This document shows, in pieces, positions 1 through 64,000 of a stretch of 64,000 nucleotides of DNA. Source of the stretch: Octopus sinensis (lineage: Eukaryota); assembly GCF_006345805.1 (NCBI RefSeq), contig NC_042997.1, positions 130,634,001-130,698,000 of the forward strand, read 5' to 3'. Every line of letters begins with the position of its first letter. Within the stretch, counting starts at the first letter, position 1. The notes below the pieces were generated by a model, which was not told the origin of the DNA, searched no databases, and saw only the letters and a list, made by a program, of their open reading frames with translations. The position numbers were made by a program, and so were the translations under genes.

Positions 1-435
1 CTCTGAAATATTTAATCTCCTGGGATCCTACTGCATCAGAGTATCTCTTACTCTTGATAATCTCATCGAAAACAATGGTGCTGCTCCTGATTTAGCAAAG
101 CCCTCAAACTTATCTGACTTATTAATTCCTTCGTTAACTTCCTTACCAATCATCTCTTAATAGGAAGGTTTCTTGTAGAATCAGTCAGTTACATCAAGCA
201 TCAATAACACTCTCTCTTCCCATATTTTATTAACCAGGGTCTCAAGTTTATTTCTCATAATTTACTTCTGTACATTAATAGCATTCTCACTTCTACTTCT
301 AACAACTCACACTCCTATGAAGATAACAAGCTTTCATTTATTATTTTCCCACATAGTCATTATCCTTAAATCCTTAAAAATGTTTCAGCCCAAAAGCTGC
401 GGCCATGCTGGGGCACCACCGTTGAATGAGCTACA

Positions 436-660
436 CTAGTATGTGAATCCACCTTTGATACGTGGCACTTGATCAACAAGGGAGTTCGATGCCGCTGCCT
501 GCGTCTGTGTTTCCTGCCGAGAGGTAGGTTCATCTGGAACCCCTGACAAGAAGAGATCCAGTTTAGTTTCAAAGAAACCCAAGAGATCCATATACAATCT
601 CGACATTTCATGGAAGACCAACACTGCTTCTATGAACAGTGATCTTGAAAGCATTCTCCA
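436..660 (-). mobile_element. LINE 3-prime end relic (CR1/L2/Jockey-group C-terminus)
   Basis: Translation FETKLDLFLSGVPDEPT...AAASNSLVDQ matches the recognisable F-K-x-K-LD-x-FL-xx-VPDEP...SNSL C-terminus of invertebrate APE-type LINE ORF2; recognised from memory. Confidence 0.6.
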
Positions 661-1323
661 ATAGAGTTACGACAATCTTGCCTTCTTTAGCAGCACTAAA
701 GCTCTAACTGTAAACATATCAAGGAACTCAACCATCTCTAGTCATGTACAACACAACTAAAATCTTGAGAATTTATACAAATGCCAAGTTCCACAGAATC
801 TAATGATTTTTAATAGTGACTTCACGTACATAACATTGCCAACATTTAAATGCTACAGACTAGGTAACCTCTTCCAAACTATAATTTAGTTTGATTAATA
901 TAATCATGTGAATGACCAACATGATAACGAGGCTCACATATATGGAATTTTGCAGTTGCTGCTTCAACACAGAAGTATTTTAGACTGTATTAAAAATAGG
1001 CCATTAAGCTGAATAGGGAAAATTTGCAGACAAACCACAATCACTAATCTACAGACATTCTGTTTCTATTTCCTGTTTACTCTCTCATTACTATAATGCC
1101 TTCCACTCCTATAAACTATAAAACTTGCTCACTATTTTCCCCACCCCCCACTTAATATTCCTTCAGCCTTACCCCTGCCAAACACAACATGAGACACTTT
1201 GGTTATTTAACCCTATTGTGTCCATATTTCTGTTGAAATAAACAGTCTTTGTTTCAATAAATTATTAAAATAATAAAGAATTTATTAAAATAACTGTCAT
1301 TTATAAGCTTGTTTGGAACATAA

Positions 1324-1733
1324 GGCGGCGAGCTAGCAGACACACTAGCGCATCGGGCGAAATGCTTAGCAGTATTTCATCTGTCGTTACGTTCAGAGTT
1401 CAAATTGTGGTCGACTTTGCCTTTCATCCTTTCGGGGTCAATAAATAAAGTACCAGTTTCGCACTGAGGTTGATGTAATCAACTTAATCCGTTTGTCTGT
1501 CCTTGTTTGTCCCCTCTGTGTTTAGCCCTTTGTGAGTAGTAAAGAAAGAGGTATTTCGTCTGCTGCTATGTTCTGAGTTCAAATTCCGCAGAGGTCAACT
1601 TTGCCTTTCATCCTTTCAGGGTCGATAAATAAAGTACCAGTTTCGCACTGGGGTCGATATAATCAACTTAATCCCTTTGTCTGTCCTTGTTTGTCCCCTC
1701 TATGTTTAGCCCCTTGTGGGCAATAAAGAAATA
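1324..1733 (+). mobile_element. tRNA-derived SINE (family 1), head-to-tail 1.8-mer with 22-bp target-site duplication
   Basis: Head ggcggcgagctagcaga with B-box-like gagttcaaatt. A second unit restarts at aggtatttcgtc (~1550). Flanks tataagcttgtttggaacataa (1302-1323) and tataagtttgcttggaacataa (1734-1755) match at 20/22. Confidence 0.85.
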
Positions 1734-2059
1734 TATAAGTTTGCTTGGAACATAAATTATCATGCAATTCTGATGGAAAATTTTAAGATCATTTTAAAAC
1801 AAAGAGTTTGTATCATGGAACCAGGTATGGTTTCTGGCAAGTTGATATCAATAGAATTAAACTTGTCACTGCATATTTTACCTAATAAGCAACAACCTAC
1901 AAAAATTTAATGTTACATAATCATATCAACTCCACTGGTCTAGGAAGATCTGTGAAAGTCACATAATATGACTTCCACTAGAAAGTATTTCAGTGGCTGA
2001 CGTACTTAGCCTTAAAGTGTTCCAGTCATTTAGTGATGAGAAAAGATTAAAAAAAGTCT

Positions 2060-2400
2060 CCTGCTGTGTGGTTAAGAAGCTTGCCTTGGAACCATGTACT
2101 TCTGGGTTCAGTCTCACTGTGTAGCACTTTGGACAAGTGTCTTCTACTGGGTTGACCGGTGCCTTGCATGTGAATTTAGTAGATGGAAACACTGTGTGTG
2201 GCAGCTCATTGTGTGTGTGTGTTTGTCCCTCCTTCATTTCTTGTCTACCAGCGATGGTTTGTTTACATTCCCATACCATGATGATTCAGCAAAAGAGACC
2301 AACAAAATAAGCACCAGACTGAAAAAAATAAGCATGGGGGTATAACCCTCATGGTTGTGCCCCAGCATGGCCACAGTCCAATGACTAAAACAAGTTAAAA
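2060..2400 (+). mobile_element. tRNA-derived SINE (family 2)
   Basis: gctgtgtggttaagaagcttgc...gggttcagtctcactg head, CA/GT tract and cagcatggccacagtccaatgactaaaacaag tail, all shared with many copies in the window. Confidence 0.75.
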
Positions 2401-2994
2401 GATATGAGAACGCAATTAGCATGCTGCATTCTGGAAAGAACAAATGCAAGTCTCTGCATACATGATGGATAACATTACATTGATGTTTGATCAATGGCGT
2501 TCTCATCTGTGTTTCTGTGATATGGCTAAAGCTGATATGGTTTTGTGTATTCTCAGATGAGCTGCAAACAGCAACAGCAACGAAGGAGCCTTTAAAAAGT
2601 CACTCAATTTGTTAAAAATAGCAGCCAAATCTCCCACAAATTACATATTATTGTCAATAACACTGAAAGGGTACATTAGACAATGCATTCCTTTCATTTT
2701 CCTCTAGAAACAGCATTTGATTTTAACCTTTAGCTAGGAAGAAGGTAGTGGCCATCCCCTTTATAGGGTCTCAAACAATGGAAAGAAGGGAGGCAGGTAG
2801 ATTTATTCACACAGGGTTAACCTGAGTCTGAAAAGTAATGTAGCTAGGGTAGTCCATCCTGGGTGCTACTTCTATGGAGGCAGTACTCTTAGGTCTGCTG
2901 TAGAAGTTTGTATTGGGGGCTGAAGAGCAGATGGGGCAGAAAACTAAAGGGCAGCTCCAGGGAGCAAACACTCTGGTTATGCCACTGGATCTAA

Positions 2995-3064
2995 GCATCA
3001 TCATCATCACCACCACCACCACCATCATCATCACCACCACCACCATCACCACCAGCAGCAGCAG

Positions 3065-3108
<44 letters not shown>

Positions 3109-3187
3109 CCACTATCACTACCACCACCACCACCACCACCACCACAACCACCACCATCATCATCACCACCACCACCACCACACCACC

Positions 3188-3218
<31 letters not shown>

Positions 3219-3375
3219 CCACCATCACCACCACCACCACCACCACAACCACCACCATCATCATCACCACCACCACCACCACCACCATCATCATCAACAA
3301 CAACAACAACAGCAGCAGCAGCAGCAACAAAACAACAGCAGCGGTGGCGACGACGACAACAACTACTACCACCAT
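2995..3375. repeat. Compound trinucleotide microsatellite (CAT/CAC/CAG/CAA)n
   Basis: About 380 bp of interleaved atc/acc/agc/aac runs; source of the poly-T/P/V/G ORFs in the track. Confidence 0.95.
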
Positions 3376-3452
3376 CATGTACCAATATAATATATTTACT
3401 AAATGAATATATTTACTAAATGCAAACACAAAACTCATATGTACAAATGCAT

Positions 3453-3458
3453 TTTATT
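3453..3458 (-). terminator. Candidate polyadenylation signal (AATAAA) of the RGS-like gene
   Basis: AATAAA on the minus strand about 150 nt after the stop codon at 3610-3612. Confidence 0.45.
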
Positions 3459-3609
3459 TCAGTAGCGTGACACATCTGAACTTTTGTTTTAAGTTGGTCT
3501 GATGTAAATCCAAGATGTGAATGTGGTTCAGAAATAAATGTGAAAAGAAAAAAAAAACCCAGAAAAAAACAGAAAAAAAAGTCACAATATCTTGGCTATG
3601 TTTAAAAGA

Positions 3610-3734
3610 TTATAGAATATAAGATGGAGAGCTTCCATGTTGCTTTCGTGTTGATTTGTCATGTTCCACTTCACAAGCATGTGAACTCCAAGTCTTAGGC
3701 ACTCCTAAGCATACAGACCATGCATTGCGACCGG
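3610..3734 (-). CDS. RGS-domain protein, terminal coding exon
   Basis: Acceptor ttgattcttttctttcattcctag. Only one frame is open: (T)GRNAWSVCLGVPKTWSSHACEVEHDKSTRKQHGSSPSYIL*. Phase 1 matches the donor at 9419 (A+CC=Thr). Confidence 0.75.
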
Positions 3735-4149
3735 CTAGGAATGAAAGAAAAGAATCAAATTAGAAAAACATGAAATTATAATTGCTTCTTGTTTCTTTAT
3801 TCATGTAACAGTCACATGACATGGTTTTATTTTCCACACTATTTTTGTATAATAGAATATCTCTTTATCTTTTACTTGTTCCAGTCAATGGTTGGTGGTC
3901 AGGCTAGAGCACCACCTTGAAGGGTTTGGTGATGAAATTGATTCCAGTACTTAATCTATCAGTCTCTTTTGCCAAAACAGTTAAGTTATAGGGACATAAA
4001 CAAACCATGACCAGTTGATAAGTGATGGGGAAACAGAAAGACACACACATACATACATATTATATATATGTGTGTGTATATATATATAGTATATGGTTCC
4101 GTGATGGTAAGATCAATCAATAAAAAAGGTACTCCATCTGGTGAGAGGT

Positions 4150-4632
4150 AATATTATTTAATAAACACAATTTATGTTCTTATGTGCTACTATCATGTTC
4201 ATGTAATGATAACATGCCAAACTGTTTTATAACACATCTGGTGCCCTAGTACAATCATCAGACACTGCCCACATGACATAACAAACAAAAAAACTGGGAT
4301 GAGAGAAAAAGAGAGAAAAAAGTATAAAAGGTGGAGGGAAGAAAAACCAGAAAATGAAAAAGAAATCAGAAAGAAGCAAAAGGGTAATTTTGCTTCTTTC
4401 TAATTTCTTTTTCATTTCCTGGTTTTTCAACCTTCCTCCTTTCATGTATACTTCTTTCTCACCTTTTCTCACTTTTTCTCTCATCCCACTTTTTTGTTTG
4501 TTATGTCATGTGGGCAGTATCTGATGATTTTGCTAGGACACTAGATGGGTTATAAAACACTGTTTGGCATGTTATTAGCACATGAAACTGATAGTAGCAC
4601 ATAAAGCATATATTGTGTTTATTAAACAATAT
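4150..4632. repeat. About 480-bp imperfect fold-back palindrome
   Basis: 4150-4381 is the reverse complement of 4388-4632 (e.g. cagacactgcccacatgacataacaaac / gtttgttatgtcatgtgggcagtatctg); 6-nt loop gggtaa at 4382-4387. Confidence 0.9.
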
Positions 4633-4827
4633 ATATATATGCATATAGGTGGGCAATTTAAACTGGTCGTGTGCATACGTGCATACATATGTATGTATAC
4701 ATTTGTATATGTAAGTATTCATATGTTGTGTATATATATATATATATATATACCAGGTGGTGCTATTAAGTTAGACATGGCCTGGGCCAATAATGGCCGA
4801 AACCTATCAAAGTATCAAAGTATCAAA

Positions 4828-4868
<41 letters not shown>

Positions 4869-4907
4869 AAATTTATCTATACAATATGTTACATTACTCG
4901 GTAGTCA

Positions 4908-4970
4908 AGATAAAACTCTGAGTTTCAGATGCCGAAGTGGAAATCCACAACACCACCTCTTCAGTTATCT
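4908..4970 (-). ncRNA. Type I hammerhead ribozyme motif (core intact) in inverted pLTR
   Basis: Minus strand reads AGATAA-CTGAAGA-GGTG[..GTGG attt CCAC..]CATC-t-GAA-ACTC a GAGT-T-TTATCT: 6-bp stem I, CUGANGA core, stem II, GAAA, palindromic stem III, GUU cleavage triplet. Confidence 0.7.
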
Positions 4971-5181
4971 GGCTATTTGAAAACGTTATGAAAAAATACC
5001 GTTAAATAAAGGGAAATTACTGTTATAACTCTGCTTGCCTGTGTACTTATACATCGCTCGCATTTTTTGTCATAAAAATTATATAAAAATACATAAAAAA
5101 TATATAAAAAATATATAAAAATATATAAATTCTTTTTGGGACATAACATAGAAAGCATGTTCTATCTGTTTTCTTTAGGGG

Positions 5182-6969
5182 ATAAAACCAAGAACTTATA
5201 CCTGGTAGATAACAGCAAATACACACAACTCTTACACAACAGCATCATTAATAATTATACTAAGGCTAGGGCACAGACATATAACGAAATTAATAAAGAA
5301 GCTAGCGTCATCGCCGCTAAACTTAAATTAGATAAAAAAATAGAAGCCCTCCCCCAAAAAGAGGCCTTTATTACTATTAAAGATCATAAAGAAAACTTCC
5401 TTTCCAACCCTAAATGTAGGCTTATCAACCCAGCCAAGTCAGAACTTGGGATTATTAGCAAAGAAATTTTAGATAAAATAAATACGAAAATTAAGACTGA
5501 TACTAGGCTAGTACAATGGTCCAATAGTATAGAAGTCGTAGACTGGTTTAAAGCTATTAAGAATAAGAAAAAAGCGTGGTTTACACAATTCGATATTGTT
5601 GATTTTTATGCCTCTATCTCTAAAGAACTGCTAGATAAAGCCCTCATCTTCGCTAGTGACTTCATAGAAATTAGTACCAATGATAAGGACATAATCTTCC
5701 ATGCTAGAAAGACATTACTTTTTAGTGAGAACGCAAAGTGGGTAAAAAACACCGACACAGAGGGCGCTTTCGATGTGAGCATGGGTTCATATGATGGGGC
5801 AGGCATCTGTGATCTAATTGGACTTTTTCTCCTAGATACCTTAGGTAAGACATTCCCTAACGTACATTTCGCCATCTACAAAGATGATGCCCTCGCCTTA
5901 ACAGCTAATACAAATGGACCAGCACAAGATCGTTTTAGGAAGGATATTATCCAGTTAATGAAACACTTTGGACTTAGTAATAACTATAGATACTAACCTG
6001 ACGGTTGTCAATTTCTTAGACGTTTCCTTAGATCTTAATAAGAATATTTATAAGCCTTATAGGAAGCCCAATGATAGACTAAGTTATATTAATGTAGGTT
6101 CATGCCATCCCCCTATAGTATTCAAAAATTTAGTTAAAAATATTAGTAAGAGGATTTCTAGCCTCTCATCTGATGAGGACATCTTCAATAGTGTTGCCCC
6201 AGTTTATAATAAGGCTTTAAAAGATAGTGGTTTTAGCGATAAAATAAAATATACACCTATCACTAGCCCAACAGTAAGGAAAAGGAATAATAGAAATAGG
6301 AAGGTCATCTGGTTTACGCCCCCTTACTCACCCGAGGTGGCCTTCAATATAGGTAAATATTTCCTAGCACTGATAGATAGACATTTTCCAGTTAACCATA
6401 CTTATAGGAAACTCTTCAATAGACACAATTTAAAAATTAGCTTTAGTTCAACTACCAATTTTAAAAACATAATCAAACATAACATACAAAAAACACAAGA
6501 AGAAAACAGCTGTTCATGCAGGAATAAAGAATTGTGCCTGCTAAATGGAGCTTGCATGTCCAAGACCATCATATATGAAGCTACTGTAAACTCTATAACC
6601 ACTAAAGACACCGTTTCGACGAAGAAATACGTGGGCCTTACAGAGGGTAATTTCAAGGCCAGGTTCAATAACCACACTTTGAGCTTTAGGCACTGGAACA
6701 AAAGAAAAGCGACACAATTGTCTAATCATATTTGGTCTTTAAGAGATAAAGGTGTCGATTATAACATACAATGGAAGATTTTGGCCAGATGTAAGCCCTA
6801 TACTAACGGCAGCGGAAGGTGCGGTCTATGCGACATGGAGAGATGGCTTATCTGGAAAAGCAGCTTAGACCCTACTACATGTCTAAATACAAGGACAGAG
6901 CTTTTCGGATCATGCCCACATGTGACTAAATTTCTGTTACGTTTTTGGTCCCTTAAAGAAAACAGATAG
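5182..6969 (+). CDS. PLE reverse transcriptase + C-terminal GIY-YIG endonuclease (one frameshift near 5977)
   Basis: RT motifs KCRLINP, QFDIVDFYASI, SMGSYDGA, AIYKDDAL. Linker C-x-C-x5-C-x5-C, then IIYEATV...KYVGLTEGNFKARFNNH and CGLC..E. The two track ORFs join by a single frameshift. The track start MGHNIES is antisense pLTR sequence, not a real start. Confidence 0.9.
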
Positions 6970-7161
6970 AACATGCTTTCTATGTTATGTCCCAAAAAGA
7001 ATTTATATATTTTTATATATTTTTTATATATTTTTATGTATTTTTATATAATTTTTATGACGAAAAATGCGAGTGATGTATAAGTACGCAGGCAAGCAGA
7101 GTTATAACAGAGTAATTTCCCTTTATTTAACGGTATTTTTTCATAACGTTTTCAAATAGCC

Positions 7162-7224
7162 AGATAACCGAAGAGATGGTGTTGTGGATTTCCACTTCGG
7201 CATCTGAAACTCAGAGTTTTATCT
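7162..7224 (+). ncRNA. Hammerhead ribozyme motif in 3-prime pLTR (core U4>C variant)
   Basis: AGATAA-CCGAAGA-GATG...CATC-t-GAAACTCAGAGTT-TTATCT; same fold as 4908-4970 but CCGAAGA replaces CUGAAGA. Confidence 0.6.
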
Positions 7225-7320
7225 TGACTACCGAGTAATGTAACATATTGTATAGATAAATTTCCTCTATTTACATAATATTGAGGTCTCTTTCTTTCTT
7301 TTGTTATCTTACCGTTTTAT

Positions 7321-7369
<49 letters not shown>

Positions 7370-7701
7370 TATTTATGTGCTATCTGTGTATATTTCACTG
7401 ATGAAGGCAAAACATTTCTTATGCAGAGCCAGAAATCTGGGATCTGGAATTGTCCAGTAATATTTTTGCTAGTTTATTTTCTGTCTTTGTCTTCTCTCCT
7501 GGTGCTGTATGAACATTTAATATGGTTTCAGAGTCAAGTTTTGGCTGCTATTTCTAGCGTGGTGGTATCTCTTAAATACCCTTAATTATAATTTTAATAA
7601 TTAATCATTACCTTTGAGGTTTTCTTTCCCATGCTAGCCACCTGATAAGACCGGTATTTTAAATAACGATCTTATCCTTATTTATATAAATACATATATA
7701 C

Positions 7702-7753
<52 letters not shown>

Positions 7754-9418
7754 CCCAAGTTGACTAAAGCCTTGCAAGTGGATTTGGTAGACGGAAGCTG
7801 AAAGATGTTCATTATATATGTATGTATCTATGTATGTGTTCTTGTGTTTGTGTCTGTACCCCATATTGCTCGACAGGTGTTGGTTTGTCTACATCCTCTC
7901 GACTTAGTTTCAGAGAAAGAGACCAATAGAATAAGTACCAGACTAAATGAAAAATAATCTGTTCAACTACAACCCTTCAAAGTGGTGCCCCAGTATGGCC
8001 ACAATCCAATGATTAAAATAAGTAAGAGATGAAAGATAAAGATAAATTACAAGACAATGAGGAAACTTATATGTGATTGCTCAAACAGTTAAAACTAGCA
8101 GCCAAATCTCCCTCATTTCTCATCCTATTATGTTATCAAAAGACAGAAACATTGGATAATGTGTTTGGAAATGACTAGAATGTCCTTGGTCATTGTTTTC
8201 TAAACCAAAGCTGGTTCAAATGTGAACATGATAAATTAATGTTTCTTTTTTGCTTTATCTTTATTTTTCAGAGGTGCTGGTACCTTTCTGATTTGGCGCG
8301 CTCTAAGATGAGAAGGGTGATATATGATTTGGCCCTCTCTAAGATGAGAAGGGTATATTGACCATAAGGATGGATATAGTGGATAGAAGAGTGGATATAT
8401 TATGTTAGTGATGGGGGTGGATATATTGGTTGTTGGGTTAGGTCTTTTGGTGACAGGTATGTATATTGGCTACATGGGTGGATATCATCATCATCATCAT
8501 CATCATTTGATGTCTGCTTTCTATGCTGACATGGGTTGAACATATCGGCGATAAAAGTGGATATACTGCTATTAAGAGTGGTGATGAAGTTAAAAGATGT
8601 ATTTTGGTGATAGTGCAGATATATTGATAGAGAAAGGTATTGTTAGTGACAAGGGTAGCTATCTTTGATGACTAGAGTAGATATATTGTTGATAGGAGAA
8701 GATATATTAATGACAGGGATGGATATAAAGAAGAGAGTTGTGTTTAAATCTGATATAAATTAAAAAAGTGATGATGGTGGTGGTAGGAGGAGTAAGATGT
8801 TTATGGTTGCTGACACAGATTCTGCATTTTTTCAATTTTGTTCAAATTTGGTATACAGATTTAGTTTTGTATACTAATTATGAAAATAGAATTCATTTTT
8901 GTTATAAATTAATAAACAAAAAGTTAATTCCCCTTAAATTTCGCAAATTTGGGGTAATTTTAGCCAATCAAAAGTCACTGTTATGTACATGACTGTAAAT
9001 ATCATATTGGTATCTGTTTCCATAATAACAAGCAAAGCTGTTGTCTGACGCCTTCACCACGGGAATAACATCCTCAAGTTATGTTCCTCTGTTATTTCTG
9101 TCTGTCATTTTGTGACAAACTGCTATAATGCAGAAAATGCCAGCTTCCAAATCCTGTTTTCTGATTAGACAGAAAATTATCAAATTTTGAACCTCTGTAA
9201 CACTTTCTGGAAATAAATGTATCTTTCTGGAAATAGCATCTTTCTGGAAAAGTTTCTTTTTGGAAATAAATGTATTCTAAATTCAGATTCAGTGAGAATA
9301 ATGACACCAGACATAACAAATTTGAAAATTTTCACTTAATTTTAAAATTTCCAAGTTTGTGACAACAATCAAAAAGATTTGGGGAGAGGAGGAGGAAAAG
9401 GGAAAGAGAATTACTTAC

Positions 9419-9558
9419 TGCCTTCCATGAATGAAGAAAGATCATTTTTACCAAGTATGTTATGTCTTGTAATGTCACTTTGAATTACTTTTAGCCTTAA
9501 TTTCACTTTTGCTTTAAATTTTTCTCTTCCACCACATGCATTTTGTTCTAGATGCATG
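9419..9558 (-). CDS. RGS-domain protein, coding exon (140 nt, phase 2 to 1)
   Basis: Acceptor tgttttgtggtatctttacag, donor gtaagt; single open frame MHLEQNACGGREKFKAKVKLRLKVIQSDITRHNILGKNDLSSFMEG. Confidence 0.8.
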
Positions 9559-9823
9559 CTGTAAAGATACCACAAAACATTTCCATAAAAACATAAATTT
9601 AGGAATAATTGTTTCAAACTTTGGCAAAAGGCCAGTAATTTTAGGGATAGTGGTTAGTTGATTACGTTGACCCCAGTGCTCAGCTGATACTTATTATATC
9701 AACCCTGAAAGGATGAATGACAAAGCCAGACTTGACAGCATTTGAACTCAGAATTTAAAGCTGGGCACTGAGCATTTTGCTTGGCATGCTAATATGCCAG
9801 TTTGCCACCTTAAAATTCAGGAG

Positions 9824-9858
9824 TAATAATAATAATAATAATAATAATAGTAATAGTA

Positions 9859-9909
<51 letters not shown>
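9824..9909. repeat. (TAA)n microsatellite, left flank of Dong/R4-like insertion
   Basis: About 28 TAA/TAG units directly abutting the RLE ORF. Confidence 0.95.
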
Positions 9910-9910
<1 letters not shown>

Positions 9911-10889
9911 TAAATATTCTGAATGATAAATGGCAGGAAAAACCTCTCTATGGCAAATACCCAAAGAGAGCGAACAATGCAGATGTTGACAAAGCCCTGA
10001 CCCATCAATGGTTAATGGCCTCTGGCTTAAAATCTGAAACAGAAGGGTTTATCATAGCAGCTCAAGATCAATACCTACCAACAAGGAACTACCAGGCCAC
10101 CATATTAAAGAACGGCAGTAGCCCAACATGTCGTGTATGTCAACAACAAAATGAAACCATTGATTATGTTGTCTCCAAGTGCAGTCTTCTAGTGCCTACA
10201 GAGTATCTCAACAGGCATGATAGAGCTGCACAATATATTCACTGGGTAATCTGCAAAAACCTGGATTTGCCCCATGAAAAAAAGTGGTGGGAACACAAAC
10301 CACCCCCAGTGCTTGAAAATGACCACATCTCACTCCTCTGGAACTTCCCCATTCAAACTGAGAGAAAGATAGATGCAAATAGGCCAGACATCATATTGAA
10401 AGACTTCAGACAAAGAACATGCTTCCTCATTGATATGACTGTCCCAATCGATATAAACATATCTGTCAAGACCTACCAAAAACTGAGCAAATATAAAGAT
10501 CTTGAAATAGAAACAGCAAAATGTGGAACCTGAAGACTAAAACAATACCTGTTGTCATAGGTGCCCTGGGAATGATAGCAAAAGGGGCTGATTGCTACCT
10601 AACTCAGATACCAGGATACCCCAAAATGGCAGAAATTCAAAAGATAGTGCTCATAGGAACTGCTCATATCCTACGCAAAATACTTTCTATGTAATCTCAA
10701 GTTTTAAAACAAACATAATTTCCGTATGTTTTTTTTTTTAGACATTCACTAGTACAACACTAAATACAAAACCAAATATATGGCACACTAGGCATAACAA
10801 CAACACGAACTTCCAATTTGTTGTCTCTTGAGGTCTCTGGGTGAGACTTGGAGCCAACTTGTACAAATATAAAGCAAAAGTCAAACATA

Positions 10890-10890
<1 letters not shown>
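9910..10890 (+). mobile_element. 5-prime truncated R4/Dong-like non-LTR retrotransposon (restriction-like endonuclease domain + 3-prime UTR)
   Basis: Zn-knuckle-like CRVCQQQNETIDYVVSKC (His position is Tyr here), RHD, RPDII...LIDMTVP...KLSKYKDL. After a frameshift at ~10520: MWNLKTKTIPVVIGALG...RKILSM* (stop 10694). (TAA)n on both sides. Confidence 0.88.
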
Positions 10891-10938
<48 letters not shown>

Positions 10939-10975
10939 GATAATGATGTTGATGATGATGATGACGATGATGATA

Positions 10976-11016
<41 letters not shown>

Positions 11017-11359
11017 ATTTTGTCTTGGTGTAAAAGATAGGTTACAGTAAATATACTGCTCAATACCACAGGTTTGCTAGTCAGTTGTTTGCCCTTAACC
11101 AGTTGAGCATGTCCCAGTTTGACAATATGTGCATCTCTGATGTAGTGGGGGAAGCATCATAGCCATGTGTTTGAAAGGAACTTTTGGGGCTTTGAATAAT
11201 TCACATCTGGAAACGTGTGTTTTGTTCATCATCCTTAAACAAAGCTTATTCAGGGACCTTTTGAGTGGGAGGGGCTACATGACCAGAAGAAAATTTTAAC
11301 TGGGTGCCCCAGCTGCAAGGTCATATGTTGTTTATTTTGATATGAAATGACCATACATT

Positions 11360-11636
11360 TCTATATTTAAGAGATGAGGAATTATGTACATTATTTACAT
11401 TCAATGGATATTTGTCCTCATGTTGTTTGTTAACACAACATTTCAGCTGATATACCCTCCAGCCTTCATCAGGCATCTTGAGGAAATTTCGAACCTGGGT
11501 TCTCATTCCTAAGGTATTTTTCGATGTTGTTGTTATTATTATTATTATTATTCAAGTCACTGCCTGGAATCGAAACGTGTTAACAACAAACAAGATGAGA
11601 ACAAATATCCGTCAAATGTAAATAATGTAAATAATG
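11360..11636 (-). mobile_element. PLE pLTR relic with internal inversion junction and degenerate hammerhead
   Basis: 11385-11445 is the reverse complement of 11572-11636 (gtgttaacaacaaacaagatgag..aaatatcc..aatgtaaataatg). The minus strand has CTGATGA-aggctg..cagct-GAAA at 11472-11441. Confidence 0.55.
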
Positions 11637-11778
11637 AAAGGACCATACATATATGGTTGTGATGCATGTGCCTAGTGTACCCTTATCAGATGGGTAGTCA
11701 CGATGGGTATACTGGGTTTCATATATTTGTACCCCAGTGTCACTTTCATGGCATGCATTGCTTTCTCACTCAATAATA

Positions 11779-11822
<44 letters not shown>

Positions 11823-12252
11823 AATAATAATAATAATTCTTTGTACTATAGGCACAAGACCTAAAATTTTGAGGGGAGGGGGCTAGTTAATTACATTGAA
11901 CCCACAGTGCTTGACTGGTACTTAATTTATCAACCCTAAGAAAATGAAAGGCAAAGTCGACCTTAGTAGAACTATCATTATTATTATTGTTGTTAATAAT
12001 AATAATAATAATAATCAACAAGAAGAGCACAATATTATTTTGTAATAGAGATTGACTCTATTTATTGAATTGAACAATATTTCAACAGTATGTCTGTCTC
12101 CCTCAGATGCAAAATGAAAAAAATACAGAAATACAGAAATTCAAAATACAAACAGGAATAATATACATTCCCTTTTAAACAACATCATTAGTTTTTGCCC
12201 TTTTATAACTGGTAACAAGGAAAAAGATAAAACAAAGCAGAGTAGAGAACAT

Positions 12253-12900
12253 TTAGTCAAAAAGTTTTCTGTAAATGTGATGGAATTCACCTGTTATTTT
12301 GTTCATTCTTCCAGGATGTGATGTCAGTAATTCACAAATAAATTTATCCTCGTGTGTTTTGAGGTCTAAAAGTGCAGTAGAATCAGAGTATTTCCCGAGA
12401 ATGTGTACTTCCAGCTGTTCCTGAAAATTACAGTTGTTTTGTGTAAAATGTTTGGCAAGTTCTGTTAAACTATAGTTATTGTGCCTGATATCATCTCTAT
12501 GCCTATTTAGACTTTCATTTTAATTATTCTGTAGCGTTTGGTGCACGTTACTGTGTACATGAGATGAAATTTCTCACAGGTACCACCTTCTCTCTAAATC
12601 ATAACATTTCTATTACAATTTGAGATGGAATTGACTTGACTTATGTTGTTGTATACTAAACAGGCCTTACCACTCTTGCAGCTGTTTTTTGGGGTACAGC
12701 ATTCAGAAACTCCAATAGCAGTTTTGTTGAGATTAGTGGTAGTGGTTAATTGTTCTCTTACATTTTTATTGCATCTAAAGGCTACATAAAGTGGATGAAG
12801 GAATATTTGTTTGGAATGAGGATATTCTTCTGAGATACACTGATATCTTTCAGGCAACACTTTTGAAATGTAAATAAATTTTTGGTGCCGATTAATCTCA
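12253..12900 (-). mobile_element. Degenerate Penelope-like element C-terminus (GIY-YIG endonuclease)
   Basis: Minus-strand translation across breaks: YVAFRCNKNVREQL...EGGTCEKFHLMYTVTCTK...SLNRHRDDIRHNNYSLTELAKHF...LEVHILGK...HEDKFICELLTSHPGRMNK...YRKLFD*. Confidence 0.75.
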
Positions 12901-13009
12901 AAAGGAATTCAATCACAAATGTCATTTTGGCTTCTAGAATAATACATGCAAGCCTGACTTTCCTTGCTAATTTTAGTTATGTCATTTGTTGTTGCTGACA
13001 ATCATCATC

Positions 13010-13440
13010 ATCATTATCATCATCATCATCATCATCATCTAACGTCCACTTTCCATGCTAGCATGGATTGGACGATTTGACTGAGGTCTGGCGAACCAGA
13101 TGGCTGCACCAGACTTCAATCTGATCTGGCAGAGTTTCTACAGCTGGATGCCCTTCCTAATGCCAACCACTCCGAGAGTGTAGTGGGTGCTTTTACATTC
13201 CACCAGCACGAGGGCCAGTCAGGCAGTACTAGCATGGCCACACTCAAATGGTGCTTTTTATGTGCCACCTGCACAGGAGCCAGTACAGCGGCACTGGCAA
13301 TGACCTCGCTTCAATGTTTTTTCATGTGCCACCAGCATAAGTGCCAGTAAGGCAACACAGGTAGCGATCATGCTCGAATGGTGTTTTTTTACATGCCACC
13401 GGCACGGAGGCCAGCTTGTTGCTCTGGCAACGACCATGCT
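13010..13440 (+). mobile_element. RTE-tail-type short repeat (family 3) with internal ~60-70-bp tandem units
   Basis: (CAT)n then aacgtccactttccatgctagcatgg...gatgcccttcctaatgccaaccac, and repeated gtgcttttt.tgtgccacc.gcac units; many paralogs in the window. Confidence 0.75.
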
Positions 13441-13933
13441 CATATGGTATTTTTCTCCCTCTTTGAAACCTTGCTGTTGTTATTGTAGTTGTTGTTGTTG
13501 CCGTTATTCATGGCAACGCTGGTTGTAGTGGTGTTGTTGGTCATCTTTTCACTTTCCTTGCTTGCAGACACTACATTTTTGGAAGCAACAGTAACAGGCG
13601 AAATGCTATCACCCTCTCTTTTCATCATCACATAACTCTTCTCCATCTCTCCCTCTCTCTCACTGATGACTGGACCTCTGTCAACGGTTATTATTGTTGC
13701 TGTTAAAGAAAATGAAAAACTTTTCCCAAAGTGAAAATAAATTGCTGATAGACCCCCAAGAAATAGGTGAATCTTAGACAAAAAAAGGAACCTATCAGCA
13801 GAAGAAAGTTCCCTTATTCTCTTCACTCATACAAAATTAAAAGAAAGTGTGGCTATTTCCCAGCGAAAATTGAAGATTTTCACCAAATATTTTGGAGCCA
13901 ACATCAAACATGGCTTACCTGGCTGACAGCCAA

Positions 13934-13974
<41 letters not shown>

Positions 13975-14709
13975 TGATGATGATGATAATAATAAAAGAG
14001 CAGATAGCATGGTACTGTATGTTGCAGGCAGCAAGCCTGCTACACATGCAAGACTCTGGGAGTTACAAGAAAACCTAAGAAAAAAGAATAAATAATAATA
14101 ATCCTTTCTACTGAAGGCACAAGGCCTTAAAATTATGGCAGAGGTGACTAGTCAATTACATCGACCCCAGTTGACCTTGGCAGAATTTGAACTCAGAATG
14201 TAGCAACAGACGAAATACCACTGAGCATTTTGCTCAGCATGCTAACGATTCAGCCAGCATGCTGCCTTAATGATGATGACGATGATGATGATGGTGATGG
14301 TGATGGTGGTGGTGGTGGTGATTATTATTATTATTATTATTATTATCATCATCATCATTATAATGTTGATGATATCTTTCATTTGCCACAGATTAAGTGG
14401 AGCAGCAGATTAAGGGGATAATACAAAGACAGACATAAGGTATGGAGGATTACGGAGGATCAAATGAATAAAAAAGAAGTATTTTTTAAAATTCATTTTT
14501 ACATCACATTTTTACCATCTTCTCTCTCTCCACTCTGTCCTCACCTGAGATAGCTATGTTTCCTCTCTAATGCAAAACTCCTTTTTCTGTCCCTCAATAC
14601 TACTCCCACCTCAGCCGAGGGCTCTTGTCTTGCAAGGTTTGGTGCATTCTTTTGACTTCTCAGTTCTTGTCAAACAAACCAACCCATGCCAGTATGGAAA
14701 ACAGATGTG

Positions 14710-14849
14710 AAAGGAGGAGGAGGAGGAGGATGGTGATGATGATGAAGAAGAAGAAGAAGAAGAAGGAGGAGAAGAAGAAGAAGAAGAAGAAGAAGAAGAA
14801 GAAGAAGAAGAAGAAGAAGAAGAAGAAGAAGAAGAAGAAGAAGAAGAAG

Positions 14850-14880
<31 letters not shown>
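14710..14880. repeat. (GGA)/(GAT)/(GAA)n microsatellite
   Basis: More than 40 near-perfect GAA units at ~14745-14880. Confidence 0.95.
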
Positions 14881-14883
<3 letters not shown>

Positions 14884-15439
14884 CATAATGATGATGAAGT
14901 AAATGATGATAATAATGCAATCCTACTGATCGTATTATCACCATCATTTTTTTTTAATGACCCTACCCTCCATCCAAGATGACCTAGGATGCCAAGATTA
15001 AGCGCCCCTGTTCAATTGTCAGTCTTTGACCTACAGGTTTATTTTTAGAACAATCCCATTCAGTCTTGCCATTTTCTCTATTTTCATCCACCTTTCATTA
15101 AATTTACTATCCTCACATTCTTTTCCAAATAAATCTTGAAAAAAAATCAATGGAGGATCAATTGAAGAGGAAAATGCTTGTTGTCCCATTTTTCAATCCC
15201 ATTCAGCAATCCCACTGCTATAGCTACTAAGACAAAGGAAAAGTATCTTCTCTGCTCTATCAAAGGTGAGCAATGGGGCAACATTCGTGATGCACTTGGC
15301 TGATTGATGGATCCATTCCAAGGTTGCTGCTGTTCAACATAACTCTACAAGTGAGCAATACAGATATACTGAACATGTGCATACAAAATAGTTTTGTTGC
15401 TATGTATGCATATCAGACAGACCTGTCAGATGGTATTCT

Positions 15440-15674
15440 GCAAGCTGGCAGAAATGTTAGCATGCCGGGCGAAATGCTTAGCGGTATTTCGTCCGCCGTT
15501 ACATTCTGAGTTCAAATTCCGCCGAGGTCGACTTTGCCTTTCATCCTTTCGAGGTCAATAAATTAAGTACCAGTTACACACTGGGGTCGATATAATTGAC
15601 TTAATCCCTTTGTCTGTCCTTGTTTGTCCCCTCTATGTTTAGCCCCTTGTGTGTAATAAAGAAACAGGTATTTC
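15440..15674 (+). mobile_element. tRNA-derived SINE (family 1)
   Basis: Near-consensus copy: gagttcaaattccgccgaggtcgactttgcctttcatcctttc... Confidence 0.85.
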
Positions 15675-15950
15675 CATGTCTGTAGAGTTTATCACAAACC
15701 AGTAAAGCCCCTCAACATCAAGGACTTCTGCCAGCTGTCCATAGAAAATCCTAGTGCAAAAGTCCTCTTAAAACAGACCAGCCAGTGTCTGGGATCTTGG
15801 ACAAAATCTTAAACTTTGTATTTAGCAGAGCTATGCAACAGCATACTCCTTTTCAGTGCCATTTCTCTGCAGCATTATGATTCCATAGCTCACAACATTT
15901 GAAATTCTGCTGTTCTGCCGACATTTGCAGTAGCTATCCACCAAGAGGTT
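15675..15950 (-). mobile_element. RTE LINE ORF2 C-terminal relic
   Basis: Minus-strand fragments with stops, including RIFYGQLAE (RTE-type L-FYG-L motif). Confidence 0.45.
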
Positions 15951-15964
15951 GCCAGACAAATCTG

Positions 15965-16320
15965 GCAGGAGTGGCTGTGTGGTAAATAGCTTGCTTATTA
16001 ACCACATGGTTCCAGGTTCAGTCCCAGTGCATGACACCTTGGGCAAGTGTCTTCTACAATAGCCTCAGGCCGACCAAAGCCTTGTGAGTGGATTTGGTAG
16101 ACGGAAACTGAGAGAAGCCTGTTGTATATATATATATATGTATGTATACGTTTGTGTGTCCGTTTGTCCCCCCAACATCGCTTGACAACTGATGCTGGTG
16201 TGTTTACATCCCCGTCACTTAGCAGTTCGGCTTACAAAGAATAAGTTCTGGGGTCAATTTGCTTGACTAAAGGTGGTGCTCCAGCATGGCCACAGCCAAA
16301 TGACTGAAACAAATACAAAA
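15965..16320 (+). mobile_element. tRNA-derived SINE (family 2)
   Basis: ggcaggagtggctgtgtggtaaatagcttgc...ggttcagtccca...gactgaaacaa. Confidence 0.85.
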
Positions 16321-17043
16321 ATAAAAGATCACCCAAACCAGGAAATTTGTGCCTTGTGCAACTACATGGTGCTTCCTGATTTTCAGTTATTGGCTTTTCG
16401 CTGTACTTTACATCTTTCTAGAAGAGCCATGTCACTAAAGTCTGCTACGAAACTGCGACCTACTCTGAACAGTCAAAAAGTGTACTGATGGAAAACTGCA
16501 CACATCTGCTAAGAACCAAGTAGCACATCATACCCCCACCACTCAAGCCCACCAACCAGTTTTAGTCCTCACATGGTTTAGCATATGGACCCTAGCTCTG
16601 AAATGCAGTCCATGTGTTTAGCATTGAAGAAGTGATCAAGGGTCGTTCTCACAGCTAGCACATCAGTTGCAATACTTTTATTAATCACCTCTTTTCGCTT
16701 GATAATTAACCTTCACTTCAATCTAGTTTTCTCTGTTACTAGCTCTTTACTAAACACTCTCTATTCTCGTGTAATCACTCTCTTAGGGGGGCCTCACTAC
16801 CAGACATTGATGATTACCTCTGTCAGCAGCTGCTTAATTTTCTAAACTAGTCTCTGTAGTATTCTTGCATGCCAGTAAAGATGTAGTTACTGTGTTCTGG
16901 TCCATGGGTTCTATTTAAGCCATAAATTTTTTATCTGTAAAGCCAACAAGTTTGAACTGTGGATACATTTCGATATCAGTATCTACTAACCTGTACTCCA
17001 TCTAGATATGATCTGGATGATCCTCTTTGGCTGCACCATGTTA

Positions 17044-17119
<76 letters not shown>

Positions 17120-17463
17120 TGTTACACCCTCTGTGTTTTTCTAGGTCAAGATTTTGAGGGCCAAGAGGGTGTATATGCCTGTTTGCAAGCAAAAGTGTGG
17201 TACAAGCTGTTAAGTCATACTAGCTTGAAGAATGTTCTTAAGAACATTGATCACAAAGTCAGTATCTCTGATGTGAGGATTTTAGGTTGTGTCTACAAAT
17301 GTGTGTATAAATATGTATAAGTACAGACATACATGTATATATTTGTGTGATTGTGTCTGAAAGAAAAGGAGAAAGTGCATATATGTGCGCATGTGTAAAC
17401 ATGCAATCAAAAGAGATGTGAATAAGGAATACAAAAGAGATGTGAATAAGGAATGCAACTTAC

Positions 17464-17588
17464 ATATCCCAAGCTTTATAAATTGATGGTAAGACATCAA
17501 GTGCTAAATTATGAAACAGTCCATGTGAAATACCTTCTCTCTTAAATTTCATTATTGCTTCTGACAGTAAAGTTGGTGAGACATTTAA
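17464..17588 (-). CDS. RGS-domain protein, coding exon (125 nt, phase 0 to 2)
   Basis: Acceptor ttcttctttatctattgttacaacag, donor gtaagt. Single open frame LNVSPTLLSEAIMKFKREGISHGLFHNLALDVLPSIYKAWD resembles RGS helices 6-8. Confidence 0.85.
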
Positions 17589-18154
17589 CTGTTGTAACAA
17601 TAGATAAAGAAGAATTAGATTCGTCAGAGATCTTACTATACAATTCAACAACAATATCAACTTCAATTACAGACACCAATTAATAAGTCACAACTACAAT
17701 TACCACTTGTACGATAATGATTACAGGTTTGTAATTCCTGGCTTTGAAGATGGCCAGATTGGAAGCTTTACTGTTTGTGGGTCCTGAAGTAGCTTATTAG
17801 GCCAATAACTTCCAAATCTTTAAAGCTGCACTGACTTGTACAAAATTTTTAAAGTGAGGTAGAACTGCACAGCAACTACCCCAGCCTCTTTTCCTGTTTT
17901 TCTGGCATCCAGTGGCAAGACAGGATCAAGACAAGTGGCAAGACAAGATCAATGCAATCACTATCACCACTACCTCAAATATAGTTATCATAACTAAAAT
18001 TACTATTTTTAAAATTATCATCACCACTACATAACTGAATACTGAGTGCTCCCTCTCTATCCATGTTTAACTAATACTTGTTAAATAACAGTGGTTTATG
18101 GAGAACAATTGTGTTTCCAATACAGATCATTAAAATAAGTAATGAGATTATATA

Positions 18155-18388
18155 TATTTCTTTACTACCCACAAGGGGCTACACACAGAAGGGACAAAGA
18201 AGGACATACAAACGGATTAAGTCGATTACATCGACCCCAGTGCATAACTGGTACTTAATTTATCCACCCCGAAAGGATGAAGGGCAAAGTCGACCTCAGC
18301 GGAATTTGAACTCAGAACGTAAAGACAGACGAAATACCACTAAGCATTTCGTCCGGCGTGCTAACGTTTCTGCCAGCTTGTCGCCTTA
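18155..18388 (-). mobile_element. tRNA-derived SINE (family 1)
   Basis: Reverse complement of the family 1 consensus. Confidence 0.85.
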
Positions 18389-18664
18389 AGTAATGAGATT
18401 ATATAACTGATGGAAAGCCTTCAAGATGGGACCACAGCATGGCCACAATCCAATAACTGAAACAAACACAAGAATATTAATGTGGTAGGCACCTACCGTT
18501 ACATCTCTAAATCTATCTACTAGAACAAAAAGTATGTTGTCTTCTCTCTCTTTACACGAAAGTGGTTTTAAGACATATCAATGATTTCTAGCATGGTACA
18601 TTTACAGGATGGCCCCTACACATGTATAACAACAAATACCAACAAGAAATTAAAAGATAGGTAC

Positions 18665-18791
18665 GGGTGAATATGTAAAATTTTCTGTACTGAGGAACGT
18701 CTTAATTATGCTTTGTGCTTTATTCTTCATTCGCCGCTTTTCTACTGGTAAATAGCAATGCTTTTTGTAATTTTGAAATGCTTTCTTATAA
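18665..18791 (-). CDS. RGS-domain protein, coding exon (127 nt, phase 2 to 0)
   Basis: Acceptor tttctttcattgcttcacag, weaker donor gtacct. YKKAFQNYKKHCYLPVEKRRMKNKAQSIIKTFLSTENFTYSP fits RGS helices 4-5 (A..I...FL....SP.LN). Confidence 0.75.
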
Positions 18792-19544
18792 CTGTGAAGC
18801 AATGAAAGAAATACTGTGAGAATAATTTCTGAAACAGACACGCAAGGCTAATTAAATCAAAATTAACACTGCCCCCATCACTTTCCCCAAGATGCAATAC
18901 AATGCTTGGTGCATGCTACTCATCATCAATCTCATCGCTGTCATCATCGTCATCGACAGAATTGTCTTGAGCATTGCCATCATCATCATTTAACATCTGT
19001 CTTCCATGTTGGCATGGGTAAGACAGTTTGACAGAATCCAACGAATTGGAGAACTGTGTCTAAATCCAATGTCTATTTGGTTTGATTTCTACAGCTGAAT
19101 ACCCTTCTTAACACTGACCACTTTACAGAGTGTATCAGGCGAGTTTTTCATGACACCAGCACTAGTGAGGTTGCCATGTATCTTGCAAGACAAAACATGA
19201 CTCCTCAATCAAGTGAGATTGTAGTAGAAAGGGAGGTGGCTTTATGTCAAGTATTGAGGGGCTAAAGTATAAAAAAGGGACAGACACAGGGGTCTTACTA
19301 TAGAGGAGATATATGGCTAGGCCATGTCATATAACTGTGGCTAGCTGAAAAGAAGACAATGACAGGAGCATTGAGGTGTCAAAATGTGCTCCCAAGACAC
19401 AAGAAAGCGAGGAGTATAAGAGAGAATATAAAGTGAGGATCAGGAGCATGTGAGAGGAGAGTAATGGATAGTTAAAGATGGGGGTATAGTTGCAAGAATA
19501 AGAACCAGCTAGTGAAAGTATTTTGTTACCACTGTAGATAATAA

Positions 19545-19985
19545 AAGACCTCTCTCAGTGTGAAAGCCAATGTGTATGGATAGCAATGTTACACAGTGAA
19601 ATGTGGGCCATGAATGCAAAAGATATGTGAAGACTAGAAAGAAATGAAGCTACATTGGATGTGCAATGTCAGACTGCATGTATGAAAAAGTGAAAATGTG
19701 TTGAGAGAAAAATTTCATATAAGCGGCATCAAATGTGGTGTGCAAGAGAGAAGACTGTGCTGGTGTGGTCATGTGATGTGTATGAATGAGGGCAGCTGCA
19801 AAAAGAAATGCTAGCCACTAAATGTGGAAGGAACTTGTGGAAAAGGAAGACCTAGGAAGATGTGAGCTGAACTAGTGATGACCGACCTCATGATGTTGAG
19901 CCTCACAGAGGACATAAAAAGGGATAAAGATGATTGACGATTTGCTTGAGAAGATTTAGCCATCTCAGCAAAAAATGAAACCCTA
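19545..19985 (+). mobile_element. RTE LINE ORF2 3-prime relic
   Basis: Degenerate translation includes ERRLCWCGHVMCMNE and GTCGKGRPRKM, matching the RTE L-W-GHV-RM...GRP motifs. Confidence 0.65.
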
Positions 19986-20341
19986 AAAGCACATTGTTTG
20001 TTTATGTTTATGCCCTCTCTACCCAATCTGTTCTTATCAGGCCTTCACCAAACTCATCTTTCTAACATTTATCTCAGAACCACTCTTCAAGGCTATTCAC
20101 TTACCTGCTGTAATTGCATGAGAGCAGGACTGCACATATCCCACTCAATTCCCCTTTTTATGCTACCAATTATCTTCTCCTGGGAGTCACTTCTCTTGCC
20201 ACCAGTCTTGCACTCTCAACATCATTCCTTGCCACTTTGTTCTCCACTGAACACCTGTTCTCTCTAACACCTTTTCATATCTACCATCAACCCCCCCCCC
20301 ACTACTACGGTTGCTTATCAATCACTATTTTTCCCTCTACA

Positions 20342-21378
20342 TACCTATTTCTTTACTACCCACAAGGGGCTAAACACAGAGAGGGCAAACAAGGACAGAC
20401 AAACGGATTAAGTCGATTATATTGACCCAGAGCATAACCGGTACTTATTTAATCAACCCCAAAAGGATGAAAGGCAAATTCGACCTTGGCGGAATTTGAA
20501 CTCAGAATGTAGCAGCAGACAAAATGCCGCAAAGCATTTTGCCTGGCGTGCTAACGTTTCTGCCAGCTCCCCTCTACATACCTTTGACTTCTGTCTCTGT
20601 CCCTGTGCATCCTCCTCTCACTTCACATCACCTCACTATTTCTCACATATCTACTATTGTATTACATTGTTGCTCTTCACACCTACGTTTTTTACTGCCA
20701 CCTATCAACTCCTACTCTTGGACCCTCCTCGTCCCAAACTGATATTCCCTATTCATCATGTCTCCACCTCTGTTCACAATTCACTGCACTCACTTCTTAC
20801 CCCTCTCTAACCATCTGTCACCCTCCATTCAAAATCTCATGAATTTAATTACCCATCCACCCATCCTGATCCTTTGTCCCTGAGGTTATGCTCCGAATCA
20901 TCTTTTCTCACTTTCCAGCTAGGGCACCCTTGTTTTCCCTCTACAGCAAGACACCTGTTCCTTATTTCTTTGTTGCCCACAAGAGGCTAAACATAGAGGG
21001 GACAAACAAGGACAGACAAAGGGATTAAGTCGATTACATCGACCCCAGTGTGTAACTGGTACATAATTTATCAAACCTGAAAGGATGAAAGGCAAAGTCG
21101 GCCTCAGCAGAATTTGAACTCAGAACGTAACGGCAGACGAAATACCTATTTCTTTACTACCCACAAGGGGCTAAACACAGAGGGTACAAACAAGGACAGA
21201 CAAACAGATTAAGTCGATTACATCGACCCCAGTGCGTAACTGGTACTTAATTCATCGACCCCGAAAGGATGAAAGGCAAAGTCGACCTTGGCGGAATTTG
21301 AACTCAGAACATAACGGCAGACAAAATAAGGCTACGCATTTTGCCCGGCATGCTAACATTTCTGTCAGCTGGCTGCCG
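20342..21378 (-). mobile_element. Family 1 SINE copies (monomer 20342-20570; two-unit array 20960-21378)
   Basis: Reverse complement of consensus; units in the array joined at gacgaaatacctatttcttt. Confidence 0.8.
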
Positions 21379-22100
21379 TATCCAGCAAAGCACCTGTTCC
21401 TGTCCTTCTAGCCTCTCAACACCTGGCATAAAGCCACTTTCCCCTATGCTACACTGCCATTCAGCCAAAGTATCTTGTGCTGCAAGTTGGTGAAATTACT
21501 AGTGCTGGTGCCACATAGAAAGTACTCAGTCCACTCTAAAATGGTTGGCATTAAGAAGGACACCTAGCTATAGAAACCATGCCAAAGCAGACACTGGAAC
21601 TTGATACAAATCTCTGGCTTGTCAGATCCTGTGGGGTCATCCAGCTCATGTTATCATGGAAGACAGATGGTAAACATTAATGACATGTAAGCACATGGTA
21701 TTTTGTTATGCTAGCATAATATGCTACAAAGTATATTAAACGTTTTTATTAGTCAATACAATGTTCTACTGTGTTAGCAGTACACTTAAATCATGTGTTA
21801 AGATCATCTCTATTGATTTTTTATAGAAACTATGACCAGCACTGATTTTGTTATGACATTTCATATCCAATACATCAGATGTAAACAAACAATGAGATTT
21901 TCATCTTTAATCTCATAGTTTGTTTACATTTGGTGTTGTAGATATGAAATGTAACAAAATTAGTGCAGGTAATAATTTTTATAGAAAATGATGATGAATA
22001 AGATATTACATATATATATGTATACATCAATTTATGCATTTATCTTTATGTACCTGTCTCTCTTCCTCTCTCTCTCTCTCTCTCTATCTATCTATTTACC

Positions 22101-22146
<46 letters not shown>

Positions 22147-22574
22147 TACACACACACACACAAATACACACACATATATAGAGAGAGACACACACAGACA
22201 GACAGATAGATAGCCAGCTAGCTAGATAGACAGACAGATAGATAGATATAATACTAACTAGATATTACATACAATATATATACATATATAAATATATCAT
22301 CATCGTCGTCATTGTTTAATGTCTGCCTTCCATGCTATATATATAAAGAAATATATATTAAGTTGGTGCATAATTATTGTAGCTTTTTTTCAACTAATTT
22401 TCTTCAACAAAAAGAATAACAACATTTAACAAAAACATCTTTAAATGATTATTCTGGAGCATATTCACTATCTACTTCAATTACTGCTTGGCGTTTTGTT
22501 CTACTCAAGCATAGCATATTTCCAAAGGTCTCAGTCAGTTGTCATTGCCTCCATTCATATATCAACGTCATCAT

Positions 22575-22826
22575 CATAATCATTGTCATTTAACGTCGAC
22601 TTTCCATGCTGACATGGGTTGGATGGTTTGACTGCATACTGACAAGCCAGGAGGCTGCACCAGGCTCCAATCTGATTTGGCAAGGTTTCTACAGCTGGAT
22701 GCCCTTCCTAACACCAACAATTCCAAGAGTGCAATGGGTGCTTTTTATGTGTCACCGACATGGGAGCCAGTCAGGCGGCATTGGCATTGGCCCTGCTCGA
22801 ATGGTGCTTTCTTCATACAAATAAGC

Positions 22827-22871
<45 letters not shown>

Positions 22872-22903
22872 CACACATATATATATACATATACATATAC
22901 ATA

Positions 22904-22934
<31 letters not shown>

Positions 22935-22935
22935 C

Positions 22936-22989
<54 letters not shown>

Positions 22990-23016
22990 GTATATATATA
23001 TGTATATATATATATA

Positions 23017-23048
<32 letters not shown>

Positions 23049-23240
23049 CATATATATACATATATATATATATACATATATATACACTCGAGGAGTGGTT
23101 GGCGTTAGGAAGGGCATCCAGCTGTAGAAACACTGCCAAATCTGACTGGGCTTGATGAAGCCTTCCGGCTTCACAGACACCAGTTAAACCGTCCAACCCA
23201 TGCTAGCATGGAAAACGGACGCTAAATGATGATGATGATG
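22575..23240. repeat. Two family 3 repeats in inverted orientation flanking ~280 bp (GT)/(TA/CA)n
   Basis: 22575-22812 (+) and 23088-23240 (-) are complementary (cagctggatgcccttcctaac / gttaggaagggcatccagctg). Confidence 0.8.
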
Positions 23241-23246
23241 GTGATG

Positions 23247-23296
<50 letters not shown>

Positions 23297-24091
23297 ATGT
23301 GTGAGTTCATGGCTGTTTCCTGCACCATTTTCACATAGCCCCAGCACATCCAAAGTACCTTGGATCATAGGGTGACCTGCTGTGCTTGAGGAGGCCTATT
23401 GAGTCAAGTACATCAACATCAAATTAAATATCAAATGGAAATTGTAGTTGTGATACCTGTGCCGGTGGCACATAAAAAGCATCATCTGAATGTGGCCGAT
23501 GCCAGTGCCACCTTGGCTGGCTTCTGTGCCGGTGGCACGTAAAAAGCACTAGCCGATCGTGGCCGCTGCCGGCCTTCCCTGGTACCTGTGCCAGTGGCAC
23601 ATAAAAAGCACCCACTACACTCACGGAGTGGTTGGCGTTAGGAGAGGCATCTAGCTGTAGAAACACTGCCAGATCAGACTGGAGCCTGGTGCAGCCTCCT
23701 GGCTTCCCAAACCCCGGTCGAACCGTCCAACCCGTGCTAGCATGGAAAATGCACGTTAAACGATGATGATGATGATATATATATATATACACACCCACAT
23801 ACATATAAGAGTAACAAATCTAATTCATAATAACATGAAGAACCATCTATATATGTTACATTAAATATCAACAGAATTATTCAAAGTTATACTTGTCTTG
23901 AAAAGAGACTTAATGCAGTAGAATTGTGTCAATGACCAGTTAGTAATGTACAACAATATTTGTAGACACACAGTATATAATATCATTCCTAATTAAAACG
24001 AAAGTGAACAGAACATTAATTATATGTGCTTGTTTTACAATATAATTGTAAGATAACTATCATTAGCAAGCATTGATAATTAAAACTCAAC

Positions 24092-24203
24092 CTTAATGCC
24101 TCAATAAAGAAATCCACTCTCATTTTCAATATTCGATACTCTGACAGTTTTAAATACTTCAATCTGGGTTTCAGATGACTTATTCTTCTTCTGTTCAGCT
24201 TTT
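24092..24203 (-). CDS. RGS-domain protein, coding exon (112 nt, phase 1 to 2)
   Basis: Acceptor ttaatttgtttgtttattccag, donor AAG/gttgag. KLNRRRISHLKPRLKYLKLSEYRILKMRVDFFIEAL(S) joins YKKAF to give the RGS-like F..FL...L.F...E.YK region. Confidence 0.75.
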
Positions 24204-24344
24204 CTGGAATAAACAAACAAATTAATCATAACTTCATCTCTTTGTATTATGGCAGTGTCAACTAAACTTAGCTTCCTATGGCTGAAAATGAGTTTTTCTC
24301 ATATGATGTAATTTGTGGAAAATAAATCTAATTGTTTTTTTTTA

Positions 24345-24625
24345 CGGAGATGTACTTGCATAGCAAGTGATTTGATCTGAGATCGTATGCTGAAACAAAA
24401 ACAATTGCAGCGTGGAAGGTGTTTGTAAGCCATTTAAGAAACACACAAAAGCTGTTCGATTCACTTCAACATTTAAGTTTAATTTGTCAAAATTTTCGTT
24501 CGATTCACTTCAACATTTAAGTTTAATTTGTCAAAATTTTGACAAATTAAACTTAAATGTTGAAGTGAATCGAACGGCTTTTGTGTGTTTCTTAAATGGC
24601 TTGCAAACACCTTCCACGCTGCAAA
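24345..24625. repeat. Interspersed repeat with fold-back palindrome and internal ~43-bp tandem duplication
   Basis: Arms ~24408-24537 and 24538-24625 centred on gtcaaaattttgac; a single-arm paralog lies at 34415-34565. Confidence 0.8.
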
Positions 24626-24893
24626 TCTATTTGTAATTGATTTCAAATTTTGGCACAAGGCCAGCAAGTTGGGGAAAGGGATGAGTTGATTACAGTGGCC
24701 CCACTTATTCTATTGACCCTCAAAGGATAAAAGGCAAAGCCAACCTAGGTGTGAATTGAACTCAGAACATAAAGACAGATGAAATGCTGCTAATGATTTT
24801 TGCCTCGTGTGCCAATGATTCAGCCACTTCACTGCCTTGAATCTACTAATAATTAAGAATAATAATGCCTAGTTATAGGAGGTTAATACTTAA

Positions 24894-25384
24894 CCCTTTC
24901 GTTACCGTATTTATTTTGAGATGCTCTGTGTTTCTTTCAGTTATTTAAAATATAACAAAGAATTTAGGCACTTAACTTAGTTATCAAATAGAAAATTACT
25001 ATTTGTAAATCTCTCAATGAGAGATACTCAGCAACAGTACTCTAGAGTAAAAATTATTTGCCAACATAAAATGGCAGTCCTGGTTTAGGATGAATATTGC
25101 TGTAATATAGCCCCAGGATTGTCTCCAGCTGGCTATACACAGATCATGTTGTATAGCCAGCTGGAGATGATGTCTCCTGGGGCTAAATTACAGCAACATT
25201 CGTCCTAAACCAGGACTGCTATGTTATGTTGGCAAATAATCTTAAATTAGTTATCATTTAGCTAGTGTTAGGAACATATATTGTGACTAAGGTTTGGTGG
25301 AAGATTTTAATTCAAAATTTAGGAAAACAAGACATTGGGACTACAGAGCCAGATCAGATTTCAGCCAAGTTTGTAACGAAAGGG
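24894..25384. mobile_element. piggyBac-type MITE (TTAA TSD) carrying an internal 190-bp palindrome
   Basis: ttaa|CCCTTTCGTTAC ... GTAACGAAAGGG|ttaa; palindrome at 25051-25241. Confidence 0.8.
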
Positions 25385-25869
25385 TTAAGTCAACCATTAG
25401 GTAAAGAACCTGCAATCCTAAGACCAGATTAGGATCATTTGTTAGGCTCATTTGACCTGTGTAAATTCCACAGAATGGAAAAATTAAGATGACCTATTTA
25501 AGAAAGAAAGGATGATTTGCATTTTTATAGCACTCATAGTTTAGCTTTCTTTAAATATTTTTGACATGTGTCTACATTAATTTCCTCATGTCTCCGTTGA
25601 TGTTGTCGTTTTCTTTTTTTTTTTTCTTAATTATATCTTTTTGCAGTTCCTCTCTGGTCTGTACTCTATATCTGCACATCCTTTTTCAGGCATCTTTCAA
25701 CCATATTTCTTGTGAATCCAAAGTTTAGGCTAAATTAACCCTTATAAACAAATATAAATTTTTTAAGCGGGCAGACAATAAATAGTTGCACTTATGCATA
25801 TGTGATGGTCACTATTAAAAAAATCAGTTCAAGAAAACAATATCAACACAGCACCACCACTGTTATCTG

Positions 25870-25932
<63 letters not shown>

Positions 25933-26147
25933 CTCTCATTCTTTGCCTCTAACTAACTAATGTATAATGAGCAAACAAACAAGCAGATTTCTACTGGGCT
26001 TTGCAAAAGTCCTTTTACTCTTGGTCCTGGCCCTTTTGAGAGGTTTACATGTGTGATTAAAGAAGTGCCATCAAACGTACTTGAAGTTCTGCTTTTCCAG
26101 CACATGTCATTAAAATGTCTTTTCCATTGTGTACAGGTGTATTAAGA

Positions 26148-26525
26148 TGAAAGCAAAGGGAATCGAGATCTCTGCTTTCCTGCACGCAGGCCACAAGTCC
26201 AACATCACCAAGCAACTCAACGTCAGCTAGATGACTGTCCACAGAGTCGTGGAGTGGCTCAAGAATGGGAAAGCCCTCAAAGATCAACCTCAAGTTGTCA
26301 ACCATTTGATTGTAAGAAAGGCCTTCGAAAGTGATCCGAAACTCAAAATGATCTTCATTGCCATAGTTTCCAGGGCTATCAAGAAGGAAGGAGGGCTAAT
26401 AAGAGATTGAGGTGTGTGTAAAGGCATCTACTCACCAACCGTATGCAAGAATGTTGGGAGTGCTGTCATCACCTTCTCAACTACTAGAAGTGTCATGGCA
26501 ATCAAAATCTCATTTTTTCTGATGA
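26148..26525 (+). pseudogene. Tc1/mariner-superfamily (maT-like) transposase relic
   Basis: MKAKGIEISAFLHAGHKSNITKQLNVS*MTVHRVVEWLKNG (paired-type HTH), later ...FFSDE; stops and deletions present. Confidence 0.5.
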
Positions 26526-27968
26526 AGTATTTTGAAAAATAAACTGGCTATTGATAAGGAAACTTCTATATTGAAGAAGGGATTGGACCAAATAATTTTG
26601 CTTGTGCTTTTTGTTTATTGTGGGTGTGATACTATTTATATAATGTGCTTTTTCCTGGTAATGCTGTTATGAAGAGCTTCATTATATGGAATGTAATGAT
26701 TATTGACTATTTGTTCATTTGAAGCTAAAGAAAGAAGTCTCAATGACATGTGTTTGATTAAGTTTCTAAATATATTTTTAGCATGATTTATAATCATATT
26801 TTGGGGTTGGCTGCTTACAATGACCATTTTTGTTTTCTTTTTTAATAGGGTTTATAAATAAAGGATTCATATTCTAGGCTAACATTGAGAAAGTTAACTG
26901 ATTTAAGACCTATTGCTACAATAATGAAGAATCTTAGGTTTTGGAAGAAGAGATGTAATTCCTTCCCAATTAATCAGTTTTTTGTGGGTTGAAGTCTCTC
27001 TGGAGGCATAGAGCATCATTTCTGCAGAGACCACCAAAAACAAAAGGAACTTTTATGCGTGGTACTGATAATATATATGGGCCAACAATATCGCTTACCT
27101 CAGTGGAGTCCTTTGATCCTATGATAATATCAAATGGTTCTTTATAATCTGTTGTGTCTGGGGAGAGTCATTTTCTTTTTGTGCCTTTTAATGTAACACA
27201 CTCACTGGTAAAATTTCCACTTATTTCTTATTTTTATTTTCCTAAAATTTTCGTTGCGTCTTGCAACCTTTTCAATAGTCTTGACTCTCTTTATAAGAGA
27301 GTTCTTTATAAGTTTTCTTAGAAGGTAATTACTGACTTGTAGTATTATTTCTGTTTTACTGTTAATGTTGGTTACTATCATTTTAGCAATGTTCAAAGTG
27401 GCTGTAAGTATTGGTATTGCAGTGTAATAACCTTTGGTGTTGCACTGTATGCGTATACACACCCAGGATACACTACACTGTAAATTGTAGAACCTTAAGA
27501 AGGATATCAAGCTGTCTAAAACCATGCCAAAGGTGACACTTGAGCTCAACGTCATCCTATAGCTTGCCAGATCCTGTCAAACCGTCTAACCCATGCCAGC
27601 GAACAAAATGAATGTTAAATGGTGGTGGTGGAGGTAGTGATGATGATGATGATAATATTGACATAAAAGTTATAAGATTAAACCTGGTCAATCTCATAAC
27701 ATTGTACCTCTGGGTAAGTGCAAATCAACTGAGAGAATTATAGTATTACTTGAGCCATTATAGAGTGCTTAATAGAACCCTACTATAAATGGTCAATGGT
27801 AGAACCTACATCATTTAGTTACCAAACCTCCTTAATACACATATACTTTATAAAGAGCCATAGTAGTGAACTGTTGTATAATTGTGCAACTTTTGAGTAA
27901 AATTTAATTGAATATGTAGTGCAACTTAAATTATCAGGAATTAGTATTTTAAAATAGATTTTACCGAC

Positions 27969-28106
27969 CTTCAGTTATTTCTTGAATATCACGTAGTTGT
28001 TCTTGGTATAAGCATTCTATATAGTCTGAGAGTGTAGAAGATAGACCGTGTTTTCTGATTTCAGTAAGCAAATAACCTATTTTCCTAAGAATGTTACTAC
28101 CACTGA
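27969..28106 (-). CDS. RGS-domain protein, coding exon (acceptor at 28106 or 28102)
   Basis: Acceptor ttttttctctgctttttag, donor GAAG/gtcggt; SGSNILRKIGYLLTEIRKHGLSSTLSDYIECLYQEQLRDIQEITE; phase 1 end matches 24203. Confidence 0.75.
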
Positions 28107-29301
28107 CTAAAAAGCAGAGAAAAAAAATAATGGAATGGAAAAGAAAACTAGTGATATGAAAAAGATATTTCAGTGAGAACATTGAAAAATTAATGTTTTG
28201 AAATATTTAAAAGATGAGTGGAAAGGTATTTAATTCTATTGTGTAAATTAATAATAAATATTGAGTTTGATCCCATATACAACAGATTGGCTTTCATTTG
28301 TTGCTTTTCTTTTCCTTGTTTCAGTCACTGGGTTGTGACCATACTAGAGTACAGCCTTGAAGAGTTTAATTGAACAAATTGATCCCACTAATTATTATTA
28401 ATTATTATTTTAAGTCTTTTATTTATACTGAATCAATAAATTATGTGGCTATTAACAAACCAGCACTATTTATCCAGTGGCAGTGGGTGGGGGCGAACAC
28501 AAACACAAAGATGCACAAACATACACACACACACACACACACACATAATATATATATGTGTTGTTGTCTATTCCTTCTTGAGCCATGCCTGGTTCATAAG
28601 TTTCCCAGTTTCATTGGGGTATAGGTTCCCCACCTGAACAAGACATCGGTCTGTCGCAGGTGAGCTGCTAGATGCAGGAGGAAAGAGTGAGAGAAAGTTG
28701 TGGCAAAAGAGTCAGCAGAAATTTGCGATTACCTTCTGCCAGAGCAGCGTGGAACTTTGGTGTTTTGCTCATAAACACACACACATCACCTGGTCTGAGA
28801 TTCAAACCTGCAATCCCTCAACTGCGAGTCCACTGCTTTAACTACTAGTCCATGTGCCTCCACTGTATATGTGTGAATGTTATGTATGTGTGTGAGAGCT
28901 GAATCATTGGTGTAACTATGATGTTCTGGTGATCTGATGAGCCAGCTTTCTTTATTTGCATAGATTTGTGAATATACAACTGTATTGTATAATGCATAGC
29001 ATGCATACTAATGCAAACATGTAAACATAATTGTTACTACATGAAGAAGGCTGTGAAATGGCTGTAATTCTAAGGATGTCAAATAGTTAAATAAATATAT
29101 TTATCTCTCATACCTCCTGATTTTTTATGTTATATAAACTGCTCATGAAGTAATTGATTGGATTTCCTGGATTCCAGCAGTATGGACACACTGCACTACA
29201 CTTCTCTGTATTGGATTACAATGTGGTCAGATAACCAACACCATTGGAGGAGCTTTCTGGGATAGCCACATAATTGTCTGAATCTATATTATATACTAAA
29301 A

Positions 29302-29337
<36 letters not shown>

Positions 29338-30542
29338 CACAGTCTTCCACATGATTAATGTCTACCAAATACCCCTGCAAGGCATTGGTTGTTCTAGGGT
29401 TATAGTAAAAGACACTTGCCTAAAGTGACATGCAGAAAGACAGAACTTGAAATCACCACATGGTTGCAAAGCAAGCTTCTAAACCATACATTAAGTTGTT
29501 TTGAGGAAATTTTAATAACATTTGAATAATTAATAATTGAATCATGTTCAGCTCTTTTTTTTCTATTATTTGCTGGGACTGAAGGATGAAACAATACTTT
29601 GCTGGGACTGAAGGATGAAACAATACTTTGATGAAACAATATTTTGATTGCAAGCAGTAAGATTGAGCCATTTATATTCTGAACTTTTGCAATAAATCAA
29701 AATAATGTTATCTGTACCTTAATTCCTAAGTTTGATACCCATAACACTAATTACAACACTTGCAAAGGCACATGGTTTAGTGGTTAAGGTGTTAGACTTA
29801 TGATAGGTAGATTGTGGTTTCGATTCCTGGTCCAGGAGACATGTTGGGTTCTTGAGCAAAACACTTCATTTCACATTACTCCAGTCCACTCAGCTGGTAA
29901 AAATGAGTAATCCTGCAATAGATCAGTGCCCCATCCAGGTGAGGAATTTATAAGTCATGGAAACCAGGAAACCGGTACTTATGATTTGACATGACATAAG
30001 AAGGTAACCTTTTACTTATTCAACACTAATATTTATCTAAAACACAATTCTAATGCCATACACTTTAATATAAACATTATGTGTAGGTATGACACTGATA
30101 TCTGTACAGGTGACTTTAATATATGTTCTAGGTAAAAAAAAAAAAACAGGTAATAAAATGGATGAAGCAAGGGTCAAGAACAACATCATACTGAGGGGTA
30201 AAAGCAACACATTGACAATAAACACCATTTTACTAAAAGTTATATAATGCTAAAAAAAAACCCCTGATTTTTTTCTTTCCCACAATCAAAGCAACAACAT
30301 CACTTTCTCTATTTCCCACCTCTCAGATGATAGGCAAGGCCCACAGAATGTTAGATTATTTGTGTTCATGGCCACTGAGCTTATCAATTTCTTCTATGAT
30401 CTCTCCTATGAACAAATTGGTGCCAACATAGATCATTACCAGTTTCCTTGAATTCCGGGTTTTACCCCAACATACATGAAAGGTCACTGACTGAACCTTT
30501 ATAGAAAGGTCAACAAATCCTTTATGACAAATCTTAATTTAC

Positions 30543-30644
30543 CAACTTTTCCTCATTGCTCTTTTGAAGGACATTAGGAGTTCAAATTTTGGTCGCTTCT
30601 GAGATTGTTCGGATTGGCGGAAAGTTTCTTCATATTTCCGGAAC
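30543..30644 (-). CDS. RGS-domain protein, coding exon (donor at 30543 or 30547)
   Basis: Acceptor ggtttttgtttgatcag; single open frame FRKYEETFRQSEQSQKRPKFELLMSFKRAMRK; phase 2 start matches 35381 (TG+G=Trp). Confidence 0.7.
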
Positions 30645-31130
30645 CTGATCAAACAAAAACCATTATTACAAGCATAGTTTCAGATCATAAAACTAATGGT
30701 AAATTAAATTGAAATAAAAATGCATTCTCTACTGAAATCTACCAGTTTTAATTAAAACTGTAAATGTAGTCAAATTTAAATCAGACAAGGTGTAGAACAC
30801 CATCATACTTTAATGTGGGTTCACTAATCTTACCAGTTATATTCTAAGGCTTTAAGGACTATAGGGTAGGCTGCTTTCAAGAATGGTATAGTCACATATT
30901 CACTTGTAGACAATAGATCAATTATTCTGTCCGAACACTGCAAGGCATCCCCTGTAAAATGATAATAACAAAGAGCTGTCTAAGCCTTTTAAGGATTTGT
31001 TTTTATCAAGGTGATACCTTAGCATGGCCACAGCCTAATGACTAAAACAAATAAAGAATAAAAAAGCAAATGAAGCCAGAAAGGCAGAGAGAGACATATT
31101 GGGCAATATTACTGCCTTAAGTAAAAAGCT

Positions 31131-31258
31131 ATTTTTGTAACTAATTTTTTGTAACTAATTTTTGTAACTAATTTTTTGTAACTATTTTTTGTAACTAATT
31201 TTTTGTAACTATTTTTTGTAACTAATTTTTTGTAACTAATTTTTTGTAACTATTTTTT
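31131..31258. repeat. Minisatellite of ~16-18-bp unit ttttttgtaactaa
   Basis: About 8 tandem copies. Confidence 0.9.
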
Positions 31259-31284
31259 CTATATTTATCTTTCTCCGGGTGCTG

Positions 31285-31900
31285 GTGTGTTGAGAGAAAA
31301 GTTAGACATAAGAGAAATTAGATACAGCGCGCAAGAGAGAAACCTGCACTGGTTTGGTCATGTGATGCAGATGGATGTTGACAGCTTTATAAAGAAGTGC
31401 TGATCACTCAAAGTAGATGGAACTGGTGGAAAAGGGAAAACCTAGGAAAACATGGGGCAAAATACAGAAGAATGGTCTCAGGACACTGAATCTCATGGAG
31501 GAGATGATGAAGAACTGAGATATCTTGCACCATGCAGGACTCAAGAAGACCCACCCTCCACAGTAGAAATATTAATACCAATCCTCCTGATGAAGAAGAC
31601 TGGTCTACAAGAGCCCTGTGCCAGTGCCACCTAAAAGGCACCCCTTCTAGCACCATGTAAAATGTATCCATGTTAGCATTATGTAATAGTGCCTGTGCCA
31701 GTGTGATGCAAAAGCGCCCCATGCTGGATGTCCTTCCTAATGCCAACCACTCTGTAAAGTGGTTGGCATTAGGAAGGGCATCCAGCCATAGCAACCATGC
31801 CAAATCAGGCTGGAACCTGGTGCAGCTCTCCTACTTGCTAGCTCTAGTAAAACTGTCCGACCTATACCAGCATCGAAAATGGATGTTAAAGGCTGATGAT
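31285..31900. mobile_element. RTE LINE 3-prime relic (+) abutting a family 3 repeat (-)
   Basis: ERNLHWFGHVMQMD...GKPRKTW motifs on +, followed by inverted gttggcattaggaagggcatcc...(GAT)n. Confidence 0.6.
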
Positions 31901-32282
31901 AATGATCTTGATGATGAAGATGATGATAATGATGATGATGGTGGTGGTGGTGGTGGTGGCGGCGGCGGCGGTGGTGATGTTGATGATGATGATGATGATG
32001 ATGATTAAACTAATCTTTGAAACAGCCACAAGTTCTGGAGAAAATTCTCGACGACATTTCCCAGAAGTTGTTTCTTGCGATGCAAAAAAGAAAAAATACC
32101 ATGGACTGATAAAACCAACTAGCACAATTTGATAATATTGAATTAGCGGTCTTAATTAATCATCTCACTGACAGTCGTGGTAATTTCTCACAAGTTGACA
32201 TTATTGATAGCAACAACTAAAATAGTTTATTACAACTGGTACATCAGAGACTATAGTAACAAAAGTAGGAAACAAAGAAGTT

Positions 32283-32790
32283 AATCTCTCTCTATATAAA
32301 GCTGAAGTTGTCTGTGTATGGCAGCTTTGGTAGCCTTCAACTAACACTATTTCCTCTGAGACCCTGTGGTGCAAGTTGACCAAAATTCAGAGTATGATAG
32401 AAGAAGGCTTGCTCTTCCTTCCGTAGAAGAAAAAATTCAAATCGGACCATGTTAACACCAAAAATTATTTACATCAAAAGGGTGCTTTTTTCTCTGAAAA
32501 TCCCTATTTTTTACGATTTTTTGACTGCTGTGTTGCCATTTTTCAGTGTATTTCAACTAGAAAAATGTTCACTTAAAGAGAATAACAAGCTACATAATGC
32601 AAAATTTTTAATTTTCAAAAATTCCAATTCTAAAGGGTCGAAACAAACCCAAGGAATGCCAGGCGATACTGTTAGTAAATGTATACAATTAAAACAAAAC
32701 ACTTCATGGCTAGATGTAGTTTTGAATGCTAATTGCAATATGAAGAAACTGAATTTAGAATTCTTTTTAATGTTCAATAACTGACCAGGA
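32283..32790 (-). mobile_element. Helentron/HINE-like non-autonomous element (partial)
   Basis: Minus-strand terminus gctttatatagagagagat, the same terminus type as 57241-57628; the other end is not identified. Confidence 0.45.
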
Positions 32791-33031
32791 ACAGAAATAA
32801 GTATTTCTTTTGATTCGACCATGGGTACTGGATGACAAAGAGATGTGTGCTCGCAGTGAAAGGTACTACTGGTAGAAATGTTGCAACAAGTGTCAAAATG
32901 AATGAGAATGAGAGCTTATGGCTAACATGAAACAGGATTGGGAAACATGAAAATGTTGCAATAAAGAAAGTTCCAATTAGTATACATTAACCAATTTCAA
33001 AGAAACACACGCACACACACACACATTATGC

Positions 33032-33420
33032 AGGACTGGCTGTGTAGTAAGTAGTTTGCTTACCAACCACATGGTTCCGGGTTCAGTCCCACTGTGTGGC
33101 ACCTTGGCCAAGTATCTTCTACTATAGCCTCGGGCCGACCAAAACCTTGTGAGTGGATTTGGTAGATGGAAACTGAAAGAATCCCATCGTATATATGTAT
33201 GTGTGTATATATGTTTGTGTGTTTGTGTTTGTCCCCCCAACATCGCTTGACAATGTTGACGATGCTGGTGTGTTTACATCCCCGTAACTTAGCGGTTTGG
33301 CAAAAGAGACTGATACAATAAGTACTAGGCTTACAAAGAATAAGTCCTGGGGTCGATTTGGTCGACTAAAGGCAGTGCTCCAGCATGGCCACAGTCAAAT
33401 GACTGAAACAAGTAAAAGAA
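33032..33420 (+). mobile_element. tRNA-derived SINE (family 2)
   Basis: Full-length near-consensus copy. Confidence 0.85.
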
Positions 33421-33422
33421 AA

Positions 33423-33462
<40 letters not shown>

Positions 33463-33808
33463 CCCCACCACATATAACTCCCTCAGCCAACACTACTGGT
33501 CAAATAGTCACTGTCCCCGCTTACTGTCACGCGCATCTAATGAAGGAATCTACTAACATGTAGAAATATATACAAGTCACTAAAATGTAAGCCTATAGAC
33601 TTTAACAAACTTTTTTCCTCTTTCATTTTCTTTGCCTTACTTTACCCTCTAATCATTCTGAAGATGTCTATTAAATGTAACGAGGTAAATGTAAATTTAC
33701 TCCAATTTCATAAACAGAAACAGTTGTAAATGGTTCCAGATCCTATTAAACAATGACTTTTAAACACCAATGATCCACTTCTCATTGTTAATTATTGCTC
33801 CATTTCTT

Positions 33809-33872
<64 letters not shown>

Positions 33873-35380
33873 CAGCAGACCTGCTGTGTGTAGCAGAAGA
33901 AACTGCAAAGGACATAAATGTTCTTATAGGTTAACAGCCTTTTCCATCACAGTTTCCCCATTTAATAATTTGTTACTATTTATACATGTATGTTCTACAC
34001 AATCATTTATTAAAGCATTAAGATATTAAACCTATTTGTTTATTTTTATTTGAAATAATTACAATAAGTTACATAAATGTTCAACTTGACATTGGTTATT
34101 GATTATATGTTATTGGAGACTTTTTTTTGCAACAATTCAAAAAATTATGATCACAACTAAAAGAGTGAATTTACACCTCAGGAATTTCTGCACAGTAAAG
34201 TAAAGATTATCAGCACAGTTATAATTGTATAGTCAGAAGTAAGGTGGTCTTGATATATTTTGAGATTTGCTTGAGGTTGTATGGTCTAGTATAATATCCA
34301 CTAGTTTATGTCCAATATTTTGGAGCAAAAACTCTAGTTTGCTCAGGTTAAGGTACAGAGATGCAGCTCGGAATTTTGTCAGTGAACAGGTTGCGGTCTC
34401 AAAGTGATGAAAATATTTTGACAAATTAAATTTAAATGTTGAAGTGAATCTAACAGTTTTTGTGTGTTTCTTAAATGGCTTATAAACACCTTCCATGTTG
34501 CAACTGCTTTCGTTCCAGCACAAGATCTCAGATCAAGTCACTTGCTATGCAAGTACATCTCCGTAACACAGATTAATAGTTATTAGGAAATACTTTAATG
34601 TTTTCAACCACAACTTAAAACTCTTGTCTCATTGACAAGATTATCCTGCCTATTTGGATTCAATGATTGATAATTTTTTTAATTGATTAAAGTAAACTAT
34701 GTGGAATTTTGTTTTAATTAATTTAAAAGTTACTAATTACTGAATCAAAGTGTACAGGATTGTCACACCAGATGAATTTGGCATTCTGACAAACTCTCCT
34801 TACTACTGTAAGATTTTTAAGTCATGGAGAAGGGGACTCAAGTATTTCCAAATATCTATCGATATATCAGCACCTACCTTGTTCTTACATATTAGGCCTA
34901 ATGCAGTAGTCATTATACAAGATTGTACAAATATTTTAATGCTTTAAAATGGTTAGAAGTTTAAGGAAAAACAACCCAATTAAATATATGACAGACACCT
35001 TTTGTCTATATGATATCAAAAGCTTTATGAATAATAAAAAAAATTTCTTCTGAATTTAATTGTATTAGCATATAACTAAGAATTTATAGCAATAATGGCT
35101 GAAAAAATTTCTTTAATACAAGGAATACATACTGGTTTCAAATTTTGGCACAGAGCTAGTAATTGACCTCAGTGCTCAACAGTACATATGTTGTCAATCC
35201 CAAAAGGATGAAAGACTAAGTTGACCTTGGCGGAATTTGAATACAGAACATTAAGACAGACAACATGCTGCTAAGCATTTTGCCTAGCATGCTAATGATT
35301 CTGCCAGCTCACCATTTTATACATGGAATACTTATTAAAACCAGACTGCTAGAGTGCAAACCTTTAACAGTGGATAGTAC

Positions 35381-35450
35381 CATCGAAGAGGATAGATCTC
35401 TGGAGCAAATTTGACCAGAATCATATAAAATGCTTCTTCCTGGAGTCCTT
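35381..35450 (-). CDS. RGS-domain protein, coding exon (70 nt, phase 1 to 2)
   Basis: Acceptor tttacttcttttctatttgttaacatcag, donor ATG/gtacta; GLQEEAFYMILVKFAPEIYPLR. Confidence 0.65.
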
Positions 35451-35664
35451 CTGATGTTAACAAATAGAAAAGAAGTAAATATCAGTTTCTGCTACAGTAA
35501 ATCCTAAAACCTGGTGAACATGAGGAGGAACCACAAGAAAATCTAAGGGCCATGACTTTTATTACACATAAGGAGGACTTATCATAGAAGATATACTGAA
35601 TTTTTAATAAACATATATACCAATGTTGAAAAATACTATATACTTTACTTTTTTTACTTTACTT

Positions 35665-36047
35665 TTTACTTGTTTCAGTCATGTGACTGTGGCCATGCTG
35701 GAGCACCACCTTTAGTTGAGCAAATTGACCCCAGGACTTATTTTTTGTAAGCTTAGTACTTATTTTATCGGTCTCTTTTGCTAAACCGCTAAGTTACGGG
35801 GACGTAAACACACCAGTATCGGTTGTCAAGCGATGTTGGGGGGGGCAAACGCACACACATACATATATATATTTATATACATACGACGGGCTTCTTTCAG
35901 TTTCCGTCTATCAAATCTACTCAGAAGGCTTTGGTCGGCCCAGGGCTATAGTAGGAGAAACTTGCTCAAGGTGCCACGCAGTGGGGCTGAAACTGGAACC
36001 ATGTGGTTTGTAAACAAGCTACTTACCACACAGCCACTCCTACGCCT
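35665..36047 (-). mobile_element. tRNA-derived SINE (family 2)
   Basis: Reverse complement of consensus. Confidence 0.85.
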
Positions 36048-37880
36048 ATAATATATGTTTTATGAATATTTTTTATCATGTATGATATATTATGGAGCGG
36101 ATAGGTCTACCACGCAGCACATCACCACCTTTGTCATTTCATTTGTGAAATTAAACTGCTGTCATAATTACAATCTAGTGCTAATTAGGTCACCAAGATA
36201 ACAACATTATCTGTTACTTCCAGTAAGTCAGCAAGTAGTTTATGTACTTTCATTTGCCTCTCCCTCTTTCCTGCCAATTACTTCTGCATATCTAATTAGT
36301 GCGTACGAAATCCTTGTTGTTAGCCTGTTAAAAAGTCCACTGAATTTTTTGTGTATCCTTTGCTTATTACACATTAACTTACAACTAACTCTGTTCTAAC
36401 ATACCTAGCTACACAACTTCCACAAAGATTCAGACAGCTGTGTGGGTAAGAATCTCTTTTACCCACATAGCTGTCGGGCAAGGAGATTGTATTTTTGATT
36501 CCTAAAAGGACTTGTGTAAGAGGTTTATTGCTTCAAAATGGCTTTGTATGAAGTTAATGTAAGAGCTTTATTGCCTCCTTAATGTGTTATCATGTAAGAG
36601 GTTTGTAGCCTCAAAATGTTTTATAAAAGAACAATGTGCTCGGGTATACAGCAATCGGCGGGTGTTGCTGTTGCCCTCATTATTATCATATTGTTAATCA
36701 TTCCATCTCATTATGTCTATGTCCAGCCCACAGCTTCCTTTCTTTGAAAGGCCCTTGTGGTCAATTAAATGAATGAACAAAAGAAGCTTTCTTCACAACT
36801 TCTTAGTTTCGAATTCACTCCTATGTGCAGCACTTTAAGAAATATCTTTTACTATGGGTTACTCAAAGATTTCTGAATGAGATTTGGACAGAAAATGTGT
36901 GAAAGCCCGTACCAGAAGGAATGTTCCAGTTCTTGTCTGGTTGATTTAATCCTATAACATTTAAACTGACCATATCTGGCCAAAATATTCTACCTGCTTC
37001 ATGCTCAAGCCAGCTAGATCTGGCCCCTCACATCATCATCTACATTTAATGTCTATTGTCCATATTGGCATGGGTCTATCCTACAATATCATTTTAAAAA
37101 TAAATAAGCTGTACATGTGGCAGAGTAATCTGAATGCTAAAGGGTTAAAACCATTAACTGGCCCTTTGGTACCTTTAGCATTGTAAGCATTTGGACCAGT
37201 CTCCAGTTTAGGGATAGTTTTGTCTTACTGCCCTTACCCCCATAGCTGCTGCCACCACCACCACCACTTCTATCATCATTAAGCAGTGTTTGTATTCCAT
37301 GCTGGCATGGGTTGAAGGGTTTAGCAGTATCCAATAAATCAGAGGACTGCATTATTTTCCGATCATCATTATCTTCATCATCATTTAGTGTCAACTTTCT
37401 ATGCTGGCATGGGTTGGACAGCTTGACTGAAAGTGGTAAGCTGGAGAGGTGCACCAGGTCCCAAACTGATTTGGCATGGTTTCTATGGCTGGATACCCTT
37501 CCTGGTGCCAACCACTCCAAAATCCAAAAGTATAATGAGTGCTTTTTATGTGCCCCCAGCACAGGTGCCAGTTACGTGACACCAGCATTGGCCACAACTA
37601 TAATTTCACTTGTCTTGATGAGTCTTCTCAAGCATGGCATAACACCAAAGGCCTTGGTCACTTATCATCTTTGTGAGACCCAATGTCTGCCATAATTAAA
37701 AGGAAAAAAAATGTCAATAATGGGGGTTTGTGTTCGCTTTTTCTACCTAACATTTTGCATTTTGACATGTTAACGTCTTTTTATTTTTATTAATTTTAAT
37801 TTTGGAATTCCTTTTAGTGGTTCTTTGATGTATTCAACTATCATTATAAATACCAATAATGAATGATTAAAAAACCTTAC

Positions 37881-38065
37881 CATTATCGGTTTTAAAAAAT
37901 CTCCTCCAAACTTGGTTAACTTTGTATTGTTTAAAATTTTTATCTTGTATTTTGTTTATTTCAGAAATCAAGTCAAGGAACTGTAGTGGTGCAAGAGATC
38001 TATTTTTCAAGAGAAACCTGCGAAAATCTTCTTTATATAGTTTGCTAAAAACATCCCTAAAGTAC
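37881..38065 (-). CDS. RGS-domain protein, coding exon (185 nt, phase 2 to 1)
   Basis: Acceptor tcttgctattgttactttcag, donor gtaagg. YFRDVFSKLYKEDFRRFLLKNRSLAPLQFLDLISEINKIQDKNFKQYKVNQVWRRFFKTDN resembles the RGS N-terminal half (FRRFL...L.FL..I). Confidence 0.8.
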
Positions 38066-38124
38066 CTGAAAGTAACAATAGCAAGATGTTAGCACTGTTA
38101 TTCTTATCCATTACAATGGCAATA

Positions 38125-38687
38125 CCAGGGTTAGCTAAAAAGTTCATAGGCTAACTATGAAGGAGTTATGCTAGAGACAGGAAATTTTGCATGCATAAAT
38201 TTCAACCCTTTAACTGTATTATTTCTTACCAGGTAAACTGACATTTGACCGTTCAAAGAAAACTTCAAAAGTAACTGGGAGCATCTTCTTTTGAAAAGTG
38301 ACAAAAGTGTTTTGGTATTATCATGTACCTCCAGAAAAAGGGTTTAGTCCCCAAGAACATTCATGCTGAAATGGTTGCTACATTAGGGGACGATGCTTCA
38401 GCTTTATCAACAGTGCAAAAGTGGGCAGCTGAATTTAGGAGGCGAAGGGAGGGTCTTGAAGATGACCCGTGGTCTGGATGTCCTGCAACTGCCACCAATG
38501 AGGAATATATTAGTCATGTCCACCACATGGATGGCAGGCAATTGATTATAAATCGCATAGCTAATGCTGTTAGCATATGCTGTGAAAGAGTTGAGAAAAT
38601 TCTGCACAACGAACTTGGCATGATGAAGATTTCTGTTCAGCAGTGAGAGTATCTTGGTCAGCCTATGAACTTTTCAGCCAACCCTTG
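38125..38687 (+). mobile_element. Internally deleted mariner (TA TSD, ~30-bp TIRs)
   Basis: ta|ccagggttagctaaaaagttcataggctaac ... gtcagcctatgaacttttcagccaacccttg|ta; ORF with mariner HTH (TVQKWAAEFRR..LEDDPWSGCP). Confidence 0.88.
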
Positions 38688-38824
38688 TATTTGAGCTTTT
38701 AACTGATTCTAACTGTCATGAAATGAATGACGGTAACATCGAAAGCAATATATATATAGAATGTAATTCTTTCATTAGTCTTCATATAGGTTCAAAATAA
38801 ATCTACAGAAAGAAAAACACTTAC

Positions 38825-38862
38825 GTTGGGGGTACAGTTGGTCTTCCTCTTCTCACTGACAT
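38825..38862 (-). CDS. Candidate start-codon exon of the RGS-like gene (exon possibly 38825-38938)
   Basis: Strong donor AAC/gtaagt and acceptor ttattgcag at 38939. ATG at 38862 has an in-frame TGA just upstream. MSVRRGRPTVPP ends in phase 2, matching 38065. Confidence 0.45.
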
Positions 38863-39430
38863 ATCTTGTCATGTTCTTTGTTTTATTACAAGACAGTAAA
38901 AATTAATGGAAAACCAGTTCCATTTTGAGTTAAATTCACTGCAATAAATTATTAAATAAAAATGCCTTTAATCTCAGGTATGTTATTGTATGTTGGTGAA
39001 TAAATCATTATTTGGCAAAGAAATTTCTCATGATAGAAGAAAATAGTTGCACATTATAATACACGTCATCACCATCATCACTACCACCCTCATTATTTAA
39101 TGTCTATTACTTTCTATGCAGGTATGGGTTCGATGGTTTGACAGGATCCAGCAAGCTGCAGGACCGCATTGAGCTCCAATGTTACCTTTGGTATGATTTT
39201 TACTAACACACAACTTAAAATAATGGGTTTCAATGGGACTGAAATAACATTAAGCAGAAATTGGTGGAAGTTTAGGAAAATACAGTTGAAACTAACAGTA
39301 AAAGGATTGTTAATCAAACTTAACAATGAAAGTAATTAAGTCTTAACACAATTAGCTGACACACATATGACTCATTGCTTCTTCACCTATTGTACAGACA
39401 CAAACATTAGTAATGTGTAGTTTAATAATA

Positions 39431-39896
39431 TTGGGTTGTCCGGAAAGTTCATGCCGATTTATAGTAGCTTACCTTTCGACTTATTTTAGAACATGGTTGA
39501 GTCCATAAAATAGGATTTGACTACACCCCCATTTAGAGCACAGTTTAAGCTATCTTTTCCTGGAAGAAGGTTTATGTTCCCATAACCTGTGTTAATTCTG
39601 TAACTCTTTAAAATGGAAGATAAGAAAGTTCAATGTTGCCACTTGATGCTTTGGGAACCAGATAAAAATTGCTGCAGCTAGGCAAGGATGTGTTACCCCA
39701 CCCTCCATATTCACTAGGTATTGCTCCTTCGGAATTCCACTTCTTCAGAATAGTCTTAATGGTAAAAAAAAGGTAAGATGGAGAGGCATTGTGCAACAAA
39801 ATGGTTCATATTTGGTTGATTAAAAATGTAATGGCAAGTATTTATTGACCGTTTTCTTTCCTTTAAAAATCGGCACGAACTTTCTGGACAACCCAA
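39431..39896. mobile_element. Mariner-derived MITE (TA TSD)
   Basis: ta|ttgggttgtccggaaagttcatgccgattt ... aaatcggcacgaactttctggacaacccaa|ta. Confidence 0.88.
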
Positions 39897-40902
39897 TAAA
39901 ATCTTAATACACACTTAAAAATGGCACACTTTGCTTGAGTGGTCAATATGGAATTTCAGTGGTGATTACTTTCATAGATGTGCACACACTTTGCAATGAA
40001 AGAAAATTTGTACATATTAAATGCTAAAAGCCCACCTCTTTCATTTCTTTTCCCAAATATAAATTACAGAAATTGCTGCTCTCCACCCACATTTATGTTA
40101 GCTCTTTTGTCCTCCCCACGTCACATTTATCATCATTACTATCCTGGTATTCACTCACCCTGCTCTATCTTTCTCAACCTATGGTCCATTGATCATCCAC
40201 CTTCAACCCTACCCAATTTTCACAGTTGCAATCTACTGCCCTTGCCCACCCAGTCCTACAATCTTGCAAATCACCCACATCTACTCACGTTGTGCTTTGA
40301 GGGAGCACCTAGGAACCTCATCACTACTATCTGTCTCTTTGAAGCTCCTACGGATCATTTCTCTTTTATTTTTCTCTTCCCTACTAAATGTAAGTAGCCA
40401 TGCAGATCCTCTACAAGAAACTGCTCCGACAACCATCCCCTTCTCTCATACTTAATCCCTTGTCCTCTTGCACAAAGCTGAGCCCCCCCCCCACCTCCCC
40501 TAGCGTTCATTGTCCTGCAAGTTGCATGGTGACTTCAAGAGTGCTGGTAGAATGGAAAAAGCACCCAGTAAAGTGACTGGCATTAGGAAGAGCATCCAAC
40601 TGCAGAACCTTTGCCAAAGCAGACACTGGAGCTTGACTCAACAGTCCTTAGACTCAACAGATTCTGCCAATCAGTTCAACCTTTGTCAGCAAGGAACATG
40701 GACATCAAATGATGATGTCAACCCATGCTAACATGGAAATGATGACGACAACAATGCTGATGATATATAGATTATTATGGTGTGTGTGTGGAGGGTTTAT
40801 TTAAGTACTTAATGGAATTGAAGCTGGTCACTAAAAAGACTTTTTGAGTTAAGACAGTTTGCAGGGTTTGTAAATATTTGATTTAGTGTGTGCACATAAG
40901 TA

Positions 40903-41619
40903 CAGGGTGGTCCAAAAGTCTTGTTACCCACTAGATATTGTTTATTATTGTCATTATTACCATTATTTTTTGTTTTAGCACAACCCTCCACTCACATGTA
41001 ACGATTTGGGCCACCATATTGAGTAAGCACCTGATAGGACCCTGTTTCTTCGAGAGCACTGTTAACTGGCAATCTTACTTGGCCATGTTAAGGGAGTGGT
41101 TTGTTCCACAACTCCAGATGTTGAATGTTGACTTGAATGATTGTTGCTTCCAACAAGATGGTGTTCCACCCCACTATGCTAACACTGTCTGGGAATACCT
41201 AAATGAAGTTTTTCAGGGCAGATGGATAGGGCGAGGATCTCAACAACTTCCAGCACCTGTCAGTCGGCCTCCCAGAAGTCCAGACTTCATGTCTCATGAT
41301 AACGCTCTGTGGGGGTATTATCAAGGAAAGAGTTTCACATGAATGATACCAGAATACACATCAGTTAAAGGACGCTGTTTGGAGAGCATTTGCAACAATC
41401 ACCAAAGCACAGCTTCGAAAAATATCACACAGGACATAGCACCACATCATTCTGTGCTACAAAAATGATGGTGTTCATACAGGCCTTCTCGATGTGTGAC
41501 AGCATCAATGAAAGTGAATGAACTAAATGCAGTTCGCGCTTTGGATTACTGCATTACTTGATCTTCTATTGTTTTCATTATTTTTTGGTAGGGGGTAACA
41601 AGACTTTCAGACCACTCTG
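40903..41619 (+). mobile_element. Internally deleted Tc1/mariner element of DD41D (rosa/Visitor)-like type
   Basis: ta|cagggtggtccaaaagtcttgttaccc ... gggtaacaagactttcagaccactctg|ta; ORF LIGPCFFE..FQQDGVPPH...RWIGRG...PPRSPDF..D..LWG. Confidence 0.8.
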
Positions 41620-41899
41620 TACATGCCTGCACTTATGTTCTGTAAGTACATGTTTTTAGTATTTAGGTGTTTGTATGTGTATATGCATTATTACTTTTTA
41701 CATATGTGTCTTTGTGAATGCACAGAACCAAGTGTGTGCATATATTTGAAGTGGATCTTGCAGTGTTAATTTAAATTTGGCTATGGTGGATCGAATCTAC
41801 TTCATGCTTGCAAGATCCATTACATCTTCATTTAAAGAATCTTTTATGGAGAAGGGGCATCCTATGAGACGACCTAGATGAGATGATTTAAGGAGAATC

Positions 41900-42640
41900 T
41901 TTGGAATGTCTTACAAATTTTCACAGTGCTACTAACAGAATGGTTTTTGTGCCAATCCCTTAGCTACATAACCCTGTGCACCATTGATGATAAATACAAA
42001 TGAGAGTTTATAGCTTGGGTTCAAAAACTGTAAGTTCGGATCTTTTCACTTTGACCGGCATATTTAAAAAATAAACAGCAGAAATTGTATTCACCTCAAT
42101 AGACGTCATTGATTTGTTGAAATTGCCGAAGTGCAAGAAATTTAACAACAAATAGCTTACAAACTACAGAATTTTCTCAAGAAAGCCAAGAGAAAAAGGT
42201 GTTTTATGTAACACATTCTACCAGTATACGAAGTTTAAAGGTGTTTAGTTACAAAGAAATTATTTTTTAAATCTGCCAGTCAAAGTGAAAAGATCCGTAA
42301 GTTCTTCATTAGTTCACCATAAATGTTCACTTTTTCTGGACTTTTGATGGTATGTTCACATCAGCTGGGCAGCTGACTTCTACAATGATGCATGATTTTT
42401 ATTTCCCGCCCCACAGAACAATATCAGGGTCTCGTGTGTTCGCACTGGATAGCTGCTTTTATTTTATTATTTTTAATTGAATATTCTACTAATATTCCTT
42501 GATTTTAAAGGTGTAAACATTTTATGGTTCTGGCATGCTTTTGAAATATTCAACAGAGTAATTCTTCTTGCAGATAACATTGTAAATAGTTTTTCCTATT
42601 ACATCATGTCTTAGTGTAGAAGTATCTTGAAGTAAGTAGT
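41900..42640 (-). mobile_element. RLE-type non-LTR retrotransposon relic, split by a MITE
   Basis: Minus-strand translation LRHDVIGKTIYNVICKK...PDIVLW..KSCIIVEVSCPADVNIPSKVQKKVNIYGELMKN, resuming after the MITE as LQFLNPSYKLSFVFIINGAQGYV. Confidence 0.75.
42038..42296. mobile_element. 259-bp MITE with ~30-bp TIRs and 8-bp TSD (Merlin- or hAT-like)
   Basis: gtaagttc|GGATCTTTTCACTTTGACCGGC ... GCCAGTCAAAGTGAAAAGATCC|gtaagttc. Confidence 0.88.
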
Positions 42641-43544
42641 AACATACATACGTACGCACGTAATTATATTAGTATGTCAGTTAAAACATGCCGAGGTTTA
42701 TCCGTGGGAAAAAATAAGAGAAAAAAAGAGAAGAAAAAAAAAGAACAGAAAAAGGATGCCGAAAGGTTTATGTAATTGATTGCTTAAAGATCCGATTTAA
42801 TATGGCCTACCCGATGCACCCGTTTCTCCTCTCGTTCTCCCGACCGATGTTAATAGTGAACATCAGTAGCATCGTGATCTTGTTTAAGTCATGGAGATGG
42901 AACCGTTCCTTTCCCTATAACATAACGAAGTACTGCGTAATGTGTGTGTGTCTATATGAAAATATTTATGAAAATATGTATAATTATTGCCACTCTCCAC
43001 ACAAGTTGACATTCCCATAAACAACCTAGTAAATAGACGACACCACGTCAGTGACTCGCAATTAATTAATTGTTGGTCAGACTCTTAATGATATTCAGTA
43101 TCACTGTGAAACCTCAACATCAGTTACCCTTATTTGACTGAAGAAAAATATTAACTGCGACTTTTCCCTAGGATTTGTTCAGTTATATGGTTAAAGACTG
43201 ACTCTAATACACGTTATTTATCGTTCAAATGAAGACATAGACAAACGCTTATAAAAACGGACCAGAAAAATGTTTTAAATAAACCCAAAATTTACAAAAT
43301 GTACCTCGATGTTATTCTGATGTTTATGAATGTTCCATGTTCAGTTGTTTTGATAAATGTAATTTCAAGGTTAATAAGATTTGTTTCAAAAGGATACACT
43401 TTATCCCATCGCTTTGAGTAAAATAATTTTGACTAAATATTTGCTCACGTGAAACGCTTGTAGTGAAACGGCAATGATTAAGCTGAGTTCATAACGGAGC
43501 TATAATGGACAAGACAAGGTTTTAATAAGATTTTCTTTTATGCG

Positions 43545-43850
43545 CCTTTTTCAGGCCTAACCGGGCTCATGGGCCCGGTTTCCCGGTTTCTATGACGTAT
43601 GTCCCTCCCTCCCGCCCAGTTGGACGGGACGCCAGTCCATCGCAGCGTTACTCAAGAAATAAGAAGAAAGAGTGAGAGAAAGTCGAGGCGAAAGAGTACA
43701 ACAGAAGTCGCCACCACCCCCTGCTGGAGCCGCGTGGAACTTTAGGTGTTTTCGCTCAATAAAAACATACAACGCCCGGTCTGCGAATCGAAACCGCGAG
43801 TCCGCTGCCCTAATCATTGGGCCATTGCGCATCCAGAATAAGATTAAAAA
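43545..43850 (-). mobile_element. tRNA-derived SINE (family 4), CpG-intact copy
   Basis: Homologous to 61715-61965, 28570-28860 and 29760-29990; contains ctgcgatggactggcgtcc, resembling the Meta-domain SINE core (recalled, not searched). Confidence 0.7.
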
Positions 43851-43989
43851 GGCATTCAATAACTGACGATTTCTCATATTGCAGCCGCAAGCACAAAATG
43901 AGAAAATACAAACAGAAACCAGAACAACAGTAAACCATATAAATACGCATCATTACATTTTCTAACTAAACAAACTGTATGCTTCAAAT

Positions 43990-44400
43990 ATCGAAGTCGG
44001 ATGTAGAGGGTTTGTTGGACACAGCGTGAGACGACTGTTGTTATCGCTAGGCCTAACTCATCGTAAAGTCAATACCACCATGACTGATATACAATCTACA
44101 GTGGAGAAGGCTAGCCACTGGATTTGGTTAACAAGAGACGATGAGCGATGGCTAGAAGTATATTGAGTTCTTCATAACCAGCTGATCTAGCAAGCGGGGC
44201 CTCATATCAGTGAGGGGGGGGGGGCGTGCGCATTGATGCCGTCGAGAGGTAGGCCCCGAAACGGCGTGCATTCTCTCCGGATGACCCCATACACTTGCTA
44301 GCTTCTGATATACGGAGCTTTTAACTAGTAGCACTTGCATGTGCAAGTTTGCAAGACATTGGCTATTGCTCGATATAACTAGCAGACTTATCAATGACAC
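43990..44400 (+). mobile_element. HERO-like RLE non-LTR retrotransposon 3-prime end
   Basis: IEVGCRGFVGHSVRRLLLSLGL...VEKASHWIWLTRDDERW* (stop 44164-44166), followed by a GC-rich 3-prime UTR. Confidence 0.7.
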
Positions 44401-44669
44401 AGATCAGCTGTTAAGGTACAGTGTTCGGTAAATTCTGTAAAAAAAATTTATCTATTAATTAAATTAGAAAATTAACGGGGATGTGTGTATGTGTTCATGG
44501 GGGGGGGGTGAGATCGAAAGTGTGTGTTGTATGTGAATGTGTGTGTGTGTGAGAGAGAGGAGAGTAACAGAGTACATTGTTTTATTTATTTTTTCCTCGC
44601 ATCTTTTTTGAGTGAGTGAGTGATTGACTGAAAAGTAGAGGTGTGCGTTGTCGGAGAGAGAAAGTGTTA

Positions 44670-44715
<46 letters not shown>

Positions 44716-44716
<1 letters not shown>

Positions 44717-46178
44717 GTTCTATTTCTTACAAAATATTTTGTTACTAACACCATACAAACTATTTCTATCTTTTACACCTTAGGCAGAATTTATTTCTCT
44801 TTCGAAAGATGCAGACAATAACTATTTTTTATACAACTTGAAGAATTCTAATGCTAAATTAATATAAACGGCAAAATTAGTTAATGACCATATTATGATT
44901 TTATTTAAATCTTTAGATTGTAGCAACAAGAACCAAATACATATTAGTACTTTGTGCCGTAGCCTTTATTCTTAATAACAGCTGAACAACGCCTCGGCAT
45001 TGAATTCGCTAAGTGATTACAAAATTCTATGGGAATGTTTTGCCATATTTCATTGATATAATCGAATAATTGTTTTACATTAGACAGTTTTTTAGCATGA
45101 AGTTCTTTGGAAACATAATTCCACAAGTTCTTGATCGGATTCAGGTCCGGGCTCTGGAGAGGCCATTCGATTACGTCAATATTATGGTGATCAAAAAATT
45201 CCATAACCTTTTACGTCAATATTATGGTGATCAAAAAATTCCATAACCTTTTTGACTATTGTCCGGCTGATAAATAGCCCCCAGAGGCATTTGGTGAGTC
45301 AAATATGGCACAACATTATCCTTTAGTAGATTCATATAATCTACACTATTTAACTTTCCATCAACTTTAATTAAAGGGCCAACACCAAAGCTACTAAATG
45401 CCGCCCACACCATCACACCCCCACCCCTGCTTGCGCCGTCTTTTTCACGCATTTCGGATGGAATTCCTCGGTTGGGCGACGTCTGATGTGTTTTACTATC
45501 TGATCCAAATATACAGAAGCGTGACTCGTCACTCCAAAGAACCCTGCACCAATCTACGGCTGTCCATTGGGCATGCCTTTTAGCGAAATTAAGGCGTTTG
45601 AGTCGATTTCTTTCGGAGCGATTCGTCCATGTAGTCTAAATTCTTTCAAACGGTTGCGGACGGTTTGTGGTGTAAAAATAACACCATTCTCTTTGGACAA
45701 TTGTTTACAAATGTCAACAGCTGTCAGCATTCGGTTGCCTTCGAAAGTCGGTGGATTCGATGGTCCAACTGCGCCGTCGTTTTTCTTGGGGCGCCAGTCC
45801 TTTGCCGATCTTTATATTGACCAGTCTCTGAGTATGACTTCCATGCTTGCACACAAGCCGTTTTACTGCACTTTACTTGCTTGCTGATGTTCGAAAAGGA
45901 AACTTTTTGCTTGTGGAGTAATACGATGTTTGCTCTCGTGACTGGACTGAGACTACGTTGTTTTCCCATTATTAATCAATTGTATAATGACGTTAAATTA
46001 TAACACTATATAGTGCAACTAGGCTAGTTGTGTGACCACCCATTTTTGGCAAAAAAATTGCATACATACAACATGGTCTTAAACTAATTTTGCCGGTAAA
46101 TTTGAAACGTGTTAGTAACAAAATATTTTGTAAGAAATAAAACTTTTATCATCGGTCTTAAATTTATTTTCGCCAGTG
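44716..46178 (-). mobile_element. Tc1 transposon (DD34E type), disrupted
   Basis: Transposase fragments 45969 to 44944 (RTGAPRKTT; GGGVMVWAAF; WPLQSPDLNPIKNLW with catalytic E read as K). TIR at 46110-46178 ends in cagtg|ta; left TIR truncated at ~44716; 40-bp tandem duplication at 45171-45250. Confidence 0.88.
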
Positions 46179-47460
46179 TATATTTTATTTATTTACTTTT
46201 TCTTGAATCGTTTTTTTTGTGTCTGATTGAGTGAGAGAGAGAGAGAAAGAGAGAGAGGTGTGTTTTGCTCTGTGTGTGTGTGTGTGAGTGAGAGAGCAGG
46301 ACAGAGTGATAGCGTAATTTTTATTTATTTAGTTTTTCTCGCTTCTTATTTTAGCGTGAGTGATTGACTGAGAGAAAGAGAGAGAGAGGTGTTGTTATGT
46401 ATGTGTAAAACGGCTCACACACACACACACACACACACAGCAACACACACAACACACACTTTTTGTCTTGCACCCCCATCAACACATACACATGTCCCTA
46501 TCAATTTTCTCTCTCTTTCACTTTATGTTAACATCAAACGAAATGTACATTTCCAGCCACAAAAATAAATAAATAAATAAATTTTTACGGAATTTACCGA
46601 ACGCGTATGGTAACAGCTAAGCTGCGTACACACCTTCGAGTCAAAACGAAAGATTGCCAATTATATATTTAATATAAAAGATACAATTACATGAAATATG
46701 GGTATAACTTATAGAGAAGAGTAAAGAATTGGGTGGGTATTACCTTTTACGAAAGAAATTTTTTGCTCCAAAAATTAAATTTTTTGTAACCCTCACTACT
46801 AATTCCGTGTCCTTTTCTGGTAAATGTTTCTATCTGTTTCATGAAACGGTTGCAATAGTAAAAAAAAAATAAAATATCTCGAAATATATGTAACACCAAT
46901 AATATTGCCTGAGCTAATGTAACAGCGACTTCTCTTAATCATGCTTGCAAAAGTAATAAGGAAACTATAATACAAAGTTTCTAGTTATGCACATTTCATA
47001 TTTCGTTGTCAAAGTTTTTTTAAAAAGCCTGATACAGTCACTATCATATTCTTTTCTACTCTAGGCACAAGGCCCGAAATTTTTTGGGAGGGGGCCAGTC
47101 GATTAGATTGATCCAGTGCACAACTGGTACTTAATTTGTCAACCCCGAACTTTTAAAAACATGATTAAATATATATATATATATAAGGATGGGGAACAAA
47201 ATTAGTAACAGGGGTAAAATGAGTAATTTTCGAATTGTTATTTTCTCTCTACCTGTTTGAAATCTGTTGCATCATAGACACAGCTATTGCATCATTGTGT
47301 TTGTGCTGTTATATAATCTTTAAGTGTAGAAATTTGTCAGAATAATTGCTGAAGTCGAGAGAGTTTGGAGATTTATCCGTGGAAAAAAAAAAGAGAAAAA
47401 AGAGAAGAAAAAGGAACAGAAAAATCATGCCGTAAAGTTTATGTAACTGATTGCTTAAAG

Positions 47461-49900
47461 ACGTCAAACTGAGACCTATAATAGCAGGTACCGCATGCGA
47501 AACCCACCACCTCAATAACTTTTTAGATACCCTCTTAAAACCATTCCTCAAGCATGTCAAAAGCTATATAAGGGACAACCTGGATATGATCAATCACCTT
47601 CCTGAAACAATAAACAAAATCACCCTACTAGTATCCTTCAATGTAGTCAACCTCTATTCCAATATCCCCCACAAACTAGGAATAGAGGCAATTCAATTCT
47701 GGTTAGAGAATTACACCAACGAACTCCCACATCACATCAAGAAAGAATTCGAGATAGAAGGGCTAAAATTCATCTTGGAGAATAACTACTTTGTCTTCAT
47801 CTATCGACAAAAATCGATGACTGCAATGGGTACGAGAATGGACCCTTCCTCTGCTAACCTAGTCATGGGATATCTAGAAATCAGTCTTTATTGTAAGGTG
47901 CTAGAAAAATATGGCAGCCAAATTCTCCCTCTACATAGAAAATAACTGGAAGAGATACCTGGATGACTGTTTCATTCTTTGGCATGAAATTATAGAGGGA
48001 CTTAAAGAATTTCAAGCACTTATAAATGGACTTGATGTAAACATTCAATTCACGATGGAATATAGCCATCAACAACTTTCCTTCCTCAACATCCTCATTA
48101 AAAAATCTGACAACGTAATAGAAATAGATATATACTATAAAAATAGGATCACATACGGTCGTATCGTATAAGAGACACAGTCGCACGCGATCCCATTCTT
48201 AATGAGTCTTTACTGACCAGTTTTATATGCAGCGGCAAAACACATAAGTGGAATGACAACAAGATTTCTTTTTGAGATATATACATTATTTATTTTACAT
48301 ATTTTACAATCATGCTTGATGTTGGAAGTTTGTAAGTGTTAGCATGTTTTTGTGTCTGTGTGTTCGTGAGGCGTAAAAGGTACTGACCAGTGAAATGACG
48401 ATGGAATTTGGTTCACAGTTCATGTTGTTGGTATCAGCCTGGCAACAGGTAGTAACAAATGGCTTAAGGTAGTTCTTAGAAGAACTAGAACCCAAGAACA
48501 GATAATTGATTTACCGTTTATGAGGTACAGTGTAAGAGTTCCATATCAAGAGGTTGCGTCTCGTAGTTGAGATTAATTGAATCACTTGTGTTTATCTTTC
48601 TCTTGATATGAATATACTTCCAGATATATTAACTGTAGCCGTTTTTTCCGTGGTGAGATTTTCACCTAACCGCTAGAGTTGAATCTGTGGTTGTCTTGTG
48701 TACAAATTAAATCTTCGATGTTTGGCGCTTGGTTTTTGCTGCGTCTTCATCATATATTCTGCTTGGTTATTTTTCTCTAGTTATAGATATCCTGTAACCG
48801 TTCTTTCATGGTGATATTTTCACACTAACAGTATGAGAGGAATCTGTAACATCTTGTATTAATGGTAGTCGCCTGCCTTTCGAAACTGGAACATGGTCGA
48901 GTATGCTCTGTGTGGTCAGAGGTTAGCCCTGAAAAGGACTTGAAACCTAAGACGAATACTTGTCTGAGAAACCTTGTTTTATAAGCTTTATGTGACTCCC
49001 AATGAACTTCAGAAATGGAAAGCTGTGATTGGCTGCTTGGAACTATGGCGCGAAAATAAGCGGAGGCAAATCGCGTCACGTGATAACCAGCGGTGCGAAC
49101 GTAGTAGAGACCACGTGTCAGCCAATCGAATTAGTGTTTACAACAATGTTGAACTAGCCGAAGATGTTTGTAATCTTGAACGAGTGTATTCTTAATACTC
49201 TTCTCAAACAGTGAAGATAGCTATGAGAGAACGATATTGCTACAATACTATAAGTCCATGGACTCCAAGCAATATCTACCGTTCAACTCATGCTACACCA
49301 GAATGAATATTCCCTTCAACCTAGTAAAAAGGATATGCACTATAGTTTCTCATGCAAGCACCAAGAACATACGGCCACATAAACTAAAGGATACACTCAT
49401 CACCAGGAACTACTCATCTTCACTAATTGACATATGCTTTCAACATGCCCGACAACTCAACATCCACAAACTCAGACTTCTCAAATTAAAGAAGGATTTA
49501 CAACCAAAAGCCCTACCATATATCTCCACATACAACTCTCTTAACAATGAAGCCTTTGACACCATCCTTCAAAACATTCCCCTGCTAAAAATGGACCACA
49601 GAATGAACTTAATCCTCCAAACACACACCATCATAAAAAGCAAGAGACAGCCTAAATCTATGAAAAGTCTCCTAACACAAGCTGAACAACAACACTGAAG
49701 CCGTCAGTAAAAGAAATGTGGAAGACCCAACTGTGGGATATGTGTCGATTTAATTGAGGGATCAGAATTCTCCTTCAAACGGGGACAATGTTTCACAGTG
49801 AAAAGCAGCTTTGCATGTGCTTCGGAGAACCTGATATATGCACTAACCTGCTCTGGGTGTCAAGAGCGATACATAGGCCAAACAAAAACAGTCTACGTCA
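47461..49900 (+). mobile_element. Degenerate Penelope-like element (Poseidon/Neptune-type RT + GIY-YIG) interrupted by a 1.1-kb insertion
   Basis: LRPIIAG, SFNVVNLYSNIP, AMGT, WKRYLDDCFILW, IDIYYK | SMDSKQYL...; C-terminal CGRPNCG and NLIYALTCSGCQERYIGQTK. Confidence 0.88.
48141..49244. other. Unclassified 1104-bp insertion with 9-bp TSD
   Basis: atactataa at 48132-48140 and 49245-49253; removing the insert restores IDIYYK-SMDSKQYL; no TIR or poly(A) seen. Confidence 0.75.
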
Positions 49901-50424
49901 AAGGATGGCTCTGCACAGATATATGTATATGTATGTATATATATATATATGAATGTGTGTGTGTGTGTGTCTGTGTTTGTCCCCCCAACATCACTTCACA
50001 ACCAATGCTGGTGTGTTTACGTCCCCATAACTTAGCGGTTCGGCAAAAGAGACCGATAGAATAAGTACTAGGCTTCCAAAGAATAAGTTCTGGGGTTGAT
50101 TTGCTTGACTAAAAGTGGTGCTCCAGCATGGCCACAGTCAAATGACTGAAACAAGTAAAAGATTAAAAGAGTAAAAGAGAGCTGTAATGTTGGGAAGAGG
50201 GAAAATATTGTTTTTCCTTTTTTATTTTTAATGTTGTCTGTTATATTTAATTTGTTAAGTGAGCAGTAAATGTGACTGACTGTTTCTTTTCAAAGATATA
50301 TTTAATCAGCCTGGCTCTAGTCGTCTAACAACTTTATTAGGTCTGCACTCCTCAATTTACTCAAGAGCTTGTTTGAATGCTCACCGACAGAAACATAATT
50401 ATGTTTGATAACATGTTTTGTTTA

Positions 50425-50629
50425 CTCTTTTACTTGTTTCAGTCATTTGACTGCAGCCATGCTGGAGCACCGCTTTTAGTTGAGCAAATAGACCCCAGGA
50501 CTTATTCTTTGTAAGCCTAGTACTTATTCTGTCAGTCTCTTTTGCCAAACCGCTAAGTTACAGGGATGGAAACACACCAGCATCTGTTGTCAAGCAATGT
50601 TGGGGGGGACAAACACAGACACACAACAC

Positions 50630-50661
<32 letters not shown>

Positions 50662-50812
50662 GCGACGGTCTTCTTTCAGTTTCCGTCTACCAAATTCTCT
50701 CACAAGGCTTTGGTTGGCCCTAGGCTATAGTAGAAGACACTTGCCCAAGATGCCACACAGTGGGACTGAACCCGGAACCATGTGGTTGGTAAGCAAGCTA
50801 CTTACCACACAG
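50425..50812 (-). mobile_element. tRNA-derived SINE (family 2)
   Basis: Reverse complement of consensus. Confidence 0.85.
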
Positions 50813-51525
50813 TCACCAAACCAAAATAATTTGATATTTTATAATGAAGAATGTACACACACGTGTGCATGTGCGTGCAGACACACACATACACACACTA
50901 AGTGCATCAGAGTTGTCTTAGTCTCTTGGTTGTTGATATCTCAAAATGTCTTACAAACATTTTGTCTGTGCATACAAATGGAAGACAGATTACTAAAACA
51001 AAAGAATTCAAAATAATCCAACCTAATAGGTGCATATGGACATATATATTAAGTGAATAGTAAATATGTGACTGACTGTTTCTTTTCAAAGAACTGGCTA
51101 TGGCTAAAAAAAAAACAAAAAAACAATTCCATGTAGAACATTTAAAATTCTATGTCATCTGTTTACTGAAGATTTGTAAAAATAATAGAACTACACTTTC
51201 AAACCACAGCAACTTATCTTGTTGATCCCCAGGTCAACCTAGAGCAAAACTGAATCAAATACATTCCAGCCATGACTGTCCCATCCATTTTTTTGGAATA
51301 TCTACAACATTATCCAATATGTTCTTCTTTGTTTAAGACAGTGAGGCAAAAGTTGATTTGAAGAACATTTCGCTGTTATTTCTTGTAGATGAAACAACTA
51401 GACAAAGGTTCCTTCATTGGTAAAATTTATTCTGTGTCATAGGTTGTAATTTTATTGCTGCTATCAAATATGCACAATGGTAACAGTATGGACTGAAGCT
51501 TCCACTTTAAGAAATAAGAGACATA

Positions 51526-52815
51526 CGAGAGACGTTCAATAAGTAATGCTCCTGACCCACTTGCATTTGTGTGATCTAGCTGAAATTTTGCATGTGCAAT
51601 TATTTATATCTCTATAGATTAAGTGGCAAATTACAGCTCTGAACTAATTGTGGTTTCTGATTTACAGGTGTTTGAACAGAGTCAAGTGTGAAATGGAGCC
51701 AGTTGAGTGTCGAGCAGTGATCCGGTTTTTGTATTTGAAAGGACGCACACCACGGGAGACTTTTGATGAAATGAAAGTAACTTATGGTGATGATGCCCCA
51801 TCATATGACCTTGTAAAACGCTGGCATCGTGAATTTAAACATGGTCGGAACTCTGTGGAAACAGCTCCTACATCTGGTCGCCCCCTTCTGCCATTGATGA
51901 GGCATCTGTCCGTCAAGTTGAGGCTGCCATTTTGGAAGATCGACGCATAACTATTCGCCAAATAGCCCATGAGGTCAAGATAAGTACCGGGTCTGTGGAA
52001 ACTATCATTCATGACCATTTGCATATGCAAAAGGTGTCTGCCAGATGGATTCCCAGGTTGCTCACACCTTTCCAGAAGCAAGAACGCGTCGAGTGCTCGA
52101 GGATGAATTTGGAGATGTGCCAAGAAGATGAGTCAAACTTTTTCAGAAGACTGATTACACAGGATGAAACCTGGGTCCATCACTATGATCCAGAGACCAA
52201 AGCCCAGCCAATGCAGTGGAAGCACCGTGACTCACCTCCTCCAAAGAAGGCAAGGGTGCAGCCTTCCGCTGGCAAGGTCATGCTCACAGTCTTCTGGGAC
52301 CAGGACGGAGTAGTGATGACAGATTTCCTGGCAAAGGGTACCACAATTACAGGAGCCTATTATGCTTCACTTTTGAAGAAATTAAGAGAAGCTATCAAAA
52401 TCAAGAGGCGGGGCAAGATCAGCAAAGGCATCCTCCTTCTGCAGGACAACGCTCCGGTCCACAACTCGCGTGTCGCCAGATCAAAAGCACAGGCGTGCGG
52501 CTATGAACTCCTCCCCCATCCCCCTACTCTCCTGACCTTGCACCCTCTGATTTTCACCTCTTCCCAGCCATGAAGTTGTTTTTGAAAGGAAAGTGTTTCC
52601 CATATGATGCAGCCTTGATTCTGAAGTCGCGTCGTGGTTGGAGGACCAAACTGGGGTCTTCTACAAAAACGGTCTCCAGAGCTGCATTAAACGATGGGAG
52701 AAATGCGTAACTCTGGGTGGTTCCTATGTAAAAAAAGACTAATAACTGTGCCAAGTTTCGTTGCTCTACTGCTATGGGAAGTGGGTCAGGGGCATTACTT
52801 ATTGAATGCTCCTCG
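51526..52815 (+). mobile_element. Full-length mariner (DD34D), 1290 bp, TA TSD, frameshifted transposase 51693-52742
   Basis: TIRs cgagagacgttcaataagtaatgctcctgacccactt / aagtgggtcaggggcattacttattgaatgctcctcg. Motifs WIPRLL, ITQDETW, LQDNAPVH, YSPDLAPSD (34 aa between the last two D). About 3 frameshifts. Confidence 0.95.
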
Positions 52816-53554
52816 TATGGAACTCTGATGCTGGCATCTTAGTTAAGCAATTCTAATGATAGAAAACTTCATTCATATCAAGTATAACAATATTGCTTTT
52901 ACCACAGTTCTTAAGTACAAAAGATCATTGGTGAATAACATTTGAAAATGTATCTCCAAAATACATAAATACAGCTAGCTTTGGCTACCTTTTTGAATTT
53001 AATACCTCAACCAGCTGCGGGCATGTTTATAAGGTCAAAACACAACACAGTATCCCTCATCATCATTATTTAACGTCCATTTTCCATGACGGTATGGGCT
53101 GGTCGATTTGACAGGAACTGCACCAAGCTTCAGTTGTCTGTTTTGGCATGGTTTCTATGGCCAGATATCCTTCCTAATGCTAGTCACTTTACAGAGTGTA
53201 CTGGGTGCTTTTTATGCAGAACCAGCACAGGTGTTTTTCACATGGCACCAACATGGGAGATTTCAAAAACCTGTTTCCATATTCAGAATTGTGGAAACAT
53301 AGAGTAAACTGCCTGCACTGGTTGTTAGCTATCAAGACACTCCATCCCTTCAAAAATTCCATGTGCTCTCTTTCCTTTCCATGGCTCTTTTAATGTTCAC
53401 TTTTCTGAGGGTTATTTTAGCATTTTTATCCTGTGTATTACACATGTACTTTTGGTTATCATTGCTGTCTTCCTTTACTTGATTTATTGTTGCCTTCTGT
53501 CACTTCTTTTACTCTTATTATTATTATTTGATAAATCAAATTTAATGATTGGCA

Positions 53555-53995
53555 TCCGTGCTAGTGTAGCACCATCCAAGCGTGATCGTTGTCAAAGCAG
53601 CTAACTGGCTTCTGTGCCAGTGGCACATAAAAAGCACCATTCGAGCATGATCATTATCAGTGTCACCTTACTGACACTTGTGCCGGTGGCATGTGAAAAA
53701 ACATTTGAGTGAGGTTATTGCCAGTGCCACTGGACTGGCTCCTGTGCAGGGGGCACATAAAAAGCACCATTTGAGCATGGTTGTTGCCAGTACCGCCTGA
53801 CTGGCCCTCATGCCGGTGGCACGTAAAAGCACCCACTACACTCTCGGAGTGGTTGGCGTTAGGAAGGGCATCCAGTTGTAGAAACTCTGCCAGATCAAGA
53901 TTGGAGCCTGGTGCAGCCATCTGGTTCGCCAGCCCTCAGTCAAATCGTCCAACCCATGCTAGCATGGAAAGCAGATGTTAAATGATGATGATGTC
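53555..53995 (-). mobile_element. Family 3 (RTE-tail-type) repeat with internal tandem units
   Basis: Reverse complement of the 13010-13440 type; ends in (GAT)n. Confidence 0.8.
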
Positions 53996-56900
53996 ATAGA
54001 GGAAAGAGAGAGGAGGGAGAAATTTAAAACAGATGATTATATATAATCAATTTCTGTAAAATGTTAGGTTAGAGGGGTTGTCTTTTGTTGGGGATGGTGC
54101 ATATGGAAGTATGTTGCCAAAGATTGGGATAGATTCCTGGAGAGAGGAGCGGGGCAGAATGAGTGAAGGATTTGACAAAGAGAAATGTCACTTAGGAGAA
54201 CACCATTTGTGAATGATGCAAGGAACATTCCTTGTTGCTTGATGGGTCAGAGTGATTGTAATTGTTGTTTCTTAGCCATTGGTCACCTTTGGTCAAGCAA
54301 ACCTATGATGAAAAATGTTCTGCTGTGGCCATCGTGCTACATTATCTGATGCATCTTACGTTTTTTAAGACATTAGAATGAGATTTAAAGATTTTCCCTG
54401 TTATTTCTAGTCGATTGAACAACTGCTCATAATGGCTCCTTTGTAGGTTTGTGATAGGTTTTGCATGTGGTGACTGCATGTACATAGAGGTGAGGCACTG
54501 TGACAACAATATCCTCATCAAATGATAAAATGATGAAAATGATGTATTGAAAAGATCAATTACAGAGCCCTTAAAGCCCTAAAAATAGCAGAAAAACTTT
54601 CACCTAAGGCCATCTTGTAGTAGCTCTGCAAAAAGGTTATCCTGGATAAAAAGCCATTTGAGTTTGTGACTCACAAGTACCTTGTACACACTCAGTTTCA
54701 TCAGAAATAACTTAAGACTAAACAACATCTTATAGTAACATTTCACTGCATCTTTATAAAACCTTGTTTCTTTATTTTATTTTATCAAAATAATAATTAA
54801 AGAACAGAACAAAAAATAATTAAAATAATAGTAATGAAATCAACATTTCTGTGAAAAAGATTTTATTTTATTTTATTTTAGCAGCAGTTAAAGGTTCAAC
54901 TGGCTTCATTGACTGTCCATGATGAGTAATGTGACATAACACATTATATATCACATTTAGTAACAAATTCCTTATACTGGTTATAAAATATATCATATTC
55001 CATGGCAATCTCTGGTCATGATATATCAGTTTCTGTAAGAGACACCATCCAGCATCTAGCTTCATTTAATAGCGGGTTTTGAAAGAATTTTACAATTTTA
55101 CATTGAATATGGATGGGATGGTTCTATGGATTTGGATATGAAATATTATTTCTTTATTTTTTTAATAATTTCTTTATTTTTCATATAAAAGATTAAAGTC
55201 AGAGTTGTTTCACTAATGCTACCCTTGGGATTAGCACATTTTTTTACAGGTAGACATTCAGAGAGTAATGACCTTCAGAATACAGTATAATGGTTCTCTA
55301 TTTTTTAAAATTTTAATTCACATTAACCTTTTAGAGACCAACTCTGGTTCTATGATACAAACTTTTTGTTTCAAAGTGGTCTAAATTAAAATTTTCTATC
55401 AAAATTTCAAGTTAATTTTGATCTAAACAACAATTTAGCAATAACAAAATTATTTTATTAAATTCTTCATATTTTCCAAATTAATTGAAACAAAAGCAGC
55501 TATTTCAACAGAAATATGGTAAAATAAGGGTTAAAACAGGTCTCCACAGGGAAATAATCATTAGAATCCTCATTGGTTGGTAAAACATGGTTGATATTAA
55601 GTGAATTGATAGTGACTTATGAGAACTAGGAAATGGATTTATGGCAGTTTCAAAGTCATTCAAATGAAAGAGAAATTATGGAAGAACTGTATATAATTAA
55701 CAGGTTTTTTTTTTTATTAATGTATGTACAGGAAAAATTATTTCTTATTAATCATTAAGTGAATTATTAAGTTTAGCCATTGATGAAAAGATTTTCAGCT
55801 GAAATCTATAACGTAGCCATAAAAATTTTCAAATGTTTTTTGTTTCCAAAATTCTTCAAATGCTTTTGTCATAGTAGAAAATAATTTTTATAGCAAATCT
55901 TTGAAAAATTTAACAATTGTTGATCGATTCATAGAGCATGAAAGCATGTATATAACAACCAAAATTAACAAATTATCAAATGACTTTTGATGGCCAATAC
56001 CTCAGAATGTAATGATGAACTTCCCAATAGATGGGAACAGTAGAGATTGATGTTATCAATAAGAGTAGATTTAGCAAATCATTGAATAGTTTGCTTGAAT
56101 ACTGCTGGTATGAGTTAGACAAGGATGAAGTAGAACTGTCTGAAGTCTTTACACACATACACACACAGATACATTTTCTCAATTTCACTTCAGAGCTCTT
56201 AACCACCATGTGTTTGTTAGGTGAATAGCTAAGAGGTTCATATTGCATAAACAGACCATTCAGTTGCCTCATTTTTATACAGCCCATAATACTATCATGT
56301 TATCTCTCTTGTTCACAGAGAAGCCATAATCAAAGCCAAATATGTTATAGATGCTAAAAGACTCCTCAATGTCAAGAGACTCAGTTGCAGAGAGATAAGG
56401 CAGTAAACTGTATGGAAGCACTTCGAACGATGTTTGGTGGGTTAATCTGGGGATGGAATTTAGCCATTCCTGACTTATTTTCCAACATTCTGTTTTCAAT
56501 GGGATGGTAATTGATTAGAAAATTGATGATCCAGTTTGAAATGAAATGAAATCTGTAAATGTACAAATGTAGCAAAAAAAAAAAAAAAAAAAAAAATCCA
56601 CAGTTGTGCCTGTGTGATTGATATTTCAATAAAATGCATAAATTTTTTCATGCCACATTTAAAATATAGGCAAAATGTCATTGATAAAATTTTTTAAATG
56701 AGCAACAACTTTTAATATAAAATAGAATTTTAAGAAAATAATATGATTTAAAAATTTGTCAAAGATACAATTTTGGTATTCATTTCATCATTGGTAAAGT
56801 CTGACTGCTTGGTAACTGTGTGCTGAGAGAAGACCAGTTCTTTCTGTTGGCATCACACCTAAAACTAGAAAATTATAAATCATATTTAATGAAACATTTA

Positions 56901-57021
56901 CATATATTTTACATTGGAAATAACTTTTAAAGCTGATGAATGTCAGTGAAAAGTGTTGGAGAGACCTAACCAGATTTAACTGAGGCTGTTCCTTGTTCCC
57001 TAATACAAATTTTCTCATTTA

Positions 57022-57795
57022 CTCTTTTACTTATTTCAGTCATTTGACAGCAGCCATGCTGGAGCACCGCCTTTAGTTGAGGAAATAGATCCCAGGATTT
57101 ATTCTTTGTAAGCCTAGTACTTATTCTATTGGTTTCTTTTTTGCCGAACCACTAAGTTACAGGGACGTAAACACACCAGCATTGGTTGTCAAGCGATGTT
57201 GGGGGGGACAAACACAGACACACACACATATATATATACATACTAGCAGTATCGCCCAGCGTTGCTCGGGTTTGTAAGGGAAATAACTATACAAGCATTT
57301 TTAGAGAGTTATAGCCAAAAAATAGCAAAAAAATGGAAAAAAAATTATGGTAAATTTTTTTTGAGAGTTAAAAGGGTCGAGTTGCGTCCCCTAGACAGTC
57401 TGTGGTTTGTGTTTCTGATTCTCGACCCCATGTCGAATTTATCGATTTTTTTCAGAACTGGGGGAACTTTTCAAAATTTTCGCTGCATTAGTTTTGAATT
57501 ATGACATTGGGCTACGTGTGTGTCAAGTTTCATCAGAATCGGTTGAAAGCCGTGGTCAGGGTGAGGGTACAAGCAAACAGACACACAGAAACACGCACAG
57601 ACAAACTGCCGTTTATATATAGAGAGATATACGACGAGCTTCTTTCAGTTTCCGTCTACCAAATCCACTCACAAGGCTTTGGTCGGCCCGAGGCTATAGT
57701 AGAAGAGACTTGCCCAAGGTGCCATGCAGTGGGATTGAACTCGGAACCATGTGGTTGGTAAGCAAGCTACTTACCACACAGCCACTCCTGCGCCT
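57022..57795 (-). mobile_element. Family 2 SINE interrupted by a Helentron/HINE-like element (57241-57628)
   Basis: SINE halves flank an insert that begins tactagcagtatcgcccagcgttgctcggg (short hairpin) and ends acagacaaactgccgtttatatatagagagat, the DINE-1/HINE-type terminus layout. Confidence 0.7.
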
Positions 57796-58469
57796 ATTTA
57801 GTGTAACCTAAATTAAAGCCTGTCAAAATTTCATGTTAAGTTATGTTCCAAACAATGGCTTAAGTTAATTTACTAAATTCTTCATTATTTTAAGAATGAC
57901 TTAAAACACAGGCAGAACTTTTCAATTGCAATATGGTAACAAAAGGGTTAAATAGGGAGTATTGAATTAACTAGAATGAGATAATTTTGTGAAAGAGTTC
58001 TGTTGGTTCTTTTTCATCCATTATGTCTCATCAAGGCAGAATTTTGTTTGTCTAAAAAAATAAATGTTGTTACATAATTATAAAAACATTTTTTACTTAT
58101 TACAGTCATTGAACTGTGACTGTGCTGAGGCAATGCTACGAAAGGTTTAGTTGAATGAATTGACTCATCTGCTTACTTTTCAAAATCTGGTACTTATTCT
58201 ATAAGTATCTTTTACCGAAGTGCAAAGTCATGGAGGTGTAAACAAACCAACTCTGGTTGTCAAGTGGTGGAGGGGGACAAACACAATTATACACACCTAT
58301 ATATATATATGTGTGTGTGTGAGTGTGTGTGTGTGTATGTGTATATCTATCTATCTATGTATATATATATATATATATATATACATACATGATCAGTAAA
58401 CTGTTTCCAGTCTGCTATAATGAATCCATATATATATATATATATATATATATCTGTAAAATAATATGT

Positions 58470-58640
58470 GACAATTATTCAATAGCCAAGATAGAGTTTC
58501 GGCTGCCGAGGTGGAAATCCACAACACCATCTCTTCGGTTATCTGGCCATCTGAAAAATGCCTCTATTTATTCTATTTACATAATATTGAGGTCTCTTTC
58601 TTTCTTTTGTTATCTTACTGTTTTTACCAATATATATATA
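58470..58640. mobile_element. Non-autonomous derivative of the 4867-7322 PLE terminus, with internal inversion
   Basis: 58505-58547 matches the pLTR ribozyme region in minus orientation; 58572-58632 matches the 7265-7322 tail in plus orientation; flanked by (TA)n. Confidence 0.8.
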
Positions 58641-60613
58641 AAACATCGAAGAGTATATGTTTTCCCTCTGAAGATACTATGCTCAGGCACTGAATATTAA
58701 TAGAAACAGCTGTAAGGGATGATGATCAACTTGTTGTTAATAATATACAATTATTAGCTTCCAATCTCCATTCTCTTTTTTCTCCTTTATATATATATGT
58801 GGGGGAGGGGCTTCCAACTTCTGTCCACCAGATTCACTCACAGAGTATTGGTCAGCCCAGGACTGTAGTAAAAGACATGTGCCCAAGGTGCAATGCAGTG
58901 AGACTGAACGCAAAACCACATGGTTGCAGCGCTAGCCCAAACTCCACAGACTTCACAAATCTCCCACACTCAGCACCCAAACTACTTACGCAAACATCAC
59001 AATTGTTACCCACACTGCATAGAGTATGTCTTTATACACAAAGAATAAAGTTTGGTCGACACTAGAATAATTGATTATTCAAACTGCCAACCTTCATATT
59101 CTCACTTCTATTTTGTATAGTTGTCTATTTTCTCTGATTTGATCTGGTATTAACTTATCAACTAGAATCTGGAATCGAAAAAAAACTGGGAGAGATCTAC
59201 ATTGGCAAAAATTCATCTTCAGGAGAGTTCCCAGAAATTCCAAGCATTGCACTTTTCATTCAACATGGCAGTTATGCTTTTACCTTATACTTGAACCAGT
59301 CACTTGACTGTGGCCATGCTGGGGCACAACATTCAAGAGTTTTAGATGAACAAATTGACACCAGTACTTATTTTTAAGTCTGGTATTCATTCGGTTGATA
59401 TCTTTTGATGAACTGCTAAGTTAGATGAAACAAAGCAACATTAGTTGTCAAGTATTGACAAACACAAAGATGGACACACACACACACACACACACACATT
59501 CATACACACACATACTCATACATACACTCATACACACACACATACACATATATATCGTGCTGCTGGACTGGCTCCTGTGCAGGTGGCACGTCAAAAACAC
59601 CATCTGAGCATGGCCGTTGCCAGTACCACCTGACTGGCCTTCATGCCGGTGGCACATAAAAGCACCCACTACACTCTCAGAGTGGTTGGCGTTAAGAAGG
59701 GCATCCAGTTGTAGAAACTCTGCCAGATCAGATTGGAGTCTGGTGCAGCCAACCAGTCTTCAGTCAAATCGTCCAACCCATGCCAGCATGGAAAGCGGAC
59801 GTTAAATGATGATGATGATGAGTTTCATAGTTTCCATCTACCAAATTCACTCAGAAGGCATTGGTCTGTCTGGGATTATAGAAGACACTTGTCCAAGGTG
59901 CCACACAGTGGGACTGAACCCAAAACCATGTAGTTTCACAATAAGCTTCTTAACAACACAGTCATACCTGTGTCTATTTCTCAACAATTCTTCAGTTCCT
60001 GATGGATCGATATTTTAGCTAATTCACTACAACTGGACATCTAAGATCTTGTTTCTATGACATGTTATACATACTCACTATATGTATTGCCTACACATAA
60101 CAAAGTTGAAGCATACTCCTGCACACCAAACAAAGCCATTTCCCTGCTATATCGAATTACTGCTGTAAATTAGTTCTTTATTTATTTTCACAGATCAAGC
60201 CCATTCTTTGAGTTTCGGCCCTCATTTTCTAGGTTTTTGACAGAGCAATCACACATACACATATGTGCGCATGCAAACACACATATGTCCACACAACATT
60301 GATGTTTGCACTGTCAAGTATGTTTCTATGAATCACACAACTTGTTCATTATGTGACCCAATTCCCAATGATGCCTTCACAAAGAACTAAGTAAGATGGT
60401 TACAGATGCAAACACATTTCTTCATCAACGGAACTGATAGGTTTTCACATGCCCTTCTTATATATATATATATATTAGAAGTAATATATATTAGAGGTAG
60501 TATGTATATATATATATAAGTTCAGCAAAATTTAGATTCAGATGAATACGGTACTTAAGTTAAAGGCACCAGAATTTTGTATGATATTATCCATATAAAT
60601 CAAATGGGCTGAT

Positions 60614-60968
60614 TATAATCAAAATAAGCAACAAGGATATCCAAGGTAGAGTAGTACAATTGTTTCATGCTACTTCATTTTATTAAACACTGTAAGTATT
60701 ACATCAGTTTTAAATTGAGCAATCTTCAGCCACATATAAAATTTTCCAGTTAAACAGACAATGCACATTCTTATCCCTATTTCCCTTATCCCTATTAAAT
60801 AGGGATAAGAATGTGCATTGTCCATTTAACTGAAAAATTCTATATGTGGCTGAAGATTGCTCGACATTTTAAAACTGATGTAATACTTACAGTGTTTAAT
60901 AAAATGAAGTAGCATGAAACAATTGTACTACTCTACCTTGGATATCCTTGTTGCTTATTTTGATTATA
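60614..60968. repeat. About 355-bp near-perfect fold-back palindrome between (TA)n tracts
   Basis: tataatcaaaataagcaacaaggatatccaagg... / ...ccttggatatccttgttgcttattttgattata; centre ~60796 with a short ttatccctatt duplication. Confidence 0.92.
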
Positions 60969-61714
60969 TATATATATATATATTACAGGTAGTAAGTTCT
61001 CTTCTGTGTTAATTTAAGACCTTTGGAACTGTTGAAAGAAATATACTTACATCTGCCTGGTCCAGCACTGAGCAATGACAAAATATAAGATATGTCAGTA
61101 TAAGCTTCTACAAATGAGATGCTTTAAAGATATCTTGCCAACTTAAGATGATTTTGATGTTTGTGTATGAGATTAATTATAGTGCTTATTAAAAGTGCCA
61201 TGTAGAAATACTGTGCAGTCAACATGTATTTTATACATTTTATGTGAATTTGTTTTTAACCAGACTCCATTTCAGGTTCATTAAGACTTTTTTGCTTGTA
61301 TTTAAAATCATCATTAGGGTAAACTGAAATTATAGAAATTAAAATATATTAAACTTCGATTATAAAAAAAAAATATATTTCTTCAATTTTTTTGGTAATT
61401 ATTAGAAGATAGCAGATTAAATTATTCAAATATCATTTTCTCCTCTGAAATACATGCATTAAATCTAAGCAAAACAAATCCTGCATATCTGAATCAATAA
61501 ATACACGCATTACATACATATGATTATGGAGAAAAGCAAAGGCTATTGGTTATGGTTTTCACTGCCCCAAATATTTCAGTCCTAAAGGTATTCTCAGAAT
61601 AATGCTTATTAGCTGTTCAATAATAAATCTTTATCAGAAAGATTATATTCTTATGAGAGAGAGAGAGAGAGATAGAGAACATTTGTATACAGACTGAATA
61701 ATAATAAAATAAAT

Positions 61715-61965
61715 AAATGCACCCTTTTAAAGCTCAGCCAGGCTCATGGGCCCAGTTTCCCAGTTTCTATGGCATATGTGTTCCCCAGCTGGACAGGACG
61801 CCAGTCCATCGCAGCGTTACTCATTTTTGCCAGCTGAGTGGACTGGAGCAATGTGAAATGAAGTGTTTTGTTCAAGAATGCAGCGCATTGCCTGGTCCAG
61901 GAATTGAAACCACAATCATAAGATCATGATGGTGACACCCTAACCACTAAGCCACGCGCCTCCAC
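61715..61965 (-). mobile_element. tRNA-derived SINE (family 4)
   Basis: Minus-strand A box tggcttagtgg and B box ggtttcaattcc. Confidence 0.8.
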
Positions 61966-62590
61966 ATACAGACTGAATAACTTATTCAAAATGTGTATGA
62001 AAGCATCAAATGTCTTAGAGCTAAAACTTTACAAATGGTGAATTCTAAAAATCAAGAAATCTAATTTAGAATAATCTGCTTGAAACCATTGCCTACATGA
62101 GCATGAAATTCTTATGACAATTTGAGCTGCTCTAAATGGTTTCTTATCTTAAAAAATACCAGAGACATTGAAATCTGTCATGGTTGCAGTGTCTCCGTGT
62201 TGTATTTATGATAAATGAAAGGAAAGCTAGAAAAAAAAATCTCAGACACATGCATGGCTGTGTGGTTAAGAAGCTTGGTAATCATGTGGTCTTTGGTTCA
62301 GTCTCACTGCGTGACACCTTGGGCAAGTATCTTCTACTATAGCCCTGGACTTACCAAATCCTAGTGAGTGGATTTGGTACATGGAAACTGAAAGGCTATT
62401 GCATGTATGTGTGTGTGTATGTATATATGTATGTATCTATATATATATATATGTCTGTATATGTATGTATGCATGCATGTATGCATCTATCTATCTATCT
62501 ATATATGTATATGTATATGTGTATGTATTATCTATCTATCTAACATATATATATATATATATATATGTATGTATTATCTATCTATCTAAC

Positions 62591-62637
<47 letters not shown>

Positions 62638-63384
62638 TGTATGTATGTATGTATGTATGTATGTATGTATGTGTGTGTGTGTTTGTCACAGTCTTCTTGC
62701 CTTGACATTATTTGATTGTCATAAATAAAATAACACAGTTCTGCAAGTGGTGTCCCTCATCCCAATCGTTCATGAAAATATATCTAGTCATGGGCAAATA
62801 TTACCTTGCTTGAAAATAGGGAGGGTTGGCAACGGGAAGGGTATCCAACCACAGAAAATCTGCCATGACAAAATTCCATCTAACCTGTGCGAGCATGGAA
62901 AAGTGGCCATAAAATTGATGATGATGATGATGTCTATGTGTGCATCTTTATGTGTGCAATCCCACCCCTCCACTGCATGACAGCCAGTGTTGGTTTGTTA
63001 CATCCTTGTAATTTAGGTCTCTCAAAAGAAACCAATAGAATAAGTACCAGATTTAAAAAAAAAAACAAGAAAAGAAAAGGACACAAGAAAAGTACATAAG
63101 TAAGAAAAGGACATAAGTAATGGGTTTATTTGTTCAACTAAAACCAGTGAGAGCTGGTGCCCCAGCATGTCTGAAATTTAATGTCATAAAAGGATAAAGA
63201 AGTGATTGAATATTATACTTTGACTGATATCATAGTGAATGTATGTGTGATGATTGGATATGTATGTATATGTTTATGTACATGTATGCATGCATATTTG
63301 TCTATGTGTGAAATGTATGAGCATGTATATGTGCATGTATATGTGTATATATATGTACCTCATATCATTGGCACAACAAACAGC

Positions 63385-63900
63385 TAGAACAGTTTCATAT
63401 AAGGACACTGTGCAGGATCGTGGCATTCCCTAGCAGGACAGAGTGACAAACCAAAATGTGTTGGACAGTGGCAGTTCAACAAGCATTGAGTCAATGTTGC
63501 TGAAGGCTCAGTTACACTGGACTGGCCATGTCATCTGAATGACCGACAGCCATGTACCCAGACAGCTCTTATATGGCAAACTCATGCAGGGCTCATGCAG
63601 ACGAGGAAGGCCTAAACTTAGGTGTAAGGAGACACTGAAAAGCAACCTCAAATAGAGTGGCATTAGTCCACATGAACTTGAAGCCTCTGCAACAGACAAA
63701 TCCAAATCAGTGTGGAGGTCTCCCACCTCATGAGCAGCAACTGTCTTTGAAGAGGAGCAAGGATAGTGTTTCACTGCTGCAAGAGACAAAAGTCACAGGG
63801 AGTATCCACTTCAATCCTGACAACAGGCTTTCATTGTGGGCATCTGTGTGCTTCTAGTTCTGGACTGTGGAGTCACAAGCACTCTCATCACTGAGAGCAC
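63385..63900 (+). mobile_element. RTE (BovB-like) LINE 3-prime end
   Basis: EQFHIRTLCRIV...IESMLLKAQLHWTGHVI*M...PRQLLYGKL...RGRPKLRCKETLK, and a terminal Cys/His remnant CGHLCASSSGLWSH; stops present. Confidence 0.85.
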
Positions 63901-63935
63901 AGATTTTGTCATTGTTGGACACCGATGGACTACCA

Positions 63936-63974
<39 letters not shown>

Positions 63975-64000
63975 CACACACACACACACACACATATATC

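What the first reader, a model, noticed from the sequence alone, without database searches (positions are those of the whole stretch)
4908..4970. Core-intact hammerhead ribozyme lying sense in the last intron of the host RGS-like gene
Seen: the inverted pLTR copy reads, on the minus strand, as a complete type I hammerhead (6-bp stem I AGAUAA/UUAUCU, CUGAAGA, stem II, GAAA, stem III ACUC/GAGU). The 3-prime copy carries a core mutation (CCGAAGA). The host gene is also on the minus strand, and this site is inside its predicted last intron (3735-9418). Known: PLE pLTRs carry hammerheads, often minimal forms with palindromic stem III that act as dimers. Inference: the inversion has placed a possibly self-cleaving RNA in the host pre-mRNA, where it could affect splicing or 3-prime end formation, or release PLE-derived RNA. 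Atypical features: GUU cleavage triplet, one extra U before GAAA, 1-nt stem III loop.
Basis: partly seen in the sequence, partly recalled or inferred. Interest (0 to 1): 0.8.

Follow-up and report, generated by a model that had tools for sequence, protein, structure and literature searches.

The report
Decayed hammerhead-like motif in retrotransposon
The hammerhead-like RNA motif is really there, in a gene's last intron, but it belongs to a very common octopus retrotransposon whose thousands of copies carry a non-standard core, and its "intact" box is a single chance mutation, so it is most likely an ordinary, inactive relic.

Summary
It lies in the inverted, 5'-truncated partner copy of a Penelope-like retrotransposon (PLE, about 4866-7322) inserted in a (TA)n microsatellite. 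The host claim also holds. Annotated Octopus sinensis and O. vulgaris RGS-domain proteins splice exactly across 3735-9418, so the motif is sense in the last intron.

The interpretation does not hold.
- **Direction of mutation:** genome-wide, 2053 copies read CCGAAGA and 90 read CUGAAGA. The window's box is therefore a private CpG-to-TpG change, not a retained core. The opposite-strand decay product (CCAAAG) occurs 63 times, and a neighbouring non-CpG C-to-T only 13 times.
- **Remaining core defect:** the extra pyrimidine before GAAA is fixed in the family (3450 copies with it, 4 without).
- **Model scores:** no Rfam hammerhead model matches, even at E up to 10. A model built from canonical octopus hammerheads gives 13 bits.
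- **Folding:** the predicted best fold pairs CUGA with UCAG. In the host transcript the motif is fully complementary to its antisense twin.
- **Arrangement:** inverted partner copies are routine for this family.

No RNA reads could be laid, so expression and cleavage are untested. An earlier first-reader note (s1-114235) describes a U4C unit in a similar arrangement elsewhere in this genome. Verdict: degenerate PLE hammerhead relic, low interest.

The parts
4908..4970 (-). Hammerhead-like motif, the copy with the CUGAAGA box (the finding). The predicted cut would lie between 4914 and 4913.
   Evidence: Sequence read. Full-length alignment to model R1 at 13.2 bits. No Rfam hammerhead hit.
4866..5187 (-). 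Inverted, 5'-truncated partner copy of the PLE 3' region (left arm of the inverted repeat).
   Evidence: Inverted repeats I3, I5 and I7, 96-97% complementary to 6944-7277. It differs from the other arm at 4 of 201 compared positions.
5136..5996 (+). PLE open frame, reverse-transcriptase part (5'-truncated).
   Evidence: ORF list. Weak RVT_1 match, E 0.008, below the curated cut-off.
5968..6969 (+). PLE open frame in a different reading frame from the RT part. [quoted passage not shown]
   Evidence: ORF list. A better-kept copy (L084) gives a weak GIY-YIG match, E 0.024. Atlas neighbours carry HTH_animal, GIY-YIG and RVT_1.
6944..7322 (+). 3' terminal region of the PLE (right arm), plus a 56-nt 3' end (7267-7322) that the inverted arm lacks.
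   Evidence: The same 3' end recurs at 58570-58629.
7162..7224 (+). Twin motif with the family-standard CCGAAGA box. It is antisense to the host gene.
   Evidence: Identical to 31 of 34 sampled copies. R1 score 7.9 bits.
4829..4866 (.). (TA)n microsatellite, left flank of the insertion (target).
   Evidence: A second copy (L087) also starts right after a (TA)n run.
7324..7361 (.). (TA)n microsatellite, right flank of the insertion (target).
3735..9418 (-). Last intron of the RGS-domain host gene. It starts GT at 9418-9417 and ends AG at 3736-3735.
   Evidence: The O. sinensis LOC118764206 protein (P0004) and O. vulgaris P0005 both join ...SSFMEG|TGRNAWS.... Splice sites read. Exon mapping.
9419..9557 (-). 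Penultimate coding exon of the host gene (MHLEQNACGG...SSFMEG).
   Evidence: tblastn of P0003. The same string is in P0004 and in the window ORF.
3610..3734 (-). Last coding exon of the host gene (TGRNAWS...SPSYIL plus stop).
   Evidence: tblastn of P0004 residues 361-401 at 3735-3613. Sequence read.
37879..38082 (-). Exon holding the start of the RGS domain. Further exons by tblastn bounds: 38824-38862, 30833-30955, 30548-30643, about 27958-28107, 24094-24204, 18656-18793, 17463-17582.
   Evidence: Pfam RGS E 3e-4 on this exon alone. Colinear mapping of P0003 and P0004.

Best explanation
The motif is the hammerhead-derived segment that every copy of one young, very abundant Penelope-like retrotransposon (PLE) carries in its terminal repeat. 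It lies about 190 nt after the ORF end and, in long tandem copies, 177 nt before the next ORF start. The window holds a 5'-truncated insertion into a (TA)n microsatellite, with the usual adjacent inverted 5'-truncated partner copy. This insertion sits inside the last intron of an RGS-domain gene (the O. sinensis LOC118764206 model).

The family form departs from the hammerhead core in two ways: C instead of U at position 4, and an extra pyrimidine between C11.1 and G12. After insertion, the inverted arm took a CpG-to-TpG transition that happens to recreate CUGAAGA, plus an A-to-G change in stem II. The second defect remains.

Inferred, not shown: the RNA does not self-cleave at a biologically relevant rate. 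In the host pre-mRNA it is either caught in a local rod that pairs CUGA with UCAG, or in a duplex of about 330 bp with the antisense arm transcribed 2.2 kb earlier. Its effect on the gene would then be that of any intronic inverted-repeat transposon.
For: - **Element anatomy:** inverted arms, RT and GIY-YIG-like frames, (TA)n on both flanks, and partial tandem copies upstream of long copies.
- **Family census by exact 33-mers:** CCGAAG 2053, CTGAAG 90, CCAAAG 63, and the non-CpG neighbour C-to-T 13.
- **Independent origin of T copies:** 31 of 34 of the best-matching copies read CCGAAGAGATGG. The T copies fall in several subfamilies and share no private marker.
- **Extra pyrimidine before GAAA:** 3450 copies with it, 4 without.
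- **No other ribozyme candidate in the unit:**
- **Rfam:** no hammerhead match at the gathering score or at E up to 10. The same genome does hold canonical mini-hammerheads above the cut-off.
- **Own model from those canonical copies:** 13.2 bits for this copy and 7.9 for the twin.
- **Folding:** MFE -19.5 kcal/mol for a non-hammerhead rod against -12.4 for the hammerhead fold. The motif pairs 63 of 63 with its antisense twin, -114.7 kcal/mol.
- **Literature:** inverted 5'-truncated partner copies are usual in PLEs, and families without canonical hammerheads proliferate (PMC8557442). Hammerhead core mutants do not impair PLE insertion in vitro (PMC11167929).
Against: - No biochemical or RNA-end data were obtained here.
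- U4C lowers but does not abolish activity in a viroid hammerhead, and some core insertions (U13a) are tolerated (PMC3088659).
- A PLE hammerhead can be protein-assisted (PMC11167929), so a non-standard core might still cleave.
- The motif is kept in two subfamilies, with changes seen only at unpaired positions. This could mean constraint.
- Co-transcriptional folding could favour local structure over the long duplex.
- Thermodynamic predictions ignore tertiary contacts.
Confidence: 0.75

Rival explanations
1. The U4 copy is an active type I hammerhead that cuts the host pre-mRNA inside the last intron, alone or as a dimer. This would affect splicing or 3'-end formation, or release PLE-derived RNA.
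For: The CUGAAGA box, G10.1-C11.1, GAAA, A15.1-U16.1, an allowed GUU site and three helices can all be drawn. The motif is sense in a confirmed intron. Model R1 aligns end to end. PLE mini-hammerheads work as dimers, with low activity in vitro (PMC4209133).
Against: - The extra U before G12 is still present and is fixed in the family.
- The box arose by neutral-looking CpG decay.
- There is no Rfam match.
- The competing rod fold is 7 kcal/mol better, and the same U strengthens it.
- The intron holds only one sense copy, so no same-strand partner is near for a dimeric helix III, and the near-palindrome has a central A.A mismatch.
- The antisense arm can sequester the motif.
Confidence: 0.08
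2. The family motif is a working RNA element of the retrotransposon, but not as a ribozyme. It would be a hammerhead-derived stem-loop near the 3' end, kept for a role in retrotransposition such as protein binding. The window copy would then be a passive, slightly mutated instance.
For: The motif is present in at least 3450 copies across two subfamilies. The subfamily-diagnostic changes inside it fall at unpaired positions, U35/C35 and the extra U44/C44. Stem II is a stable hairpin in every predicted fold. In a lizard PLE, reverse transcription starts at a stem-loop in the RNA, and that element's protein assists hammerhead cleavage (PMC11167929).
Against: There is no covariation to test, because copies are about 99% alike. 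My sample was conditioned on an exact 33-mer, so conservation of the 5' half is forced. The flanks are not clearly more variable than the free part of the motif.
Confidence: 0.2
3. Chance resemblance. The segment never was a hammerhead, and the boxes and helices are coincidental in an AT-rich 3' UTR.
For: Loose box patterns occur at chance frequency in the window. Hammerhead-like matches are expected by chance in large genomes (PMC3088659). Model scores are low.
Against: The segment sits where PLE hammerheads sit, in the terminal repeat between ORF end and ORF start (PMC4209133, PMC8557442). It shares the CUGAAGAG and GAAAC boxes of the canonical octopus mini-hammerheads, apart from C at position 4 in the family form, and in the same order and register. 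No other candidate exists in the unit.
Confidence: 0.12

Closest known systems
Minimal type I hammerheads of metazoan Penelope-like elements (Cervera and de la Pena 2014, PMC4209133)
   Same: Located in the PLE terminal repeat. Type I topology with an open stem I. Long helix II and a G10.1-C11.1 pair. Very short helix III with a near-palindromic sequence that could extend as a dimer. Copies also found in opposite strands a few hundred bases apart.
   Different: The family form has C at position 4. All copies have an extra pyrimidine on the 3' side of helix II (before G12), rather than the usual unpaired base between A9 and G10.1. The site is GUU instead of GUC. The palindrome has a central mismatch. 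There is no Rfam match, and only 8-13 bits against a model of canonical octopus copies.
Canonical mini-hammerheads of the same genome (retrozyme or PLE repeats; Rfam RF00163 hits)
   Same: The CUGAAGAG and GAAAC boxes appear in the same order (the family form has C at position 4), and the overall register is shared.
   Different: Those copies read GUAC-CUGAAGA-GACCC..GGGUC-GAAAC-AUGU-GUC-GUAC, with no extra core base. They score 34-48 bits, and some occur in tandem about 430 nt apart (L036, L037).
PLE families without canonical hammerheads (Naiad and Chlamys; Craig et al. 2021, PMC8557442)
   Same: High copy number without a canonical hammerhead. (TA)n microsatellite targets. Partial tandem plus inverted 5'-truncated insertions.
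   Different: Naiads have an N-terminal GIY-YIG domain. Here the GIY-YIG-like part is C-terminal to the RT, as in the canonical PLE clades, which that paper reports as always carrying canonical hammerheads.
Intronic hammerheads of amniote genes (RECK, C10orf118; PMC3088659)
   Same: A hammerhead-type motif lying sense in an intron of a protein-coding gene.
   Different: Those are single-copy, conserved across species, have consensus cores and cleave in vitro. This one is a recent transposon copy with a non-consensus core and no evidence of conservation or cleavage.

Membership tests
Hammerhead ribozyme (type I) | 5' core box C3-U4-G5-A6-N7-G8-A9 | tested here: met
   CUGAAGA is present in this copy. 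It is a derived state: the family form is CCGAAGA, 2053 copies against 90.
Hammerhead ribozyme (type I) | 3' core box G12-A13-A14 directly following the 11.1 residue of helix II | tested here: not met
   One extra U lies between C11.1 and G12. An extra pyrimidine is present in 3450 copies and absent in 4. In the predicted MFE it pairs with A9.
Hammerhead ribozyme (type I) | G10.1-C11.1 closing pair, A15.1-U16.1 pair and a non-G residue at the cleavage site | tested here: met
   G14-C43, A48-U56 and U57 of the 63-nt motif.
Hammerhead ribozyme (type I) | Three helices compatible with the active fold | tested here: inconclusive
   The helices can be drawn: stem I 6 bp and AU-rich, stem II long, stem III 3 bp. 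The hammerhead fold is 7.1 kcal/mol above an MFE rod that pairs CUGA with UCAG. The dimeric helix III has an A.A mismatch.
Hammerhead ribozyme (type I) | Match to curated covariance models (Rfam RF00163 and the other hammerhead families) | tested here: not met
   No hammerhead hit at the gathering score over the window. None at E up to 10 on 701 nt or 91 nt. An own model of canonical octopus copies gives 13.2 bits.
Hammerhead ribozyme (type I) | Covariation supporting the helices | tested here: inconclusive
   Copies are about 99% alike. The only subfamily differences seen in the motif are at unpaired positions.
Hammerhead ribozyme (type I) | Site-specific self-cleavage | not testable with these tools
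   This needs in vitro transcription or end-specific RNA sequencing. The one read-laying run failed.
Penelope-like element (C-terminal GIY-YIG type) | Single ORF with a reverse transcriptase followed by a GIY-YIG endonuclease | tested here: met
   Weak RVT_1 (E 0.008) and weak GIY-YIG (E 0.024), both below Pfam cut-offs. GIY/YIG-type residues are visible in the sequence. Atlas neighbours carry HTH_animal, GIY-YIG and RVT_1. The window copy is 5'-truncated and in two frames.
Penelope-like element (C-terminal GIY-YIG type) | Pseudo-LTRs from partial tandem copies, frequent 5' truncation and an adjacent inverted 5'-truncated copy | tested here: met
   An upstream partial tandem copy is present in L087, L099 and L101. 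The 3' end has about 1539 first-look candidates against 251 for a 5'-ward ORF segment. At least 21 head-to-head pairs occur among the first 100 listed copies. The inverted arm in the window is shown.
Penelope-like element (C-terminal GIY-YIG type) | Canonical hammerhead in the pseudo-LTR | tested here: not met
   Only the non-canonical motif is present, and there is no other candidate in the unit.
RGS-domain host gene with last intron 3735-9418 | Annotated protein whose exons map colinearly and join across these coordinates | tested here: met
   P0004 (O. sinensis, PF00615) and P0005 (O. vulgaris) both join at SSFMEG|TGRNAWS. GT and AG are read. The O. bimaculoides model instead ends in the intron. 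No RNA reads were seen here.

The most novel reading that the evidence does not exclude
The C4 plus extra-pyrimidine motif is a new, still active hammerhead core variant, perhaps assisted by the element's protein, that supports a PLE family of at least 2000-3000 copies. The chance U4 copy in this intron then cleaves the RGS-gene pre-mRNA more efficiently than the family form.
Probability: 0.06. Interest if true: 0.6.

Novelty: new member of a known kind. Interest (0 to 1): 0.2.

Why it matters
As proposed, a working ribozyme in a host pre-mRNA would matter for gene regulation by transposon-borne ribozymes. The evidence points the other way. The "intact" box is a CpG decay product in one of thousands of copies, and a second core defect remains.

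The modest point of wider interest concerns the family. It has a C-terminal GIY-YIG-like endonuclease part and at least 2000-3000 near-identical copies, yet it carries only a doubly non-canonical hammerhead-like motif. This fits in vitro and comparative hints that hammerhead cleavage is dispensable for PLE spread (PMC11167929, PMC8557442). It also contrasts with the statement that canonical hammerheads are universal in those clades. The clade assignment was not tested by phylogeny here.

The intronic inverted repeat of about 330 bp is a plausible double-stranded RNA source in a cephalopod, but that was not tested.

Tried and rejected
- **RNA evidence:** The look-up of sequencing runs listed only contig-kept runs, none on record as RNA. 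There is therefore no evidence on expression, ends, splicing or editing.
- **Earlier notes near the window:** none found.
- **The look-up of encoding contigs for the O. sinensis protein:** nothing on record.
- **My first reading of the host gene, corrected:** from the O. bimaculoides model, the CDS seemed to end at 9411-9413 with no last intron. The O. sinensis and O. vulgaris models showed otherwise.
- **A canonical hammerhead elsewhere in the full unit, for example near the ORF start as in the lizard element:** rejected. Long copies show only this motif, plus one stemless CTGAAGA..GAAA string inside the ORF.
- **U4 as the ancestral state of an older subfamily:** rejected. C is the large majority in the older subfamily too, and T copies share no private marker.
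- **Alternative registers for helix II that would absorb the extra U:** none pairs (reasoned from the sequence).
- **A second hammerhead-like string at 11420-11472 (-):** it has G at the would-be cleavage site, no stem I and no Rfam hit. Taken as chance.
- **First global alignment of sampled copies:** misleading because of truncated copies. Redone as a local alignment.

Full report
**Observation.** On the minus strand, 4970..4908 reads AGAUAA CUGAAGA GGUGGUGUUGUGGAUUUCCACUUCGGCAUC U GAAA CUCAGAG U U UUAUCU.
- a 6-bp AU-rich stem I;
- the CUGAAGA box;
- a long helix II closed by G-C;
- one extra U before GAAA;
- a short, near-palindromic helix III;
- a GUU site, with the would-be cut between 4914 and 4913.

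A twin at 7162-7224 (+) reads CCGAAGA and GAUGG instead. The loose box pattern is no rarer than chance in the window (23 matches against 17 expected), so context has to carry the argument.

**Anatomy of the element.** The two motifs lie in inverted arms, 4855-5187 and 6944-7277, that are 96-97% complementary.
- Between the arms the plus strand holds two overlapping open frames, 5136-5996 and 5968-6969.
- The first frame gives a weak RVT_1 match.
- The second has a Cys-rich linker and GIY-YIG-type residues. A better-kept copy gives a weak GIY-YIG match, and Atlas neighbours carry HTH_animal, GIY-YIG and RVT_1.
- The insertion is bounded by (TA)n runs at 4829-4866 and 7324-7361.
- The right end has 56 further bases (7267-7322) that the inverted arm lacks. 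These recur at a third small copy at 58570-58629.

This is the standard picture of a 5'-truncated Penelope-like element with an adjacent inverted 5'-truncated copy in a microsatellite target, as described in PMC8557442.

In longer copies elsewhere, a partial tandem copy lies upstream, and the motif sits 177 nt before the ORF start. The unit is about 2.6 kb. It holds no other CUGANGA..GAAA candidate with stems and no Rfam ribozyme. The motif therefore occupies the place where PLE hammerheads normally sit (PMC4209133).

**Family census.** The window lies on a 213-Mb contig of a 2.72-Gb genome. The contig length equals the one recorded for the O. sinensis protein.
- The 141 nt around the motif have about 1539 first-look candidates, and the best 40 are 99-100% identical.
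- Of 34 motifs in the fetched loci, 31 read CCGAAGAGATGG.
- Exact 33-mer counts over the genome are:

| Variant | Copies |
|---|---|
| CCGAAG (family form) | 2053 |
| CTGAAG (as in the window copy) | 90 |
| CCAAAG (same CpG, other strand) | 63 |
| TCGAAG (neighbouring non-CpG C) | 13 |

The T at core position 4 is therefore what CpG decay produces. Its frequency is similar to that of the opposite-strand product and five to seven times that of a non-CpG transition.

In 20 sampled T copies and 20 C copies, the T copies fall in several subfamilies and share no private marker. C is the large majority in the older subfamily as well. The two arms in the window came from one insertion and differ at 4 of 201 compared sites. 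At the box and in stem II it is the inverted arm that departs from the family form.

**The second core defect.** An extra pyrimidine between C11.1 and G12 is present in 3450 copies and absent in 4. It is U in the younger subfamily and C in the older one. No alternative register of helix II absorbs it. In the predicted MFE it pairs with A9. PLE mini-hammerheads usually have an unpaired base on the other side of helix II, between A9 and G10.1 (PMC4209133), so this is not the known variant.

**Model tests.**
- Rfam finds no hammerhead in the window at gathering scores.
- It finds none at E up to 10 on 701 nt or on 91 nt.
- The same genome does contain canonical mini-hammerheads: 8 above the RF00163 cut-off among only 74 scored candidates. 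They read GUAC-CUGAAGA-GACCC..GGGUC-GAAAC-AUGU-GUC-GUAC.
- A covariance model built from ten of these aligns end to end to exactly 4908-4970 (-). It scores only 13.2 bits, with helix II treated as an insertion. The twin scores 7.9 bits.

I read this as descent from a PLE hammerhead with loss of the canonical core, not as membership.

**Folding.**
- For the window copy the MFE (-19.5 kcal/mol, half of the ensemble) is a rod in which C-U-G-A of the box pairs with U-C-A-G of the helix III region.
- The hammerhead secondary structure costs -12.4 kcal/mol, a gap of 7.1. The gap is 4.1 for the family form. The same C-to-U change that restores the box strengthens the competitor.
- The host-sense transcript carries the antisense arm about 2.2 kb upstream. 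The motif pairs 63 of 63 with it, because the two differences become G.U pairs, at -114.7 kcal/mol. For 205-nt arm parts the value is -342 kcal/mol.
- Only one sense copy lies in the intron, so a same-strand dimer partner is not at hand.

These are predictions, not measurements.

**Host gene.**
- An exon at 37879-38082 (-) gives a weak RGS match and led to an O. bimaculoides RGS-domain protein.
- The O. sinensis protein LOC118764206 (401 aa, PF00615) and an O. vulgaris protein both continue ...SSFMEG|TGRNAWS...SPSYIL.
- The last 41 residues map to 3735-3613, with GT at 9418-9417 and AG at 3736-3735.

The intron 3735-9418 is therefore confirmed at annotation level, and the motif is sense within it. 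About four in ten listed family copies sit in head-to-head pairs (at least 21 pairs among the first 100 places). One arm of such an insertion is thus sense to any host gene. The arrangement needs no special explanation.

**Mechanism and rivals.**
- **Most likely (0.75):** a hammerhead-derived relic with no relevant self-cleavage, acting on the gene only as an intronic inverted-repeat transposon.
- **Structural role (0.2, not exclusive):** the family motif serves the retrotransposon as a structure rather than as a catalyst.
- **Chance resemblance (0.12).**

Against a firm dismissal: U4C hammerheads keep some activity in vivo and some core insertions are tolerated (PMC3088659). A PLE hammerhead was protein-assisted in vitro, and its catalytic mutants did not impair insertion (PMC11167929).

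**Limits.** No reads could be laid. I sent neither that stretch nor its inverted twin to any search tool afterwards. Counts are exact-word counts and are lower bounds for diverged copies. An earlier first-reader note on another piece of this genome (s1-114235) describes a U4C hammerhead unit in tandem-plus-inverted arrangement. That fits the family form counted here, though I did not compare the sequences.

Noticed in passing
window 58453-58640: A third, tiny copy of the same family sits next to (TA)n runs. It is a minus-strand fragment with a diverged motif (CCGAAGA box, C before GAAA, shortened helix III region), followed directly by the plus-strand 3' end of the element (58570-58629).
   Followed up: partly
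window 47451-50061 (+): A different Penelope-like element is present. It has open frames with RT-like sequence and a GIY-YIG-type end (LIYALTCSGCQERYIGQTK) after a CxxC-rich linker. Its terminal regions were not examined for hammerheads.
   Followed up: no
window 12256-12908 (-) and 11420-11472 (-): Another PLE-like ORF fragment, and about 800 nt downstream a CUGAUGA...GAAA string with a 7-bp helix III. It has G at the would-be cleavage site and no stem I, and there is no Rfam hit. Probably chance.
   Followed up: partly
G000:C16:25146363-25146839 (L036, L037) and other RF00163 hits: Canonical mini-hammerheads occur in this genome, some in tandem about 430 nt apart, which looks retrozyme-like. 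First-reader notes report similar arrays elsewhere in the genome.
   Followed up: partly
window 2807-3419: A long imperfect trinucleotide repeat of period 9-12 lies just downstream of the host gene's stop codon. It gives spurious low-complexity open frames on both strands.
   Followed up: no
window 44947-45975 (-) and 51648-52707 (+): Open frames that look like Tc1/mariner-type transposase remnants, judged by eye only. Many SINE-like repeats are also shared between 1.3-2.4 kb, 15.4-16.3 kb and 18.1-18.5 kb.
   Followed up: no
window 9411-9420 (-): The O. bimaculoides gene model reads through the donor site and stops two codons later. The O. sinensis and O. vulgaris models splice to 3734. This is either alternative 3' ends or an annotation difference.
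   Followed up: partly
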